From assembly GCA_965203465.1 (NCBI GenBank), contig CBDBCR010000001.1, positions 320,001-384,000 on the forward strand: a DNA stretch of 64,000 bases, given 5' to 3'. This DNA is from Nitrosopumilaceae archaeon (GTDB lineage Archaea; Thermoproteota; Nitrososphaeria; Nitrososphaerales; Nitrosopumilaceae). Of the stretch, positions 1-64,000 are shown in pieces. Positions within the stretch are counted from its first letter, which is position 1. Every line of letters starts with the position of its first letter. Both the position numbers and the translations under genes were made by a program. The notes below the pieces were generated by a model. The model saw nothing but the letters and a program-made list of their open reading frames with translations, was not told where the DNA came from and did not search any database.

Positions 1-368
1 GCTAACGGGCGGACGGATGCGTGCAATATGCGCCGGCCGACCCTGCGCCAGTCCCTGGCGGCCGTCACCTCTGTCCTGCCGCGCACTATACTGTACGCGA
101 TGCGCTAGGGGCACCCCGCGGCCGAGCGCGCCCGTCCTGCAGCTCTTTCCGCGAGCGCTCGGGCCTTGGCGGCAACGGGCGGATGACGCCGCTCCGCAAC
201 GCGCGCGCCCAAAGTCGCAGAACGGCGCCGGCTCGCCGGGACGGGCGGGGAAGCGCGTGCGCCGGTTCGGGATTTGTCCGCAAACGGGCCCCGATACAGC
301 GCGCAAAAGAGCCGGTCCAGGTCTTGGACGCGTCCGCTGCCCGACGCGGGGCGGCCTTTGCGGCGAAT

Positions 369-455
369 CCTATAACACCACGCCAAAGCAATTTCCCTCT
401 CGTACTTCGGGCGTAGGCTAGGGTGGAGGGAAATACATCTGAGTGGTGTTATAGG
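369..455. repeat. Imperfect inverted repeat (about 30-bp arms), possible MITE or IS-end remnant
   Basis: CCTATAACACCAC..ATTTCCCTC (369-399) is the reverse complement of GAGGGAAAT..GTGGTGTTATAGG (426-455). The outer 13 bp match perfectly. Confidence 0.6.
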
Positions 456-713
456 TTCCATTTTGCTCTGAAAAATCCCCAGCCGACGCGTATTACATGC
501 GCCCGCGCGGCCTGTCAAGTGCCCAGGGCCCACATTTACACCAGAACAGCAGAACCGCCCGAAAGCTTCAGCCACCTGGATAATTCAAGCCCTGATGCCG
601 CGTGCCGCGCGCACGGCTTAATCAATTTGTCTGGAGCAGGTCGAGTTCAGCCTAGCCCCCCGCTAGGCGCCCCCAGCTCCGCGACGGAGGGCCTTTGGGC
701 CTGTGCTGCCGTC

Positions 714-1640
714 TCATTTCCTGCGCCTTATCGGCACCACGTGTATGGCGCAGTGGCGCGATTCGTCCACGGACGCGCTCGTTTCCAGCTCCAGACTAAA
801 GTCGCTCGCGGACCTGGCCTCCGGATATTCCTCTGCGAGGTGCGCCTCCAGCAAGTCGATCATCATGGCCCGCTCGGGCGGCCTCAGCTCGAAATAGTTG
901 GGCATGTGCCTCTTTGGGACGATGACTACGTGCTGCCCGTAACGCGTGCGCTTTACCTGCGCCGCGCCGGCCAGGAAGTTTTGCATTTTCATCTCGCGCT
1001 TGCACCAACGGCATCCTTTGTGGCCGAACGCCTTGCGGTTGATCTCCTGCAGAAAGTCGAGATCGTCGCGGTCCCTCTTTTGGCTGTTGCACTTGTAGCA
1101 GAGCGCCTGCAGGTTGGACAGCTCGTCCGGGCCGCCCTTGCTCCTCGGCACGATGTGGTCCACCTCGATCGCCCTTTCCAGGCTAGAGACGCCGCAGGCC
1201 ACGCAGCGGCCCCCCGACTTTGCCAAGACCTTGTACCGCATGGAGCCGCTGACTGCCTTGGGGGAGTGGGGCCCGTCGCCGTGCGGCGGGATGCCTTTGC
1301 GCATTTTGTACTCGTTCAGCCTGTGCCTGCACGAAGCCACCAAGTTCTCGCGCTGCCTTTTAGTCAGCCCGGACGCGGTGAGCGTGAACATGCGGTTGCG
1401 ATCCCCGATGCCCGATTCGGTGATCACCCCGTGTTTTTTGAGCGTGCGGCGCGGCCACCTGTTCACTATGTGTATGTAATATTCGAGCTGCGCGTAGTCG
1501 TTCCTCAAAAACTCCCTGGCCGCACCCCAAGCGCTGACCGTGCCGCCGTTCCTCAGCATCTTTTCTATCATGACGGGCTGGTACACGCCGGTCATGCTCA
1601 TCCTGTTCTCTATGAAGTCCATCAGTTCTTTGTAATTCAA
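714..1640 (-). CDS. HNH endonuclease fused to a degenerate HIT-like C-terminal domain
   Basis: CVACG..IEVDHIVPRSKGG..NLQALCYKCN HNH/Zn motif; N-terminal VYQPVMI motif; C-terminal GCRWC, HVVIVPKRH, HCAIHVVP. TTG start at 1640 inferred from a TTAAAT about 25 bp upstream (the ORF track extends to 1682). Confidence 0.8.
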   Translation of the reverse strand: MNYKELMDFIENRMSMTGVYQPVMIEKMLRNGGTVSAWGAAREFLRNDYAQLEYYIHIVNRWPRRTLKKHGVITESGIGDRNRMFTLTASGLTKRQRENLVASCRHRLNEYKMRKGIPPHGDGPHSPKAVSGSMRYKVLAKSGGRCVACGVSSLERAIEVDHIVPRSKGGPDELSNLQALCYKCNSQKRDRDDLDFLQEINRKAFGHKGCRWCKREMKMQNFLAGAAQVKRTRYGQHVVIVPKRHMPNYFELRPPERAMMIDLLEAHLAEEYPEARSASDFSLELETSASVDESRHCAIHVVPIRRRK

Positions 1641-1727
1641 CGCTGTGAGACGGGCGGCATGCAGATTTAAGCATGGCGGCATCCTTCAACCACCTCCTGT
1701 CTTGCGCCAGTCACCGGTAGCCCACGT

Positions 1728-2747
1728 CTACTCGATCATGTATCCTTCCAAGAGGCGGTCCCAGCTGGACGACATCTGACTGTATTCGTATTGGCAGTTC
1801 TTCGCCCTCTCTGGGTGGAGGTAGTCGCCGCCTACCAAGATTCTGTTGTATTCGGGATCGGCGCCGTACGCGTAGCAGGCGATGTTGTAGAACCTCTCTA
1901 TGCTCAGCGAGTGGACGTCGTGGTAGGCGGGCGGCCCCTCCTCTTCGTTCCACTCTTGGCGCCACCAATCAGCCACGTCGATCATCATGTTTACCCCCGT
2001 CTCGTAGCGGGGATCGTAGTCGCCGTAGGTGCGCGACTGGATCAGGGCCGCGAACTGATCCACCGCGTCCTCCTCGAGCCCGGTTATCGGCAGGCCGTAT
2101 ATGTCCACGAGGGCGTGCCCCGTCTCGTGCAGCAGAATGCCGTCCAGCACGTTGTACGCAAAGCTTTCTGGCCTATCTGCGTAGTCGGGATACAGAGCAT
2201 CGCCGTCGTTCAGAACATCGTCTACCAACTCGTAGCACATTGTGATCTTCTTTTCGCTCGGGCTGTAGCGCGCGTTTACTTCGTCGCACTCTGCCCCCTC
2301 GATCAGCACGTCGTACGGCAGCTTGTAGTTTTCGTTGAGCCATTCCGCGTTGTCCTCCAGCAGGTACGTACCCTGCAGGTACGCGGCGGCATCCGGGTAC
2401 GAGGCACTGGGTTCGTACCCTACGTAAAAGTCGCCCTCGTCGGCGTACACCTCGACGGCCCGCACGATGCCGTTGTCCACCAGGAATTGGATGGCCGACA
2501 GGATCTCCCGATCGGACACCTGCCCGTCGGTGTCCGCATCGTCCAAGTACCCGATCATGGCCACCCACAAGAGCTCGGCTTCGGATATGTGGCCCGCTAC
2601 GTACAGCTCAAAGACGTGCTCCATCCATTCTAGCACCCAGGTGCCGGGCCGGGCGTGCGCCTCGCCCAAAAGCTCGTCCACCTGGCCGCGCGCCTCCAGC
2701 GCCGAGGCGCACGCGAGCGCCGCGACCGCCAAGCACGCCCACCGCAT
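1728..2747 (-). CDS. Secreted zinc metallopeptidase (DUF4344-like)
   Basis: Signal peptide MRWACLAVAALACASA; HETGH (HExxH) followed by LPITGLEEDAVDQFA and ERFYNIACYAYG. Confidence 0.8.
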   Translation of the reverse strand: MRWACLAVAALACASALEARGQVDELLGEAHARPGTWVLEWMEHVFELYVAGHISEAELLWVAMIGYLDDADTDGQVSDREILSAIQFLVDNGIVRAVEVYADEGDFYVGYEPSASYPDAAAYLQGTYLLEDNAEWLNENYKLPYDVLIEGAECDEVNARYSPSEKKITMCYELVDDVLNDGDALYPDYADRPESFAYNVLDGILLHETGHALVDIYGLPITGLEEDAVDQFAALIQSRTYGDYDPRYETGVNMMIDVADWWRQEWNEEEGPPAYHDVHSLSIERFYNIACYAYGADPEYNRILVGGDYLHPERAKNCQYEYSQMSSSWDRLLEGYMIE

Positions 2748-2847
2748 ACCCAACTCGGGCGGGCCGCGCCGCTTGCCATATGAACCGAACCCGCGCATTT
2801 TATCTTTAAATAAGGAACGGGCCGAATACGAACGCTTGGCACGCATC

Positions 2848-4443
2848 ATGATACTGGCCGTCCTGCTCGCCGCCGCGCCGGCCCTCGCCTACGGCCACGG
2901 CCTCGGCGCCGACCAGGCCCCCCCGATAACCTTCGAGGGCATGGACGTGACCATACGCACCGAGCTGACCCCGTCGGACATCACGGCCGGCCAGTTCGAG
3001 GACGCCAACATCGGGATACGCTTCTTCGACGAGCGCACCGACGCCAACCTGCGCGACGTGACCTACCGCGTGGAGATATACCGCAGCCAGGACCTGCTGG
3101 CGAGGGACCTGTTCTACGACACCGACGGCGAGCTCAACGTCGAGGTAAGGCCCGTCCCCTCGTGCGCGCAGGACCCGCTCTGGCAGTGCACAAAGACGTA
3201 CGGCGAGACGCACCCCATAGCCGGGGCGCTGTTCGCCCGCGGAGAGGGGCGGCCCATAATAGAGGGGCCCATATTCGACAAGGGCGGCCTGTACAACATA
3301 CGGGTGGACATCGAGGGCGCCTCTAGCCCGAGGACGCTGGTCGGCGAGCCGCTCAGCTTCGAGACGTTCGTCAGCGTCGCGCAGGACCAGAACTTCCTGA
3401 TACAGACGGCAGACGCGCAGGAGGTGCCCGTGACCGTAAAGACCTACTACGACGACGTGACCTCGCTGGAATACTCGGATGCGGACGACTCGATCACCTT
3501 CGAGATGCCCTTCGACTGGGATCCGGGCTACATATCGCAGGTGCAGGTGGTCCACGAGGAGGTCAGGATACCCAAGGACTTTGCCCCGTACGCGCCCGGC
3601 TCGTCCTTCGAGGGGTACGTAAACGGCGTAAAGGTGGCGAGCCGCGCCCTGCTGCTCGACCCGTACAGCTCCGACGAGCAGAACATACTGCACTTCCTGG
3701 TCACGAACTCAGAGCTGGAGAGGATAAACGGGATACTCGGGGAAGAAAACCACGCCTCGGGCTCCATGACGTTCAGGCTGGTGCCCACCTCCGAGGCCGG
3801 CCTGGAGTCGGCCGAGTTCTACCTGGTGGACGTGCAGTCGGGCGAGCGCTCGGGGGCCAACGTGGGCCTGAGCTGGGACGGCCGGTCCGCCGGGCCCGTC
3901 CCGGTGAGCATCTCGTTCCGCGACGATTCGGGGGCCCTCATACGGGACGCAAAGTACGCGTACTTTTTGATGGACCGGGGCGGCCGGACGGTGCAGTCGG
4001 GCGGCGACGATCCGGCAGACCCGGGAATAGAGGCGTTCGAGGGCATCGACGTGCAGCGCCTCGAGGTGCGGCCCGGCCAGCCGTACCGGCTCGACGTGTG
4101 GCTCTTGGGGAGGGGGCTGGACCTGGACCAGGCCAACGCGGGGATAGGCTCGGCGCTCATCGAGGTGGGCCCGCCGGCGCTGCCCTCGTGGATAAAGACC
4201 AACGCGGGCCTGTGGGCCTCGGGCCAGATAGACGACGGCACGTTCGTCGGCGCCATCCAGTACCTGATCAGCGAGGGGATAATATCGGTGCCGCCAGGCT
4301 CTGCGCCTTCCGGTTCGGCCGACGGGATACCGGGCTGGGTGCGCTCCAACGCGCAGCTGTGGGCCTCTGATCAGATAGACGACGCCACGTTTACCGGCGG
4401 GCTGCAGTGGATGGTCTCCAACGGGATAATCGATGTGCCATGA
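2848..4443 (+). CDS. Secreted thaumarchaeal protein with C-terminal P(S/G)W(I/V)xxNAxxWA repeats
   Basis: Signal peptide MILAVLLAAAPALAYG; two repeats LPSWIKTNAGLWASGQIDD and IPGWVRSNAQLWASDQIDD; divergent from the peptidase across TTTAAATA at about 2805. Confidence 0.8.
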   Translation: MILAVLLAAAPALAYGHGLGADQAPPITFEGMDVTIRTELTPSDITAGQFEDANIGIRFFDERTDANLRDVTYRVEIYRSQDLLARDLFYDTDGELNVEVRPVPSCAQDPLWQCTKTYGETHPIAGALFARGEGRPIIEGPIFDKGGLYNIRVDIEGASSPRTLVGEPLSFETFVSVAQDQNFLIQTADAQEVPVTVKTYYDDVTSLEYSDADDSITFEMPFDWDPGYISQVQVVHEEVRIPKDFAPYAPGSSFEGYVNGVKVASRALLLDPYSSDEQNILHFLVTNSELERINGILGEENHASGSMTFRLVPTSEAGLESAEFYLVDVQSGERSGANVGLSWDGRSAGPVPVSISFRDDSGALIRDAKYAYFLMDRGGRTVQSGGDDPADPGIEAFEGIDVQRLEVRPGQPYRLDVWLLGRGLDLDQANAGIGSALIEVGPPALPSWIKTNAGLWASGQIDDGTFVGAIQYLISEGIISVPPGSAPSGSADGIPGWVRSNAQLWASDQIDDATFTGGLQWMVSNGIIDVP

Positions 4444-4646
4444 GGGACATCAACGACGTGCTGCCGCCGGTCCCGGACATGAAGTGGGGGGCCCTTACCA
4501 ACGTGCCGCCCACGCGCCGGCGCATACGCGAGATGGACAGGGTGTTCCCGGCCAACGGGCGCTGGCACACCGTCTTCGAGGACGCCGAAAAGGTGCACGT
4601 CGACGGGGCGGTGATCTGGAAAAAGAGACCAGAGTCGTGGACCTGA
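4440..4646 (+). CDS. Small hypothetical protein (68 aa)
   Basis: ATGA overlap with the upstream stop and abuts the rhomboid ATG, so operon-like coupling. Confidence 0.7.
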   Translation: MRDINDVLPPVPDMKWGALTNVPPTRRRIREMDRVFPANGRWHTVFEDAEKVHVDGAVIWKKRPESWT

Positions 4647-5399
4647 ATGATACCGCTGCGCGACGACACGCCGCACCCGCCCGGCTTCAAGCCGCGCCTC
4701 ACGCAGGCGCTCATCGTGGCCAACGTGGCCGTCTTTTTCTTGGAGGTGGCCGTCACGGGGCAGTTTCTCGACTTTACCAACCGCAACGCGGCGGTCATGT
4801 TCTACCAGTGGGGGGCCGTCCCCGCCTGCATAACGGGCCTGGACGCCGAGGTGCCCTGCCAGCCCGAGCCGTACCTGGGCCTGCTTACGTCCACGTTCAT
4901 GCACGGCGGGCTGCTGCACCTGGGGGGCAACATGCTGTTTTTGTGGATTTTCGCGGACAACATAGAGGCGAAACTGGGCCGCCTGAAGTTTTTGGGGGTG
5001 TACCTTGCCTGGGGGGTCGGCGCCGGCCTCATACATGTGGCCGCCGACCCGGCCAGCCCGATACCTGCGGTGGGTGCCTCAGGGGCCATATCGGGGGTGC
5101 TCGGGGCGTACCTGATGATCTTTCCGCGCGCCCGGATACTGACGTTCGTGTTTTTGGGGTTTTTCATGCAGATGATACGGATACCGGCAAAGTGGTTCCT
5201 TCCGTTCTGGCTGGTGTTTCAGAACTTGCTGCCCTTTTTCATAGGGGGCTTCGGGCTGGGCTTGGACGGCGGGGGCGGGGTGGCCTACATGGCCCACATC
5301 GGCGGGTTCGCCCTGGGCTTGGCCGGCGGGTACCTGTACAAGCGCACGCACACCGACCAGTTCACCTACGGGACGCGGTACGGGTGGAGGGGGGACTAG
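4647..5399 (+). CDS. Rhomboid-family intramembrane serine protease
   Basis: MIPLRD start, FMHGGLLHLGGNM, catalytic GASG, AHIGG; multiple TM helices. Confidence 0.93.
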   Translation: MIPLRDDTPHPPGFKPRLTQALIVANVAVFFLEVAVTGQFLDFTNRNAAVMFYQWGAVPACITGLDAEVPCQPEPYLGLLTSTFMHGGLLHLGGNMLFLWIFADNIEAKLGRLKFLGVYLAWGVGAGLIHVAADPASPIPAVGASGAISGVLGAYLMIFPRARILTFVFLGFFMQMIRIPAKWFLPFWLVFQNLLPFFIGGFGLGLDGGGGVAYMAHIGGFALGLAGGYLYKRTHTDQFTYGTRYGWRGD

Positions 5400-5414
5400 G
5401 CCGGACAGGCGCGG

Positions 5415-5786
5415 CTTTTCCGCTCTGCGGCCCCATTGAAGCGTTCTGTACATGTCCTCGATCGGCGTCTAGACTTTCCGCAACCGCTCTGCGGCCCCAT
5501 TGAAGCTACGACACTGTGGACACACCGCGGTATCTGGGCCGCATCTTTCCGCAACGTGTTGCGGCCCCATTGAAGATCGTTGTACGGATCCTTCAGGAAC
5601 ACCATCATCTCGCCTTCTGCAACTTTCAAGTTGCGGCTCCATTGAAGAGGCCCCTCTCCGAGCCCGAGTGCCTTCTGCTTGTTTTTCCCGCAACCCTGTT
5701 GCGGCCCCATTGAAGCGGCGGCTTGCTCTGGTCTATGGCGAGCACCGCGTCCGCCTTCCGCAGCCAAAGTTGCGGCCCCGTTGGAG
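5415..5786 (+). CRISPR. Degenerate orphan CRISPR array, 6 repeats / 5 spacers
   Basis: Repeats CTTTCCGCAAC-loop-GTTGCGGCCCCATTGAAG at 5415-5441, 5474-5505, 5545-5575, 5613-5647, about 5683-5715 and 5754-5786. Unique spacers of about 32-39 nt. The ATTGAAG 3' end indicates + orientation. Confidence 0.85.
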
Positions 5787-5949
5787 CTGGTTCGATCTGG
5801 CGTCCGAGCGGATCGTGCAGGTTTCATGGATGATCCGGCCGCGGGCCGATCTCTCGGCCCCGTGCGGCACGCGGCTGAAGGCCGGGCGCGGCGCGCGCTT
5901 TTGCAATCTGCGCGCCGCTATCTCCCCTTTGTCCCCAGAGTCGCCTTGT

Positions 5950-6298
5950 GCAGGCCGCACTCGAAACGGAAACCGCCGAGCAGGCCAGGCCAAACAGCAA
6001 AGTCCGTCTCGTCTCCGCTGCCCGAATCCGGCTTCAAAACCCCCATGTCAACGTTACGCAGGTTGTATGGCCGGCTCCCGCGTCCGCCAAGAAACGGATC
6101 TTGCCAAAACCGCATTCGAGCAGCGGCGGGCTGGCGACCGTGCCGTTGATCCCGATCGGCGCGCCGCCCACCTTCGTTGCTGTTTTCATACGCGTCCCGC
6201 TTGTTGCCTACACGCGGTTCTTTGCGGACCGCTAGAACAGCCGCCCTACCTCTTGCCTGTTGATGCGGTCTATGACCACGTTTCTCCTGTCGATCCCC
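5950..6298. repeat. Diverged direct repeat, copy 1 (partner 8749-8998)
   Basis: Shared blocks GCAGGCCGCACYCGAAACGGAAACCRCCGAGC, CTCGTCTCYGCYGCCCGAATC and GCTAGAAC..TGCCTGTTGATGCGG..CACGTTTCTCCYGTCGATCCCC. Confidence 0.75.
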
Positions 6299-6555
6299 TT
6301 CCTGTCGATCTCTTCCAAAAGTTCCGAAAAGTCCTCGTGGCTGGCGCGGACCTTTTTGCCGAGGACGGCTACGTACATGTCGCCGTAGTCTTTTTTGAGC
6401 GCCTCGCGGTTGTCCACCACCCACCCCGTATCGGCGCTGAATCTTGCAAGATCGGCGCATATCTGGTCGTAGTTTTTGGCGATCATCTCTTTCGCCTCTT
6501 TTACGTGCGGCAAGGACTCTCCTTCTCCCACGTACACGATGCTGGGACGGCTCAA
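6232..6555 (-). CDS. DUF5678-like small protein
   Basis: WVVDNREALKKDYGDMYVAVLGKKVRASHEDFSELLEEI matches the recalled DUF5678 pattern (L..Y.G.YVAV....V......EL). Confidence 0.65.
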   Translation of the reverse strand: MSRPSIVYVGEGESLPHVKEAKEMIAKNYDQICADLARFSADTGWVVDNREALKKDYGDMYVAVLGKKVRASHEDFSELLEEIDRKGIDRRNVVIDRINRQEVGRLF

Positions 6556-6726
6556 CCGGCATGCTTTCTTCGGGCCTGCATAAAAAACCGCCGGATTGCA
6601 GGGGGCATGGGCGCCGGCGCGAATTCGCAGGACGGCCCCCGACTAGGCACGGCTTGGCGGGCAGCCTCCGAGCCCGGTTCTTGCCGGTATCTGGAGGCAC
6701 AAATACGGACTTGCGGCATATCGGGC

Positions 6727-6927
6727 ATGGAATACGACGCAAGGGGCGTGCTCAAGATGCACGGCAACCCGTACACGGCGGTCGAGGCAATCATGCGCTG
6801 GGATCACTTGAGCTTGGACGAAGCCGTCGAGTCGGTGAGGGCCGCCGCCGGCATGGTCGAACAGAGGTACGTGGACAATTTCAGGCGGCTGCTGGCCAAA
6901 GCTGAACGCGCTTCCCGGTCTGGGTGA
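6727..6927 (+). CDS. 66-aa protein homologous to the N-terminus of the ART-like ORF at 45413-46231
   Basis: MEYDARGVLKMHGNPYTAVEAIMRWDHLSLDEAVESVRAA aligns with MGFDAKPVLEGYGGPNAVDAMTRWANLTREDAEKAVLAA. Confidence 0.65.
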   Translation: MEYDARGVLKMHGNPYTAVEAIMRWDHLSLDEAVESVRAAAGMVEQRYVDNFRRLLAKAERASRSG

Positions 6928-7054
6928 GGGACCGGCCGCCGTCTTGGAATCATCGTCCGCCGCTTGGCCCCTCCGCGAAGATCCGGGCCTCCGCGCAGGC
7001 CGCGCCTTCCCGGGCTGGCTCCGCGGGGCGGCGCCGTCCGGCGGGCCCGGCCCG

Positions 7055-8635
7055 CTAACGGCCGAAAAAGCGCCGGGCGGGGTGCGACCCCATGCCGACG
7101 CTCTCGGGCCAGCCCTCCCTGCCCAGCCGCTCGGCTATCTTTCTTGCCTCCGGCACCCGGCGCGCGTACCCGAACATGTCCATGCACCTGTCCAGCAGGC
7201 CGGCCCGCTCGAGCTCCTTGGCCGGGAACATGTCCGTTTCGTGCTCTTTCCACCACTTGATCCACAGGTACACGTGCAGCGCTTTGGGGGCGATGTACAG
7301 CTCGGCGCGGCCCTGTACTATCTTCCTGTCCCGCATCCTTGCCAGCAGGGGGCCGAACAGGCCTTCGGGCACCGCCCCCTTGGCCGCCAGCAGCCCGCGT
7401 ATGCGGGCGAGCTCGCCCTCGTTTCCGAGCCTGCTGAACAGGCTCAGCCACGTCATGGCGCCGAGCCTGTCCTCGAATTGGGGGCCGTCGCCCCAGGCCC
7501 GCTTGTCCGCTATGTACCTGCCCCACACGTCCACCGTGTCGGGGGGCGCAAGTACGTCTTGCGGGTTGTCTCTCAGGTTCTGCCCCACCGTGTGGGCGGC
7601 CCGCGCCGACCTGCCGCAAAATTCGGCCCACTCGCCCAGATCCGGCGCGTCCCCGACGTAATGCCGCAGTACCTGCTCCGTGCCGGCCCGATCGAGGCCC
7701 CCTACTTCGAGGCGCCCGGCCGGCCCCTCGCCGTTACAGATAGTCACCAGCCGGACGCCCTTTTTCCTCCCCAGCCTGTCGTGCAGGTCCGCCTGGCAGG
7801 CAAAGTCGCACCCGTCCACCACCAGTATCGCCCCCGATTCGCCGCCGCACAGGCCTGCAAAAAAGCCCCGCCCCGCCAGCGCCGACGGGCCGTCCGCGTA
7901 CACCACGAGGGGGCGCAGATCGTCCGTGTCCGTCGCCTCCAGGACCAGCCGGGTCTTGCCGGACCCCGGCGCCCCGCCGATCCTGATGTGCGCCGGTCCG
8001 GGCCCGCGCAGCTCTGCCCTTATCTGGGCTATCTGATCCTCCTGCTCTTTTCCGCGGTGGAACTTGCGCCTCATCTCGGCCTGCTGCGACCAGTCTTCGT
8101 GGAGCAGAAAGCCGGCGTTCTCCACGCCTAGCACCTTTAGCCGGAGCGAGGGGAAACGGCGCAGAAACCCAGCGATCGCGCCCCGGTCCCACACCTCCAC
8201 GGACGCCCCGGCGTACCTCGGATCGAAGCCCTCGAGGTGCCCGGCGATCTCGTCCCCCGCTCCGCCCGGCTCGTCCTGCCCGGTGAGCGCGACCACCAGC
8301 GTGCCGTTTTCGTCGAGGCACGACTTTATCCTGCTCTTGATCTTTTCCCCGTCGAACAGGATCTCCTTGAGGCCGCGCCGCCCGATTTTTCCGGGCTTTA
8401 CCCGGTAGCACGTGAGGCCCTTTTTTACGATCCCGTGCCTGCCGCCTTTAGGCGCGCCGCGCACGACCCCGTCGACGCCGCCGTTGGGCGAGCCCGACGC
8501 CTGAGGCACGTCTATCCGGTCGTACGGGATGCCCGAGGCGCGCGCGTCGGCGTATATCAGATCCCTGAGCAGGCAGACGGCCTCGCCCTGCCCCATCGCG
8601 TCCATGTGCTCCGGCCCGACCTCGAATGCGCACAA
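7055..8635 (-). CDS. STAND-like P-loop NTPase with N-terminal degenerate REase-like domain, probably truncated
   Basis: NGGVDGVV..TCYRVK (PD-(D/E)xK-like), VWDRGAIAGFLRRFPSL linker, Walker A GAPGSGKT, Walker B-like ILVVDGC, then a helical region. Confidence 0.7.
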   Translation of the reverse strand: MCAFEVGPEHMDAMGQGEAVCLLRDLIYADARASGIPYDRIDVPQASGSPNGGVDGVVRGAPKGGRHGIVKKGLTCYRVKPGKIGRRGLKEILFDGEKIKSRIKSCLDENGTLVVALTGQDEPGGAGDEIAGHLEGFDPRYAGASVEVWDRGAIAGFLRRFPSLRLKVLGVENAGFLLHEDWSQQAEMRRKFHRGKEQEDQIAQIRAELRGPGPAHIRIGGAPGSGKTRLVLEATDTDDLRPLVVYADGPSALAGRGFFAGLCGGESGAILVVDGCDFACQADLHDRLGRKKGVRLVTICNGEGPAGRLEVGGLDRAGTEQVLRHYVGDAPDLGEWAEFCGRSARAAHTVGQNLRDNPQDVLAPPDTVDVWGRYIADKRAWGDGPQFEDRLGAMTWLSLFSRLGNEGELARIRGLLAAKGAVPEGLFGPLLARMRDRKIVQGRAELYIAPKALHVYLWIKWWKEHETDMFPAKELERAGLLDRCMDMFGYARRVPEARKIAERLGREGWPESVGMGSHPARRFFGR

Positions 8636-8748
8636 CGTGGGCTGTCGGAGGGCCGGCGCTATAAAAATCGCGTGGCGGCCCGTTCCGGCAACGGCTGCAA
8701 CCTCCGCGGCCGGGCGCGCCTGTTCGACTCTTTCCGGAGCCGCCTCCG

Positions 8749-8998
8749 GCAGGCCGCACCCGAAACGGAAACCACCGAGCGGATCCGTGGCAAAGCCTGC
8801 CTCGTCTCTGCCGCCCGAATCAGGCTTAAACCGTGTCGACGTTTCGCAGGATGGGCACGTGAGAACGCCGGCGACGCGTTCGTGCGTACGTCACGCGCGC
8901 AGCTTGCACACGATCCTTCGCGCAAACCACGCTAGAACGTCAGCTCCGCATACTGCCTGTTGATGCGGCTTATGGGCACGTTTCTCCCGTCGATCCCC
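8749..8998. repeat. Diverged direct repeat, copy 2 (3' remnant of the DUF5678-like gene plus downstream DNA)
   Basis: The minus strand reads GIDGRNVPISRINRQYAELTF* versus GIDRRNVVIDRINRQEVGRLF* in copy 1. Confidence 0.75.
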
Positions 8999-9487
8999 GC
9001 GGAGTGGCAGTGCCAAAGGCTAGCGCGAGGCCCACCAGACGGAGATTACGCGCTACCTCTACTGCGACACCCCCATGGAAAGAGGAAACCATAATTTGTC
9101 TCGGAGTTCGTCTAGGCCTCTTAAGTTGACTATCAAGATCGACCACATGGCGGTTCTGCACATCGGACTATCCACCTGACTCATAGAGATAGGGCAGTCA
9201 TACACCACGGCGTTTTTTTGCACATGTCGTACAGTCTGATTATTTTTGTCAACCTCGCGTGAGACGATGTTGGCATTTATGACTATAGTTGGCATAAACC
9301 ATTGCTCCCACCTATTTTTGTCTAACGGGCCTGGGCGTTTCAAATACTCTTCAGCTACGCAGAACGTTTCTCTTGCGATCTGACATGCCACATCTAACAG
9401 CGAGCCGCCGAGCTTCCATACACCGTTGTTGTGTTTTTTGAACACTTGGCCTTGGGCATATCTGTGTGTCTCTAGACGAAGGTTATA

Positions 9488-10637
9488 TAGTATCTTAGAT
9501 TGACTTTGGATAATTTTTGGCACGAACGATCAGGCCGTAAGATAGTCGTGCATCTTTATGATCTTGATGCCGCCGGATCTCAGAGCTTTCAACACCTCTC
9601 TCTTTATCTGCTCGATGTCGTCGAAAAACTGGTTGGCGATGTAGCGCTTGACTTCCCTCCACTGGGACTCGATCGGCGCAAGCTCCGGCGTGTACTTTGG
9701 CAGGAACCTCGCCACGATGCCGCCGTCGGTTCTCTCGTACAGCCTCCGGAACACGGCTTCGCTGTGGTACGAGGCGTTGTCCGTGTAGATCAGCAGCTTG
9801 CCCAGCTTTTTGTAGGCCCTCATGAGGAACGCCTCTACGTTCTTGGCGTTGCCCGTATCGCAGAACTCGAAATAGCTCTGGCCTCCGGCCGCCACGACTC
9901 CGAGCAGGGTGGCCCGGCCTTTCCGCCTGCCCGTGACGTCGACCCTGACCTGTTCGGCGCGCTTGCCTTTCCTCCTTTTCTTGCGGTACCATCCTTTCCG
10001 GACCACGCTCTGCATGGATACGTGCATTTCGTCAAAAGAAACGGCCAGATGCCCGCGCCCAGCGTAGATTGCTACGGTTCTGTGAGCTTTTTTTTTGAAA
10101 TCCTTGATTTCTGCCGGAGACGCCCCGCGTGCGTCGCGGGGGCGGGGCTTGATGTACACGAAGCCCAGCCGGTTCACCAGATCCCAGACGGAGTGGACAT
10201 GGTACTCTACGCCGAACTTTTTCTTGATGTGCGTCCTGATCAGCGGTATCGTCCAAGCACCCGCTCCGAGTCCGATCGCTGCGGGACCCGCTTCCAGATC
10301 CCGCTCGAGCGCCTTGAGCTGGCGCTTGGTGAGCTTGCACGCTGCCCCTTTGTTCTTTATGTCGTATCTCTTGTTCAGACCGTTCTTTTCGATGTTCCTT
10401 ATCCAGTTGGTCACCGTGGTGCGCGGAATGTCCAGGGCCTTGGATATTTCCACGATGGTCTTTCCCTGCTTCCTTTGTATGCATACCAGCAGCCTGCGTT
10501 CTGCTTTTGGATCTTTTTCCTTCCGATGCATGTCGCACAGGCGGGCCATGGTCACTTTGGGAAGAAACCTCCTCGCCATGGGGCCCCCCCGACGTGCCGC
10601 TATTTAGATCTTTGCCCAAAGTCAATCGAAGATACTA
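9488..10637 (-). mobile_element. IS630-family insertion sequence
   Basis: 22-bp terminal inverted repeats TAGTATCTT(A/C)GATTGACTTTGG with 1 mismatch; TA target duplication at 9486-9487 and 10638-10639. Confidence 0.92.
9530..10579 (-). CDS. IS630 transposase
   Basis: N-terminal HTH, WTIPLI winged-HTH, KPRP, DDE triad SFDEMH / TDNASYH / PELAPIESQW; in frame across the A9 run. Confidence 0.93.
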   Translation of the reverse strand: MARRFLPKVTMARLCDMHRKEKDPKAERRLLVCIQRKQGKTIVEISKALDIPRTTVTNWIRNIEKNGLNKRYDIKNKGAACKLTKRQLKALERDLEAGPAAIGLGAGAWTIPLIRTHIKKKFGVEYHVHSVWDLVNRLGFVYIKPRPRDARGASPAEIKDFKKKAHRTVAIYAGRGHLAVSFDEMHVSMQSVVRKGWYRKKRRKGKRAEQVRVDVTGRRKGRATLLGVVAAGGQSYFEFCDTGNAKNVEAFLMRAYKKLGKLLIYTDNASYHSEAVFRRLYERTDGGIVARFLPKYTPELAPIESQWREVKRYIANQFFDDIEQIKREVLKALRSGGIKIIKMHDYLTA

Positions 10638-11632
10638 TATTCTCCCATTCGAATAGAGGAAGGAACTCTGTCACGTGTTCCCGGAGAGTGTAAAAGATCG
10701 TCTGATCTTTGCTCCGAACAGATCCTGTAGATGGCAGAAACTCCCTCTCGGGTCAGGTCGGAACTGGTAAAAACCCAACTCATACGTGTAGGGTCTAGCC
10801 AGTGTGTCCCCACACACAACGCGAGCCTAGAGCCGCATGTCGCAACCATGTCTACCAACGCCCTTTCTCCAACGTGCCCTTCTTGGTTGCCGCCAACATC
10901 GTTTTTGGACTCTGAAACGTCGTATCCTGGCCCATTAGCGGCTAGCGTTGCATAGTCGGGTTTAAAAGAATACTTGACCGATGTAGCGGTTAGGCATGGA
11001 TTTGGTCTAACAACCCGCTTGGATTCTTCTAGCTTTTTGTGTACTAAGGCGCGCAAGCTCACGGCGTCAGACACATCGTGCTGTTTTCTTGGATCTCGCT
11101 CAGACAACGGGTTGCCTCCTTGGCTGTTCTTCATTCGGGCCGCGTCCAACGACACCATTTATTTCAGGCCACCGCGCTTTTTGGCGCGGTTGCGGCGTGC
11201 TTGGAACCGGTAGCCGAGGGCTCGCCACGGTATCTCGGATCTCTTCGCGGCACGTGTTGCGCCAGCGCATGGGCGAGTCTGCCGCGATCGGACCGTTGCG
11301 CATCTCCAGCAACTCTGTCGGGCCAAACGGCATGCCATCCCTGTGGACCCCTTCCTCGTATATACTGCAAGATGCAGGCAAAAAGTAGCACTGGTGCGAC
11401 TTCGCGGGGTAGGCGCACCTTGGGCACGACGGCCCGATCGACGCGAATGCGGGGGAACAGGGGTGCGAGACGGCCGTGGCGGGGCGCCGCTTTCCTAAAC
11501 TGAACTGCGGCCCGGTTCTACGACGGCGATCCGGCGCCCGTTTCCAGGCTAGGCACCCCTGCCCCGAGGATCGCAAACGGTGCCCCGTGCCCGTCCCTGG
11601 AATGCTTATAAGCAGACAGTCCGGCCAAGCCC

Positions 11633-12685
11633 GTGCGGTTCCCGAAAAAGACTGACGCCCAGTTCCACAAAATATTCACGAGCATCATCACGGCCGACAA
11701 AAACAACACGTACAAGCTGGCTCTGGCCCTATTCCTGCTAGAGCACAGCAAGTCCAAACCGCGATCCTGCAAGGTCAAATACGAGGAGATCGCCCGGTTT
11801 TTTCTGAGATACTATTGGTCTCACGTGTGCAAGTCAAAGCTCCGCCAGGGGCCGGCAAACCAGGTTCCGCTGGTGGTGAAAATAATACGGGGCGAGTTCA
11901 ACAAGGACGTCTATCCGATGGACTTTTCCGACCTCGAAAAGGCAGAGCCGTGCAAGGTGGAAAAATGTGTAGGCATGATCACGAAAAGGTGCTTCAAGGA
12001 CGTAGTGCCGCGCTTCCACAGGATCGACGGGCGCAACCAGTGCGTCTTTTACAAATACTGGTCCAAAAAATACCGCGACAAATCGTGCAACGAAAGGCCG
12101 ATCCTGCCCAAAGGAATCCTGATCAACCCCGCGGCCGCGAAATTCCTCAGAAAGAACTGCGTTCCCCTGCGCAAAAGCGTCATCCTGGAGTGGGTCAAGT
12201 TCCTCGAGACCAAAAACTTCGGGGCCCCCAACCTATCGAAAAAAGTGGAAGCCAAAGTCCGCGGCCCGCAAGACCAGCGCAAGTTCCTCACGCTGCTCAG
12301 CCCGTTTTCCAAAAAATGCTTCTACTGCCGCAAAAAACTAAAGTTCGACCGCGCTACCCACGTCGATCACGTCATCCCGTACGACTATATGGGCGAGACC
12401 GAGCTGTGGAACGCCGTGCTGGCGTGCCAGAGCTGCAACTGCACAAAACTCGACAGGCTGCCGCCCGAGAGGTTCGTCAAAGCCCTGATAACGCAAAACC
12501 GCAGATGCTACCACAAGATCGGGGACTTGCGCAAGTCCATCGACAGCATGCACGGGGGCCGCCACACAGCCCGCATTTCCAAGAGCGCGGCCGAATCCCT
12601 CAGAAAGAACATCTACTGGCACTACCGTAGCGCCGCCGACTCTGGCTACCCGCCTCTGAGAGCGTTCCCGCCAAGATCGGCGTGA
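11633..12685 (+). CDS. HNH endonuclease (NTYKxAL N-terminal family)
   Basis: NTYKLALALFLLE; CFYC..HVDHVIPY..LWNAVLACQSCN..K. Paralog of 32330-33763. Confidence 0.85.
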   Translation: MRFPKKTDAQFHKIFTSIITADKNNTYKLALALFLLEHSKSKPRSCKVKYEEIARFFLRYYWSHVCKSKLRQGPANQVPLVVKIIRGEFNKDVYPMDFSDLEKAEPCKVEKCVGMITKRCFKDVVPRFHRIDGRNQCVFYKYWSKKYRDKSCNERPILPKGILINPAAAKFLRKNCVPLRKSVILEWVKFLETKNFGAPNLSKKVEAKVRGPQDQRKFLTLLSPFSKKCFYCRKKLKFDRATHVDHVIPYDYMGETELWNAVLACQSCNCTKLDRLPPERFVKALITQNRRCYHKIGDLRKSIDSMHGGRHTARISKSAAESLRKNIYWHYRSAADSGYPPLRAFPPRSA

Positions 12686-12909
12686 CCGCGCCGTTCTTTC
12701 GAGTGTCCGAGCCTCGCGCTTGGCGGCGGATGCGGGCCTTGCCGGGCACGCGCGCAATCTGCGCCTGCGGGAGGCGCCCGCCGGGCAGGCCGGAGATGCA
12801 GGACCGCCCTTGCGCGGCGCACGGCCGGCTCGCGGGGCCGCTCCACATGGTCAAACGCGCGCCACCCGCAGAATCCCCCGTGCGCCTCTTCTGCCCCTGG
12901 ACGGGGCCT

Positions 12910-14151
12910 CTAGCCGAACGGCACTTCCCGGTATTCCAACTTGTCCTCTTCCAGCATATTTTTCAGCTTGTCCGGTATCTGGGGCGAGACCAAGAAGAAC
13001 CTCGCCCCTTCCATGCCCGTGACTTTTTTGTAGTCGTCCCGGTACCCGGATATCTGGCGCTTGTCCCTGAGCGCCGCCGCCGGATACTTTAGCTCCAGCC
13101 CGACCGCCCTGCCCGAACTGTCCCTGCACAAAAAGTCGATGCTGCCGGTGGGTAGCCGGTATTCGGACGACTGCAACAGCAGGCCGTCTTCGATTAGATT
13201 CAAGTTGGCCCTTATGTATTCTTGGTAGTCTTTTTCTTTCTTGATGGCCCCGTCCAGCTGCTTCTGCAGCCGGTCCGGGTTGTCTACATAGCTGTAGAGC
13301 CACTCGTGGTCGACGGACATGTAGAACGCGGCGACTTCCCTGCGTTCTGCGATGCCTTCCGAGACCAGTTTGTTCAGGAATTTGTTGCAGGCGGACGTGG
13401 GGATGCCCTCCGAGACGATGAGATCCTCTTCCGCGTCTGGAGCCAGCCCGCCTTTTAGCAGCTTTATCAGCTTGCACTGCCAGTTCAGCGTCTTGAGCTG
13501 CCTTGAGTCAAACAGGGACGCCAGCATGTTGATCCTTTCTGCCATGTCGTAGGTTCCGGCAAGCTGCACCACCTTGTCCCTGAGGCTTTCGAACTCTTGC
13601 CTCGGCACGCTTTCTCCCAGCATCTTTGCGGCGCGTTCGATGATCTCTTTGTTGGCCTGGTCTATCATCTCGTCGCGCGTCCTATGCAGGCCCTCGGTCG
13701 TTTCGTGCGTAAAACTGTTCATCTTGTTTTCGGTACGCGACTCTAGATCTGAAAAACCCGTGGAGAGGCTCTGCATGCTCTGCTGCATCATCGACATCTC
13801 GCTGGCGTGTGGAAGCTCGGTCTTGAGTTCGGTAAGATCGGAGCAGGTTGTTTTCAGCTGTTCGCCGATTCTCGACACGTCGTACTGGATCTTTGGGTCT
13901 ATGCCCCGGAGGGGGCGGATGGCGTTTTCGAGTTCGGTAAGATCGGAGCAGGTGGTTCTCAGCCGTTCGTCTATCCTCGACACGTCGTACTGGATCTTTG
14001 GGTCTATGCCCCTGAGCGGCTGGAGGTTCTTTTTGATCTCCGAGATGCCCCTGCGCTGCAGGACGTAGAATATGGAGCAGATGACCACCGTCGCAATCAT
14101 TGCCGCAAGCACGGCTGCCCCTTCTGCTTGCAGCGCCATGCCTCCGAGCAT
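12910..14151 (-). CDS. Membrane-anchored coiled-coil protein with C-terminal NucS/EndoMS-like PD-(D/E)xK nuclease domain
   Basis: TM helix AAVLAAMIATVVICSIFYVL; long helical region; EKDYQEYIRANLNLIE..EY..GSIDFLCRD..GLELK..QISGY. Start at 14151 or 14139. Confidence 0.8.
   Translation of the reverse strand: MLGGMALQAEGAAVLAAMIATVVICSIFYVLQRRGISEIKKNLQPLRGIDPKIQYDVSRIDERLRTTCSDLTELENAIRPLRGIDPKIQYDVSRIGEQLKTTCSDLTELKTELPHASEMSMMQQSMQSLSTGFSDLESRTENKMNSFTHETTEGLHRTRDEMIDQANKEIIERAAKMLGESVPRQEFESLRDKVVQLAGTYDMAERINMLASLFDSRQLKTLNWQCKLIKLLKGGLAPDAEEDLIVSEGIPTSACNKFLNKLVSEGIAERREVAAFYMSVDHEWLYSYVDNPDRLQKQLDGAIKKEKDYQEYIRANLNLIEDGLLLQSSEYRLPTGSIDFLCRDSSGRAVGLELKYPAAALRDKRQISGYRDDYKKVTGMEGARFFLVSPQIPDKLKNMLEEDKLEYREVPFG
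13825..14020. repeat. 105-bp (35-aa) intragenic tandem duplication
   Basis: PLRGIDPKIQYDVSRI(D/G)E(R/Q)L(R/K)TTCSDLTEL occurs twice; GAGTTCGGTAAGATCGGAGCAGG at 13825 and 13930. Confidence 0.9.
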
Positions 14152-14320
14152 CCAAGCGCGCCGATCGCGTGAGCCATAAATTGGTATCCATTGGCTGTTC
14201 TGTAGGCACTGTTGCGAGTTCGGGGCTAGTTTCTGACTCGACACGGCCGGCCCGATCGCCCCGGGCCCCTGTTCCTGCCGGTATCCGGAGGCACGAATAA
14301 GGGCTTGCGGAGGGCCAGTC

Positions 14321-14467
14321 ATGGCATGCGACGCCAGAACGGTGCTAGAAATGTACGGAGCCGCACATGGTGGCCGAGGCGGTGAGGGCGGCCGCTTCGA
14401 TCAGAGATACGTGGACAACGTCGGGCGGCTGCTGGCCGAAGCTAGACCTGTTGGCCGGCCCGCGTGA
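14321..14467 (+). pseudogene. Internally deleted paralog of 6727-6927
   Basis: MACDARTVLEMYG..DQRYVDNVGRLLAEA versus MEYDARGVLKMHG..EQRYVDNFRRLLAKA. About 100 bp upstream and about 25 bp downstream are also homologous. Confidence 0.7.
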
Positions 14468-14686
14468 GGCACCGGCTGCCGTTCCGGCAGTCTTTGGCGG
14501 CATGCGTATTTCGTGCCCGAGTCACCCCGCAACGCCGATGTTGAAACGGCGAAAGCCGTGTCACGGCGTCTCGCCGCCGCCAAGGTTGTAGTACAGCAGC
14601 TCGGCCTTGTCCTTTCCCGCCGCTGCTTTTACTGTGCGCATGCGGCTCACTGCTAGGTTGATAAGGCGGCGCCCGCGAATGGCTCC

Positions 14687-14884
14687 GTGCTGATGACTCC
14701 AACGAACGAAAGCAAAGCGGCCGGGGCCACCGCGGCGTCCGTGCGAGCCGCGATGCCTGCGCACATCCAGCAGATGGGCGCGGAGGCCGGCGAGACGCTA
14801 GTGTGGGATCTCGACAAAGTAAAGGGCCGGCGGATAGCGACCATAACCGAGGCCGGCGGAAACAAGCCGGAGGCGGCGGCATGA
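14687..14884 (+). CDS. AbrB/MazE-like DNA-binding protein
   Basis: SVRAAMPAHIQQMGAEAGETLVWDL resembles the S.R..IP......G...GD.L.W swapped-hairpin motif; ATGA overlap with the next gene. Confidence 0.55.
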   Translation: MLMTPTNESKAAGATAASVRAAMPAHIQQMGAEAGETLVWDLDKVKGRRIATITEAGGNKPEAAA

Positions 14885-15273
14885 GGCGCCACCGGCGGTA
14901 CAGGCGGCGCGGGATAAACGCCAAGGTGCTGATCGTGGTAGTCGTCGCAATCGGCGCGGTGTCGTTCTTGGGCGTGAACGCTCAGTCGCTGACCACGTCG
15001 GAGGAAATATTCAGTTTCGAGAACGCGATCGAAGCCGAGATTGCCGAGAAGGTCAACGACGCGGTGTCAGAACACAATGCCGAGCACAGGAGAAACCAGT
15101 ACTGTTTGGAACGCTTGTACGAGGAATGGGACGGCATCGCCGGCACACAGATACCGGACGGCGAAAAGCGCGAGACGCTCGATCGGATGTTCAAGCCGTT
15201 TGGTTCTTTCGGCTTTTTTGACCCGTGCAGGGAACTAGCCGAAACCAGGATACGCGCGGAATTGCGGGGTTAA
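14881..15273 (+). CDS. Hypothetical protein with N-terminal signal/TM anchor
   Basis: Basic N-terminus MRRHRRYRRR followed by hydrophobic VLIVVVVAIGAVSFLGV. Confidence 0.6.
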   Translation: MRRHRRYRRRGINAKVLIVVVVAIGAVSFLGVNAQSLTTSEEIFSFENAIEAEIAEKVNDAVSEHNAEHRRNQYCLERLYEEWDGIAGTQIPDGEKRETLDRMFKPFGSFGFFDPCRELAETRIRAELRG

Positions 15274-15748
15274 GGCACGAAGAGTCAAAGTTCCACGCCG
15301 CCGGTAAGTCAGCGCAGCCGCACGGTCCGGGCGGCCGGCGCTCCCCCACGTATAGCAATCTGGGCCGCGATGAGCCCGGCTACTTGGGCATAACCTACAG
15401 CATGAGCTAGGACGATGTCCGAGGATAGCATGTAATTTGCGTCTGCTGGCCCGACTCTGGCCTTTTGCCGCGGCCGCCCATGTCCTACCGTGCACGATCT
15501 TGTGCGTGACACGGGGGAGATCGGGCCCCTCAGAGGTCGGCCTGGTCGGGCGGCTCCCGGCAGGCGCACGCGCATCCCCAGCGCGGCCGGCCCCCGCGTC
15601 CACGACCGACCGCCCAGGCCCCCCGCGCCCTTGATATTGGGGTACAGAAAAGCCGCCCCGCGGCCCAGTCACGGCTGTTTCCCGGGCCCGCCGGCGAGGG
15701 CGCCGGCGCCCGGGTATCTACAAATAGGACCGCCGCGGCCCCGAACAC

Positions 15749-15925
15749 GTGCCCCTCATCAAGGTCTCGCTGTACCCCGGCCGCACCGACGAACAGAAGC
15801 AAAAGTACGCCGAAGAGATAACGCGGGCCGCCTCGGACATACTGGGCGCCAAAAAAGAGCACGTCATCGTGATATACGACGAGCGGCCGCGCCCCGACTG
15901 GTACCTGGCGGGCAAACAACTTTGA
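15749..15925 (+). CDS. 4-oxalocrotonate tautomerase family protein (58 aa, missing from the ORF track)
   Basis: GTG start; (M)PLIKVSLYPGRTDEQKQKYAEEITRAASDILGAKKEHVIVIYDE..W, with catalytic Pro1 and GR motif. Confidence 0.9.
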   Translation: MPLIKVSLYPGRTDEQKQKYAEEITRAASDILGAKKEHVIVIYDERPRPDWYLAGKQL

Positions 15926-16707
15926 GCCGCGTCACGCTAGTCCAGATGCGCGCGTCCCCCGACAAGGAGCGCAACCTCCGGCACGTACTGCGCTCCATAA
16001 GGTCGGCCGCGCGGCGCGGCTCTTCGCTGTGCGCCTTTCCGGAGTTCATGATGGCCCCCCTGCCGGGGGGCAGGGCCGAGCTTGCAGGGCTTGCCGAGCC
16101 GCTGGGCGGCCCGTTCGTATCCGAAATATCGCGCGCGGCGCGCGAGCACCGCGTGGAGGTGGTCGGCACGCTCTACGAGTCCGAAAGGGGCGCCGTGTAC
16201 GACACCTCCTTCCTTGTCTCGCGCGCGGGGCGCCTGGTCTCGTCGTACCGCAAGACGCACCTGTACGACGCGCTCGGGTTCCGAGAATCGTCGAGGCTGA
16301 CGGCCGGCTCAAAGCTGCCCGGCACGGCCCCCTCGTCGCTCGGCAGGCTGGGCATGCTGGTCTGCTACGACCTGCGCTTCCCGGAGGTCTCGCGCGGCCT
16401 TGCCGCCTCGGGCGCGCGAGTGCTCGTGGCCCCCTCTGCGTGGGTCCCGGGGCCGATGAAGGCCGAGCACTGGCGCGTGGCCAACAGGGCGCGCGCCGTG
16501 GAGAACGGCTGCTACGTGGTCTCGCCGGACCGCGCCGGCCCCGAGTACTGCGGGCTCAGCTGCGTCATAGACCCGATGGGCGGGACTGTCCTGGAGATGG
16601 GCGCCGGGCCCGGCTCGGCGACGGCCGAGATCTCTGCCGAAAAGGTGCGCCGGGCGCGCCGCTCGCTGCCCCTGCTCAAGGGGCGGCGGACCGACCTGTA
16701 CCGGTGA
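15922..16707 (+). CDS. Carbon-nitrogen hydrolase (nitrilase family)
   Basis: E-K-C triad: FPE, YRKTHLYD, VCYDLRFPE; RARAVENG; ends RRTDLY. Confidence 0.92.
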   Translation: MSRVTLVQMRASPDKERNLRHVLRSIRSAARRGSSLCAFPEFMMAPLPGGRAELAGLAEPLGGPFVSEISRAAREHRVEVVGTLYESERGAVYDTSFLVSRAGRLVSSYRKTHLYDALGFRESSRLTAGSKLPGTAPSSLGRLGMLVCYDLRFPEVSRGLAASGARVLVAPSAWVPGPMKAEHWRVANRARAVENGCYVVSPDRAGPEYCGLSCVIDPMGGTVLEMGAGPGSATAEISAEKVRRARRSLPLLKGRRTDLYR

Positions 16708-16962
16708 GGGGGCAGCGCAGGTTGGAGCACCTGCGCTGCCGGGGCCTCCCCCCGGCCGCAGCGCAGCGCCGCCACGGGCCACCGGCACGAGGCGCACTTT
16801 GCGCGCGGCGCGCAGCGGGCCCCTCCGGGGCAGGCGGGGACGAGGCCGGGCAGCCGCCCCGGTTGGAGCACCCCGCGAAGCGCTTGCCCGTCGAGCGCGA
16901 GCGGACCGCCATCAGCATGCCGCCCCCGCAGGAGGGGCAGGGGACCGGCCCCGCGCCGGGCC
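16663..16962. repeat. About 300-bp direct repeat, left flank of the Type III R-M cassette (partial copy of the Zn-finger gene)
   Basis: Colinear with 22485-22787, e.g. CCGGTGAGGGGGCAGCGCAGGTTGGAGCACCTGCGCTGCC is identical in both. Confidence 0.9.
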
Positions 16963-17025
16963 GTCTGAGACAAGACTGCCGTCCTGCCGATAGCTCTAAA
17001 AAGAGGGCTCGAACGGCGGCCGCAG

Positions 17026-19507
17026 TTGGCAAAAAAAGACTCGGTGGATCAGTACACCCACCCGGACTCCACGCGGACGAACAACCCGCCGGCGGGACTG
17101 GTCACACTGGAGACCGACCCGGACAGGCCCAGCAAGCACTACTCGCACGATCCCCGCCTTGATCCGCACCTCCAATGGTCCGGCAAACGGGAAAACTCCG
17201 AGTTTGAAGTGGATACCGTATCCCTACACGTGCACGAGACAGTTGATCCTGCCACCATTTTGGAAAAAGCAATGCAGCTGAGGCGGGGGGGGGGGTGGAT
17301 CCCAGCAAACGCTGTTTGGGTATTTCGACGAGCGGCTCTCTTTGCGTCATGCAGTAGAGTTCTACAAACACGATCAAAACTGGTCTAACCGACTGGTCGC
17401 CGGAGATTCCTTGCTGGTCATGAATTCGCTGTTGCAGAAAGAAGGCATGGGGGGCAAAGTACAGATGATCTACATAGACCCCCCGTACGGAATAAAGTAC
17501 AGTTCCAACTTTCAACCGTTCGTAAGCAAGCGCAACGTAACGGATGGCAAGGATGCCGATCTTACACAAGAGCCTGAAATGATAAAGGCGTTCAGAGACA
17601 CGTGGGAACTGGGAATACACTCGTACCTGTCATACTTGCGAGACAGGTTGCTGCTGTCCAAACAGCTACTTGCGGAGAGCGGCAGTGTGTTTGTGCAGAT
17701 TTCAAGCAAAAACCTCCACCACGTGTTGGAAATCATGAGCGAAGTGTTCGGTAGCGAGAATTTTGTCAACGTAATAAGCTATAGAACTACATCTGGCGAT
17801 ACTGCTGCGCTATTGCCATCAATGGTGGATTACCTCGTTTGGTTTGCTAAGGACAAAAAACACATCAAATTTCACCAAATTTTTCTCGACAAAGAGGTAG
17901 GCGCGAGTCGTGCATACAATTATGTCGAAGAACCAAACGGCACGATTAGAAAAATACACAAAGAAGAAATTAAAAACCCAAATTTGATCCCAAAAAACTG
18001 TCGAATATTCACTATGGCTGATTTGCATCATGCAGGTTTTCGTGAAACCACTACCTTTGAATTTGAGTTTAAAAGAAAAAAATTCCATCCAGGAAGCAAC
18101 CATCATTGGAAGACAAACAAGAAAGGAATGGACAGGTTGAAGAAAGCAGAGCGCCTTGTTCTAAGCACAAATACTCTACGTTACAAGAAATACTTTGGTG
18201 ACTTTCCGGTAACACATTTGGGCAACATGTGGATCGATACTGGAGGCGCAGCCAACAAAAAATACGTAGTTCAGACATCGCCCAAGATCATACAACGTTG
18301 CATGTTGATGGTTACAGACCCGGGTGACTTGGTGTTTGATCCTACATGCGGAGGCGGCACTACTGCATTTGTAGCAGAGCAGTGGGGAAGAAGGTGGATC
18401 ACATGTGATACGTCAAGAGTCGCTTTGGCATTAACAAAACAGAGATTAATGACTGCCGTCTATAATTATTATAAACTACACAAACCAGACGAAGGTGTCT
18501 CTTCTGGGTTTCTATACAAAACCGTGCAACACAAAACATTGCGGTCGATCGCAAATAATGAACCGCCAGATCTTGTGACGTTGTATGACAAACCAATCAC
18601 CCAAAGCAACAAAATGAGAATCTCTGGCCCGTTCACCATCGAGGCGGTCCCGGCGCCAACAGCAAAGTCGCTTGACGTTCTGTCCGCTGACCCGGAAGAC
18701 GATCCCACGACTGCGCCGGGCGCGTCCTCGCACCAGCAGCAATGGCGCGACGAACTGCTGAAGACCGGGATACGCGGAAAGTCCAACCAGAGAATCGAAT
18801 TCACCAGGGTGGAACCCCATCCTGCCACAAAGTGGCTCCACGCAGACGCAGAGACCAAAGACAAACCGAAGCGCGCGATGGTCTCGTTCGGCCCGGAGCA
18901 CGCCCCCTTGGAGCAGCGCCAGGTAGAGAACGCGATCAAGGAGGCGCAAACCCTGGTCCCCCCGCCCGAGATGCTGATATTCGCAGCGATGCAGTTTGAT
19001 CCCGAGGCCGCAAAGGACATCGACGGGTTGAACTGGCCGGGCGTCACAACGCTCAAAGTCGAGATGAACAAGGATCTTTTAACCTCGGATCTGAAAACCA
19101 AGCGCGCGAGCAACGAGTCGTTCTGGCTGATGGGCCAGCCCGACGTGGAGGTCGGAAAGACCGGCGACAAGCACGTGGTGACAGTCAACGGATTCGACTA
19201 CTACAACACGAAAACCGGAGAGATCGAATCGGGCGATTCTTCAAAGATCTCCATGTGGATGCTCGACGAGGACTACGACGGCAGGAGCGTGTACCCGAAG
19301 CAGATATTCTTCCCCATGGAAGGCGAGGACGGGGGGTGGGTCAAGCTTGCCAAGACGCTACGGGCCCAGATCGACGCGGATCTCATACACAAGTACCACG
19401 GAAAGACGTCGATCCCGTTCGAGGCGGGGCCCAACAAGCAGGCCGCCGTAAAGATCATCGACGACCGGGGGATTGAGTCGCTAAAGGTAATCCACCTCGA
19501 AAAATGA
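17026..19507 (+). CDS. mod: Type III R-M methyltransferase (Mod), frameshifted at a G11 tract
   Basis: IYIDPPY (motif IV), VFDPTCGGGTT (motif I). The N-terminal ORF from 17026 joins the 17342 frame (open back to 17282) if 17285-17295 is G10, giving about 826 aa. Confidence 0.88.
17285..17295 (+). repeat. Poly-G tract (G11) at the mod frameshift
   Basis: aggc GGGGGGGGGGG tggat. Confidence 0.9.
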
Positions 19508-22365
19508 TGTCCCGCATACCGAACCTCATAATATGCAATCCGTACCGAGTGCCTTCAGAGCACTGGAAGTACGATCGCGCCAGAAGGAAATTCGAAAAAA
19601 CCCCCGGAAGGCGGCCCGCCGGATTCCTGATCGCAAGCGGCGACAGCAAGTCCTTCGACGATCCGGGCGAGTTCAGGGAGCTGGATCTAGTCAACAGAGT
19701 GCGGGAGAGGGTGGACAGCTGGCGGGATCTGGGCTATCCGGGCATCACCGGCGTCACGAGGCAGCTGCTCGGGTTCTGGCGCGACGGAACGCGGCGGACA
19801 AACCCGTTCTTTTTCTGCCAGCTGGAGGCGATAGAGACGCTGATCTGGCTGGTGGAGGCCCCCGAGGCGGAAAAGCAGGGAATACGGATTCCGTCCGACG
19901 GGGGGCGGTTCCAGAGGCTGTGCTGCAAGATGGCGACGGGCACCGGCAAGACGGTCGTGATGGCGATGCTGATCGCGTGGCAGGTAGCAAACAAGAGCGC
20001 TTACCCGCAGGATGCGCGCTTTTCAAAGAACGTGCTGCTGATGGCCCCCAGCCTGACCGTAAAGTCCCGGCTGCAGGTCCTCGATCCTGCCAAAAAAGAC
20101 AACTTTTACGACCTGTTCGGCGTCGTTCCGGAAGGCCTGCACAGGCGGCTGTTCGAGGGAAACTTCGTCGTACACAACTGGCACACGCTCATGCCGGAGG
20201 CCGATTCCCCCAAGAGCGTGGTCAAACTGGGCCCGGAGAGCGACGGGGCCTTTTCGAAAAGAATCCTAAAGCACGATCTGCGGAACATAATCGTGATCAA
20301 CGACGAGGCGCACCACGCGTACAGGGCGAGCGCGGATCAGACAAAGAACATCAACAAGAAAGATCTGGAGCGCGACAAGCGGTGGATAGAGGGCCTGGAC
20401 AAGATACACAACGCAAGAAACATCGCGCACTGCTTCGACTTTTCGGCGACCCCCTTCATCCCGTCCGGCAGGAACGTCACCGAGGACACCCTGTTTGAGT
20501 GGATAGTCTCGGACTTTTCGCTAAACGACGCGATCGAATCCGGCATCACCAAGACGCCCAGGATAGCCATAAAGGACGACAGCGGCAAGTTCTCCAAAGA
20601 GTACAGTTCCAGATTCTACCACCTGTACAAAGACCCCGAGGTAGAGCACGATCTCAACCGGAAGGCAAAACCCCACGAACGCCTGCCGACCCTTGTGGCA
20701 AACGCCTACCTCCTCTTGGGCCAGGACTGGCTGGAAACCAAGAGCCTCTGGGACGGTGCGGGCTCCAAGATCCCGCCCGTGATGATAACTGTCTGCAACG
20801 AAACCCACACCGCGGCAAGGATAGCGCACTCTTTTCAAAAGGGGCAATTAGAACCGAAGGATCTCTCGGCCCCGGAGCACATGCTGCACATAGACTCTGC
20901 GGCCATAAGCAAGGCGGAGGGGGGCGAGGCAGGCGAAAAATCCGCCGGCACGGAGGAGGAATTGAGGCAGAAAGTCGACACCGTCGGCAAGCGGGGCAAG
21001 CCCGGGGAGCAGATCCGAAACATCATCGCCGTGCAGATGCTCACGGAGGGGTGGGACGCCAGAAACGTGACCCACATAATGGGCCTGAGGGCGTTCACCA
21101 GCCAGCTGCTCTGCGAGCAGGTGGTCGGGAGGGGCCTGCGCAGGACATCGTACGACGTCGATCCGGAGACCGGGCTGTTTTCGCCAGAGTACGTCAACGT
21201 GTTCGGCGTGCCGTTTACGTTCCTGCCCCACGAGGGAGGCGACGGGACGCCGCCTCCCCCGACGGATCCGGTCACGACCATAGAGCCGGATCCCGAAAAA
21301 AGCGAGCACAGAATATCGTGGCCCAACATCGAAAGAATAGACTCCGAGTATTCCACGCGCCTCTCGGTGGACTGGGAGAAACTGGGTCCTTTGGATCTGC
21401 ACAGCGGCGGGATCAGCACCACTGTGGGCATGGCCCAGATCATCGAGGGAAAGCCGAGCGTGGACCAGATGTCGGAGATCGACCTGTACCGGCTCCACAA
21501 GACGATAAGGCTGCAGCGCATCATCTTCCTGGCCTCCAAGGACGTCTATGATCTCATGTCCCCCGGCTGGAAGGGCGGCAGGGACCTCCTTTTGATGCAG
21601 GTAGTGCGGCTCGTGGAGGAGTTCATACGCTCGGGGGGGATTCGGGTAGTGGACGTCCCCGACGACGAGCTCAGGACCAGAGTAACCATCCTGTTCAACA
21701 TGCAGAAGGTAGTCTCGCACGTCTGCAAGGGCATCACGGATTCCAGCACGGAGAGCCGCCGCATGGCGCTGCACCCCGACACGCCGATAAAATCCACCGG
21801 GAACATGCGCCCGTGGCACACCAAAAAGCCCGCCGAGCGCGCCGCAAAATCGCACGTCAACTTGGCGGTCTACGACTCTACGTGGGAGATGGGCGCGGGC
21901 CAGGAACTGGAAAGGAACGGCAACGTGGCATCGTGGGCCAGGAACGACCACTTGGGGTTCGTCGTGCGATACATGTACAAGGGAGTCCCCCGCGAATACC
22001 ACCCGGACTTTCTGATCCGCCTCAAAAACGGCGTCACGCTGGTTTTGGAGATCAAGGGGATTGACAGCGACCAGGACCGGGAGAAGCGGCGGCACCTCCA
22101 AGAGTGGGTGGACGTAGTGAACGAAAGCGGCGCGTACGGCACGTGGACGTGCGACGTCGCGTTCAATCCGGGCGACGTGCGCGGCATAGTCGCAAAGCAC
22201 TCCGAGACGGAGGCCTCTGCGAGGGAGAGCGCCAAATGCCCGAGGTGCCGCAAAAAGGCCGCGTCAAGGAAAGAAGTCGAGAAAAGGTTCGGGTTCCGCA
22301 ACGCGGACGGCGTGGTCAGGCCGCAGTCCTGGTGCAGAGCCTGCCGCAAGAGCATCGGCGGCTGA
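19504..22365 (+). CDS. res: Type III R-M restriction subunit (Res) with C-terminal Zn ribbon
   Basis: KMATGTGKT, DEAHH, LTEGWD, QVVGRGLR, YHPDF..LEIKG nuclease motif; CPRC..QSWCRAC tail; overlaps the mod stop. Confidence 0.92.
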   Translation: MMSRIPNLIICNPYRVPSEHWKYDRARRKFEKTPGRRPAGFLIASGDSKSFDDPGEFRELDLVNRVRERVDSWRDLGYPGITGVTRQLLGFWRDGTRRTNPFFFCQLEAIETLIWLVEAPEAEKQGIRIPSDGGRFQRLCCKMATGTGKTVVMAMLIAWQVANKSAYPQDARFSKNVLLMAPSLTVKSRLQVLDPAKKDNFYDLFGVVPEGLHRRLFEGNFVVHNWHTLMPEADSPKSVVKLGPESDGAFSKRILKHDLRNIIVINDEAHHAYRASADQTKNINKKDLERDKRWIEGLDKIHNARNIAHCFDFSATPFIPSGRNVTEDTLFEWIVSDFSLNDAIESGITKTPRIAIKDDSGKFSKEYSSRFYHLYKDPEVEHDLNRKAKPHERLPTLVANAYLLLGQDWLETKSLWDGAGSKIPPVMITVCNETHTAARIAHSFQKGQLEPKDLSAPEHMLHIDSAAISKAEGGEAGEKSAGTEEELRQKVDTVGKRGKPGEQIRNIIAVQMLTEGWDARNVTHIMGLRAFTSQLLCEQVVGRGLRRTSYDVDPETGLFSPEYVNVFGVPFTFLPHEGGDGTPPPPTDPVTTIEPDPEKSEHRISWPNIERIDSEYSTRLSVDWEKLGPLDLHSGGISTTVGMAQIIEGKPSVDQMSEIDLYRLHKTIRLQRIIFLASKDVYDLMSPGWKGGRDLLLMQVVRLVEEFIRSGGIRVVDVPDDELRTRVTILFNMQKVVSHVCKGITDSSTESRRMALHPDTPIKSTGNMRPWHTKKPAERAAKSHVNLAVYDSTWEMGAGQELERNGNVASWARNDHLGFVVRYMYKGVPREYHPDFLIRLKNGVTLVLEIKGIDSDQDREKRRHLQEWVDVVNESGAYGTWTCDVAFNPGDVRGIVAKHSETEASARESAKCPRCRKKAASRKEVEKRFGFRNADGVVRPQSWCRACRKSIGG

Positions 22366-22484
22366 AGCGCCCGCGCGGCCGACGCCCCGGATTTGGGCCG
22401 GGATCGGGCGGCCCGGCTCGGAGGCTGGCTTTTGCCGCGCCGGGAAGCATAGCGTCTCCGCTCCGGCCCTCCCCGATCCGACCG

Positions 22485-22787
22485 TCGCCGCCCCCGCTCA
22501 GGGGGCGGCGGACCTACCCGTGCCGGTGAGGGGGCAGCGCAGGTTGGAGCACCTGCGCTGCCAGGGCCTGCCCCGGCCGTAGCGCAGCGCCACCACGGGC
22601 CACCGGCACGAGGCGCACTTTGTGCGCGTGGCGCGCAGCAGGCCCCTCTGGGGCAGCGGGGACGAGGCCGAGCAGCCGCCCCGGTAGTTGGAGCACCCCA
22701 CGAAGCGCTTGCCCGTCGAGCGCGAGCGGATCACCATCAGCATGCCGCCCCCGCAGGAGGGGCAGGGGACCAGCCCCGCGCTGGGCC
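22485..22787. repeat. About 300-bp direct repeat, right flank of the Type III R-M cassette
   Basis: Colinear with 16663-16962 and includes a decayed copy of the nitrilase 3' end. Confidence 0.9.
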
Positions 22788-22986
22788 TGCCGGTGCCGGC
22801 GATGGTGTACAGCCTCTTTCCGGCAGACCAGGACAGGTACCCGGCCGGGTCGGCGTACTGGCGCAGCCGGTCGCGGAACTTTTTGACGCTCGACTCCGTC
22901 GCGCTGGCCACGTGCCTGCCCGCCACGGCCGGCTTTGCGGGCGCGGGCAAGATAAGCGTGGCGCGCGGGGCGGAAAACGTTGACAA
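22498..22986 (-). CDS. Topoisomerase IA-type C4 zinc-finger domain protein
   Basis: CPSCGGGMLMVIRSRSTGKRFVGCSNY..C and CASC..CSNLRC; exact start uncertain. Confidence 0.8.
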   Translation of the reverse strand: MSTFSAPRATLILPAPAKPAVAGRHVASATESSVKKFRDRLRQYADPAGYLSWSAGKRLYTIAGTGRPSAGLVPCPSCGGGMLMVIRSRSTGKRFVGCSNYRGGCSASSPLPQRGLLRATRTKCASCRWPVVALRYGRGRPWQRRCSNLRCPLTGTGRSAAP

Positions 22987-23042
22987 GGGGTCTGAAACAT
23001 TTGACAGAGGCCATTAAATTGCCCGGGCGCGACGTAGCTGCG

Positions 23043-26000
23043 ATGCGGGTCTTGTTGGCTGCGGCGCTGGCCGCCGCGGCCGTGCTGGCGGCGGGCGCGC
23101 CGGGCGCCGAGGGGACGACGCCGACGCTGAGCACCAAGGTCATGGACACGAACAACGACGGCACGTGGGCGTCCGTCCTGACCCTGACGTTCAACACAAA
23201 CGTCCAGGTGCACACCAGCGTGGACGACACGCTTCAGGACATCACAGTCGAAGGGAACCGGGGCTCATCGCTGGAGGTTAGCGGATCCACGGTCAAGATA
23301 TTCTACCTGCCGCCTGCCGAAAACGGAATTCGGGAGGCTACAAAAGACGGCCTGCATGTCTCCATAACGGACACCGCGCTAAAGTCGACGGATGACAGCA
23401 CCGACCTTGCGGCCGTCACGAATTCAGTCGTTACCGTGACCGGCGACAGCACGGGCCCCAAGGTGGTCAGCGCAGCGCTGGACAGGGACGGCGGGGTGCT
23501 GTACATAGTCATGGACGAGTCCCTAGCGTACGGCAACTACAACGTCGACTCAACCACCGGCGGAGACCTACGCATCAGTAGCAGCAAAGTCTTGCGTTAC
23601 GGGACCGCCTTTGAAAACGTCACAAAATACCACCTGCGCGACGGCGCGACTGCCTCGAGCGGCCTCACTATGGCTTCCTCCAACAGCCCGAGCGTGCACC
23701 GCTCGCCGATCCACGAGATCCGCTTCGCGCTCACCCCGACCCAGCTTTCCACGGTGACTGGCTATACGAGCCCGCACCTGCACATGGACGCGGGCGCGGT
23801 CACGGGCATAGGTTCTAACAAGCAAATAAGCAACGACGCCAATTCAATAACAAACAACGCGGCCATCGCAAAGGCGATAAACTACCTGCCGCGCGTCTCG
23901 GCCGCCGAGCTTGTGACGAACACGCGGGCGCTGTCGATCACGTTCGACGAGTCGGTCACCAAGAAATCGGGCACATTCTACATACGCAACAGCGCCACGG
24001 GCGCGTACAATTCGGGAACCGACGTGACGGGAACGCTGGCCGTATCTGGAACCGCCGGAACCGCCACGCTGACCGCCCAGCAGGTCGCGAGGGTGCAGGG
24101 CATGTCCACGCCGCACCTTCACCTCAACGCCGGGGCGGTGACAGACGGCGGCGGCGCGGACAACGTCAAGATCGCCAAGGCGATGACCGTCACGAATCCG
24201 GGGCCGGTGCTGTTCGGGGCCACGCTCGACGAGGCCACCCGCACGCTCACGCTCACGCTAGACAAGGCCGTAAAGTCGGCCGGCGCGGACGTGGACCAGT
24301 CCAAGATACGCGTCAGGGACGGGGCTGGCACCACCGGCGGCACCGCGCTGTCCGGCTCGACGGTATCATCGACGGGTGACAGCACGACCGTCACTATCAC
24401 GCTTACTTCTTCGCAGGTGGCGACCGTCACGGGGTACGCCGCGCCACACGCATACCTGGAGGCGGGCGCGGTGACGAGCGCCTCGAACGTGGCCAGCGTT
24501 GCCCCCCTGCTGTCCAAGCCGGTGCTGCTGTACCCGCACTTGGACTCGGCCGTCGTCGACCTCAACAACTTTTCGACCGGCAGCGGCCAAAACACGACAT
24601 ATTACGCGGGCAAGCTGGTGCTCAAATTCAACGTGGACGTGGGCGTGAACACCAGCGACGCGGACACGCTCCCAAAGATAACGGTCCGCGACGCGGACAA
24701 CTCGCCGACGCTCACGCTGGACACGAACGCCTCGGTTATCACGAGCACGGCCACCGTCGAGATAGGGCTGAGCAACGCGCAAAAAGAGGCCGTCAGGGCG
24801 ATGTCGGGCGACCTGGAGGTGCTGATAGGTGCAAACGCCTTCAAGTCCGACACGGGCTCGCTGGCGCTGCCGGCGGTCGGCGACGGCGACGGGCCCATCC
24901 CGGGCGCCAGCGTGACGCCGGACACCACCCGCCCGGCGATAACCTCGGTCTCCCTGGACGGAGAGTCGGGCCTGCTCGCGCTCAACTTTGACGAGCTCGT
25001 GCAGGCAGACCCGGGGGACATCAACCTGAGCCACATGCAGCTGTACTATCCCCAGCGGGGAAACTTCCACCTGGGGGACCTGCAGGCGGGGTACGCCGCC
25101 CTGTCCACCCCGTGCGTGCCCGCGCCCTGCCCCCAAGGCGGCTCCACGGTCACGTCTTCGGGCGATTCCACCGCGGTCACGGTCCAGCTCAGCGAGGAGC
25201 ACCGCAAAAGGGCCATAGCCCTGCTCGATCCGCAATACTGGATACAGCACCAAGAGTCGATAAAGGACACGTCGGGAAACTTCACACCGAGTGCCACCTT
25301 CGGCGGGGCCTCCTACACGCCCGACACGACGGCCCCGACGCTCGTGGCCACGGGACAAAACAGGCCCGCCCTCGACGAGGGGACCGGCGTATTGACGCTG
25401 ACGTTCAGCGAATCCGTAAAGGAGGGATCGAACGTGGATCTGACAAAGATCTTCATTGCGGGCAGCACGACCGCGAGCGGCGGCACGGCCCTGAGCGTCT
25501 CGGGGGACGCCTCCGAGCTCACCTCGACGGTCGATACCGACTCTGAAATAACGATAAAACTGCGCGAGACGGCGCGGAAGGCGGCCATCGGACACGCGAC
25601 GCCGTATGTGTACTTTGCCTCGGGCGCCGTGGTGGATCTTTCAAACCAGACCCTGGCCGCCTCGACCAGCAGCGCCGAGATCGCCGACACGGCCGACACG
25701 ACGCCCCCGACGCTCGTGACCGCGGCGCCGAACGGGCCGGCCCTCGACGAGGGCACCGGGATATTGACGCTGGCGTTCGACGAATCGGTAAAGGACGGCG
25801 CCGACGTCGATCTGACGAAGATCTTCATAGCCGGCGGCACGGCCGCGAGCGGCGGCACGGCCCTGAGCGTCTCGGGGGACGCCTCCGCGGTGACATCGAC
25901 GGTCGACACGGACGCGGTCATCACGATAACGCTGCGCGAGGCGGCCAGGCAGGCGGCCATCGGACACGCGACGCCGCACGTGTACTTTGCCTCGGGCGCC

Positions 26001-29000
26001 GTAAAGGATCTGTCCGACCAGAACGTCGCGGCATCGACGGCCGCCGCCGAGATCGCCGACACGCCCGACACCACCGCGCCGACGCTCGTGGCGACCGGGC
26101 AGGACGGCCCGGCGCTCGACGAGGGCACCGGGATACTCACGCTGACCTTCGACGAGTACGTAAAGGCCGCGGCTTCGGATGTCGACCTGACCAAGATATT
26201 CATGAACGACGGCTCGTTCACCGCCGGCGGCACGGCGCTGGCCGCCGGCACGCCGCCTGCCGGCGCGACGGTCACCTCGACGGGCGACGGCGCGGCCGTG
26301 ACGGTACAACTCACCGAAGCGCAGCGCAAGTCGGCCATCGGATACGCGACGCCGCACGTGTACCTAGGCGCGGGCGCCGTAAAGGACACCTCGGACCAGA
26401 CGATCGCCGCCTCTGCGGCCAGCGCCGAGATCGCCGACACGGCCGACACGACGCCCCCGACGCTCGTGACCGCGGCGCCGAACGGGCCGGCCCTCGACGA
26501 GGGCACCGGGATATTGACGCTGGCGTTCGACGAATCGGTAAAGGACGGCGCCGACGTCGATCTGACGAAGATCTTCATAGCCGGCGGCACGGCCGCGAGC
26601 GGCGGCACGGCCCTGAGCGTCTCGGGGGACGCCTCCGCGGTGACATCGACGGTCGACACGGACGCGGTCATCACGATAACGCTGCGCGAGGCGGCCAGGC
26701 AGGCGGCCATCGGACACGCGACGCCGCACGTGTACTTTACCTCGGGCGCCGTAAAGGATCTGTCCGACCAGAACGTCGCGGCATCGACGGCCGCCGCCGA
26801 GATCGCCGACACGGCCGACACGACCGCTCCGCAGCTCGTGGCGACCGGGCAGGACGGGCCGGCCCTCGACGAGGGCACCGGGATACTCACGCTGACGTTC
26901 GACGAGTACGTAAAGGCCGCGGCTTCGGACGTCGACCTGACCAAGATATTCATGAACGACGGCTCGTTCACCGCCGGCGGCACGGCGCTGGCCGCCGGCA
27001 CGCCGCCTGCCGGCGCGACGGTCACCTCGACGGGCGACGGCGCGGCCGTGACGGTACAACTCACCGAAGCGCAGCGCAAGTCGGCCATCGGATACGCGAC
27101 GCCGCACGTGTACCTGGGCGCGGGCGCCGTAAAGGACACCTCGGACCAGACGATCGCCGCCTCTGCGGCCAGCGCCGAGATCGCCGACACGGCCGACACG
27201 ACGCCCCCGACGCTGGTGACCGCGGCGCCGAACGGGCCGGCCCTCGACGAGGGCACCGGGATATTGACGCTGGCGTTCGACGAATCGGTAAAGGACGGCG
27301 CCGACGTCGATCTGACGAAGATCTTCATCGGCGACGGCGCGTTCAGCTCGGGCGGCGAGCCGCTGACCGGCTCGGCGGTGACGTCCGCCGAGGACACGGA
27401 CGCCGCGATAACCGTAAAACTGAGCGAACACCTCCGGCAGGCGGCCATCGGGTACGCCGACCCGTACGTGCGCCTAGGCGAGGGGGCCGTAAAGGATCTC
27501 TCCGACCAGAACGTGGCGGCTTCTGCCGGCTCCCGGATCGACGACACGCCCGACGACGACCCGCCCGGCCTCAAGGCCGCCACGGTGCACCTCGGCACGC
27601 TGGAGATGACGGCCGTCTTCGACGAGACCGTAAAGGCGGTGCCTAGGTCGAACACCACCGTCATGTACGCCTCCGAGGCCGGAAGCTCCGGGTATAACGC
27701 GGCCACCGACGTGGCAATCGACCCGCCCGCGACCCACGGCACGCGGGTCTCCAAAACGCTGACCGCGGCCGAATTCGCGCTCTACGACGCGATGAGCACG
27801 CCGACGCTCTACCTCAATTCTGATGTCGTCTTGGACACCTCGACCAACAAAAACCGGGCTGACACCGCGCAATTTACGCCCGCGCCCCCCTCCATCAGGG
27901 GTACCCCGACGGCCGACGCGGGGACGGGCAGGGTGGTGGCAGGCTTCGACTACGAGGTAGGCGCGGGTACCGGCAATTTCGGCATACGCGACGGGCCCGG
28001 CGCGCCGGCCGGCCCCGTGCGGGTGGCAGCCTCGGCCGTGGTGTTTTCGAGCAACACCGCCACGTTCACCCTCTCAGAGACCGACCGCCAGGCCCTGATA
28101 GGCATGTCCGATCCGTACCTGTTCCTCGAAGCTTCGGCGGTGGTGACAACCAGGACTGCCAACGGGGACGTGCTTGCAGGCGAGGCCGGATCCGCGAGGC
28201 TGGACAGGGCGCCGGACACGCTCCGGCCGCGCCTGCTGCACGATTCGACCACGCTGGCCTCCGACGAGCTATGGATAGTATTCAGCGAGACCGTAAAGAC
28301 GATAGACGCGACAAAGCTCTCGTTCTTTGACGGGACCGTGTCCCACAAGCTCTCCTCGCAGACCTCGCCCTCGGAGGTATCAAAGGACGGCCAGACGGTA
28401 AAGGTGAGCCTGCGCGGCCAGATAATAGCGGCCGCCCAGAACGCCGGCGACGACCTGAGGCTGCGCGCGGAGCAGGGCGCCGTGGCCGACACATCCAACA
28501 ACGCGTCGGTGCCGTACGCGGGCGACGGGCAGCCGCGGGCCCCGCCTGTCATACGCTCGGCCTCGGCGGTCTCGCTCAGCTCGGTCATGGTATCGTTCAG
28601 CGAGCCGCTTTTGGGGGGGGGGAGTGGTCCGTAGAGGGGTTCGACTCGGCCGGCATCGAGGCCTCGGCTGTAGAGCTTGCGCGCCCCGGCAGGTTCCTCT
28701 CGCTGGACCTGTCCTCGCCGCTGCCCGACACGGCCCCCGACCTGGTACTGCGCTACGAGCCGGGGGGCCTGGTCTCTGAGAGCGGCGCCCAGCTGCGCGC
28801 CGCGTCGCTGCCCGTCTCGGATTCGATAGCCCCGCGCCTCGTCTCGGCCGAGGCGGTCTCGCCGCGGACGGTGCGGGCCACGTTCAGCGAGCCGGTCCGG
28901 ACCGACCAGACCGGCGGGGGCGGCTGGTCGCTGTCCGGGCCGGACGCCTCGGGCCTGATAGTCACGGGGGTGCGCCCCGGCGGGGACGCCATAGAGGTCT

Positions 29001-31123
29001 CGCTCTCGCGGGACTTGGCCGGCACGGCGCCCGACGCCCAGCTGCGCTACCGCAGCTCGGGGGCCGTCGAGGACCAGTCGTCCAACTCGCTGCCGCCATT
29101 CCAGGCGCCGCTGGCAGACCGAATACCGCCGAGGCTCGTCTCTCTGGCAGTCACCGGGCCCGTCTCGGTGCTGGCGCAGTACTCCGAGCCGGTGCGCTCC
29201 GGGCCGGCCGACTATGAGTTTGCGACCGCCGTGGGGCCAAGCTCGGCCTCGGGCGTGGCCGGCTCGCAGACCTCGTCGATATTGGTGCTATCGGGCAGGA
29301 CGTTTACGGGCATGGCGGTAAAGGACAGCGTCCGGGACCTGGGGGGCAACGCGCTGGCCAACCCGGCAAGCAGGACGCTGGGCGCGGCCCCGGACAGGCT
29401 GGCGCTTGGCGATACGGACCGAGACGGGCGCGCCGGCCTCATAGTGCCCGCGCAGGCCTCGTTCCGGACCGTCTCGCTGGAGCGGGGGACCTCGCTGGTC
29501 ATGGGCGTGGGGCAGCTGCCCGATCCGCCCTCGCCGCCGCAGAGGCCCGACGGCTCGGGCGCCGGTACCGCGCGGTTCGACAGCCAGGTCGCGGTGGCAT
29601 TCGACTCGGGTACGATCACGTTCTACGCCGGCTCGGGGGTGTCCGGCCTGGGGCTGCCCGAATCGATAACGGTCGATCCGGGCGCCTCGGCCCGGGTGCC
29701 CTCCGAGTTCGCGCGGGCCGTCGGCTTGGGGGTCTCGGGGGCGCGCACCCTGGTGGACGCGGGCGGGCCGGCGGGGACGCTGGCCTTCAGCAAGCCGGTG
29801 CGGATAGAGCTGGCAGAGCCGCTCGACGACCTGGTGTACGTGATTCGCGGCGAGACGGCCAAAAAGGTGCCCGCCTGCGGCGTAGAGGCGGACACCCCCG
29901 ACCGAGCGTCCTCGGCCATAGCGCGCGCGGCCAGGGGCGCGCCGGCCACCGCCGACATCCACTCTTGCCATTCGGGAGATTCCATATGGACATTCAGGCT
30001 CTCGGTGTGGGGGACCGGGCCCGAGGTGCTCATACCGCAGCCGGCCCCGCGCGCCAGCGGTGGCGGGGGCGGCGGGGGAGGCGGCGGTGGCGGTGGAGGC
30101 GGAGGCGGCGGGGGCTCCGTGCGCACCGCCGGCGTGGCCGAGGTCCACGTGGCCCAGGTGAGCTGGGACTGCCGCGCAGGCGAGGTCACGGTGCTGGCCG
30201 CGCCCGACTCTGACGGCTTGGCGGTGTCGGTGCAGAGCAGCAAGCTGGGGTACGTGCAGGCGGCCGAAGAGGGCAGCGAGGGGGGCCTGCGCAAGTTCGT
30301 GGCCCCCATGGCCGAGGGCGAGAACTTCCTGTCGGTGAGCGCCACATCGGTGCAGGGCAGGAGCCTCGCCTCGGACAGGCAGTCGGTCTCGCCCGGCTCG
30401 TGCACCGGCTCTGCCACCTTTTGGGTGCAGCCCTCGCCTGCGGCTGCGCTGCAGCAGGGTACTCTGGACGCGCCGGCGAGGGCGGTAGCGGACGAGCCGG
30501 CGACAGAGCCCGCAAAGGCCGAGCCCCAAAGGACGGGCCTCGTCGTAGAGTGCCCCGCGGGCACCGAAAAGAACAGCTCCGGCATATGCGTGAGGCCCGC
30601 GTCGCCGGAGCCGCCTGCCGCGGTATCTCCGCCGCCGGCAACGCCTCCCGCGCCCCCCTCGCAGACGCACCCGGCCGATCTTGCGTGCGGCGCGGGTACC
30701 GAGCTGAAGGACGGGGCGTGCGTGCCGGTGCCGTCGGCGCCCGCCGCCTCGGGAGGCGGGTGCCTGATAGCAACGGCCGCCTACGGGACAGAGCTTGCCG
30801 GGCCGGTGCAGAAACTGCGCGAGGCGCGCGACGGGGCCCTGCTGGGAACCGGGGCGGGCAGTTCCTTCATGTCCGGGTTCAACTCGATATACTATGCGTT
30901 CTCGCCTGCAGTGGCCGACCTGGAGAGGCAAAATCCGCTGTTCAGGGAGGCCGTGCGGGTATCCATAACGCCGATGGTGTACTCGATGCAGCTGTTGGCC
31001 GAGGCGGATTCGGATTCCGTCGTGGCGTACGGCTTGGCCGTGATAGCCCTGAACGCGGCCATGTACGCGGGGCCTGTGGCCGCAGTGGTGTATGTTAGGC
31101 GCCGGGTGGGGTGCGGGGCGTAA
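23043..31123 (+). CDS. Giant repetitive cell-surface protein (about 2690 aa) with CFI-box C-terminal domain, frameshifted at a G10 tract
   Basis: Signal peptide MRVLLAAALAAAAVLAA; Ig-like DTTxP..LTFDE repeats; the downstream frame is open from 28622 (EWSVEG..) into ORF 28871-31123; poly-Gly; GGGCLIATAAYGTEL..LRxxRD and a C-terminal TM helix. Confidence 0.85.
25322..27550 (+). repeat. Six roughly 124-126-aa tandem domains, including a near-identical 750-bp doublet
   Basis: TCGCCGACACGGCCGACACGACGCCCCCGA at 25681, 26431 and 27181; alternating VTAAPNGP and VATGQDGP units. Confidence 0.93.
28613..28622 (+). repeat. Poly-G tract (G10) at the surface-protein frameshift
   Basis: ctttt GGGGGGGGGG agtgg; G11 or G8 restores the frame. 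Confidence 0.9.
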
Positions 31124-31263
31124 CTCGACGCTAACGATCACCATATATTTATAATATGATTTTTTACCCAAAACATGATGCCGACTATGCCGCTCCGACT
31201 TGATTTGGCACAGGCTGTGGATCAAAAGATCTTGGTCAGCGGAGCCTCGACATCTATCTTGAG

Positions 31264-32289
31264 GTGCCTAAGATGACCGCTGTGACATACATGCCGAATG
31301 GGCGACGATTCATTGCCGGCGAGCACAAACACATACCATACAATCCAGACACACTTGCAGAATTCTACATTGATTCAGAATCGGGGTTGCCTTGTGTGCG
31401 ATATTATGCCAAATGCGACTACTCACAAAAGAATCTGATTCAGGCGTACTGCAAAATGTGCAGTCTATTGCAAAAACGGGCACCTCTCAATTCTCTGTTC
31501 TGCAACTATTTCTCCGACGAGCTGCTCATCCGGCGTGGTTATGAAATCACTCCCACGAAGTTACAACTTCACAATTACGGACCTAACGCGTCCAAAAACA
31601 CATCTGACCAGATCACCTTTGACTTGCAGAACGAAATGGACTCATACGAAATAGCATTCAACCTCTCGACAGACGTAGACTTTGATAGACTTCCTTCGAA
31701 TATTATGCATGCGTTGCTCCAGCGAGAAGGGCGTGCATCTGTTGCACTCAGACGACTACCACATCATTACATAAAGGACGCCGATGACGATGCGGCAAAG
31801 TTCCAAACCACGGCTACTGACAGTGACGCCCAGCGTATCCGCCACTCACGCGCCGAGACGTTGACAGAGATCGAGAATTGCCGTTCTGCGTTTTTACGTG
31901 CTTTTCAATTGCAATTGACACATCTTGCATTCTCTACAAACACGGCACCCACGATAGCTCAGAACTTAAGGCCCGAACCCCGTCTCTTCAACGAAGATTG
32001 CAACCCAGGTAGTCGTGTGTATCCCTTGCCGGGCTTGCGGTCTCTCGCCATGGCCATTTCGACCGCGTGTTATCCCAATGTCATTTATGCCGTTTCGAAG
32101 ATGTCTAGTCCAATGTTAAGGCTCGAGGGCCCCAAAACCATAACACAAAACCAATCTGGAACTTGCACAGTGCGGGATTTTTATATGTACAAGTGCGCAT
32201 ACGACGTTCTGCCTATCGCCTATCCATTTGGCTGCATAATAGATTTGTATCCTCGGCGTTCAGATCCGGACAACCCCGTGACTTCGTGA
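31264..32289 (+). CDS. Hypothetical protein, AT-rich
   Basis: 341-aa ORF in a low-GC segment where long chance ORFs are unlikely; no motif recognised. Confidence 0.6.
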   Translation: MPKMTAVTYMPNGRRFIAGEHKHIPYNPDTLAEFYIDSESGLPCVRYYAKCDYSQKNLIQAYCKMCSLLQKRAPLNSLFCNYFSDELLIRRGYEITPTKLQLHNYGPNASKNTSDQITFDLQNEMDSYEIAFNLSTDVDFDRLPSNIMHALLQREGRASVALRRLPHHYIKDADDDAAKFQTTATDSDAQRIRHSRAETLTEIENCRSAFLRAFQLQLTHLAFSTNTAPTIAQNLRPEPRLFNEDCNPGSRVYPLPGLRSLAMAISTACYPNVIYAVSKMSSPMLRLEGPKTITQNQSGTCTVRDFYMYKCAYDVLPIAYPFGCIIDLYPRRSDPDNPVTS

Positions 32290-32329
32290 CGTCTTGGAGT
32301 ACGCGCAAGACCCGGCGCGGACCCGCCGG

Positions 32330-33763
32330 TCACGGACGGGATCCGGCAAACTCCCACCTGCCAAAGCCACATTCTCCGCATATGCTGTAGTGGTGGCGTA
32401 TTTCTTCCTCCCATGTCTTGGTTCCGGCTACAAGCCGGCGCAGGGATTCCTTCATCTCGTTCAAGCCGGCGCACTCTTCGTTCCGCGTTATGAGCCCTGA
32501 CAGGTACGTGTCCTTGGGCAGGGAGTTGCTCTTGTCCAAGTTGCATTCGGGGCATGCCAGAACCAAGTTCCACATGTTGTCGTCGACCATGTACGACCAC
32601 GGAATAAAGTGGTCTACGTGTATGCAGTCTGGTTTGAGTCTGTTTTTGCAATAAAAGCACTTTTTCGCATGCTTGTAGAGAACGTCTTTGTATTTTTTGA
32701 GGGAGCCCTGCTTTTTGATCCCGTTTATCTTGGCGGCCAGCTTGGGCATGCCGTGGTTTACCCTTTCCAAATACAGCACCCACTCGGCCAGCAGCGCACG
32801 GGTGAGCAGCTTGTGATTGTAGCGCAAGAACGCGTGGGCTTCGGGATGGATGGTGATCACCTGCAGGTCGTCATCATAGTCGTAGAACATGTTGACGCTG
32901 GCGGTCGTGCTGCCGTGCCTGACGTGCTGGAGCCGGGGCACCACCATGCCTTTTTTCTGCCTGTCGTGCCCGAACACGTCCGCGAGGATCCTCTGTTTGG
33001 CGTCTCTCTTGCGCTTGGCGCCCGCGCGCCTGAAACTTGCCGACTGTGCGTCGCCGAACACTTCTTCGAGTATGGTTATGATCCTAGGCTGGCGTTTGGT
33101 ATGAAAGTCCTGCTTCATCCTGAACTTGTATTTTTGATACCAGTAGTGCCTGAGGAACTCTCCGGCCAGATACTCGTACTTTATCTTGCGTGCGGATCCG
33201 TCAGGGGCGTGGCGCCTGCAATAATCCAGCAGCGTCTTGCACAGGGCGAACTTGTAGGTGTTGTCCCTGCGCCCCTCTGATATTATGGCAGTGAACGTCT
33301 TCCTCATGTTGCGCTCCGTCCGCTCTATCGGCTCCGGCTCGGGCCAGCAGTCCTTGACTCTAGCAGACGGCCTGTCTACTCGCATGGACGGATCCGACAG
33401 CCTGTACAGATCGGTGCGTCTGTCGCTCCAGTCGGACAGCGTGCCGCTCTTTCGCAGTCTGTTCAATATCTCGCTGGTTATGCCCATCAGCTCATTAGAC
33501 TTGCGCCTCGGCCCCCACATGGTGGAGGGCAGGCGCATCTCTTCGGCCAGCCGCCTGTCCAGATCTGCCTTTCTGTGCCACACGGGCTTGGAACGCCAAG
33601 CCTGCTGGGCCGGGCGGCCTCGGTGATTCGTGCCCAGCTCGTCTATGGTTCTGCCGTTGACGGTCAGCCCGTACAAGAGCAGCTTTGCCATGTTCTCCCT
33701 CTGGCGGCTGTCGGGCATCCTTTGTATGTAGGCAACCGAGGCGGAGCGTGGTTCCGACGCCAA
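32330..33763 (-). CDS. HNH endonuclease with extra N-terminal winged-helix-like domain
   Basis: DNTYKFALCKTLLDY; CFYC..IHVDHFIPWS..MWNLVLACPECN..KS. Confidence 0.85.
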   Translation of the reverse strand: MASEPRSASVAYIQRMPDSRQRENMAKLLLYGLTVNGRTIDELGTNHRGRPAQQAWRSKPVWHRKADLDRRLAEEMRLPSTMWGPRRKSNELMGITSEILNRLRKSGTLSDWSDRRTDLYRLSDPSMRVDRPSARVKDCWPEPEPIERTERNMRKTFTAIISEGRRDNTYKFALCKTLLDYCRRHAPDGSARKIKYEYLAGEFLRHYWYQKYKFRMKQDFHTKRQPRIITILEEVFGDAQSASFRRAGAKRKRDAKQRILADVFGHDRQKKGMVVPRLQHVRHGSTTASVNMFYDYDDDLQVITIHPEAHAFLRYNHKLLTRALLAEWVLYLERVNHGMPKLAAKINGIKKQGSLKKYKDVLYKHAKKCFYCKNRLKPDCIHVDHFIPWSYMVDDNMWNLVLACPECNLDKSNSLPKDTYLSGLITRNEECAGLNEMKESLRRLVAGTKTWEEEIRHHYSICGECGFGRWEFAGSRP

Positions 33764-34103
33764 CCCTCAGACTTTCCCCCCAAGCGTGCTTTTGACGGCC
33801 AAACGGGTGGCCGATTCTTGCGCCTGTTTATACTTTGAGAATTCTTACAAATCGGCGTGATCTGAGCACGGACGGCCGGAGTGCCAGATTCTGGCGATCG
33901 GGTGTTTTGCGCCGGCTGTGGCCGGATCCCGCACTGCATGAAGACGCGGATCGCAGGCATCTCCGGACACCGACCAGTCTGGCGGCGCTGTAGAGGCGAT
34001 CGATCCCAACGAATGTTGTACCATTGCCCCTGATCTATGTAGCCCTTTATGTTGCCGGGATCTTTCGGATCTAACGGCTGGGCAGATGGCCCACGGGGGC
34101 GGC

Positions 34104-35800
34104 TCAGTACTTGCCCAGTTTCCGCCTGCGCTTGGGCTCGGAGATCAGTTTCTGGTTTTTGCGCACCACGGCGCCGTACCTTTCCAACAAAAACTCCAGG
34201 CGTTCGTAGTCGTCTTTGAACGGCTTGCTGCGGTACAGGCGATCCGCCGCCTTGTCCAGTTTTCCGTGCGCTTTTCGGAGATCCGCCGACATGAGATCGG
34301 GATCGTATAGGTCGGCTAGCGTCTGGCTCGGATGGCTGGCGCGCGCGTTCAGGACGCCTCGGGCGTGCGGCTCTAGCGCATTCAAATCAGCATCCGGCAC
34401 CGGGAATGTGTTGTAAACCAAGCCTGCTGAATATCTGTAGTCCCCCTTTAGTCTGCCGCCCACCTTCGCGAGCCACGCCATGTGCATCTTCGACGTTATC
34501 AGCCCGAACAGGCCGAGCGTGGAGTCTTGCACGATCATGGTGCTGTCGCTTGGGATTACCGGTGGTTCCGCGTACCCGATAGGCACGTATTCGCGCCTCT
34601 CGGAACTTATGCGCGGTATCCGCAGGAACGGCTTTTCCGGCAGGACGTTGAGGTGGTACCGCGTGGGGGTCTCTGCCAGTTTTCGGGATCCGGGAGACCT
34701 GCTTTCCGACCGGTATCGTTTTACGGCCTCCACGCGTTTCATAACTTCCGGCATCGCCTTCAGCTCGGACGGCTCGGCGCCGTGCAGTGCCAGTATCCAC
34801 CGCTCCCCGCCGTTGATGAACTCCCTGGATCCTATGTACGGGCGCAGAAACTTGGCTGCCCCCGGCTCCTTGGCCAGAAAGCCGTCCTTTTCGCCCGCCG
34901 CGAAGATGTAGTGCCCGCCGTCTATGGGCTTGGAGCCCATTACCAGCTTGGGCAGGCCGTTGAGCCGCCTGGCAGACTCTGATACGAACGGCGCGTCGCC
35001 GCCGAAGCCTATCAGGTACGGCGATATGTGGCGCGGGTTCTCCTCCACTTTTCCGTCAAAGAGCCTCTTGCGGGCGACGGCGCCCTTTCTGGCCAGCCCG
35101 ATCACTACCACGTGCACGTGCGCCTTGCCGGCCGCGTCCGAATCCCACTCGAATGACTTGTGCGCGAAGGCGATCTCGTGCTTGCCGAGTATGGCAGGCC
35201 ACAGTTGTCCCACCTGCTCGCCCTGCGTCACGCTGTTGGTCGAGACGAACCCTATCTTGGCGCCCGGCGCGTACTCGACCGACTTGAAGAACCACGCGGC
35301 CACGTAGTCCGGCGTGCCCCCGCCCCCGCCGGCGGCCCTTGCGACCTGGGCGCGCTACCGCGCGGACATCACCTTGGCGCCGAGGAACGGCGGGCTGTTC
35401 AGTATGTACGAGCACTCTTCTGCGGGCAGCGCCTCGTTCCAGTCCGTCTCGAGCGCGTCGGCGTTGAGTATGTTGGCCCGCCCCTCTAGCGGGATCCGCA
35501 CGTACGAGTCGCCGTACACGCGGGATATCTCGTTGTTGGCAAGGTGGTCCGTCATCCACATGGCCGTCTCTGCTATCTTTGCCGAAAAGCCGTCCAGCTC
35601 TATGCCGTAGAACTGCCCGACGCCGATCCTCGGCATGCCGGCCTGATCGAAGCGCTTGGAGCGCGGATCCCGTATCTCCACCATCGCCTCGAGCTCCAGC
35701 CTGCGCAGCTCCCTGTACGCGACTATCAGAAAGTTCCCCGAGCCGCACGCCGGATCGAGGAACTTGAGGCCGCCCAGCTTTTCCTGGACCGGGTGCATGT
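34104..35800 (-). pseudogene. MmeI-like (Type IIL) R-M methylase pseudogene, 5'-truncated with an internal amber stop
   Basis: FLDPACGSGNFL, STNSVTQGEQV, F.WDS.A.GKAHVHVV, SSERREYVPIG, YRYSAGLVYNTFP, TLADLYDP. In-frame TAG at 35355-35357; NPPF decayed to NSPPF; nuclease N-terminus absent. Confidence 0.85.
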
Positions 35801-36019
35801 AATCTTCGTCTGCTGGGAATTTTCTAGAGCACAAGGACGCGCTCCTACGCACTACGTACAGGCTCGTGCGCGACAGGAGAGATGGTGGCTGCCAGGGGGG
35901 TCAGCGCAGGGACAGCAGACGCGTATTACAGCACACCTCACGAGGATTTGTCGGAATCTTTGGAGTTAGGCAACTAATTCGCGGGCAATCGTTATAGCGA
36001 CGGCGCCGCCCGCGCCGGC

Positions 36020-37270
36020 ATGGGCTGGTGCTCGCACAATTTCGTCCGGGATCGGAGCGGCCTCACCTGCTCAAAGTGCGGGTACAGGCAGAGGCGCCGC
36101 CGCCGGATCAGATACAGAAGCTGGCGCAGGGAGAGGCGGCAGGGGCGCTGGAAGGCGCCGGCCGCCGTACTGACCGCGATCGCAGTCGTGGCGGGCGCGC
36201 TGGTCGTCGCAGAATTCTTTCCCGGTTATCAGGCACCGGGCGTGCGGAGCGGCACCCAGGCGGGTTCCGGCGAGGCCGGAGACGCGGCGCCTTCGGGCCC
36301 CGGCTCGGGCGCAGTGTACGTCGCCCGGACTGGCCACGTGGCCGAGACGGGCAGCGCGCCGGGCGTGTCGGACGGCTCGGAGTCGGCCAAGGCGGCGGCC
36401 AAGATAGAGCTGTCCGCGCTGTACGACCACGCGCTGGAGCTCGCGAACGAGGACAGGGCCAGGCACGGCCTGGAGCCGGTCGCGCTGAGCGAGACAGGAT
36501 CCGCGCAGGATCACGCCGACGACATGATGGAGATCGGGTACTATTCGCACTGGCATTCCGAGGGGGTCAAGCCGTACGCGACGTACACAAAGCACGGCGG
36601 GACCGGGTACGTCGCCGAGAACATAGCGGCCAACCGGTGCTCCGGATACTGCTCCCACATAGACCCGTTCGAGGCGATGAAGGAGCACCAACGGAACATG
36701 GTGTACAGGGACGCCCACGCGGACTGGGGGCACCGCGACAACATACTCGATCCGGCGCACACCCACGTCAATTTCGGAATCTCCTACAGCGGCTCAGAGC
36801 TGTACTTTGTGCAACATTTTGAAAGCAACGGGGCCGGCTGGAGCGACGTCCACCTCAAAGACGGCAGGCTCATCATGGATGGAACGGCGCCTTGGGGCGG
36901 CACGCCGCTCATTTCAATCTACAGGGATCCCGAGCCCGAGCCGCTCTCTGCGCGCCAGCTGGGCACGGTAAAGCCGTACAGCCTGCCGTTCTACGAGATG
37001 GGCGAGATGGTCGGAATGGTGGTGAAAGTCCCTTCCGGGGGGACGTACCAGCAATGCCCCAACGGGGATCTGCTCACGGAGGGCGGGTGCTATCCGTACT
37101 CTTTCTGGCACGCCGACACCTGGGGCGACGGCAGGATCCGCATCACTGCGGACGTCTCCAGATGGGTCGGGACCGGCGGCCTGCACAGCGCCTTGGTGTT
37201 CTTGCCGGGCGCCGACGGCGTCCACGTCCCGTCGTTGGTGGTCACGCTCGAATACCTAGAGCAGAGCTGA
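36020..37270 (+). CDS. CAP/SCP domain protein with N-terminal Zn ribbon and TM anchor
   Basis: LELANEDRARHGL, AQDHADDM, YYSH, AENIA, WGHRDNILDP. Confidence 0.85.
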   Translation: MGWCSHNFVRDRSGLTCSKCGYRQRRRRRIRYRSWRRERRQGRWKAPAAVLTAIAVVAGALVVAEFFPGYQAPGVRSGTQAGSGEAGDAAPSGPGSGAVYVARTGHVAETGSAPGVSDGSESAKAAAKIELSALYDHALELANEDRARHGLEPVALSETGSAQDHADDMMEIGYYSHWHSEGVKPYATYTKHGGTGYVAENIAANRCSGYCSHIDPFEAMKEHQRNMVYRDAHADWGHRDNILDPAHTHVNFGISYSGSELYFVQHFESNGAGWSDVHLKDGRLIMDGTAPWGGTPLISIYRDPEPEPLSARQLGTVKPYSLPFYEMGEMVGMVVKVPSGGTYQQCPNGDLLTEGGCYPYSFWHADTWGDGRIRITADVSRWVGTGGLHSALVFLPGADGVHVPSLVVTLEYLEQS

Positions 37271-37755
37271 TCGGCGGCCGGCAACCGGCGCGGCCGCTTT
37301 TCTTGCGCGGCGAACCGGCCGTTGGCAAGCACCGCCTCGGCGTGCAGGCACGCAAAGAGAAACGAGGCTGCCTAGCCTGCCCCCGAAGCTCCACGGGAAC
37401 GCGGCCGGCAAGAGCGCCGCCGGCGCCGACTCCGTTGCGCCTGCTAGCCCGGCCGTCGTGGCAGGCTCCGGCAAACGCGCTCTAGACGCGCTGGCGTTCG
37501 CCGGACCGTCGGCCATCGAGTCGCCGTTGCTCGAATTTCTCGGGTAGATGGCCCGCCTGTGCAACATCGGCATGGGCTCGATCAGGACGCTGGGCCAGAC
37601 AGGCATGAGGCCGAGTCGAGTGCCGCGCGGATTACCAGCAAACCCTGAATCGGATCCCGGTAGAAGAGTCAGGTATCTTGATAGGGGGTGCCTACAAGCG
37701 GGCCACAATGATCCGACACGGAATGTTGTTTACCACGTAGATGTGGTGGGTTTGA

Positions 37756-37850
37756 CTTTCCGCATTGCGGCCCCATTGAAGCACCGAGTTTTACCAGGAT
37801 AACGATGTCGGAATCACCTTTCCGCAACTATCAAGTTGCGGCTCCATTCA
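37756..37850 (+). CRISPR. Mini CRISPR-like array: 2 degenerate repeats and one 36-nt spacer
   Basis: CTTTCCGCATTGCGGCCCCATTGAAG (37756-37781), spacer 37782-37817, CTTTCCGCAACTATCAAGTTGCGGCTCCATTCA (37818-37850). Same family as 5415-5786. Confidence 0.75.
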
Positions 37851-38039
37851 GTCAGGCCCGCTAACTCCTAGTTAGTTGCCCAACTCTCTTGTGGAAGGGG
37901 TCGCCTCGCGCCACCTTGCGTCACCCGTGCTTGATTCTCGGGTGGAAAGCGCTCCCTAGCATCGGCAACGGCCCTGCATCGGGGGTTAGGCAACTACCAA
38001 CTCCCGAATTCTTATATTCTTACTGGCGCACGCCCGCCC

Positions 38040-41000
38040 GTGCCGGATACCCGCGTGGAAGGACTGCTTGGCATGTTCGGCGTGGATCCCTCCAAGAGGC
38101 AGAGGCTGGACTTTGGCAGGGGCTGGGAGTGCTACGGCGTGCAGCGGGCAGACGGGACGGATCCTCACGTGCAGGTGGTGCTGGCAGTTAGGGGCCCCAA
38201 GAATCTGGCCGAGCTCAAAAAGGCGATCACGGCAGACTGCATCGTGGCTTTTGTACCCAAGAACGCGCTGTTTCTGAGGGCGCTCGGGGAGAGCTGCTCC
38301 GTAGTGCTGGAAAGCGGCGACGACTATGAGCGCGTCGGAGCGGTGCTGCAGTCCTGCAGTCTTTCCGGCTCCAAGCTCGGAACGGAGTACCTAGGTGGCG
38401 TACGCGAGGCGATCAGGGCCATACCCGTATCCGAGATGCCCGGGATCGTCAACCGCGGCGTCTTTTCCAACCACTACCTAAAGAGCCGGATCTGGGACGA
38501 CCTGCAGCACGACATCGGCCCAGAGGCAGAGCGCGTCGGGGCCGCGATGGGCTCCAGCGCCAAGGCCGTGCTGGCCGCGCTTGGATGGAAGGTCGGCGAG
38601 GCGCCTGGCAGGACGCACAGGTTCGATGGGGCCTCGATAATAGTCGTGCCGAACCGGGACTTGAGCGTCCGCACGCGCGACGACGTGGCCCCCAGCTATA
38701 CCGCTGTGGCCGAACTCCAGCATTCGCAGTGGGTGATCTTGACCAACGGGACGGCGTGGCGGCTGTACACCAGCAGGGTGTCCGCGTCTACCACCAACTA
38801 TTTCGAGATAGACCTTTCGACCAAAAAGGCGGTTCTGGCCAGGTACTTGGCGGCCGTCTTCGGCGCCTCCTCGTATTCGGGCCCGGATCCACAGATCGGT
38901 GTGTTTTTCGAGCAGTCCCTGCTCAAGGCCGGGACGCTACAGGACAACCTGCGGGACAAAATCCTGCGCCCAGACGGCCTGTTCCTGGACATCGTCAAGG
39001 GGGTTCTGAATCACGACATGAAGAAACAGTTCTCCGAACAGGACTTGGAGGGAGCAAAAGAGACCGCCCTGGCGGTCATGTACCGCGTCTGGTTCGTGCT
39101 GTACGCCGAGTCGCGCAACCTGTTGCCGGTGCGCCATTCGGGGTACACAAAGATATCGCTCATGTCGCTGAGAGCAAAGCTGGACGGGTACGAGGGCGAT
39201 CCTGAAGGGGACGGCTGCTGGAGGCACCTGCTGGACCTTTTCGGCAGGATAAAAGACGGCAGCCCGGAGCACAACCTGCCAAAGTACGACGGAGACCTGT
39301 TCAAGAGGAGGGCCGACATCGAGCAGATCGACGTGCGCAACAGGTTCATCGTAAGGGCCCTGCGGGATCTGTTCGAGACCGACGGCGAGCCCGTGGACTA
39401 CGGGGACTTGGGGGTGCGACACCTAGGCAACATTTACGAGTCGCTTCTGTCGTTCAGCGTGCGGCAGGCCAAAAGAGACGTAATGCTGCTCTCTGACCGG
39501 AAGGGCGTACGCGAGGTCGCTTCCAAGGCAGAATCTACCTATTCGTACAGGAAAAACGACCTGTACTTGGCATCAAAGGGCGGGATAATGTCCCGCAAGA
39601 TGTCTGCCAGTTTTTACACGCCGGAGGAAATAGTCAAGTTTCTGGTGAGGCGGGGGCTGGAGCCCCTGTTTCGCGAGCGCGAGGCCAAGGTACCGGAGGA
39701 TGTCGCCAGATACAAGAGCAAGCGATCCGAGCAGAACCGGCGCGCCTGCATCGACAGGTTGCTGGATCTGCAGGTGCTGGATCCGGCCATGGGCTCGGGG
39801 CACTTTCTGGTCGAGGCGCTAAACCAGATCACGCAGTGGGCCACCGAGGTGCTCAACCGCAACCCGGGCCACCCGCTGGTGGCAGAGATCGAGCGGGACA
39901 GACAGACGGTCATCGAAGAGCAGAAAAAGGAGGGAATCAACATAGACCACAGCCTGTTGACGGCCGACGTTCTGTTAAAGCGCCGTGTCATGAAGCGGTG
40001 CATCTTTGGGGTGGATCTGAATGGGCTGGCAGTAGAGCTGGCCCGGCTCTCGCTGTGGCTAGACTCTTTTGCGATCGGGATGCCGCTTACATACCTAAAC
40101 CACCACATCAAGCACGGCGATTCGACTATCGGCTCCTGGCTCGGGGATCTACAGAGCCCCAAGAACCGTTCGCTGGACGATTGGACGCAAGATCTGGGCA
40201 AATACGGCGGGATGCTGGAGAGGGTCAGCGACAGCCCGGACATCACGGTGTCGCAGGCAACAGAGAGCAAAAAAAGCCACCAAGAATACGAGGAGCAGAT
40301 CAGATCCCACCGGCTCATGTTAGACGCGCTTACCGCGTTCAAAATAGAGCCGGAGCTGCTGCCCAAGAAGGCCAAGGCGGCTGACTATCTAGCGAAGCTG
40401 GGCCTTTCGCGGGACGACAAAGAGATCGACGCGGTACAATCAAAGATCCAAAAGCTGGCGTGCAGGTACCGTTTTTTCCACTGGGAACTGGAGATGGTGG
40501 ACGCCTTCACCGACTCGCGGCGCGGGTTTGATCTCGTGGTAGGCAACCCCCCGTGGGAAAAAAACAAACCAGCCCAGGACGAGTTTTTCGCGCCGCACGA
40601 TCCAACTTTCAAACACCTCAAACCTGACACGAAAAAGAAAAAGAGAACCAAAGAGCTGCTCAAAAACCCCCGCCTGCGGAGCTTGCACGAAGCGTACATC
40701 CAGTCGTTCCAAGACAAGGCTGCTTTTTACAAGACCTACGAGCTACAGGGTCCCGGCGACACGGATCTGTGGCAACTGGTGCTGGAGCGCATGCTCAATT
40801 TGGTCTCGGCCGGCGGAACAATCTCGGTATTGGTGCCGTCGCAGATCCTTTCAAACACGGGATCCGCAGACATGCGGAGGAAATTGCTCAACATGGACAT
40901 AAGGCAAGCGTACGTATTCGAAAACCGGAAAAAAATATTCGACATTCACTCGAGCTATCGGTTTGCGTTGCTGACCGTGAGGAACCAGCCCGGCCCCGAC

Positions 41001-42058
41001 GAGTTTAAGGCAGCGTTTTATCTGCATCATTTGTCTTCCCTCAACGACGGTTCTGCCGAAAGCACCAAATTCGTGGCTTGCTCCAAGCAGACCATAAGCA
41101 AAATCTCCCCCGAAGATTTGACGGTGCCGGAAGTCCCCACCAAATCATACGCGCTGCTCGCAAAACTATCAGAACGCCCCACATTGGGATCCATGTCGAG
41201 CGATGGATGGCGGGTATCTCTTGCTCCGGGCTTTCACGATGCTAAGGACGCAGACCTGTTCCGGGAAGACGGCAAGGGTTGGCCCGCACTAAAGGGAAAA
41301 GATATCCACCAGTTCAATCCTGCTTTTGCTGCGCCTGATTTCACCGTGGACCGATCCGACGGACTGCGCAGGCTGGGCAAAAAGAGGGTATATGTAGGAC
41401 ACTGCCCGAAATTCCACGAATCGTACATGTTTGTATTCCGAGACATCGCGCGCTCTACCGACATGAGAACTATGATATCGTCAATTATACCTCCGCATAC
41501 GTTTCATACAGCCTCATTACGTAGCGTTATATTGACTCGTAACCACCTTGCTATGTTTGGTGACTTACACAACCGCAAACTTGCACACTTGGCTGGAATA
41601 ATTAACTCCATACCGTTCGACTTTATCGCAAGGGCGAAAACTCAAATGCACATAGCAACCATATTCAAGCACCTGTTCGTCCCCCGCCCCTCAAAACACG
41701 ACGGGAAAATAGCCCACTTGGCAGCCGTTTTGACTGCGGCGTTACGTGGGGGGGGGATCCGTCGTATTTTGGTGCGTTTGCAGATTCGTTTGGCATCAAA
41801 CCCGAGCATCTGCCTCCTGCACGCCGCATAGATATTACCGCCAGACTCGACGCGCTAGTCGCGCACGCCTACGGCCTGTCCAAAGACGAGTACCGGACGG
41901 TGCTGGACTCGTTCAAGTTTGGCGAGGATCCGTCCCTGCGCGAAGCAGACGAAGCGGACTGGTCTGACAACCGGGTGCTGAGAAAATTCTACGGCGAGGT
42001 ACGCAAGGCGGCCATGCCCCACTTTGAGGAGATCGCCAAGGAGGATGGCCACAAATGA
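38040..42058 (+). CDS. Type IIG (Eco57I-like) restriction-modification adenine methyltransferase, frameshifted at a G9 tract
   Basis: WVILTNGxxWRLY, LGNIYESLL, FYTP, VLDPAMGSGHFL, FFHWELE, GNPPW. The alternative frame after 41756 gives RLDALVAHAYGLSKDEY..LDSF and ends in a TGA overlapping the helicase ATG; G10 gives about 1339 aa. Confidence 0.88.
41748..41756 (+). repeat. Poly-G tract (G9) at the methylase frameshift
   Basis: ttacgt GGGGGGGGG atcc. Confidence 0.9.
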
Positions 42059-45000
42059 CAGAAGAGCCCATAAGGCGCGACATCATCGACAACGTGACCA
42101 AAGGCATAACGATGCAGAAGATGCTCAATTCGGAGATACCGCGGATCAAAAAGTTCGACATCTCCACGGGGTATTTCGACGTGGCGGGGTACGGCATGCT
42201 GCGCGGCGCGCTGGAGCCGGCAGCGCGCGACGGCTCTTTCGAGATGAGGATGCTCCTGGGCAAGGAGGCGCTGCTGCCGCCGGCCGGCTCTTTCGAGCGG
42301 TACGCCGAGCAGTACCGGCAGGCGCCGGGCGCGGATCCCGACCCGCAGGCGCCGCTAAAGTCGAGCCTCGACGAGGCGGACCTAAAGCCCGAGTCGCTTG
42401 CCAGCATATCGGGCCTCATAGAGCTGCTGGGGCGCCCCAACGTGCGGGTGCGGCTCGGCGCCAGCAGGTTCAACCACTCAAAGTGCTACATACTGGGGGA
42501 CAACTCGGCGTTCATCGGCTCTAGCAACTTCACGGCAGGCGGCATGGTGGGCAACTACGAGCTCAACGCCGGGCTGTACCAGCCGAGCGTCGCCGAGGCC
42601 GCCAGGAAGTGGTTCGACCGCATGTGGGACGCGGCCGAGGACGCAAAAGAGGACATGATCAGCGTCCTGAAAAAGTCAAAGTTCGGCATGCCGCCGGACC
42701 CGCACGAGGTGTACATGAAGATGCTCTACGAAAAGTTCGAGCCGTTCCTAAAGCGGGACGACCGGCCCAAGCGCAAGGACGTACAGCTGGCCTCGTTCCA
42801 GCGGGACGCCGTGAACACGGCCATGCACGTGATCTCCAACTACCGCGGCGCGATCATCGCGGATTCGACGGGGCTGGGCAAGACCAACATGGGGATCGAG
42901 ATAGTCCGGCAGAAGATCCTGGACGAGGGCAGAAAAGTAATGCTGGTGGCGCCGGCCCAGGTCCTGCGCGGCATGTGGGAGGACAAGCTAAAGGACGTCG
43001 ACATATCCGTCCGCCGCATGGTGACCATGGAGTCCCTCGGACGGGCGGACTTCCTGAAAGACGCCAAGCAGTACCGCAACATCGACTTTATCCTGATAGA
43101 CGAGTCGCAGAACTTCCGCTCAAAGACGGCCCAGCGGCGGCTCAACCTGATGAGCCTGCTGCACGTGGGCAAGCCGAAGCAGGTGCTGCTGCTCACGGCC
43201 ACCCCCATCAACAACTCGCTGATGGACCTGTACTACCAGCTCAGCATAGTGACCGCGGGGGACGACCAGTACTTTTGGGACACGGTCGGTATCACGGACC
43301 TGTACAAGCACATGCGCGACGCCACCAACAAGGACCTGCAGCGCGGGCTGGAAAAGATCCAGCAGCTGCTCGACAGCGTGATGATACGCCGGACGCGCTC
43401 GTTCATACGGCAGGTGTACCCGCACGACACCATAAACGGGCAGCCGATAAGGTTCCCCGAGCACGAATACAAGCCGATAAACTACGACCTGGCCGGCCTC
43501 TTCGGCAACGTATTCGAGCGCATCTTCAAGGACATGGGATCCCTCACCATGGCGCCGTACGGGATAGACAGGTACAACAAGTCGCTGCCCGAGGAAAAGA
43601 GAAAAGCCCACGGGACGCTTGCCCGACTGCAGGTGATCCTGCTGCTAAAGAGGTTCGAGTCGAGCGTGGAGGCGGTCCGCATAAGCCTCGGCAACAAGGT
43701 GCGCATGTACGAGCACGTCAGGAGGACGCTGCGCGGGGGCAGGATGCTCCGGGTCCGGGACTTTAACAGGGCGCTCGGCCAGTGGAGCAACCAGGAAATG
43801 GAGAGCGAGGGGGAGGGCGAGGAGGACAGGGAGGCGCAGCTCGTAGAGTCGGTCGAGGCGCTGGCCACCGAAGACGCGGGCGACTACGACACGAAGACCA
43901 TGCTGGCGGACATCGAGGCGGATTTGGAAAAAATGCGCAGCCTGCAAAAAGAGATAGGGCGCATCACGGTCGATACGAAGTTCGACGCTGTCGCCAGGTC
44001 CATACTGGAAGAGCGGGCGCTCGAGAAAGAGGGCGGCAAGGTGCTCGTGTTCACCGAATACACGGCGACCGCAAAGTACGTGCACAAAAAGCTAAAGGGG
44101 GTGTTCCCCGACAAGGAGATACTGCTGATACACGGGCGCACGGATCCGGACGACCGCAGGGAGCGCGTGCGGCGGTTCTCGCCCAAGGCCAACCTGCCAG
44201 AGGACGAAGACCTGGATGGGAAGGAGGCCGACATATTGGTGTCCACCGAGGTACTGGCCGAGGGGCAGAACCTGCAGGACTGCAACTACGTCGTGAACTA
44301 CGACCTGCCGTGGAATCCCATGAGGATAGTGCAGCGGACGGGCAGGATAGACAGGCTGACAACAAAGCACGAGACGGTCCACTCGCGCGCCTGCTTTCCG
44401 GACAAGCAGCTGAACGAAATACTAGAGCTGGTGGCCAAGCTGCTCTCCAAGCTAGACACGGCGGCCGCGGTCCTGGGCTCGGACGTGGTGATACTGGGCA
44501 GGATGCCAAGCTCCAAGATCTACGGCCAGCTGGACGAGGACCTGCGGGCGCTGGTGGGGGCCGACGGGGCCAAGAGCCGCAAGGTAGCCGAGCGCCTCGA
44601 GTCCGAGTCGGACATGATGGCCAGGACGCCGATCAACGAGATCATCGAGCACGTCAAGGAGATAGGGCTCGACGCCATGAGGGAGGTGCCCCTCGGGCGG
44701 CGCAGCGGCAAGCGGGGCGAGGGGCAGAAGGCTGTCTTGGCGTACCTGCAGGACGGGCGCGTCCGCAGGGTGCACTTTGTGATATACGACTATGCGGACG
44801 GCCGCGCCTACGTGCCGGATACGGACACCGAGGCGATCAGGCTGGCCTCGTGCGCGTCCGAGGCGCCCCTGCACCTGCCGATGGACGGAGAAGAGCACCG
44901 CGAATCGTTCGAGGAGCTGCTCCGCATAGACGGGCCGGCGCGGCGGGCCGTGCTCGACAGGGACAGGGAAGGCAGGAAAAAGGTGGCCGATCTGCAGCAA

Positions 45001-45381
45001 AGGAGGAAGCAGCACGACAAAAACACGTACGAGCTCGTATCGGCGCTGGTGGGGGCCGCCATGGACGGGCAGGTGACCCACGAGGAGGCCGACGGGGCGC
45101 GGCGCGTCCTAGAGTCGGCGCACATGAGATCCTGGCCCGCCAAGTCCCGGGAGTTTCTGGAAGAATACAAAAAGGGCGAGGATCCCGCGGCGCTGGCGGC
45201 CAAGATACGAAAGTTCGCGGACAGCATGTACTTTGAGGACGAGGGGGAGGCCCCTCCCCCGAAAGAGCAGGAGGCAAAGCTGAAACTGGTAGGGGCGATC
45301 TTTGTGATGGACGGGTTCGACCCCGGCTTGGGCCGAAAGGGGCTGGAAAAGTACCAGGGCGGCGCGCAAGATCCGGCCTGA
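42055..45381 (+). CDS. PLD-nuclease / SNF2-family helicase fusion
   Basis: HSKCYILGD..IGSSN (HKD motif), ADSTGLGKT, DESQ, TATP, AEGQNLQ, YDLPWNP, QRTGRIDR. Confidence 0.92.
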   Translation: MTEEPIRRDIIDNVTKGITMQKMLNSEIPRIKKFDISTGYFDVAGYGMLRGALEPAARDGSFEMRMLLGKEALLPPAGSFERYAEQYRQAPGADPDPQAPLKSSLDEADLKPESLASISGLIELLGRPNVRVRLGASRFNHSKCYILGDNSAFIGSSNFTAGGMVGNYELNAGLYQPSVAEAARKWFDRMWDAAEDAKEDMISVLKKSKFGMPPDPHEVYMKMLYEKFEPFLKRDDRPKRKDVQLASFQRDAVNTAMHVISNYRGAIIADSTGLGKTNMGIEIVRQKILDEGRKVMLVAPAQVLRGMWEDKLKDVDISVRRMVTMESLGRADFLKDAKQYRNIDFILIDESQNFRSKTAQRRLNLMSLLHVGKPKQVLLLTATPINNSLMDLYYQLSIVTAGDDQYFWDTVGITDLYKHMRDATNKDLQRGLEKIQQLLDSVMIRRTRSFIRQVYPHDTINGQPIRFPEHEYKPINYDLAGLFGNVFERIFKDMGSLTMAPYGIDRYNKSLPEEKRKAHGTLARLQVILLLKRFESSVEAVRISLGNKVRMYEHVRRTLRGGRMLRVRDFNRALGQWSNQEMESEGEGEEDREAQLVESVEALATEDAGDYDTKTMLADIEADLEKMRSLQKEIGRITVDTKFDAVARSILEERALEKEGGKVLVFTEYTATAKYVHKKLKGVFPDKEILLIHGRTDPDDRRERVRRFSPKANLPEDEDLDGKEADILVSTEVLAEGQNLQDCNYVVNYDLPWNPMRIVQRTGRIDRLTTKHETVHSRACFPDKQLNEILELVAKLLSKLDTAAAVLGSDVVILGRMPSSKIYGQLDEDLRALVGADGAKSRKVAERLESESDMMARTPINEIIEHVKEIGLDAMREVPLGRRSGKRGEGQKAVLAYLQDGRVRRVHFVIYDYADGRAYVPDTDTEAIRLASCASEAPLHLPMDGEEHRESFEELLRIDGPARRAVLDRDREGRKKVADLQQRRKQHDKNTYELVSALVGAAMDGQVTHEEADGARRVLESAHMRSWPAKSREFLEEYKKGEDPAALAAKIRKFADSMYFEDEGEAPPPKEQEAKLKLVGAIFVMDGFDPGLGRKGLEKYQGGAQDPA

Positions 45382-45412
45382 CTCCCGGGCCGGGCCGCGA
45401 TTGCGCGCGCCA

Positions 45413-46231
45413 CTACAGCAGGATCCTCGTCTCCGCCTCCAGGCAGAACGCCAGGGGCATGCCGCGGCCCACCGACTTGCCGCGGGCAGAGCACCTGTGC
45501 GAGTATTTCACGGGCGCCGACTTTCCCGCGTCTCTTATGGAATCGCCGTCGTAATTGAGTATGGCGCCATCGAGCGCGCCGGCGAACCTGGCGGCCACGC
45601 CCCGGTCAGCGGTGAGCGAGGCAAAGTGGTAGTTGACGTTCTTCGGGACGCTGTTTTTCTTCTCTACGACGTCTGTCAGCTCCGCGACGGTCGCGCAGCA
45701 GCAAAACAGCGGCGCGCCCAGATAGTCCCGCATGTTCTTGGCCGTCGCCTTGTCCGAGAGCCGCCGCAGCTCGCCGTCGATTTCCCGAAACTCCGGCTTG
45801 CGGCAGGCCTCGTCCCACGCCTCTTCGAGCGCCGACTGCCCCGTGTCCGCGCCCGTCAGGGCGCGCGACAGGCTAGGCTCCATGCCGTGCCTGCGCTCTA
45901 GGTCGCTTATCCGGTAGTGCACGTCCGAGAGCACCTCCCGCAGGCGGCCCTCCCTCTCCTTCAGATCCCTGGCCGCCCCCCTGATCCGGGCGGACTCGTC
46001 CCCTTCGTCCGGGGGCGCGCCGCCGGCCAGCGCCGCGTCCACGGCCTCGGAGAGCTCCCGGTCGGTCATGAACCTTGCCGGCCTGGGCGGCGCCTTGTAC
46101 TCTGGCGAGCTCCCCGCGGCGAGCACCGCCTTTTCCGCGTCTTCGCGGGTCAGGTTAGCCCAGCGCGTCATCGCGTCTACGGCGTTCGGGCCGCCGTAGC
46201 CTTCGAGCACCGGTTTCGCGTCGAAACCCAC
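45413..46231 (-). CDS. Protein with conserved small N-terminal module and C-terminal degenerate ADP-ribosyltransferase-like domain
   Basis: LFCCCATVAEL / FASLT / LEAETRI align by eye with LWRGASWEEL / YKALS / DETECRI of 48891-49595. Confidence 0.55.
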   Translation of the reverse strand: MGFDAKPVLEGYGGPNAVDAMTRWANLTREDAEKAVLAAGSSPEYKAPPRPARFMTDRELSEAVDAALAGGAPPDEGDESARIRGAARDLKEREGRLREVLSDVHYRISDLERRHGMEPSLSRALTGADTGQSALEEAWDEACRKPEFREIDGELRRLSDKATAKNMRDYLGAPLFCCCATVAELTDVVEKKNSVPKNVNYHFASLTADRGVAARFAGALDGAILNYDGDSIRDAGKSAPVKYSHRCSARGKSVGRGMPLAFCLEAETRILL

Positions 46232-46361
46232 GCCGCCGCGCGCGGCGCGCCCTTTTTGTGCCCTCCTGCCCGGGCGGTATCGTGCGCCCAGCCGCCCGCC
46301 GGCGGCAAGAATTGCCCCCTGCCAAAGCCGCGCCGCCGACCCGCGCCCGGCCGATCCAAAG

Positions 46362-46876
46362 TCACCCGTCGCATTCTATCAGGCCGGCGCCCTCCAAGTC
46401 GCGCAGGGTCGCGTCTATGAACTCGCGCGTGAAACCGACTTTGGAAAATTCCGTGTTGCTCACGATGTGGCTCCTTTTCGACATGCTTTTCCTCTTGGAC
46501 AGCAGCGTGGTCGCTATCTCCAGCCAGTCGTTGCTCCTGCCCCGGACGAAGTCGAGGAACTCGCCGCTGCGGAACTCTTGCGGCAGCTCGGCCCGGGCCT
46601 CGCGGTACCGCCCGGGGTTTTCCTCCAGATCGTAGCACTCGGTCGCTAGGGCTCTGGAACTCGGCCCCCACAGGTAAATGTCGTGCTCGTACGGCAGGTC
46701 CAGCCCGAAGCGCTTGGCCAAAGGGTCGCGTCTAACGCGTACTTTTGGATCTTGAACCTGTTCCAAAAGTGGAAGTCGTCCCCGCCCCGTATCTTGAACT
46801 CGGCCAAGTTCTCCCTCTCCAAGTACTTTATGAACTGGGGGAGCATCGACTCGCCGGTCATTACCGTGCCGCTCAT
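46362..46876 (-). pseudogene. Panacea/SocA (DUF4065)- or YwgA-like antitoxin-type gene disrupted by an 11-nt insertion
   Basis: Removing AGACGCGACCC gives NRFKIQKYAFLAKRFGLDLPYEHDIYLWGPSSRAL..WLEIATTL, matching the R.K.QK..YL..Y..Y.YGP.S pattern. Confidence 0.7.
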
Positions 46877-46963
46877 CGGCCGCCTTGCCGGCGGGGGCGG
46901 TTAAATTCCTTGCCTGACCGGCCGGCTTTAACAATTTTATACGGCCCGCGGGGGGCGCGGCCC

Positions 46964-48118
46964 GTGGAGACGGTCTGCGTGCTCGGCGCCGGCAGCACGA
47001 AGTACGGCAAGCTCGACGGGGGCATAGCCGACATCACCGTGCAGGCCTCGGCCTCGGCCATAGAGAGCGCCGGCATAGAGCCCAAGGAGATAGGGGCCGG
47101 CTACATATCCAACGTCTTCGGCATAGCCGACAAGCAGGTGCACCTCGGGCCGGTGGTCATGAGCGGCCTCGGGGTGCCCGAAAAGCCCTCGCTGTCCATA
47201 GAGTCGGCGTGCGGCAGCGGCTCGGTCTCGTTCCGCGAGGCGTTCGCCAACGTGCGCGCTGGGTTCTACGACGCGGTGCTGGTCACCGGCGTCGAAAAGG
47301 TCACCCACACGGGGACCGAGTGGACGACCACGTACTTTTCGTACTGCTCGGACTTTTTCTACGAGGGCAGGGCAGGCGCCTCGTTCCCCGGCCTGTTCGC
47401 CTCCATGGCCAGGGCGTACCTCGACGAGTTCGGGGCCACCGAGGAGCAGCTGGCCCACATCGCCGTAAAGAACCACGACAACGGCGCCGAGAACCCAAAG
47501 GCGCACCTGCGCAAAAAGATAACCGTAGACGACGTCATGGGCTCGGCCGTGGTGGCAAGCCCCCTGAAACTGTACGACTGCTGCCCCTTTTCGGACGGGG
47601 CCAGCTCCGTGGTGCTGTGCAGCGAGAGGTTCGCGCGCGAGCATTCAAAGGACTACGTGAGGGTGACCGGCTCGGGGAGGGGCGGCTCGCCGGCGGCCCT
47701 GCAGGGCAGGGAGAGCATGACGACCATACCGAGCACCCGGATAGCGGCCAAAGAGGCCTACAAGATGGCCGGCATATCGCCAAAGGACGTAGACTTTGCC
47801 GAGGTCCACGACTGCTTTACGATAGCCGAGGCAGTCGACACCGAGGACTTGGGCTTTTTCGAAAAGGGCGAGGGCGCAAAGGCGGCCGCCGAGGGGCGCA
47901 CGAGGCTCAACTCCGAAATATCCGTAAACCCGTCCGGCGGCCTCAAGTCGAAGGGGCACCCCATCGGGGCCACCGGCGTGGGGCAGGTCGTGGAGGTCTT
48001 TGAGCAGTTCACCGGCAGGGCGGGCGGGCGCGCCGTAAAGGACGCGCGCGTCGGGCTCACGCACAACTTCGGGGCCACCGGCGCAAGCTGCGCGGTCCAC
48101 GTGTTCCAGGGGGCCTAG
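46964..48118 (+). CDS. Archaeal thiolase (acetyl-CoA acetyltransferase family)
   Basis: ESACGSG, KNH..NPKAH, CCPFSDGA, EVHDCF, KGHPIGATG; TTTTATA at about 46935. Confidence 0.93.
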   Translation: METVCVLGAGSTKYGKLDGGIADITVQASASAIESAGIEPKEIGAGYISNVFGIADKQVHLGPVVMSGLGVPEKPSLSIESACGSGSVSFREAFANVRAGFYDAVLVTGVEKVTHTGTEWTTTYFSYCSDFFYEGRAGASFPGLFASMARAYLDEFGATEEQLAHIAVKNHDNGAENPKAHLRKKITVDDVMGSAVVASPLKLYDCCPFSDGASSVVLCSERFAREHSKDYVRVTGSGRGGSPAALQGRESMTTIPSTRIAAKEAYKMAGISPKDVDFAEVHDCFTIAEAVDTEDLGFFEKGEGAKAAAEGRTRLNSEISVNPSGGLKSKGHPIGATGVGQVVEVFEQFTGRAGGRAVKDARVGLTHNFGATGASCAVHVFQGA

Positions 48119-48478
48119 ATGGCCGGCGGGCGCTTCGAGGAGGAGGCGCGGCGCGGCATGGTGCTGGCCCGCCGGTGCTCCTCGTGCTCGCGCCTCTCGC
48201 TTTCCACCTCGCGCTACTGCGCCTGCGGCTCGGCCTCTTTCGAGGAGGTTCCGGTGGAGGGCAGGGGGGCCATATCGACGTACACCATAATCACCGTGCC
48301 CCCCGAGGGCTTTGAGGAGCACGTGCCGTACGCGTGGGCCGTGATGAGCCTGGACGGCACCGACCTGAGGATATCTGGGTTCATGGCCTCGATAGCCTCG
48401 CCCGACCAGCTGCCCGTGGGCTCGCGTGCCCGCGTGGCCGGCTTTGACGGGCGCGGGCTGGTGCTAGAGAGGGCCTGA
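48119..48478 (+). CDS. DUF35 Zn-ribbon/OB-fold thiolase partner
   Basis: CSSC..YCACG, G.ISTYTII..PPEGF..VPY; abuts the thiolase gene. Confidence 0.9.
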   Translation: MAGGRFEEEARRGMVLARRCSSCSRLSLSTSRYCACGSASFEEVPVEGRGAISTYTIITVPPEGFEEHVPYAWAVMSLDGTDLRISGFMASIASPDQLPVGSRARVAGFDGRGLVLERA

Positions 48479-48546
48479 TCCGGGGCCCGGGGGCAGGGCT
48501 TGCCCCGTCCGCACTGTTTATACACTGCAAACCCGGTGTACATGGC

Positions 48547-48861
48547 ATGCAGAAAGCCGTCTCTTACGGGGAGTTCCTCGAGGAGTGGAAAAGAGAATCC
48601 GAAAAGTGGGCCGGGGGCATCTTTACGTCGCTTCCCATACACGCCCCCGAGATCCACGGCGATCTAAAGGAGGACGCCGTCGAAGACATAATGCGAGTCG
48701 TGTGGTTCCGGGTAGGCAAGTACATGACGGACGAGGAAAGGGGCAGAGCTTTGCGCGCCAACTTGGACGAGATCAAAAGATACACCTCCGAGCTGGTGGA
48801 CAGGACGGTAGCGGAAAGGTGGGAGCGCGTGCAGTCGGTCTCCAACCAGCGCATACATTAG
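48547..48861 (+). CDS. Small helical hypothetical protein, paralog 1 of 3
   Basis: YGEFLEEWK..SLPIxAPEIHGDLKE..EDIMRVVW; TTTATA begins 30 bp before the ATG. Confidence 0.8.
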   Translation: MQKAVSYGEFLEEWKRESEKWAGGIFTSLPIHAPEIHGDLKEDAVEDIMRVVWFRVGKYMTDEERGRALRANLDEIKRYTSELVDRTVAERWERVQSVSNQRIH

Positions 48862-48890
48862 CACGCTCGATGGCAAGTCGGAGCGCCGTC

Positions 48891-49595
48891 TTACATATCG
48901 GTCCCAAGAGGCGGTTTCTCCACCCTTACATGTATCGTGGTGTTGCGTGGAACACGCGTGCGGTCCGGTATCCTGCACTCCGTCTCATCGGCGTGCCTTA
49001 TCTCCTTGGCATCGCCGATCCGCTCTTCGAATGGTTGCAACGGCCTGGGCAGGGCGGTATAGGTGGCTAGCTTGACCGCGCGGCGGATGGCGTCGTTGAT
49101 CGGCACTTTTATGACCAACTCGCGATCGTTACAATACTCGTTCCGCCACATGCTCAACGCCTTGTAGCCGCGGCGCCCCCCGTCTTTCTCTATCCGGCTC
49201 TCAAAAGCTCCGTTCTTGTAGCCTTCAAGCTCTTCCCAGCTTGCACCGCGCCAGAGTACATCGCACTGTGCAAACTGCTCTCTAAATACGTGTGTCAGTG
49301 CTCTGGCCCGCCCCTCTGCTTCGATGACCGAGTCAAACTTTGCGCGATCCTTGCGCTTGAGCCCATTCATGTACAGCAAGTCCGCCTCGTACCATTTTTT
49401 GCCTTTTACCGCCAACCAGTACTGGTTGGCTTCTGATGTTTCTATCAGGATCAATTCGGGATCCTCTGCTAGTCGAGCGTATTTTTCTACCACCTCTTTT
49501 ACAATTTGGCGTATTCCATTCCCCGCGTCCATCTTGGCGCGCAGCTCGCGCAACGGCCCGTCCACATCCACGCCGTCCAGCGGCGACTCACCCAT
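48891..49595 (-). CDS. Putative ADP-ribosyltransferase-fold protein
   Basis: LWRG ... KALS ... DETE in R-S-ExE order; AT-richer than the flanks; start inferred at MGESPL (49595). Confidence 0.55.
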   Translation of the reverse strand: MGESPLDGVDVDGPLRELRAKMDAGNGIRQIVKEVVEKYARLAEDPELILIETSEANQYWLAVKGKKWYEADLLYMNGLKRKDRAKFDSVIEAEGRARALTHVFREQFAQCDVLWRGASWEELEGYKNGAFESRIEKDGGRRGYKALSMWRNEYCNDRELVIKVPINDAIRRAVKLATYTALPRPLQPFEERIGDAKEIRHADETECRIPDRTRVPRNTTIHVRVEKPPLGTDM

Positions 49596-49985
49596 GCCGT
49601 CTCGCCCCCGGCGCCGCAGACATGTACGAACCCCCCGACACGGCCCGAGCCTGATGCACCCGAGCCCTATTTCCGACCGAAGACGCGAGGCCCACGAGAG
49701 CGCAGGTTCTGTATGCTCGGCTGCCCGCCGTCGTGAACATGAGCCGTCGCGCGCTAGGGTACCTGAGATGTACCCGGACGGGCACCTCCACACCAAACGC
49801 CGATCCGTCAAGATTCGCCCGCTGCGCTTCTGTCCAACTATGCTTTCGCATGGATCAAGCCCGCAGAGCCGTACCTATTAAACACCACTGATTTATGCCA
49901 CCTTCCCTGTGCCTGTTGCCAGCCGCGGGCCGCAGCATTCGCCCGATCCACTCTGTTTATACACCGCAAATCCGGCGCACGGGGC

Positions 49986-50288
49986 ATGCAGAAAGCCGTG
50001 CCTTACGGGGAGTTCCTCGAGGAGTGGAAAAAAGTGTCCGCAAAGTGCGCTGAGGGCATCTACATGTCGCTTCCGATAAACGCCCCCGAGATCCACGGCG
50101 ATCTAAAAGAGGAAGCGATCGAGGACATCATGCGGGTCGTGTGGTACCGCGTGGGAAAGGGCATGACCGACGACGAAAAGTACAAAGCACTGCGGCCCAA
50201 CCTCGACGAGATCAAAAAATTCACCTCCGAGCTGGTCGACAGGACGGTGGCAGATGTCTGGGCGCGGCGGCCTTCCGCCGTGCGATAG
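49986..50288 (+). CDS. Small helical hypothetical protein, paralog 2 of 3
   Basis: Highly similar to 48547-48861, including the promoter (TTTATA at 49956). Confidence 0.8.
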   Translation: MQKAVPYGEFLEEWKKVSAKCAEGIYMSLPINAPEIHGDLKEEAIEDIMRVVWYRVGKGMTDDEKYKALRPNLDEIKKFTSELVDRTVADVWARRPSAVR

Positions 50289-50410
50289 AGCCGCCGGCCG
50301 GGGCGCGGGTTCCTACCGGTGCCCGCACAGGGGTGCCGCCTGACGGGCGAAGGAGCGCAAAATCTGCCCGCTCTGGGGTGTTTATACGCCCTACGCACCG
50401 CGCAAAGGGC

Positions 50411-50709
50411 GTGCAAGTCCGGCCTTACGGGAAGTTCGTTGAAGAGTGGAAAAAAGAGTCCGCAAAGTGCGCAGGGGCATCTACATGTCGCTCCCGATAG
50501 AAGGCCCCGAGATCCACGGCGCTCTAAAGGAGGAAGCCATCGAGGACATCATGCGGGTCGTGTGGTTCCGTGTAGGAGAAGATATGCCAGTCGACGAAAG
50601 GCGCGAAGCAGTGCGCGCCAACTTTGACGAGCTCAAGAGGCACACTTCCGAGTTGGTAGACAGGACGGTGGCGGAAACGTGGGCGAGACTGCCTGCCTCC
50701 GGAAAATAG
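50411..50709 (+). pseudogene. Paralog 3 of 3, frameshifted at GGGG (50474-50477)
   Basis: GTG start MQVRPYGKFVEEWKKESAKCA, then a shift into GIYMSLPIEGPEIHG; one extra G restores the frame; TTTATA at 50381. Confidence 0.75.
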
Positions 50710-50946
50710 GGCCGCCGGCCGGAAGTCTGCTCGCCCGACTCCATGCCGGCGCCCACGCGAGTGCGCCGCCTGCCCGGCACGGCAGCGGACATCCTCGCCC
50801 CGTTCGCACACAAACCCCCACAGACGCCACGCGCAATCCGGGCACTCGCCCGCGCGCTGCCCTCGCACAGCTGCTGCCGACGTTGACGTGCGTGTACGCG
50901 ATCGCGCTGATTCTTTACACCCGCAGTTGGCAAAAACCGAGCTGCG

Positions 50947-51195
50947 CTATTGTGAAGAACCGCCACTCAGGTCGTGTCCTGCCCGCAGCGAAAACTTCCG
51001 ACCGCCCAGTTGCAAGAATACGGAGCAGTTCATTCTTGCCGCAAAGCGGAGATTTGGAATCCGGCACCACAGGGCACACGCCAAACCCACGATCAAGAAG
51101 GCCAAGCTCTCGGTGACCCCATCGACGGGCGGGACGATGCCGACGGCAAGCATCAACTCCCAGACTAGGACGACCAGACTCTCGACGCTTGTCAT
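50947..51195 (-). CDS. Possible small membrane protein
   Basis: Two hydrophobic segments; a TTTTAAA lies about 30 bp upstream on the minus strand; no family recognised. Confidence 0.35.
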   Translation of the reverse strand: MTSVESLVVLVWELMLAVGIVPPVDGVTESLAFLIVGLACALWCRIPNLRFAARMNCSVFLQLGGRKFSLRAGHDLSGGSSQ

Positions 51196-51521
51196 TTTAT
51201 TGCGGGGCAAGTGGGGCGCGTGGTTTAAAAGAAGTAACGCGACCCTGACATACCCTCCGTAGGCACGCTCACGCACGATTCCGATACACACGCGTCATAG
51301 CGTAGCCCGGCACGCATGCCGGCCGCAGGCGAGCTCGCGCGCGATCGCGCAAGCCGCCGTCGCGGCGCTGGCCTGACCCAAGTCCGGGAAATGCAAGATC
51401 CACGATCGTCCGCCTCGCCGGGCGCCAATCCAGCGCCCGGGTCTGCGGGGCCACCTAGGGCCCCGCCAAGAGCCCTTCGGTGCCGTTTATTTACCCGCGC
51501 ATCCGGGCCCGCCCCGTGTCC

Positions 51522-51680
51522 ATGGAGATAGTCTGCGGCAAGTGCGGGGCGCGCATAACGCAGATGAAGATGCTAAAGCCGCTGCGCGGCGTCGTCGGGC
51601 AGTTCGACGGCAAGTGCCCGTCGTGCGGCCAGCCCCTCTCGCCGTCCGAGTTCTCGTTCGACGTCGAGGATCCGGCCTGA
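51522..51680 (+). CDS. Small Zn-ribbon protein
   Basis: CGKCG..CPSCG; directly upstream of the RNR-related genes. Confidence 0.7.
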   Translation: MEIVCGKCGARITQMKMLKPLRGVVGQFDGKCPSCGQPLSPSEFSFDVEDPA

Positions 51681-51718
51681 CACAATTCTTATTTACCTCG
51701 TAGTTTTCCGCCCGCTCC

Positions 51719-53818
51719 GTGAGCGAGGGTCTTGCGGGGCGGGCGTCCGTGGAGGAGGCGCCGTGGGAGAACCTGAGCCACAGCGCCTCCAAGCGCGTCC
51801 GGGACATATTCGCGGTCATGACCAACCGCAACCGCATCGACATACTGAGGATACTCCACGCAAAGGGCTCGCAGACCTACTCGGAGCTGAAGGCCTTCGC
51901 CGGCTTCCGGTCCAAAAAAGAGAGCGGCAAGTTCGCCTACCACCTGCGCAAGCTGGGCAAGCTCAACTTGGTCTCGCTCAACAAGCTGGAGCGCCGCTAC
52001 GCGCTGACAAACCGCGGCAAGCTCGTCCTCACCCTGATGAAGCAGCTCGAGGACCGCTCGATGGCCGAGAGCGGCAAGACCTACGTGAGGTCCTCGGACG
52101 AATCCATATCAGAGTTCGACCCCGACAAGATAACCGAATCGCTGCTGCGCGAGGGCGGGCTGCCTCCCGAGCTGGCGCAAAAGACGACCGAGGAGGCGGA
52201 GAACCGCCTCACAAAGCACGCCACCTCCTACCTGACCGGCCCGCTCATACGCGAGCAGGTCAACTCGATACTGCTCGAGAACGGCCACCAAGAATACCGC
52301 AACAAGCTGGCGCGCCTCGGCATGCCCGTCTTCGACGTGGCGTCCATGCTATCAAACGCAGAGGCTGCCAACGACGGGCTGCACCGCATGCTGCTCTGGT
52401 CGGGCCGGCGCATAATGCGCGAGTACCTGCTCAGCACCGCGCTGACCAAGAACATAACCGACATGCACCTTGCCGGCGACGTGCACATCGACAACGCCGG
52501 CCAGTGGCAGACCCTGCCCGATACGGTCTTCGTCAACGCCAAGGATCTGCTCGACGGCGACGCCTCGCTGGGCGGCAAGTGCCTCGGGGTCTCGCGCGCC
52601 ACGCCGGCCGACCCCTCGTCGCTTCTGGCCATATCCATATCGCTGCTCGCCCGCGAGGCCTCCGAGGAGGTGGTCATAGACGGGCTGCTCCAGGCGCTGC
52701 CCCGCAGCCGCGACCTAAAGGACGTGCTGCTGCGCGCCTTCATGGCCGCCTCGGTCTCGCTCTCGCCGTCGGACACGGTCGTGTCGATACGGGTCTCGCT
52801 ATCGTCCGGTTCCAGGCAGGTCTCGGCCCTGCTAGAGGCGTACGCCGAGTACGTAAAGGCGACGCCGGCCCCGTCCATATCGCTGGTCATAGACCCCGAA
52901 AAGGGCGGCGTGGAGTCGGTCTCGGAGAGGCTGGCCCCCGTGGTGGCAGCCGGCGGCCTGGTCGCCTTCGCGCGCGGCCGGATCTCCTCGCGCGGCCTGG
53001 CCAACCATTCGAAGGCGCCCTCTTCGCTCCAGCTCCAGTCCGTCACCATAAACCTGCCGCGCCTGGCGCTCGGCTCGTCGCACGACCCGTCGTTCTTCCG
53101 CGCGCGCCTGGCCATCCTGCTCGACCAGGTGCTGGTGCCGATGGAGGAGCGCAAAAAGGACGTCTCGGACATGGTACGGCGCGGCCTCAGCCCGGTGCTC
53201 GCGTCCAACACGCAGTACATGCACAGGGGCAGCATGGCCATGGTGGTGAACTTGGCCGGCCTCGACGAGGCGGTAGTGAACATACTGGGCAACGGGCGCG
53301 ACAGGCAGGGCCACCAGGTGATGTACAAGGTCGTCGAGACGGCGGTCGACAAGGCGGCCGACAAGACCGCCAAGATAGGCTCGGAGGTGGCCATATCCCT
53401 GGTGCGCGGCGGCGATCCGGCCCGCTTCGCCTCGGCCGACAGCGAAAAGTACGGCAAGAGCGAGGTCTTCGGCGAATCCGAGATGGTGCCGTATTCGGAG
53501 GGCGTGGTGATCAGCGCCGACTCGCTGGCCTCGCTGACCCCGCGCAGCGACATCGTCTCGCTGTGCACAAAGCTCAACCGCCTCCTAAAGGGGAGCCTGC
53601 TGGTGCGCGTCGTGCTGCGGCGGGGCACGCCGGCGGCCCAGATAAAGGAGATACTGGAAAAGTCGGCCTCGCTGTTCTCGTCGTTCTGCCCCGTCGTCGA
53701 GGTGCCCCTCTGCGGCGAGTGCGGCTTCAAGGGCGACGGGTTTGCGGAAAAGTGCCCGAAATGCAAGTCCTCGTACATACTGCTCTGCAGGCCGTGGGAG
53801 CGCCCCTCCCAGTCCTAG
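51719..53818 (+). CDS. ArsR-type HTH + ATP-cone + degenerate class III RNR (NrdD)-like protein
   Basis: RIDILRIL..TYSEL..AYHLRKL HTH; VRSS..EFDPDKI ATP cone; HLAGDVHI, VTINLPRLA, CGECG..CPKC; no RxxGY glycyl-radical loop. Confidence 0.8.
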   Translation: MSEGLAGRASVEEAPWENLSHSASKRVRDIFAVMTNRNRIDILRILHAKGSQTYSELKAFAGFRSKKESGKFAYHLRKLGKLNLVSLNKLERRYALTNRGKLVLTLMKQLEDRSMAESGKTYVRSSDESISEFDPDKITESLLREGGLPPELAQKTTEEAENRLTKHATSYLTGPLIREQVNSILLENGHQEYRNKLARLGMPVFDVASMLSNAEAANDGLHRMLLWSGRRIMREYLLSTALTKNITDMHLAGDVHIDNAGQWQTLPDTVFVNAKDLLDGDASLGGKCLGVSRATPADPSSLLAISISLLAREASEEVVIDGLLQALPRSRDLKDVLLRAFMAASVSLSPSDTVVSIRVSLSSGSRQVSALLEAYAEYVKATPAPSISLVIDPEKGGVESVSERLAPVVAAGGLVAFARGRISSRGLANHSKAPSSLQLQSVTINLPRLALGSSHDPSFFRARLAILLDQVLVPMEERKKDVSDMVRRGLSPVLASNTQYMHRGSMAMVVNLAGLDEAVVNILGNGRDRQGHQVMYKVVETAVDKAADKTAKIGSEVAISLVRGGDPARFASADSEKYGKSEVFGESEMVPYSEGVVISADSLASLTPRSDIVSLCTKLNRLLKGSLLVRVVLRRGTPAAQIKEILEKSASLFSSFCPVVEVPLCGECGFKGDGFAEKCPKCKSSYILLCRPWERPSQS

Positions 53819-53967
53819 CGGTTCCGGCCGCGGCGGGCCCGCTCGTTATATGCTTAACTGAATGCGAGCGGCCCCGGGCCGCCGGCGCCGGTGGAAAATT
53901 TTTCAACCCAAAGTCAACTTTCTGCGCGCGCTAGGTTTAAAGACACAGCGTTTGAACCCCCTCCCAT

Positions 53968-56631
53968 ATGAGCAAGACCGGCATGGATCGCGAAACCCCA
54001 GAGGCGCCGGCCATCGAGCAGATAAGGAAGCGCAACGGGAAACTGACCGTCTTCGACCCCGAAAAGATCCGCAGCGCCGTGTACCGGGCGCACGCCTCGA
54101 TAGGCAAGCCCGACCGCGACCTGGCCGGCAGGGTCTGCGAGCGCGTCATGGACCGGATAAAGAGGGACCTGGACGCGCGCCGCGAGCACCCCACCGTCGA
54201 GGCCATACAGGACGTCGTGGAATCGACCCTCATAGACATGAAGCTGAGCGCCATAGCAAAGGCCTACATCGTGTACCGCCTCGAGAGGCGCAAGCTGCGC
54301 GACGAAAAGATGTCCATACTCAACGCCGAAGAGCTCGATCCCGTCTCCAAGGACTTTGACGTAAACTGCCTGAGGGTGCTGGCCTCGAGGTACCTCATGC
54401 GCAACAACAAGAACGAGATAACAGAGAGCCCTACGCAGATGTTCGAGAGGGTGGCGCTGCTGGTCGGCATAGGCGACATGCTCTACGACCAGTCGATCTT
54501 TGACAAGAGCGGCGGGCACCGGCAGGACCCCGCCGAGGCCAGGGAGTACTATACAAAGCTGGACAACTTTGACAACAAGTTCTCCGTGGGCCCCTACTAC
54601 CTCAACAAGTACCACTTTAGGGCCCTGATAGGCCACTACGCGGAGCTGGCCTCGGCCGGCCGGATGAAGGTCGGCTTCAAGGAGCTGCTGACCATGCTGG
54701 CAGCGCACAAGCTCGATTCGTACGCCGAGAGGATATCGTCGTACTTTGAGCTGATGGCCTCGCAGGACTTTCTGCCCAACTCGCCTACCATGATGAACGC
54801 CGGCGGCCGGCTCGGGCAGCTCTCCGCCTGCTTTGTGCTCGACATGCCCGACGACATGGAGGGGATAATGAAGTCCACCTCGGACGCGGCCCTCATATTC
54901 AAGTCCGGCGGCGGGGTGGGCATAAACTACTCGGACCTGAGGCAGGAGGGGGACATCGTGGCCTCGACGTCGGGCGTGGCCTCCGGGCCGGTCTCGTTCA
55001 TGAACATCATAAACACCGTCACCGAGGTAGTAAAGCAGGGGGGCAAGAGGCGCGGGGCCAACATGGGGATACTGGAGGTCTGGCACCCCGACGTCGAAAA
55101 GTTCATCTCCAACAAGACGCAGGCCGGCGTGCTCGAGAATTTCAACGTCAGCGTCGGGATGTGGGAGGACTTTTGGAAGGCCCTGGTGGACGACAAGAAC
55201 GGCAAGTACATGCTGCGCGGCAGCCGCGACAGGGGCCCCGTAAAGGAGACCAGCGCGCACCAGATATTCGACCTCATAGCCCTGTCGGCGTGGAAGAGCG
55301 CCGAGCCGGGGCTGATATTCTTCGATCAGATAAACAAGTACAACGTCTTCGCAAAGGCGCGCGGCGGGCCGCTGCGCGCGACCAACCCGTGCGGCGAGCA
55401 GAGCCTCTACCCGTACGAGTCGTGCAATTTGGGATCCATAAACCTGGCCAACATGGTAAAGCGGCAGGGCGAGGGCTACGAGTTCGACTGGCAGCGCTAC
55501 GAGCAGATAATACGGCAGACCACGCGGTTCCTCGACGACATCATCGACGTCAACAACTACCCGGTCCCCGAGATCGACTCGGCCTCCAAGGAGTCGCGCA
55601 GGATTGGCCTCGGGGTGATGGGCGTGGCCGACCTGCTGTACAAGCTAAAGATACCGTACAACTCGAAAGAGGGCTACGAGCTCCAGTCGGCCCTGGCAGA
55701 GGCGCTCACGTACTATTCGATGGAGGAGAGCGTAGAGCTGGCAAAGTCGCGCGGGCAGTTTTCGCTCTGCCCCCGGACAGAATACCCCGACGGCAAGGTG
55801 CCCGTCGCGGGGTACTACGAGACCGACGCGTCCGAATCCGCCTACGAGTGGGACGCGCTGATAGACAAGGTGCGCAGGTACGGCGTGCGCAACGTGCTGA
55901 CCACCACGGTGGCCCCCACGGGCACGCTCTCGATGATCGCCGACTGCAGCAACGGCATGGAGCCGACCTTCGCGCTCGTCTTCGAAAAGCGCGTGACCGT
56001 CGGGAGGTTCTTTTACACCAACAAGATATTCGAAAAGGCGCTGCGCGACTGCGGCCTGTACTCTGACGAGCTGCTCAAAAAGATAGCCGACAACTACGGC
56101 TCGGTGCAGGGCATGGACGAGATACCCGAGTGGATGAGGCGCGTCTTCGTGACGGCCATGGACATACACTGGGCCGACCACCTGTACGCGCAGTCCATAT
56201 GGCAGAGGTGGATAGGCAACGCGATAGCAAAGACGATAAACATGCCCTACGACGTGACCGTCGAGGACGTAAAGGCGGCGTATTTGCTGGCCCACGAGAT
56301 GGGCCTAAAGGGGATAACCGTGTACAGGGACGGCTCGCGCCACGCGCAGGTGCTCCACATGACCAGCTCGCAGGCCGCGAAGAACTTCGACGTGGCGCCC
56401 ACCGGCCACGTGACCGACTTTGTGCGGCGCCACGCGGCCAACCCCTACATACGGGCCCAGATAGACGAGGCGCTGCGCCTCAAAGAGCCGCCCGAGCCGG
56501 TCCCCGACGCCGAGGCGCCTGCCCCCGAGATGGACCGCGAGACGTGCCCCGCGTGCGCTGCCAACCTGGTCTTCGCCGAGGGGTGCCACCTGTGCATCGA
56601 GTGCGGGCACAGCGGCTGCACTTCCGGGTAG
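53968..56631 (+). CDS. nrdJ: Adenosylcobalamin-dependent (class II) ribonucleotide reductase
   Basis: ATP cone IRKRNG; PNSPTMMNAG, LSACFV, RRGANM, TNPCGEQ, APTGT, KGITVYRDGS; C-terminal CxxC..EGC..CxxCG. Confidence 0.95.
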   Translation: MSKTGMDRETPEAPAIEQIRKRNGKLTVFDPEKIRSAVYRAHASIGKPDRDLAGRVCERVMDRIKRDLDARREHPTVEAIQDVVESTLIDMKLSAIAKAYIVYRLERRKLRDEKMSILNAEELDPVSKDFDVNCLRVLASRYLMRNNKNEITESPTQMFERVALLVGIGDMLYDQSIFDKSGGHRQDPAEAREYYTKLDNFDNKFSVGPYYLNKYHFRALIGHYAELASAGRMKVGFKELLTMLAAHKLDSYAERISSYFELMASQDFLPNSPTMMNAGGRLGQLSACFVLDMPDDMEGIMKSTSDAALIFKSGGGVGINYSDLRQEGDIVASTSGVASGPVSFMNIINTVTEVVKQGGKRRGANMGILEVWHPDVEKFISNKTQAGVLENFNVSVGMWEDFWKALVDDKNGKYMLRGSRDRGPVKETSAHQIFDLIALSAWKSAEPGLIFFDQINKYNVFAKARGGPLRATNPCGEQSLYPYESCNLGSINLANMVKRQGEGYEFDWQRYEQIIRQTTRFLDDIIDVNNYPVPEIDSASKESRRIGLGVMGVADLLYKLKIPYNSKEGYELQSALAEALTYYSMEESVELAKSRGQFSLCPRTEYPDGKVPVAGYYETDASESAYEWDALIDKVRRYGVRNVLTTTVAPTGTLSMIADCSNGMEPTFALVFEKRVTVGRFFYTNKIFEKALRDCGLYSDELLKKIADNYGSVQGMDEIPEWMRRVFVTAMDIHWADHLYAQSIWQRWIGNAIAKTINMPYDVTVEDVKAAYLLAHEMGLKGITVYRDGSRHAQVLHMTSSQAAKNFDVAPTGHVTDFVRRHAANPYIRAQIDEALRLKEPPEPVPDAEAPAPEMDRETCPACAANLVFAEGCHLCIECGHSGCTSG

Positions 56632-56633
56632 GC

Positions 56634-57161
56634 TTGGAGCGGCGCTACTCCAATTCAATGTGGCAGGCCGGCTACAAGATATTGGGCGACGGCAGGTGGT
56701 TTTTCGGGTGCATGGACGACGCCTCGCGCCTGGTGACGGGGTTCGGCCTCGCCGGCGAGCCCTCGGGGGGCCACGCCCTCGGGGTGATCGCGCGGGCCGT
56801 CTCGGAGCGCGGCAGGCCCGCCTCGGTGCTGACCGGCCGCGTGCGCCCGTTCTACGGCGCGGCCGCGACCGAGTTCGAAAAGGGGCTGGCCGCGCTGGGC
56901 GTGCGGCACCTGCTGCCGTCCCCCGGCCTGACGGTGGGCAAGCTGGCCAGGTTCGGCCAGATGCAGCGCAATCTGCCGGGGTTCGAAGAGGCCTCGGCGC
57001 GCGGCCCGGGGCACGTGGGCGGGCCGTTCTGCACCGACGGGCCGCGGGATCCGGTGGAGAGGCTGGTCGAGTGGCACAACGACGCGCTGCACATGTCGCT
57101 GGGCGGGGGCCAGACGCCCGAGCAGGCGTTCGCGAGCAGGGCGGCCCCCCGGGAAGCCTAG
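56634..57161 (+). pseudogene. Degenerate integrase-core (IS481-like) transposase remnant
   Basis: ERRYSNSMWQAGYK..GRW..MDDASR..P.SVLTG..GKLARF..WHN..HMSL..TP; the DDE residues are replaced and no HTH is present. Confidence 0.7.
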
Positions 57162-57236
57162 GCGGGGCCCTGCCGGAGCCCGCGCTGCCGCCTGCGCAAA
57201 CGCGCGCCGCTTTTCTGCGGGGGCCTCGGCGGGCCC

Positions 57237-58286
57237 CTACATCCCCCTCATGTCCAGCCCGATCTCTATCCGGTGCTTGCGCGCCTCGTCCAAATCGAAC
57301 GATTCCACGTGCGTCCTGCCGCAAACCTCGTGCATCTGAAAGACGGACACGTATTCCTTCGACGGCGCTATCTCTATGGCGCGTTCGGCCAGCTCGTCGC
57401 TGTGGGTGGCCAGGAATACCTGGTTGCCGTAGTCCCTGCACCCCCTGAGCAGCTCTTCGACTACGTGGTACATCAGCGCCGGGTGCGTGCTGTTCTCCGG
57501 CCCTTCGATGGCCATCGTGCCCCCCCGCAACAGGTGGCTGGACATGGACAGCAGCACGGCGGAGCGGAATCCGTCGCCCACGAGGCTAATGGGCCTCTTG
57601 GCGCCGCTTTCGAAGAACACGTACGTCTCGCCGCCGATCTGCTGTATGTCGATCACCTCTCGGGTATATCCTTTCAGCCTGGAGACCACGTCGCGCATCT
57701 TGCCGGAACTGGACGCCCGGCTGCACAGCTCTTTTTGCGCAAGATCCGGATTTTTCACAAACAGGCTCGAGCCGGCCGCGGCGCCGGAAGGCGCGGTTTC
57801 GGACAGGATGTCTGCGCCGGCTACGTATAGCCTTCCTAGCACGCGGGAGCCGCCGCGGAAATAAAAGTAAAACTCGCGGCGCGCGCCTTTCCGATCCGAC
57901 GCCCCGCCTTGACTACTAGATCCGATCTCTTTCATCCGCCCGGCATCCGGAATCTCCTCCATGTCGTGCAACGATCCGGCCATTTCCAGCGTCTCGACGG
58001 CGCCCGTGTCCAGAACGCCCCTCACCGCGGCGTTCTTCCTGTCGCCGTGGACGATGTAATCCCAGCCTCCGCCGATCTCGACTCTGCGCCCGAGGATCTG
58101 CTCCAGCGTGCTCTCGCCGAACGCGTTCCTGAACATATGCTGCCCGGAGCTCATCAGGGATATCGCCTCCAGGCACGAGGACTTGCCCGCGTTGTTGCGG
58201 CCCACCAGTATGTTGAGGCGGCCCAGCTTGTCCAGCACCACGTCGTCCGCCCCGCGGAACCCCGAGATCCGTATCTGCTTGTACAC
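57237..58286 (-). CDS. AAA_15/AAA_21-type (ABC-like) ATPase
   Basis: IRISGFRG, GRNNAGKSS, VGDGFR signature, IEGPENSTHP (atypical Walker B), FLATHS. Confidence 0.85.
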   Translation of the reverse strand: MYKQIRISGFRGADDVVLDKLGRLNILVGRNNAGKSSCLEAISLMSSGQHMFRNAFGESTLEQILGRRVEIGGGWDYIVHGDRKNAAVRGVLDTGAVETLEMAGSLHDMEEIPDAGRMKEIGSSSQGGASDRKGARREFYFYFRGGSRVLGRLYVAGADILSETAPSGAAAGSSLFVKNPDLAQKELCSRASSSGKMRDVVSRLKGYTREVIDIQQIGGETYVFFESGAKRPISLVGDGFRSAVLLSMSSHLLRGGTMAIEGPENSTHPALMYHVVEELLRGCRDYGNQVFLATHSDELAERAIEIAPSKEYVSVFQMHEVCGRTHVESFDLDEARKHRIEIGLDMRGM

Positions 58287-58413
58287 GCGGGCCGCGCCGC
58301 GGACCCGCCTTTAATTTTGTACGGCCCCGGCGGTTCGGGCAGAGCACTTGGGGAACGCGGGCATCCGGGCGTTTTCGGGGCCGTGCCGAAGGCCGGCCGG
58401 CAGGGGACTTTGG

Positions 58414-59799
58414 CTACCCGAAGCGCAGGCTGCCGCAGAAGCAGCCCGGCTTTACGGCCGGCGTGCGGTGGTCGCAGAACTCGTTGGCCACGTCGACGTA
58501 CGAGACCGAGCCGCCCGATCCGCCGTACATGCCCAGCAGCCCGAGGAGCTTGTCGGTGCCCAGGCACGCGGCCCACGTGGTGAGCGTGACCGCCGACGGC
58601 TGGTGCGGCTCGTAGTACCCCGACTCCTCCTTTGCCCTCCTCTGCCCCTCGTCGAGGCACTCGTCTGCCAGCCTCATGCCGTCGATCTGGCCCGTGCACC
58701 ACAGGCACGCCGTGGAAGGGGTGACCAGCTGCGCGCGTATCGTGGCCTCGAACCTGCCTTTCGTGACCACGTTGCAGCCCACGTCGATGAGGGGGCGGTA
58801 GTGCTCCAGCGCCGCGGCGTTGAGGCGGTCCCTGCTCCTCATGCTGTCGGTGCAGCAGATCACCGCGTCCGATTCCATGGCGGCCTCCAGGTGCTCTTTC
58901 CGGCAGACGTCGCCCACCGTCGAGCGCACCTCCGAGTCGGAGAACGATTCCAGGTGCTCGCGCACCACGTCCGCCTTGGCGGCCCCCACGTGCCTCCTGG
59001 AGGATCCGTGGAGCCTGCTGACGTTGCTCTCCTCGACCGAGTCGGGATCGATCAGCCTAATGCGCCGCACCCCCAGCCGCGCAAGCTGCACGGCCACGCC
59101 GGATCCCACGCCGCCGGCGCCCACCACGCACACGTCCAGGCCGCGCACGCGCCCGTGCGTCTCCGGGCCCAGCATGGACGCCTGGCGCGCGTAGACGCCG
59201 CCGGCCGCTCCGTCCCGCCGGCACGGCGCGCCCCGGTCCGCGCGCCCCAGCGTCTTTCCCACCACGTCTATCCTGGATACCGTGTGGTCGCTTCCGCCGT
59301 GGTGCGCCACGGCGTGCATGCCCGCGCCGCTCACCACCGCGCTTGCGGCGGGGCGGCCGTCGAGCAGCTCGGCCATGTCGCGGAAGAACGTCCTGTTGGC
59401 GCTCTCGTCCGTGCCGCTGAACGACGGGGGGTGGTCGGGGGACGGGTGCGTGTGGACGAACAGCAGGCACGAGCCGGCCCTGTCGGCCTCTTCGACCGCC
59501 CTGTTGAGGTACGCCGACGACGGGCTGATGCTGCCGGGCCCCCGCTCGGACCACGAGCCAGGCCCGGGCAGCACGGCTTCCCTGACCAGAAGGCGCTGCC
59601 CTGATCCCGACGCGTGCCAGTCGGCCCTCAGATAGCACCCGTTTTCGAGCGGGCTCCCCTCCTCCAGGAACGCGGACACGCGCTCGTACAGGCCAGACGG
59701 GAACGCTATGGCCCACTCTTGGCGGGGCGCGCCTTTGGATTTTTCGTCCTTCCGGGCTGGCGCCGCGGGGCGGCCCGGCCGTCTGCTAAAAAGCGGCAC
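58414..59799 (-). CDS. JAB/MPN metalloprotease fused to ThiF/E1 adenylation domain
   Basis: JAB: ENGC..HTHP..FSGTD. E1: YARQ, GAGGVGS, IDPDSVEESNVSR, CTD, DVG, CLWC..SGYY..CFCG. Confidence 0.9.
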   Translation of the reverse strand: MPLFSRRPGRPAAPARKDEKSKGAPRQEWAIAFPSGLYERVSAFLEEGSPLENGCYLRADWHASGSGQRLLVREAVLPGPGSWSERGPGSISPSSAYLNRAVEEADRAGSCLLFVHTHPSPDHPPSFSGTDESANRTFFRDMAELLDGRPAASAVVSGAGMHAVAHHGGSDHTVSRIDVVGKTLGRADRGAPCRRDGAAGGVYARQASMLGPETHGRVRGLDVCVVGAGGVGSGVAVQLARLGVRRIRLIDPDSVEESNVSRLHGSSRRHVGAAKADVVREHLESFSDSEVRSTVGDVCRKEHLEAAMESDAVICCTDSMRSRDRLNAAALEHYRPLIDVGCNVVTKGRFEATIRAQLVTPSTACLWCTGQIDGMRLADECLDEGQRRAKEESGYYEPHQPSAVTLTTWAACLGTDKLLGLLGMYGGSGGSVSYVDVANEFCDHRTPAVKPGCFCGSLRFG

Positions 59800-59801
59800 G
59801 C

Positions 59802-60194
59802 TCAGTCACCGTTCTCGAACCTCCGGTCCACGTATTCCATGAAACTGGCCAGGTCGTCCCTGGCGGGATCCCATCCGCAGTCGGCGTACGGGTGGATGCT
59901 CCACTGCAGCCATTCTTTCCCCATGTGGGCCACCGTAAAGGTGCCCTCCGGCCGCCCGTCGCCCTTGAGCAGGGTGTCGCACGGGGTGAAAAACATGTCG
60001 AACGGGGTCTTGGGGTAGTGTACGGTGTTTGTGATCATCACGCTAGTCCTGTCCCTGTTGTACCGTGCAGACCGTATGGGATAGTCCGCAAACACGACGT
60101 ACACCATCTCGTTTTCCGCGCGCACCACGGTGCCCCGTAGGCCCCGCCTGCCCTCGAACTCTTTTACCTCGCCGAGCAGCTGCTGCGGGATCAT
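59802..60194 (-). CDS. Prokaryotic E2/UBC-fold protein (E2 family E-like, WSxH motif)
   Basis: YP..PFDMFF, WLQWSIH, W.P..DDL..F; sits between the Ubl and the JAB-E1. Confidence 0.8.
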   Translation of the reverse strand: MIPQQLLGEVKEFEGRRGLRGTVVRAENEMVYVVFADYPIRSARYNRDRTSVMITNTVHYPKTPFDMFFTPCDTLLKGDGRPEGTFTVAHMGKEWLQWSIHPYADCGWDPARDDLASFMEYVDRRFENGD

Positions 60195-60451
60195 GCGCCG
60201 TACGTGTTGCTCCTTCGTATCGCGCGCAACTGCATGCCCGGCGTGACCGAAACTTCGTGCTCCCTGTCAAGCGGCTCCCCGCCGACCCCCACGACGAACA
60301 GGTCGTATTCGTTGATCTCGCTGTCCGGATATCCGGCCTTTTCGAGCAGCTCCGCCACTGTGGCCTGCCCGCCGGGGCCCAGACTGACGGTCTTTTTGTT
60401 TATTTTTATCTCGACGGCCGGGTTTTCGCTCGGCGCGTCCACGTTGCTCAT
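60191..60451 (-). CDS. Ubiquitin-like beta-grasp protein ending ..TYG-A
   Basis: VEIKINKKTV, TVAELLEKAG, YDLFVV, V.V..GMQLRA; penultimate Gly; ATGA overlap with the E2 gene. Confidence 0.75.
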   Translation of the reverse strand: MSNVDAPSENPAVEIKINKKTVSLGPGGQATVAELLEKAGYPDSEINEYDLFVVGVGGEPLDREHEVSVTPGMQLRAIRRSNTYGA

Positions 60452-60527
60452 TGGGAAGCGTGCGGAGGCCGCGTTAATATTTCTTTTAACATTGCATATT
60501 TAAGCCCGAAGTTTCACGCCCGCGGCG

Positions 60528-60866
60528 TTGGATCCGGCCGGTTTCGATCAAAGCTCCGTCTTGGTAAGCTCGTCCATACTGGCGGGCCTGCTCGGTGCGG
60601 GGTTTTTTGCGGCCCAGCAGCTTGCCCGCGGCACGTATTCGGATCCAAGGCCGACTATAATGCCCTTGTACGCGTTCGGCCTGCTCTCGGTAATCTTTCC
60701 GTTCGCGATTATAATGGCCGTGATCGCCGGGCTGTACCACGCGTATCTTCACTTTGCGCTGCTTTCTGGCATGCTTGCGTGCGTTGGACTGTATTTGCGC
60801 CTCTTGTACAAAATGCGCTACGACGAGTATTCGTACGGAGCGTGGAGCGACAATACGACGCGCTGA
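60528..60866 (+). CDS. Small integral membrane protein (about 3 TM)
   Basis: Three hydrophobic segments; divergent from the Ubl operon across an AT-rich spacer (60474-60503). Confidence 0.6.
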   Translation: MDPAGFDQSSVLVSSSILAGLLGAGFFAAQQLARGTYSDPRPTIMPLYAFGLLSVIFPFAIIMAVIAGLYHAYLHFALLSGMLACVGLYLRLLYKMRYDEYSYGAWSDNTTR

Positions 60867-60875
60867 CCCACAGCG

Positions 60876-61133
60876 TCAGGCCATGTCCCTGCGCTCTACT
60901 ATCATGTCCTGCATGCTTTTGAGATCGTCCCGGACTTCGGTAAAGTTTTTCGCGATATGGTCAAAGAGCACGATCCCGAACTCGTACTCTTTCGTCTTTA
61001 GGATCTGATCCAGCGCGCGGCGGGCGATCCTGAGGTGGTCTTTTCCGTCGGGGTTTTCCGACCTGATCTCCCTCATGCGGCGCATGGTCAGATTCAGCCT
61101 CCTCTCGTCGAGCACGGACATGCTTTCGCTCAC
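60876..61133 (-). CDS. Hypothetical helical protein (85 aa)
   Basis: Protein-like composition; TATATTT on the minus strand about 25 bp upstream. Confidence 0.55.
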   Translation of the reverse strand: MSESMSVLDERRLNLTMRRMREIRSENPDGKDHLRIARRALDQILKTKEYEFGIVLFDHIAKNFTEVRDDLKSMQDMIVERRDMA

Positions 61134-61258
61134 GCCTCAACGGCCGTCCGTTGGCAAATATATCTTGCGCAAGGGCCGTGCCCGGACCGCCATGCGCGCA
61201 GCGGAGGAATCCAAGCCGCCTCTAAAGCAATTAATACGGCCGGGCGGGGGCCGGGGCC

Positions 61259-61747
61259 GTGTACAGCCCAGGCGGGACGGTCGACACGCTCGGCCTCCTA
61301 TTCGACAAGCTCCAGTCGCTCTTCGACGAATCGCAGGGCTACTACGAATCCTTCCTAGACACAAACAACCTGTACAAGCAGGGCAAGCTGTCCGACAAGG
61401 AGTTTTTCCAAAAGCTGGGCGACTACGTGGTGGCATATTCCGCACTCGAGTTCCTCGCCGTAAAGGTGCTCTTTGAGGTCCGCAAGTCGCTCGGGCCCGT
61501 CCAGACGCAGTCGCCGGGCCTCATGCCGGGCGTGGGGCAGCCGGGTCCGGCCGCCGGCCCGCATCCGGGCTCCGCCTCCAACCCGGTCGGGGGCCCGCCC
61601 GGCATCGTCTCGGCGGCAGAGGGCTTCGGCAGGCCGGGGACCCTGCCCGCGCCGGACAGGTCCGCGGATCCGGGGTGCGGCTCGTGCGGGGCCGAGCTGC
61701 GGGCCGGCGCCAAATTCTGCACAAAGTGCGGCGCGCGCGCGGCCTAG
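61259..61747 (+). CDS. Zinc-ribbon domain protein
   Basis: Helical N-terminus, Pro/Gly linker, CGSCG..AKFCTKCG. Confidence 0.8.
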   Translation: MYSPGGTVDTLGLLFDKLQSLFDESQGYYESFLDTNNLYKQGKLSDKEFFQKLGDYVVAYSALEFLAVKVLFEVRKSLGPVQTQSPGLMPGVGQPGPAAGPHPGSASNPVGGPPGIVSAAEGFGRPGTLPAPDRSADPGCGSCGAELRAGAKFCTKCGARAA

Positions 61748-61783
61748 AAACCAATATACGTAAACCCGGCGCCGCCGCGGCCG

Positions 61784-62110
61784 TTGAAGGTCTTTGACGG
61801 CAAAAAGGCGGCGCAGGAATACATGTCGGCCCACACGCTGGCCTTTTCGACGCCCGAGATGACGCTGACCCGGTTTGCAATGTGGCTGGGCGACGCGGTG
61901 CCCGACCCGTCGGATCCTTCAAAGACGATGCCGCGCACCGACTCTTTTCTGACGGACGGGCGGCCCTCGCAGGTGGTCGACGACCGCTACCAGCCCAGCG
62001 GGGCCGTGCTCCACACCGGGCCGGCCGGGGGGCGCTTCTGCCCCGAGTGCGGCGCGGCAGTCTCCAAAGAGGCCAAGTTCTGCCCCGAGTGCGGCAGCGG
62101 CCAGGACTAG
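61784..62110 (+). CDS. Zinc-ribbon domain protein
   Basis: FCPECG..AKFCPECG at the C-terminus. Confidence 0.8.
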   Translation: MKVFDGKKAAQEYMSAHTLAFSTPEMTLTRFAMWLGDAVPDPSDPSKTMPRTDSFLTDGRPSQVVDDRYQPSGAVLHTGPAGGRFCPECGAAVSKEAKFCPECGSGQD

Positions 62111-62179
62111 GGCGCCGGATCCCCGCGCTCCGGCCGCCAATGATCTTGGTTTATTAAGCCGCCGCCGCCCGGCGCTCGC

Positions 62180-62632
62180 GTGGCGAAGGTCTACGACGTG
62201 CCGGCCCAAGAGCTGGTCGGCAGGCTGGCATCGGAGCTAAAGTCCGAGGACGTGCGGGTGCCGGCCTGGGCGGCCTTTGTCAAGACGGGGGCGCACGCCG
62301 ACAAGCCCCCGCAGGCCGAGGACTGGTGGCACATGCGCTGCGCCTCGCTGCTCCGCAAGCTGTACCTGCACGGGCCCGTCGGGGTCTCGTGGCTGCGCCG
62401 CGAGTACGGCGGGGGCAGGCCGCGCGGCTACGGCGCGCGCAACCACCGCGACGCGGGCGGCGCCATCATACGCGGCGCCATACGCGAGATGGAGAGGCTG
62501 GGGTACGTCTCGAGGGCCGAAAAGCGCGGGCGCACCCTCACCAAGGAGGGCGTCAAAAAGCTCGACAGGCTGTCAACGTCAATTCTGGGGGACATGGCCT
62601 CGAAAGAGCCGGCCCTAAAGGTGTACTCTTGA
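62180..62632 (+). CDS. rps19e: 30S ribosomal protein S19e
   Basis: VYDVPA, PAWAAFVKTG, DWW.RCASLLRKLY, YGG, GRTLT..G..LD. Confidence 0.96.
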   Translation: MAKVYDVPAQELVGRLASELKSEDVRVPAWAAFVKTGAHADKPPQAEDWWHMRCASLLRKLYLHGPVGVSWLRREYGGGRPRGYGARNHRDAGGAIIRGAIREMERLGYVSRAEKRGRTLTKEGVKKLDRLSTSILGDMASKEPALKVYS

Positions 62633-62898
62633 GCGCCGAGGGCCAGCCCGCCGACGGGCGGGCAGAGGACGCGGCCGCGCGCGAGGCGGCCATCCGCCGC
62701 ATACTGGAGCCCGAGGCGCGCGCGCGCCTCTCCAACATCAGGATGGTAAAGCCGGAGCTGGCGGCCGCTGTCGAAAACTACCTGATCGGCATGGGGGCCC
62801 AGGGCCGACTGGAGCTGCCCGTGACAGACGCGCAGCTAAAGCAGGTGCTGCTCTCCGCCCAGCAGCCCAAGCGCGACTTTAGGATGAGCCGAGTATAA
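62629..62898 (+). CDS. PDCD5/TFAR19-family DNA-binding protein
   Basis: ILEPEARARLSNIRMVKPELA..VE..LI..D..LK..L; conserved position after rps19e. Confidence 0.92.
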   Translation: MSAEGQPADGRAEDAAAREAAIRRILEPEARARLSNIRMVKPELAAAVENYLIGMGAQGRLELPVTDAQLKQVLLSAQQPKRDFRMSRV

Positions 62899-62929
62899 CT
62901 ATAATTATGGGCTCCCCGGGGGCCCGCCC

Positions 62930-64000
62930 GTGAAGGCCGTAGTCTACGACGAGTACGCCCCCGACGACGACTATGCGCGCATACTCAAGGTCAAAGATCT
63001 GGAGGAGCCCAAGCCAAAGGCCGACGAGGTCGTGTTCCGCGTGCGGGCCGCGGCCCTAAACTACAACGACATCTGGGGCATGCGCGGCCAGCCCGTGGCC
63101 GTCCCCCTCCCGCACGTCTCGGGCTCGGACGCGGCCGGCGACGTGGTGTCGGTGGGCGAGGACGTCAAGAACATCGAGGTGGGCGACAGGGTCGTCTCGC
63201 ACTCGAACATGGCGTGCCGGGTCTGCCAGGCCTGCACCGACGGGCGCGAGTTCGACTGCACAAAGAGGACCATCTGGGGGTTCCAGACGGGCCCCACGTG
63301 GGGCGCCTACCAGGAGGTCACCCACCTGCCCGAGGTCAACGTCTCAAAGCTGCCAGACGGCGTCTCTTACGAGGACGCGGCGGCGGCCTCCATGACGCTG
63401 CTCACGTCCTGGCACATGCTGGTGGGCCGCGCCAAGATAAAACCAGGCCAGACGGTCCTGATCATGGGCGGCGGCTCGGGCGTCGGCAGCTTTGGGATCC
63501 AGATAGCCAAACTGTACAACTGCGACGTGATAGCCACGGCCAGCCCGGACAAGCTCGACAAGTGCCTGGAGCTTGGCGCCGACCACGCCGTGGACCACCG
63601 CAAGGAGGACTGGCACAAGGAGGTGCGCTCCATCACCAAGGGCATAGCAAAGTCAAAGGGCGAGGCGCCCGGCATCGACATTTCGTTCGACCACATCGGG
63701 CAGACCCACTGGAACCAGCAGCTGACGCTGCTAAAGTACGGCGCCACGCTGGTCTCGTGCGGGGCCACCACCGGCTACGACGCAAAGACCGACCTGCGCC
63801 ACATCTTCTTCAAGGGGACCAACATACTCGGCTCCACCCAGGGAACCAAGGCGGAGCTCGACCAGGGGCTGTACTGGATGTCGCGCGGCAAGATAAAGTC
63901 GGCCATAGATTCGACGTACTCGTTCGAGCAGGCCGCCGAGGCGCACACAAAGATGCTCACCGGCAAGGGCCTGTTCGGCAAGATACTGCTAAAGCCGCAG
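62930..64000 (+). CDS. Zn-binding MDR-family dehydrogenase/reductase (stop lies beyond the window)
   Basis: MKAVVY, ALNYND, GSDAAG, CRVCQAC..C Zn site, GGGSGVG Rossmann motif; ends GKILLKP at the window edge. Confidence 0.92.
   Translation, partial: MKAVVYDEYAPDDDYARILKVKDLEEPKPKADEVVFRVRAAALNYNDIWGMRGQPVAVPLPHVSGSDAAGDVVSVGEDVKNIEVGDRVVSHSNMACRVCQACTDGREFDCTKRTIWGFQTGPTWGAYQEVTHLPEVNVSKLPDGVSYEDAAAASMTLLTSWHMLVGRAKIKPGQTVLIMGGGSGVGSFGIQIAKLYNCDVIATASPDKLDKCLELGADHAVDHRKEDWHKEVRSITKGIAKSKGEAPGIDISFDHIGQTHWNQQLTLLKYGATLVSCGATTGYDAKTDLRHIFFKGTNILGSTQGTKAELDQGLYWMSRGKIKSAIDSTYSFEQAAEAHTKMLTGKGLFGKILLKPQ

Follow-up and report, generated by a model that had tools for sequence, protein, structure and literature searches.

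Hairpin-centred variation among the repeats of a leaderless CRISPR array of the type I-G family in a Nitrosopumilaceae archaeon

Results

A six-repeat array downstream of a rhomboid gene

The region described here is a stretch of 64 000 nucleotides on contig C1 of a Nitrosopumilaceae genome and is referred to as the window. The genome comprises 2.26 Mb on four contigs (C1–C4), has a G+C content of 65% and encodes an archaeal AmoA. The 18 sequencing runs found to carry this stretch, with no RNA run among them, are labelled as sponge or marine metagenomes. We infer that the host is an ammonia-oxidising archaeon associated with sponges.

A CRISPR-like array is located at positions 5416–5787 of the window, starting 15–16 nt past the stop codon of a rhomboid gene and on the same strand. 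It consists of six direct repeats (27–36 nt), all of which differ from one another, and five unique spacers (32–39 nt). The repeats follow each other at the regular start-to-start distance of 64–72 nt expected of a CRISPR array. Repeat borders were set by using the 3' end of each repeat as anchor and then aligning it to the canonical 36-nt repeat of the genome (see below). This canonical unit is composed of a 4-nt tail (CCTT), an 8-bp (or 7-bp) hairpin, the former with a 4-nt loop (CCGCAACT ATCA AGTTGCGG), the linker CCCC and the 8-nt handle ATTGAAGC. All folds given below are predictions. The locus contains the following features.

4647–5399, plus strand: rhomboid gene (Pfam PF01694 Rhomboid, E 1.4e-29; GC3 0.88)
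5416–5442, plus strand: repeat R1, 27 nt; core CCGC-TCT-GCGG; predicted stem 4 bp, −4.2 kcal/mol; CCCC linker and handle both intact
5443–5474, plus strand: spacer 1, 32 nt; single copy in the genome
5475–5506, plus strand: repeat R2, 32 nt; core CCGCAA-CCGCTCT-GCGG; predicted stem 5 bp, −6.2 kcal/mol
5507–5545, plus strand: spacer 2, 39 nt; genome search yields the self match and short chance matches only
5546–5576, plus strand: repeat R3, 31 nt; both 7-nt arms present, six central bases replaced by GT; predicted stem 6 bp, −7.1 kcal/mol; final base A
5577–5612, plus strand: spacer 3, 36 nt; no genomic target
5613–5648, plus strand: repeat R4, 36 nt, near-canonical with three substitutions and final base A; predicted stem 8 bp, −9.3 kcal/mol, a C>T exchange in the stem retaining a U-G pair
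5649–5683, plus strand: spacer 4, 35 nt; a run of five T (5682–5686) at its end extends into R5
5684–5716, plus strand: repeat R5, 33 nt; both 7-nt arms present, centre replaced by CCT; predicted stem 7 bp, −9.6 kcal/mol
5717–5753, plus strand: spacer 5, 37 nt; genomic matches of at most 23 nt, no target
5754–5787, plus strand: repeat R6, 34 nt, terminal; centre CAAA, degenerate handle GTTGGAGC; predicted stem 7 bp, −10.2 kcal/mol, an A>G exchange in the arm retaining a G-U pair

A first-pass annotation, made from the sequence alone, had described six repeats without two identical copies and had read their interiors as TCT, AACCGCTCT, AACGTGTT, AACTTTCAAGTT, AACCCTGTT and AGCCAAAGTT; both statements are borne out. 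Its placement of the array just past the rhomboid stop codon was likewise correct. The open reading frames that overlap the array have a GC3 of about 0.6 (0.88 for the rhomboid gene), lack a coding signature and have no Pfam match.

As had been proposed, the array has no AT-rich leader. The sequence upstream of it shows no similarity to the leader of the main array of the genome, which applies to all five ectopic loci (see below). There is no all-A/T hexamer anywhere between positions 5000 and 5900 and no TATA-like element in this region. The rhomboid gene is the sole plausible source of transcription for the array, by read-through. The consensus of Rfam family RF01330 (CRISPR-DR16) has a similar layout, with a hairpin followed by GGCCUCAUUGAAaC, and matches R5 and R1 on the plus strand at 21.6 and 18.1 bits, both below the gathering score of 35.

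The parent repeat and a type I-G system on another contig

The first-pass annotation had noted a resemblance of the repeats to those of subtype I-G (I-U), and had suggested a search of the genome for cas loci and for the canonical repeat. Both were found on contig C4. The 15-nt motif at the 3' end of the repeats has 75 genomic copies at up to two mismatches, compared with five for a reversed control. Most of them fall into a main array on the minus strand of C4 (C4:45113–48933), which has 54 repeats, namely 53 perfect copies of the canonical 36-nt unit and one copy truncated at its 5' end. R4 is 91% identical to the canonical repeat over 35 nt (blastn-short), and the other window repeats have 17–19 identical 3' nucleotides and the 5' arm in common with it. 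Judged by sequence, the 36-nt repeat on C4 is the parent of the window repeats, and the assignment to the I-G family stands.

The main array adjoins genes for Cas4g/Cas1g (NF049935, 686.8 bits) and Cas2 (29.8 bits, cut-off 24.5). Two type I-G effector modules are encoded nearby, with two copies each of Cas3g, Csb2 and Csb1/Cas7g as well as a Cas3-extension protein. A Csb2 gene is located at C4:38779–40167. The match to Cas8g2 at this locus is weak (95 bits, cut-off 125). There is one Cas1 in the genome, Cas1 and Csb2 are encoded on C4 only, and a stand-alone Cas6 was not found in the genome. Matches to the Cas3 core on C1, C2 and C3 are all below cut-off. The I-G system on C4 looks complete and its genes appear intact from their sequences.

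Inside the 64-kb window no cas family reached its cut-off, in agreement with the first-pass annotation, and no cas gene adjoins the array. The term orphan array, which had been applied to it, is therefore valid for its position only, since genome-wide a complete-looking I-G system is present on C4. The 52 spacers of the main array (34–39 nt) and those of the window array have nearly the same G+C content (0.59 and 0.60 respectively).

Differences between the repeats are concentrated in the core

The outer stem and the 3' handle had been described as largely kept. This is supported by the alignment: CCGC..GCGG is present in five of the six repeats, R4 having CTGC, and CCCCATTGAAG in four, R4 having CTCC and R6 CCCCGTTGGAG. 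When each repeat is aligned to the canonical unit, the six central positions are changed in 22 of 36 cells and all other positions in 21 of 180 (Fisher p 1.2e-9 for core vs rest, computed on cells which are not independent). Changed cells outside the core are distributed as follows.

4-nt tail: 7 of 24
5' arm: 5 of 42
3' arm: 4 of 42
linker: 1 of 24
handle: 4 of 48

Linker and handle together have no gaps (0 of 72 cells) and five substitutions, and the arms have two substitutions in 84 cells. Both of the latter (C>T in R4, A>G in R6) preserve wobble pairing in the sense RNA. Gaps outside the 4-nt tail all adjoin the core, every change in repeat length touches the core, and the length of the core itself is altered in five of the six repeats. 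The first-pass annotation had considered the variation to be concentrated in the loop and to be unlike the result of uniform decay. The second of these statements agrees with the excess of changes in the core. The first is correct in so far as variation is concentrated in the interior, but the stem is eroded as well in R1, R2 and R3: the predicted stems have 4, 5 and 6 bp in these repeats and 8, 7 and 7 bp in R4 to R6, compared with 8 bp in the canonical repeat. In the predicted folds, the base of the hairpin is 12 nt from the end of the repeat in all six cases.

R1 and R2 are related to each other. Their last 23 nt are identical and are derived with respect to the canonical repeat, which suggests that at least one repeat was duplicated after its core had changed. 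R1 corresponds to R2 without a 6-nt unit, CCGCAA, which is bounded by CCGC direct repeats. For R3, R5 and R6, all of which retain both 7-nt arms, we tried to derive the cores (GT, CCT and CAAA) by a single deletion from the canonical centres of the host and of related species; this was done by hand and failed.

Related remnants and comparison within the repeat family

Besides the main array, the genome contains further, smaller ectopic remnants with this repeat. A second mini-array in the window (37756–37853, at C1:357756) has two repeats, the first of which carries a 9-nt deletion centred on the apex (CCGCA|TTGCGG). Contig C1 also has a two-repeat array at 715101–715200, with a shortened core at 715168, and a half repeat at 805288. 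On C4, a four-repeat array (34337–34553) is located between the two cas modules.

Shortened cores followed by a perfect 3' part were looked for in 201 genomes of the family. Both the outer CCGC/GCGG and this 3' part belonged to the search pattern, and their retention in the matches is by design. Four genomes were positive: the host with six such repeats, G088 with two, and G105 and G170 with one each. In G088 they belong to an orphan array of three repeats with rewritten cores and the arms CCGCACC/GGTGCGG. G170 has a solitary CCGC-A-GCGG remnant. The leader end of the G105 main array has aberrant and partly truncated repeats, among them one with a one-base deletion in the loop, and the leader end of the main array in the host is aberrant in a similar fashion.

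Canonical repeats of related species differ from that of the host only at the first two positions and at the six central bases, the latter being TATCAA in the host, GATAAA in G003, TCTCAT in G070 and TGTCAA in G088. The positions which vary among the window repeats, namely the tail and the six central bases, are those which vary between the canonical repeats of related species. Bacterial repeats combine the 3' part GCGGCCCCATTGAAG with a wide variety of hairpins, in at least 121 stretches. Among the matches listed for 80 bacterial loci of this family there are at least 98 distinct cores with a length of about 14–19 nt, none of which equals a window core. An import of the repeats from elsewhere was also considered and rejected: the cores of R1, R2, R3 and R5 are absent from the 200 other family genomes and, among the matches listed, from the 80 loci of the wider family.

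The array was also looked for behind orthologues of the rhomboid gene. It is present in none of 97 related loci (17 from relatives and 80 from metagenomes) and thus is not an old conserved feature of this position. The best metagenome relatives of the rhomboid protein are at most 69% identical, and genomes of the same genus are 66–68% identical at the DNA level.

The array in other strains

Long-read assemblies are prone to errors at hairpins and homopolymers, and the differences between the cores could on principle be sequencing or assembly errors at the hairpins, which the first-pass annotation had named as a possible refutation. Logan contigs from three other studies show no differences from the window over the regions they cover, which are 5479–6307 in X4, 5477–5716 and 5687–6315 in two contigs of X3, and 5613–5799 in X12. 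Together these exact matches cover R2 to R6 in parts. R1 and spacer 1 are covered by a divergent contig, X8, alone; it stems from a roughly 6.5% divergent strain and joins the rhomboid gene to R1–R3. Two arrays from bacterial metagenome-assembled genomes with the same repeat family do have many variants of the homopolymer type, which are possibly errors, but the core changes in the window are not of this type. In view of the independent identical contigs, the artefact explanation is hardly credible.

Over positions 4600–5555 the X8 contig has 62 differing letters and 13 gap letters. Its listed indels are located in the 15-nt interval between the rhomboid gene and R1 and in spacer 1, the latter having seven single-base insertions; among the rows listed none is in R1 or R2. 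Since the array recurs without change in three other studies, and also occurs in the divergent strain, it is not being lost quickly. Two contigs contain deletion joints (5442>5698 in X3, 5548>5688 in X4). These are weak, with one contig each and sides of 26 and 29 nt, and at 85% likeness they may have other arrays as their source.

Spacers have no recognised targets

For the five spacers no target was found in the host genome. A search of 50 697 phage records with the whole array gave no match, and for the first 24 nt of spacer 3 there is no exact match among the viral contigs of IMG/VR, in which sponge viromes are poorly covered. A CreA-like seed (spacer positions 1–5 and 7–11) was searched with the five spacers and with the spacer of the second mini-array; there are no matches in C1:320000–332000 or in C4:27000–52000. 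Genome-wide, each spacer has 0–13 seed matches compared with about 4 expected by chance, a rough estimate for a 10-base seed made without a shuffle control.

Discussion

A probable decaying remnant with a proposed hot spot at the hairpin

The most probable reading, to which we assign a probability of about 60%, is that the array is a leaderless, ectopic and slowly decaying remnant of the genome's own I-G system which has been shaped by slippage or template switching centred on the hairpin. We infer that copying errors are the mechanism and that the array is out of use. The differences between repeats would arise mainly at a mutational hot spot in the tip of the palindrome. While DNA is copied across the hairpin, either in replication or in the gap filling that duplicates a repeat at spacer uptake, slippage or template switching would remove the apex and the inner stem or replace their sequence. 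It lies in the nature of such events that the outer arms and all sequence 3' of the hairpin would be spared, so that no selection would be needed to explain the conserved stem and handle. Template switching in quasi-palindromes can transfer a change between the two arms, and could in this way mimic compensatory evolution, for example in the arms of G088.

Several observations favour this reading. Indels generally are several-fold rarer than substitutions. The indels in the window repeats are too many for the low level of substitutions elsewhere, and as selection acts only by removing changes, a higher mutation rate has to be assumed for the core. The 6-nt unit that distinguishes R1 from R2, with its CCGC direct repeats, and the apex deletion in the second mini-array argue for slippage. 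R1 to R3 have lost two to four stem pairs, unlike what is expected for a selected 7-bp Csb2 hairpin. Similarly shortened cores are present in other ectopic remnants, both in the host (C1:357756 and C1:715168) and in three of the 200 other family genomes. Disuse is favoured by the missing leader homology, by the lack of all-A/T hexamers between 5000 and 5900 and by the T run inside the array; the absence of spacer targets in the genome, in phage records and, for spacer 3, in IMG/VR, of CreA-like seed matches near the array or the cas locus, and of an array at the 97 related loci points in the same direction. Of the two explanations offered by the first-pass annotation, selection for processing in trans and hairpin-driven deletion or slippage, the latter fits better, considering the length changes that touch the core, the R1/R2 unit and the excess of indels.

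Simple slippage alone is not a sufficient mechanism, as the GT, CCT and CAAA cores are not derivable by one deletion. Mutation associated with hairpins or quasi-palindromes, by slippage or template switch, has reportedly been described by Ripley and Lovett. The window array resembles such cases in having indels centred on inverted repeats, arms that are complementary and, between R2 and R1, a deletion between short direct repeats, and it differs in having three cores without a single simple event. We know of no demonstration of hairpin slippage or template switching for CRISPR repeats or for the archaeal lineage of the host.

Alternative explanations

Other observations do not favour decay and are those expected of an array which is in use. 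It would be transcribed by read-through from the rhomboid gene, cut in trans by Csb2 encoded on C4, and would provide frozen immune or regulatory guides, while purifying selection would preserve the closing pairs as well as linker (4 nt) and handle (8 nt) and let the interior drift. In Thioalkalivibrio sulfidiphilus, the one I-G system studied biochemically, the repeat is 36 nt long and Csb2 attaches to its hairpin; cleavage takes place 4 nt 3' of the 7-bp stem and yields an 8-nt 5' handle, with Csb2 remaining on the hairpin (PMC9638904). The predicted hairpin bases at 12 nt from the repeat end in all six window repeats agree with this geometry. Only five of the 72 cells in linker and handle are changed, the two arm substitutions keep wobble pairs, and the sole degenerate handle is that of R6, which would be needed by no crRNA. 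The variable positions are those which are free to vary between species, and R2, R3, R5 and R6 are within the natural size range of cores in the GCGGCCCCATTGAAG family (among the 80 loci listed). In addition, the I-G genes look intact, the array has the same orientation as the upstream gene so that read-through is possible, the G+C content of the spacers is close to that of the main array, and the array is stable across strains. Strongly degenerated repeats can remain Cas6 substrates, as reported in work on CreA (PMC8501985).

The raised rate of indels in the core, however, cannot be explained by selection. R1 to R3 have lost stem pairs, and the production of crRNA 1 would require cutting of R1 with its predicted 4-bp stem of −4.2 kcal/mol. 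There is no promoter-like element in the region searched, the T run lies ahead of R5, neither self or phage targets nor seed matches near the array or the cas locus were found, and the array is not conserved at the rhomboid locus of other species. We therefore regard continued use as a possible but rather doubtful explanation, and the corresponding action of purifying selection on closing pairs, linker and handle as equally tentative. Selection for processing in trans, as originally proposed, keeps the standing of a minority possibility. A kept stem and handle with a variable interior is equally expected from processing selection or from apex errors alone, and decay with a hairpin hot spot and continued use in trans are not strictly exclusive.

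The array could also have been carried or left by a mobile element which used the host I-G machinery against its competitors. It is located on the margin of a defence and mobile island that contains an IS630-like transposase, HNH endonucleases and methylases or restriction-modification genes; a multi-copy DUF5678 family starts about 300 nt downstream, and a gene 8 kb from the array is matched perfectly by spacer 7 of the main array. A search for an integrase, attachment repeats and a tRNA found none of these, and in contigs of other strains the array is contiguous with the rhomboid gene on one side and with the right flank on the other. As no target was found in the collections searched and the degeneration of the repeats greatly exceeds what a working element-borne array should show, this origin is improbable. 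An even smaller probability is given to a CreTA- or CreR-like mini-CRISPR which represses a neighbouring toxin or a cas promoter by seed-only pairing. Degenerate repeats that keep their processing determinants are a hallmark of creA (PMC8501985; PMC9458426; bioRxiv 2023.03.10.532045). The window array has five spacers instead of one guide and is on another contig, far from the cas locus; the lack of seed matches around both loci and the genome-wide counts close to chance weakly refute this explanation.

Comparison with known systems

The closest known kind of locus is the isolated orphan array. CRISPR arrays away from cas genes were reportedly surveyed by Shmakov et al. in 2020. Like such arrays, that in the window is short and leaderless, has no adjacent cas gene, ends with a degenerate terminal repeat, has repeats homologous to a cas-linked array of the same genome and is without a spacer target in the collections searched. 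It differs in that every repeat is distinct, and in that length changes centred on the apex take the place of scattered substitutions.

The resemblance to the T. sulfidiphilus system includes the 36-nt parent repeat, a hairpin of 7–8 bp, 4 nt between stem and cut, and the 8-nt handle. The host also encodes the I-G proteins Csb2, Csb1/Cas7g, Cas3g, a Cas8g2-like protein, Cas4g/Cas1g and Cas2. Differences are the archaeal host, the shortened or rewritten hairpins in five of the six window repeats, and the geometry, which for these repeats is a prediction only. With creA and CreR (PMC8501985; PMC9458426; bioRxiv 10.1101/2023.03.10.532045), the window array has in common ectopic, diverged repeats that keep the parts for Cas6-type processing. 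The published systems have a single guide flanked by two repeats, are located next to cas genes or a toxin and pair by seed with a nearby promoter; neither the one-guide layout nor the location next to cas genes nor nearby seed pairing was found for the window array.

Implications

Two further interpretations are speculative, and we consider it unlikely that either one applies. The six repeats may represent a natural scan of a working Csb2 substrate under selection. In this case nothing would be needed but the CCGC/GCGG pairs that close the hairpin, together with linker (4 nt) and handle (8 nt), and leaderless frozen guides, transcribed from the rhomboid gene, would be loaded in trans into the I-G effector. 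Or the core may have been rewritten at each duplication that accompanies spacer uptake, which is suggested by the derived core shared by R1 and R2 and by the aberrant truncated repeats that two active arrays of this family have at their leader ends. The array would then be a record of error-prone adaptation rather than of decay post mortem.

In the preferred reading of a decaying remnant, the array is one more degenerate stray CRISPR array, with its seemingly missing cas genes on another contig. As a relic it is rather ordinary, apart from one curious and reproducible pattern centred on the core. It also provides a lesson in method: in palindromic repeats, a kept outer stem and handle with a variable interior is no proof of selection for processing. 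If the array were processed, its six natural variants would define the minimal recognition element of Csb2, and a thaumarchaeal symbiont would provide a first example of guides that are leaderless and coupled to a gene.

Genomic surroundings of the degenerate array

Directly 3' of the array of six degenerate type I-G repeats lies a multi-copy segment (window 5931-6900), which has at least six other sites in the genome at 72–83% identity and within which the contigs of other samples end. It contains a small DUF5678 ORF (E 2.5e-5) and may represent a small toxin–antitoxin-like or mobile gene family. Further downstream, the region from about 8000 to 42000 forms a defence and mobile island that has patches of low GC and includes a second ectopic mini-array.

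Features of the window downstream of the degenerate array
6232-6555, minus strand: small DUF5678 ORF, part of the multi-copy segment
9530-10579, minus strand: IS630-like DDE_3 transposase
11633-12685, plus strand: HNH endonuclease
17342-19507, plus strand: N6_N4 methylase
32330-33763, minus strand: HNH endonuclease
34104-35852, minus strand: MmeI-like gene, split
37756-37853, plus strand: ectopic mini-array, two repeats and a 35-nt spacer
38040-41831, plus strand: Eco57I-like methylase-endonuclease

Spacer 7 of the main array, which is located on contig C4 of the same genome, matches window positions 13631-13665 (plus strand) perfectly (35/35). The site lies within an ORF (12910-14322, minus strand) that falls in a low-GC island and encodes a NucS C-terminal nuclease domain, and is a self-target. 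Its flanks are TTTGCG on the 5' side and ATG on the opposite side, neither of which corresponds to TTN, given as the PAM of another I-G system (PMC9638904). This difference in the flanks may explain why the self-target is tolerated.

Aberrant repeats at other loci

The mini-array at 37756-37853 has a CAP-domain gene on one side and an Eco57I-like restriction-modification gene on the other. Its first repeat carries a clean 9-nt deletion centred on the apex of the hairpin (CCGCA|TTGCGG); the second has a canonical hairpin and a decayed handle, and shares the GCGGCTCC change with R4, the near-canonical fourth repeat of the degenerate array.

The I-G locus on C4 (27730-51055) is composite, with two tandem effector modules in which Cas3g, Csb2 and Csb1 are each present twice. 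Between the modules lies a degenerate mini-array of four repeats (C4:34337-34553), the first of which shows a compensatory arm change. No seed matches of its spacers were found within the cas locus.

Contigs of two bacterial MAGs (Phycisphaerales and Planctomycetaceae; L153 and L170) also carry large arrays that belong to this 3'-motif family. Many of their repeats have an absent or altered 5' half or homopolymer-length variants in the loop, reflecting either sloppy integration or long-read errors. Two active arrays of this family, one on C4 (48780-48960) and one in another genome (L138, G105:C2:2348300-2350000), also have aberrant units at their leader-proximal ends. These comprise 5'-truncated repeats, repeats only 1–8 nt apart and a partial repeat with an internal deletion, and suggest imprecise integration by the Cas4g/Cas1g machinery.

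Follow-up and report, generated by a model that had tools for sequence, protein, structure and literature searches.

A probable Bub-type ubiquitin-like conjugation operon without BubE in a Nitrosopumilaceae archaeon

Introduction

To our knowledge, no ubiquitin-like cascades other than the Bub systems do without catalytic cysteines. The prototype of Type I Bub is the BubAB-BubCD-BubE operon of Citrobacter sp. RHBSTW-00271, formerly known as 6E.1 or the DUF6527 operon (Ye, Gong, Chambers & Corbett, bioRxiv 10.1101/2024.11.21.623953). As that preprint presents them, all Bub operons possess bubE, and the residues that were mutated are E28/D104, R227, Y370, and S333/H335. By the authors' own report, no Bub operon protected against phage. 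Their introduction describes Bil (bacterial ISG15-like) as a system whose antiviral role has been shown, and their Table S1 lists a Type II Bub in Candidatus Nitrosopumilus adriaticus. According to the Methods of a companion preprint, the published catalogue of Bub operons was seeded with DUF6527-containing operons, so any branch that lacks BubE would be invisible to the catalogue as described there.

We analyzed an operon in a stretch of 64,000 nucleotides (the window) from the genome of a Nitrosopumilaceae archaeon. An initial annotation had described the operon as a bacterial-type, horizontally acquired, and probably antiviral protein conjugation system. Judging from the predicted proteins and their relatives, it is likely to be a functioning ubiquitin-like conjugation system of the Bub (6E) kind, and it would belong to a distinct, mostly archaeal clade of three-gene operons without BubE.

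Results and Discussion

Three coupled genes for a Ubl, an E2, and a JAB-E1 fusion

In the list of open reading frames, the operon consists of three tightly coupled genes on the minus strand. They encode an 86-amino-acid ubiquitin-like protein (Ubl, BubA-like; 60191..60451), a 130-amino-acid E2 (BubB-like, Prok-E2_E; 59802..60194), and a 461-amino-acid fusion of a JAB protease to an E1 (BubCD-like; 58414..59799). The ATG of the E2 gene overlaps the TGA of the Ubl gene (ATGA), and the JAB-E1 gene starts with GTG, 2 nt past the stop codon of the E2 gene, so the junctions are as first reported. Upstream of the Ubl gene lies a 76-nt divergent intergenic region with an AT-rich patch (60473..60504). 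The patch contains two TATA-like words, which lie about 25–30 nt from the start codons of the Ubl gene and of the divergent gene for a small membrane protein, respectively. In a genome with 65% G+C, this patch is a putative archaeal promoter region.

Word-based protein searches found just one protein for the Ubl and seven for the E2, so we built our alignments from loci. The Ubl on its own is below Pfam detection (the best match is to ThiS, at E = 0.11), and its orthologues match Multi_ubiq (PF14452). The AlphaFold2 (AF2) model of the Ubl (pLDDT 79.7) is a single beta-grasp domain whose top Foldseek matches are ubiquitin, NEDD8, and ISG15. It also resembles a Bub protein, the multi-ubiquitin protein of E. 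coli ZDHYS365 (TMq 0.65), which the profile of our Ubl alignment (A3) finds in the PDB at 8.8e-10. The beta-grasp fold had been proposed from the letters alone, and the model bears it out. The end of the protein (...RRSNTYGA) can be read directly: it has a conserved glycine, Gly85, and then one extra residue, Ala86. Gly85 is nearly invariant in A3 and aligns with the glycine at the INPG end of bacterial Ubls. Among 32 Ubl records from the clade that we describe below (clade A), 16 end at the glycine, 15 have 1–10 extra residues, and one has another end. Since the glycine before the terminal alanine is the conserved end of the Ubl, the suggestion that the JAB removes Ala86 is plausible. The JAB site is intact throughout the clade although about half of its Ubls need no trimming.

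The E2 matches Prok-E2_E (PF14462) at 3.1e-14. Its AF2 model (pLDDT 96.1) is similar to BubB of Citrobacter (9eae_C; Foldseek E = 1.4e-6, TM 0.79/0.80, rmsd 1.9 Å), and BubB is also the sole match in the PDB for the profile of our E2 alignment (A2, 47 sequences; 7.7e-22). So the reading of this protein as a UBC-type E2, with its WLQWSIH stretch, agrees with both family and fold. P61, D66, S99, H101, and W108 are invariant in A2, and D66, S99, and H101 align with D299, S333, and H335 of BubB. The E2 has two cysteines (in ..TPCDT.. and ..ADCGW..), and A2 contains no conserved cysteine.

In the JAB-E1 fusion, the JAB domain (about residues 29–190) includes E52, H116, H118, S128, and D131, and the E1 adenylation domain (about residues 200–461) includes GxGxxG at 227–232, R262, D318, C365/C368, G394-Y395, and C455. 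In Pfam, the fusion has a single ThiF domain (residues 203–385, 3.9e-31) and a weak match to Prok-JAB (0.0039, below the cut-off). The PADLOC models for E1-E2 proteins match only the E1 domain. In our alignment of 28 JAB-E1 sequences (A1), E52, H116, H118, S128, D131, R262, and G394-Y395 are invariant. The A1 profile matches BubCD of Citrobacter (9ea4) at 1.6e-63, over profile positions 3–404, and the next match in the PDB is MoeB, at 4.1e-25. E52, H116, H118, and D131 of the JAB align with E28, H91, H93, and D104 of BubCD, and Tyr395, in the crossover loop, aligns with the tyrosine of ERGY in BubCD. The motifs that the initial annotation had noticed are thus all present (H116, H118, S128, and D131 for HTH...S..D; C365 and C368 for CLWC; and G394-Y395 for GY). 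Together, C365, C368, and C455 seem to form a structural zinc site, as in ThiF/MoeB. Overall, matches from Pfam, PDB profiles, and Foldseek place the set of Ubl, Ser-type E2, and JAB-E1 in the Bub/6E family. The initial annotation also mentioned oxyester (Ser/Tyr) intermediates in Bub; the Ser-x-His of the E2 and the tyrosine of the E1, which the preprint on Bub shows to be catalytic, are conserved here. The invariant residues of A1 and A2 include the equivalents of all those that the preprint mutated (E28/D104, R227, Y370, and S333/H335).

Near-identical copies of the operon are present in sequencing runs from several studies. Contigs from independent public runs show the same gene order (X7 record 19, 55651-59174; X3 record 13, spanning 57533-61246; and X9 record 29, spanning 58442-61420). 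The window's genome also contains a paralogous copy of the operon at C1:883 kb, which is the sister lineage of the window's copy; both look intact. A third copy looks decayed, with a truncated E2 in which the equivalents of the aspartate and the histidine are replaced, so selection on these cassettes may be weak. The genome has a complete Type II Bub as well (C1:729355-732531).

A mostly archaeal clade without BubE

In the E1 tree, the operon falls within a mostly archaeal clade (clade A) that stands apart and comprises 36 distinct loci. Its carriers, where named, belong to the Nitrososphaerota except for one Bathyarchaeia, one Thermoplasmata, and two Bacteroidota, which makes three archaeal phyla plus Bacteroidota. 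None of the 36 loci, of which 27 have at least 800 bp of downstream sequence, encodes DUF6527 or a ClpP-like (SDH-type) protease. As positive controls, we found DUF6527 in 33 of 34 genome loci from bacterial relatives and in 53 of 53 bacterial-type loci from metagenomes. None of five other carrier genomes has DUF6527 anywhere. The window's genome has a single match to DUF6527 (PF20137), which is 350 kb from the operon and lies within the Type II Bub. Because the layout without BubE is common to 36 distinct loci, it is a stable architecture and not the product of decay.

Other genes recur at these loci. A divergent regulator similar to HFX_2341 is present in 22 of the 36, and a TIR protein is encoded directly downstream of the operon in 7 of the 36 (all six TIR members that we aligned match TIR_2, at best 1.6e-13). 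Restriction-modification (R-M), MazE, and SocA genes adjoin the loci of other relatives. Pfam scans of the ORFs flanking the clade's loci found no CapW or CapH/CapP. The window contains neither a TIR gene nor an HFX_2341-like regulator.

The closest relatives of the window's JAB-E1 (36–68% identity) are archaeal or metagenome proteins, while bacterial BubCD-like proteins are only 26–33% identical to its E1. The GC and GC3 of the locus match those of the host genome, so a recent import from bacteria is not supported. With archaeal or metagenome proteins as the operon's nearest relatives, a separate and mostly archaeal clade, host-like GC and GC3, and no BubE, the original description as bacterial-type and horizontally acquired is not supported in that form. 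When the E1 tree is rooted with BubBD of Type II, the archaeal lineages are basal, but the outgroup branch is 9.4 changes per column long and long branches meet, so this rooting says little about the direction of transfer.

The operon is accessory and not core in the phylum: among 401 genomes of the phylum, three have Prok-E2_E above the cut-off, and we found no full-length JAB-E1 in four genomes from the same genus. A DNA search with a soil contig that carries a relative (L067) against the same 401 genomes gave three short matches (68–70% identity), to one flanking gene only. Among viral contigs, we found 52 pattern matches, none of which was a relative, so a signal of an arms race is not seen there.

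Neighboring genes

The operon lies between genes for RNR and S19e, in an interval that varies: in four genomes from the same genus, three different genes occupy it, and the nine ORFs of the window are all absent. Divergent from the Ubl gene is the gene for a small membrane protein of 112 amino acids (60528..60866, plus strand), which recurs beside the operon's two nearest relatives. Using tblastn, we found a copy with 36% identity beside the paralogous operon (G000 C1:882226-882546) and a copy with 33% identity beside the locus from Cenarchaeum sp. (L020). This protein matches no Pfam family and has no usable match in the protein atlas. It is paired with an 85-amino-acid helical protein (60876..61133, minus strand), of which a 48% identical copy is found beside the paralogous operon; there, both genes are flipped with respect to the operon. 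The family of the 85-amino-acid protein is small, with 12 representatives among 1.84 billion proteins, and searches with Pfam and PDB profiles gave only chance-level matches, with none usable from the protein atlas. Whether the membrane protein and the 85-amino-acid protein are parts of the system is uncertain.

On the other side, 127 nt downstream of the operon, is a gene for an AAA_15/AAA_21 ATPase of 349 amino acids (57237..58286, minus strand), which has an AT-rich upstream patch of its own. It matches AAA_15 at 2.2e-19 and AAA_21 at 2.2e-17 in Pfam, and its relatives are of the defense type (PADLOC's PDC-M38A at 2.5e-27 and AbiLi at 1.5e-25). In tblastn searches, none of the other clade-A loci had a homologue of this ATPase next to it. 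A remnant of an integrase core (rve; 56652..57161, plus strand) marks the edge of the variable interval and lies in the ORF at 56130-57161; its match to Pfam's rve is below the cut-off (0.00025).

In run X9, the summed contig depth is higher in the flanks than across 56.9–61.3 kb, as might be expected if the island belonged to a minority strain, although contig depth cannot rank regions. No contig from that run joins across this island.

Proposed mechanism and role

By homology with one bacterial system, the Bub of Citrobacter, we infer that the operon's conjugation chemistry would proceed through oxyesters. The N-terminal zinc JAB domain of JAB-E1 would trim Ala86 from the Ubl, after Gly85; we propose this because BubCD cleaves after the conserved glycine. 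The E1 domain would then use ATP to adenylate Gly85, and the Ubl would be moved to Tyr395 of the crossover loop as an oxyester. From there it would be handed to Ser99 of the E2, with assistance from His101 and Asp66, and passed on to lysines of target proteins. With DUF6527 (BubE) and a ClpP-like protease both absent, deconjugation, too, is probably left to the JAB domain alone.

We considered three ways in which the operon might do something else or nothing at all. If it were an inactive or decaying vestige of a larger Bub operon, after loss of BubE and the effector, then the absence of BubE and of the ClpP-like protease, the decayed third copy in the same genome, with its truncated E2 and its replaced aspartate and histidine, and the nearby integrase remnant would all make sense. 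However, the three ORFs are intact and tightly coupled, with every catalytic residue kept, the same layout occurs in 36 distinct loci from three archaeal phyla and Bacteroidota, and near-identical copies appear in runs of several studies, so inactivity or decay seems improbable to us. We think it about equally improbable that the system is a thioester cascade that acts through an E1 cysteine (C381 or the CxxC pair) and one of the two E2 cysteines. C381 is in the crossover loop, beside the invariant E380, but it is found only in the window's E1; the rest of A1 has serine or leucine at this position. The E2's cysteines (in ..TPCDT.. and ..ADCGW..) are not conserved in A2 either, whereas Tyr395 and Ser99/His101/Asp66 are invariant, and C365 and C368 appear, with C455, to be structural zinc ligands. 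Most unlikely of all is a sulfur carrier, with a ThiS/MoaD-like protein and a ThiF/MoeB-like adenylase acting in cofactor synthesis or tRNA thiolation, as in SAMP/UbaA. The Ubl's only direct hint in Pfam is to ThiS, and the E1 has a CxxC pair and matches ThiF/MoeB models, all far under their cut-offs. This reading, which we disfavor, seems inconsistent with a dedicated E2 that has a conserved Ser-His-Asp, with a fused JAB protease, and with a Ubl that ends in YG-A instead of GG. It also does not fit the much stronger match to BubCD than to MoeB (1.6e-63 vs. 4.1e-25) or the rarity of the system in the phylum, and a separate ThiF-type match is found elsewhere in the genome (C1:613084-613482).

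Returning to Bub-type conjugation, its role is most likely in defense or the stress response, because the operon is accessory, lies in a variable interval beside a defense-type ATPase, and has relatives that are coupled to TIR proteins. The antiviral role that was proposed initially is suggested by this context only. The same biochemistry might instead serve a regulatory or stress modifier of host proteins, for instance in a host-associated life style. In favor of a role that is not antiviral, the preprint on Bub reports phage protection for none of its operons (bioRxiv 10.1101/2024.11.21.623953), Pfam recognizes no effector gene in the window's operon, the composition is native, the window's copy and the one at C1:883 kb are intact-looking sisters, as for a retained function, and the viral contigs that we searched contain no relatives. 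But even within the genus the system occurs only patchily, the variable interval adjoins an integrase remnant and the defense-type ATPase, and relatives are coupled to TIR proteins or lie beside R-M and toxin-antitoxin genes. On balance we think this modifier role is rather unlikely.

We can also imagine a broader scenario, which we put forward tentatively, as a possibility that we do not favor. The cassette without BubE may represent a third Bub type that is at home mainly in archaea (Nitrososphaerota, Bathyarchaeia, and Thermoplasmata) and whose JAB is both maturase and sole deconjugase. Conjugation might control variable effectors (TIR proteins of the NADase type at 7 of the 36 loci, and perhaps also the pair of membrane and 85-amino-acid proteins in the window's subclade), with a CARF-like regulator of the HFX_2341 type governing expression. 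If so, archaea would have an immune system that is gated by cysteine-free tagging, and it may predate the bacterial five-gene form instead of deriving from it.

Comparison with known systems

[quoted passage not shown] Unlike Type I Bub, it has neither BubE (DUF6527) nor a ClpP-like protease. Because BubE is missing, it is not Type I Bub as defined. In addition, the Ubl has a single domain and ends in PYG or YG, not INPG; the hosts are mostly archaeal; and the usual regulator is HFX_2341-like. The Ubl and the E2 are also separate genes, not a BubAB fusion that the JAB domain cleaves. The same is true in all 28 of the bacterial relatives that we examined, so the fusion may not define the family. 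(We considered stop-codon read-through from the Ubl into the E2 in these relatives, but the two are in the same frame in 10 of 28 pairs, which is about the one-third that is expected by chance.)

The locus shows that a branch without BubE exists: it has a compact set of three genes, archaea predominate among its hosts, and it is found repeatedly with a TIR effector and with a regulator that resembles a ligand sensor. It is a minimal system for testing the oxyester chemistry and a natural setting in which to ask if a JAB domain is able to stand in for BubE. Its TIR-linked members offer a concrete handle on the purpose of Bub conjugation.

Type II Bub (6E.2; BubA, BubBD, BubE) shares the Ubl family and the crossover-loop tyrosine of the E1. 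It differs in that a DUF6791-type E2 is fused to the E1 (BubBD), the JAB is absent, and BubE is present. Bil, as outlined in the preprint's introduction, has a similar prokaryotic set of Ubl, E2, JAB, and E1 genes, but it relies on catalytic cysteines, its E1 has IAD, AAD, and CYS domains, and its JAB is a separate protein. In contrast, the window's E1 is a single adenylation domain of the homodimer type, with no Cys domain and no conserved cysteine. In Type II CBASS, the E1/E2/JAB machinery of Cap2 and Cap3 regulates an immune effector, and the clade's TIR-linked members may be analogous. However, Cap2, an E2-E1 fusion of the Cys type, conjugates a CD-NTase, without a Ubl.

Within archaea, the operon can be compared to SAMP/UbaA and to the Caldiarchaeum-type cascade, as these also conjugate Ubls and have JAMM proteases. 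A SAMP has a GG end and does not require an E2, while the window's Ubl ends in YG-A and is accompanied by an E2. Furthermore, the window's E1 scores just 45.9 bits against NCBIfam's model for UbaA, with a cut-off of 450 bits, and it is far below the cut-off for MoeB too. In the eukaryote-like archaeal ubiquitin cascade, the E2 is of the Cys type and the E3 is a RING protein. Here, an archaeon of the ammonia-oxidizer type is host to an operon for what is probably cysteine-free tagging. Beside SAMPs and the Caldiarchaeum-type cascade, archaea would then have a third way of conjugating Ubls, one that is not eukaryote-like.

A Bub-like operon in an archaeon

The operon is real and intact, and it is an accessory, Bub-like conjugation operon. 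(Bub is a cysteine-free ubiquitin-like conjugation pathway whose prototype is from Citrobacter.) Its three genes lie on the minus strand and encode a ubiquitin-like protein (Ubl; 60451–60191, an 86-amino-acid ORF with the C-terminus RRSNTYGA), an E2 (60194–59802, 130 amino acids), whose ATG overlaps the Ubl stop codon as ATGA, and a JAB-E1 (59799–58414, 461 amino acids), which begins with GTG two bases past the E2 stop codon. ORF calling and reading of the sequence put all three ORFs where the initial annotation had them. An AT-rich patch (60473–60504), in surroundings with the host's 65% G+C, lies between the start codon of the Ubl and a divergent gene for a small membrane protein; this may be an archaeal promoter region that acts in both directions. 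The same gene order (ribonucleotide reductase gene, ATPase, JAB-E1, E2, Ubl, and a gene of 85 amino acids) is found on contigs of independent public runs, so misassembly of this region is unlikely.

Judged by sequence, the host is a Nitrosopumilaceae-type member of the Nitrososphaerota. Among the matches listed for its ribosomal protein S19e, all 80 relatives (61–68% identity) have Nitrosopumilaceae-type or more broadly archaeal names. Elsewhere in the window, 13–25 kb from the operon, is a row of restriction- or defense-type genes (32330–45381), with an HNH endonuclease, an MmeI-type fragment, an Eco57I-type methylase (1263 amino acids), and a PLD-SNF2 helicase (1108 amino acids).

The three proteins

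The 461-amino-acid protein matches ThiF from Pfam (3.9e-31) and, weakly and under that family's cut-off, Prok-JAB (0.0039). When its profile was compared to PDB, the best match was Citrobacter BubCD, across almost the full length (1.6e-63), and the runner-up was MoeB (4.1e-25). An alignment of 28 JAB-E1 sequences has invariant residues in the JAB part (E52, H116, H118, S128, and D131) and in the E1 part (R205, the GxGxxG glycines, D251, R262, K275, and D318); C365, C368, G394-Y395, and C455 are invariant as well.

The E2 matches Prok-E2_E (3.1e-14), and P61, D66, S99, H101, and W108 are invariant across 47 aligned sequences. The only PDB match for its profile was Citrobacter BubB (7.7e-22), and the profile's Asp (YP..DMF) and its Ser and His (WSxH) align with those of BubB. 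The AlphaFold2 model (pLDDT 96.1) superposes on BubB (TM 0.79/0.80, rmsd 1.9 Å), and canonical E2s come next (TM about 0.45–0.49). For the Ubl, the sole Pfam match was ThiS, at 0.11. Its model (pLDDT 79.7) matches ubiquitin, NEDD8, and ISG15 in a structure search, and both the model (TMq 0.65) and the profile (8.8e-10) match the multi-ubiquitin protein of E. coli ZDHYS365. These matches bear out the folds that the initial annotation had assigned, UBC for the E2 and beta-grasp for the Ubl.

Among 32 Ubl records from the window's mostly archaeal group (clade A, described below), the conserved glycine is the exact C-terminus in 16 (PYG, NFG, or TFG), is followed by 1–10 residues in 15, and one ends differently. 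The residue after this glycine is Ala in the window's Ubl and Arg in the Ubl of a second copy in the same genome. The predicted removal of Ala86 by the JAB domain fits these tails. The JAB site is also intact in the half of clade A whose Ubls need no trimming, and the protease BubE (DUF6527) is absent, which suggests that JAB is the deconjugase too.

A branch without BubE

In homologue searches, the JAB-E1 family falls into two groups, clade A and the bacterial clade B, which is 26–33% identical to the window's E1. Clade B has a five-gene set: Multi_ubiq, Prok-E2_E, JAB-E1, DUF6527, and an SDH/ClpP-like protease. Among clade-B loci from genomes, 33 of 34 have DUF6527 (the exception is on a 2.9-kb contig) and 28 of 34 have the SDH protease. 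Using HMMs built from those loci, we found DUF6527 at 53/53 metagenome loci; counting those that extend 800 bp or more downstream, DUF6527 is at 47/47 and the SDH protease at 46/47. At the bacterial loci (L021–L054 and L088–L142), DUF6527 is nearly always followed by this fifth gene, for a serine protease of the SDH/ClpP-like (NfeD-like) kind. All 28 bacterial loci examined encode Ubl and E2 in separate ORFs, with 0–10 residues past the INPG glycine.

Clade A comprises 48 records, or 36 distinct loci once E1 proteins at least 97% identical were merged. Ubl was found at 32 of these and E2 at 34; the others are broken or cut by contig ends, except for a divergent locus (G009) whose Ubl is not recognized by the profile. 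Neither DUF6527 nor the SDH protease was found at any of the 36 loci, 27 of which have at least 800 bp downstream. The one DUF6527 match in the window's genome is 350 kb away, inside a complete Type II Bub operon, and five other carrier genomes have no match anywhere at E up to 0.01.

Sixty-one E1 sequences were put into a quick maximum-likelihood tree, in which the clade-A core (25 rows, SH-aLRT 96) is apart from clade B (33 rows, 96). The window's E1 forms a group with the second copy from the same genome (support 95) and, at support 100, with an uncultured Cenarchaeum sp.; two more thaumarchaeal sequences are on long deep branches. The initial annotation had proposed a bacterial-type system acquired horizontally. 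Recent import from bacteria is unsupported, as the island's G+C (0.659, versus 0.650 for the genome) and its GC3 (0.79–0.92) look native. The tree yields no conclusion about direction because the outgroup branch is very long.

An accessory locus

A scan for clade-A E2 motifs gave 12 named loci (eight Nitrososphaerota, one Bathyarchaeia, one Thermoplasmata, and two Bacteroidota), all with the Ubl-E2-JAB/E1 layout; the clade also has many contigs from soil and other metagenomes. The operon is not core in the phylum: of the 401 genomes sampled, 3 have a Prok-E2_E match above the family's cut-off, and these three are from the window's own family of archaea. Apart from the window's genome, just two among 40 relatives gave full-length JAB-E1 matches, and the four from the same genus gave none. 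In those four, the interval between ribonucleotide reductase and S19e is 2.3–2.8 kb with three other genes; in the window, it is 5.5 kb with nine ORFs, none of which are in the interval of the other four. Given this patchy carriage and the differing gene content, the locus is accessory and lies in a variable interval.

The remainder of the interval, ahead of the S19e gene, is filled by two adjacent genes for small proteins (61259–62110; 162 and 108 amino acids), each ending in a zinc ribbon; neither was found at the corresponding place in the same-genus genomes. At 0.39 and 0.49, the G+C of the syntenic regions in that genus (L143–L146) is far below the 0.65 of the window's genome.

Linked genes

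Of the 32 distinct clade-A loci that extend 1.5 kb or more upstream, 22 have a divergent upstream gene for an HFX_2341_N/winged-helix protein, counting a weak HFX_2341_N fragment beside the genome's third copy. These proteins have weak Csa3/CARF-like Pfam matches and are 50–68% identical across most loci. At seven clade-A loci, E1 is directly followed by a protein of about 265 amino acids with a C-terminal TIR domain (TIR_2 in 6/6 aligned members, best 1.6e-13); the family's profile matches the TIR domains of SARM1, tir-1, and SPARTA, near 1e-3. Neither protein is found at the window, sister-copy, or Cenarchaeum loci. These three share the small membrane protein, and the window and the sister copy share the 85-amino-acid helical protein, from a tiny unnamed family. 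Downstream of the window's operon is an AAA_15/AAA_21 ATPase, which matches PDC-M38A and AbiLi-type proteins and whose homologues adjoin no other clade-A locus, and then an integrase-core remnant. From its context, the operon may have a role in defense or stress response.

Other Bub loci in the same genome

The complete Type II Bub operon (L001, L059; contig C1:729355–732531) encodes Multi_ubiq (81 amino acids), DUF6791+ThiF (400 amino acids), and DUF6527 (133 amino acids). Its flanks carry genes for a Type ISP/Eco57I-like methylase, a DUF5131 protein, and a GMT-wHTH protein. A second intact module (L002, L057; C1:882226–884989) encodes a transmembrane protein, a protein of about 90 amino acids, a Ubl ending in YG-R, E2, and JAB-E1. 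It is 36–63% identical to the window's copy, its small-gene pair is inverted relative to the operon, and it sits between two NAD-epimerase-like genes (judged by their GxGxxG starts). The third copy (L004, L058; C3:199751–202978) looks decayed: all that remains of E2 is a C-terminal ORF of 79 amino acids, other residues occupy the positions of the conserved E2 Asp and His, and the Ser motif of JAB has changed. Nearby lies a gene for a SocA/Panacea antitoxin.

Comparison with known Bub systems

Full-text searches found Bub operons treated in two preprints from the Corbett lab and in a CapK/CapS study (a preprint and a journal paper). According to the companion preprint's Methods, the Bub catalogue was drawn from DUF6527-containing operons, a design that leaves out the BubE-less branch. 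The main preprint, by Ye et al. (bioRxiv 10.1101/2024.11.21.623953), includes one archaeon in its Table S1, Candidatus Nitrosopumilus adriaticus, with Type II Bub; the words archaeon, Thaumarch, and Cenarchaeum do not appear in that table, nor do SDH, ClpP, or NfeD in the main text. Our clade-A counts show the archaeal dominance of the BubE-less branch, and its linked genes.

In the preprint by Ye et al., Type I Bub is defined as BubAB (a Ubl-E2 fusion, cut by JAB past a conserved Gly), BubCD (a JAB-E1 fusion), and the DUF6527 serine protease BubE. Type I operons are all described as fusions, and all Bub operons are said to carry bubE. The window's operon departs from this definition on two points: its Ubl and E2 are not fused, and it has no BubE.

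The same preprint lists the residues in use: E28, H91, H93, and D104 of JAB; R227 of BubCD for adenylation; Y370, an invariant Tyr in the crossover loop, which has no Cys; and D299, S333, and H335 of BubB. Conjugation is lost with Y370F and with S333A/H335A. The window's proteins have a counterpart of each one. By profile alignment to the PDB chains, whose numbering is shifted relative to the preprint's, E28, H91, H93, D104, R227, and Y370 of BubCD correspond to E52, H116, H118, D131, R262, and Y395, and D299, S333, and H335 of BubB correspond to D66, S99, and H101. We propose that JAB would trim Ala86 off the Ubl, that Gly85 would be adenylated, and that the Ubl would then be carried as an oxyester on Tyr395, and next on Ser99, before being transferred to a target lysine. 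Because every catalytic residue from Citrobacter has its equivalent, and with the folds agreeing as well, the mechanism of Type I Bub is the likeliest for this operon.
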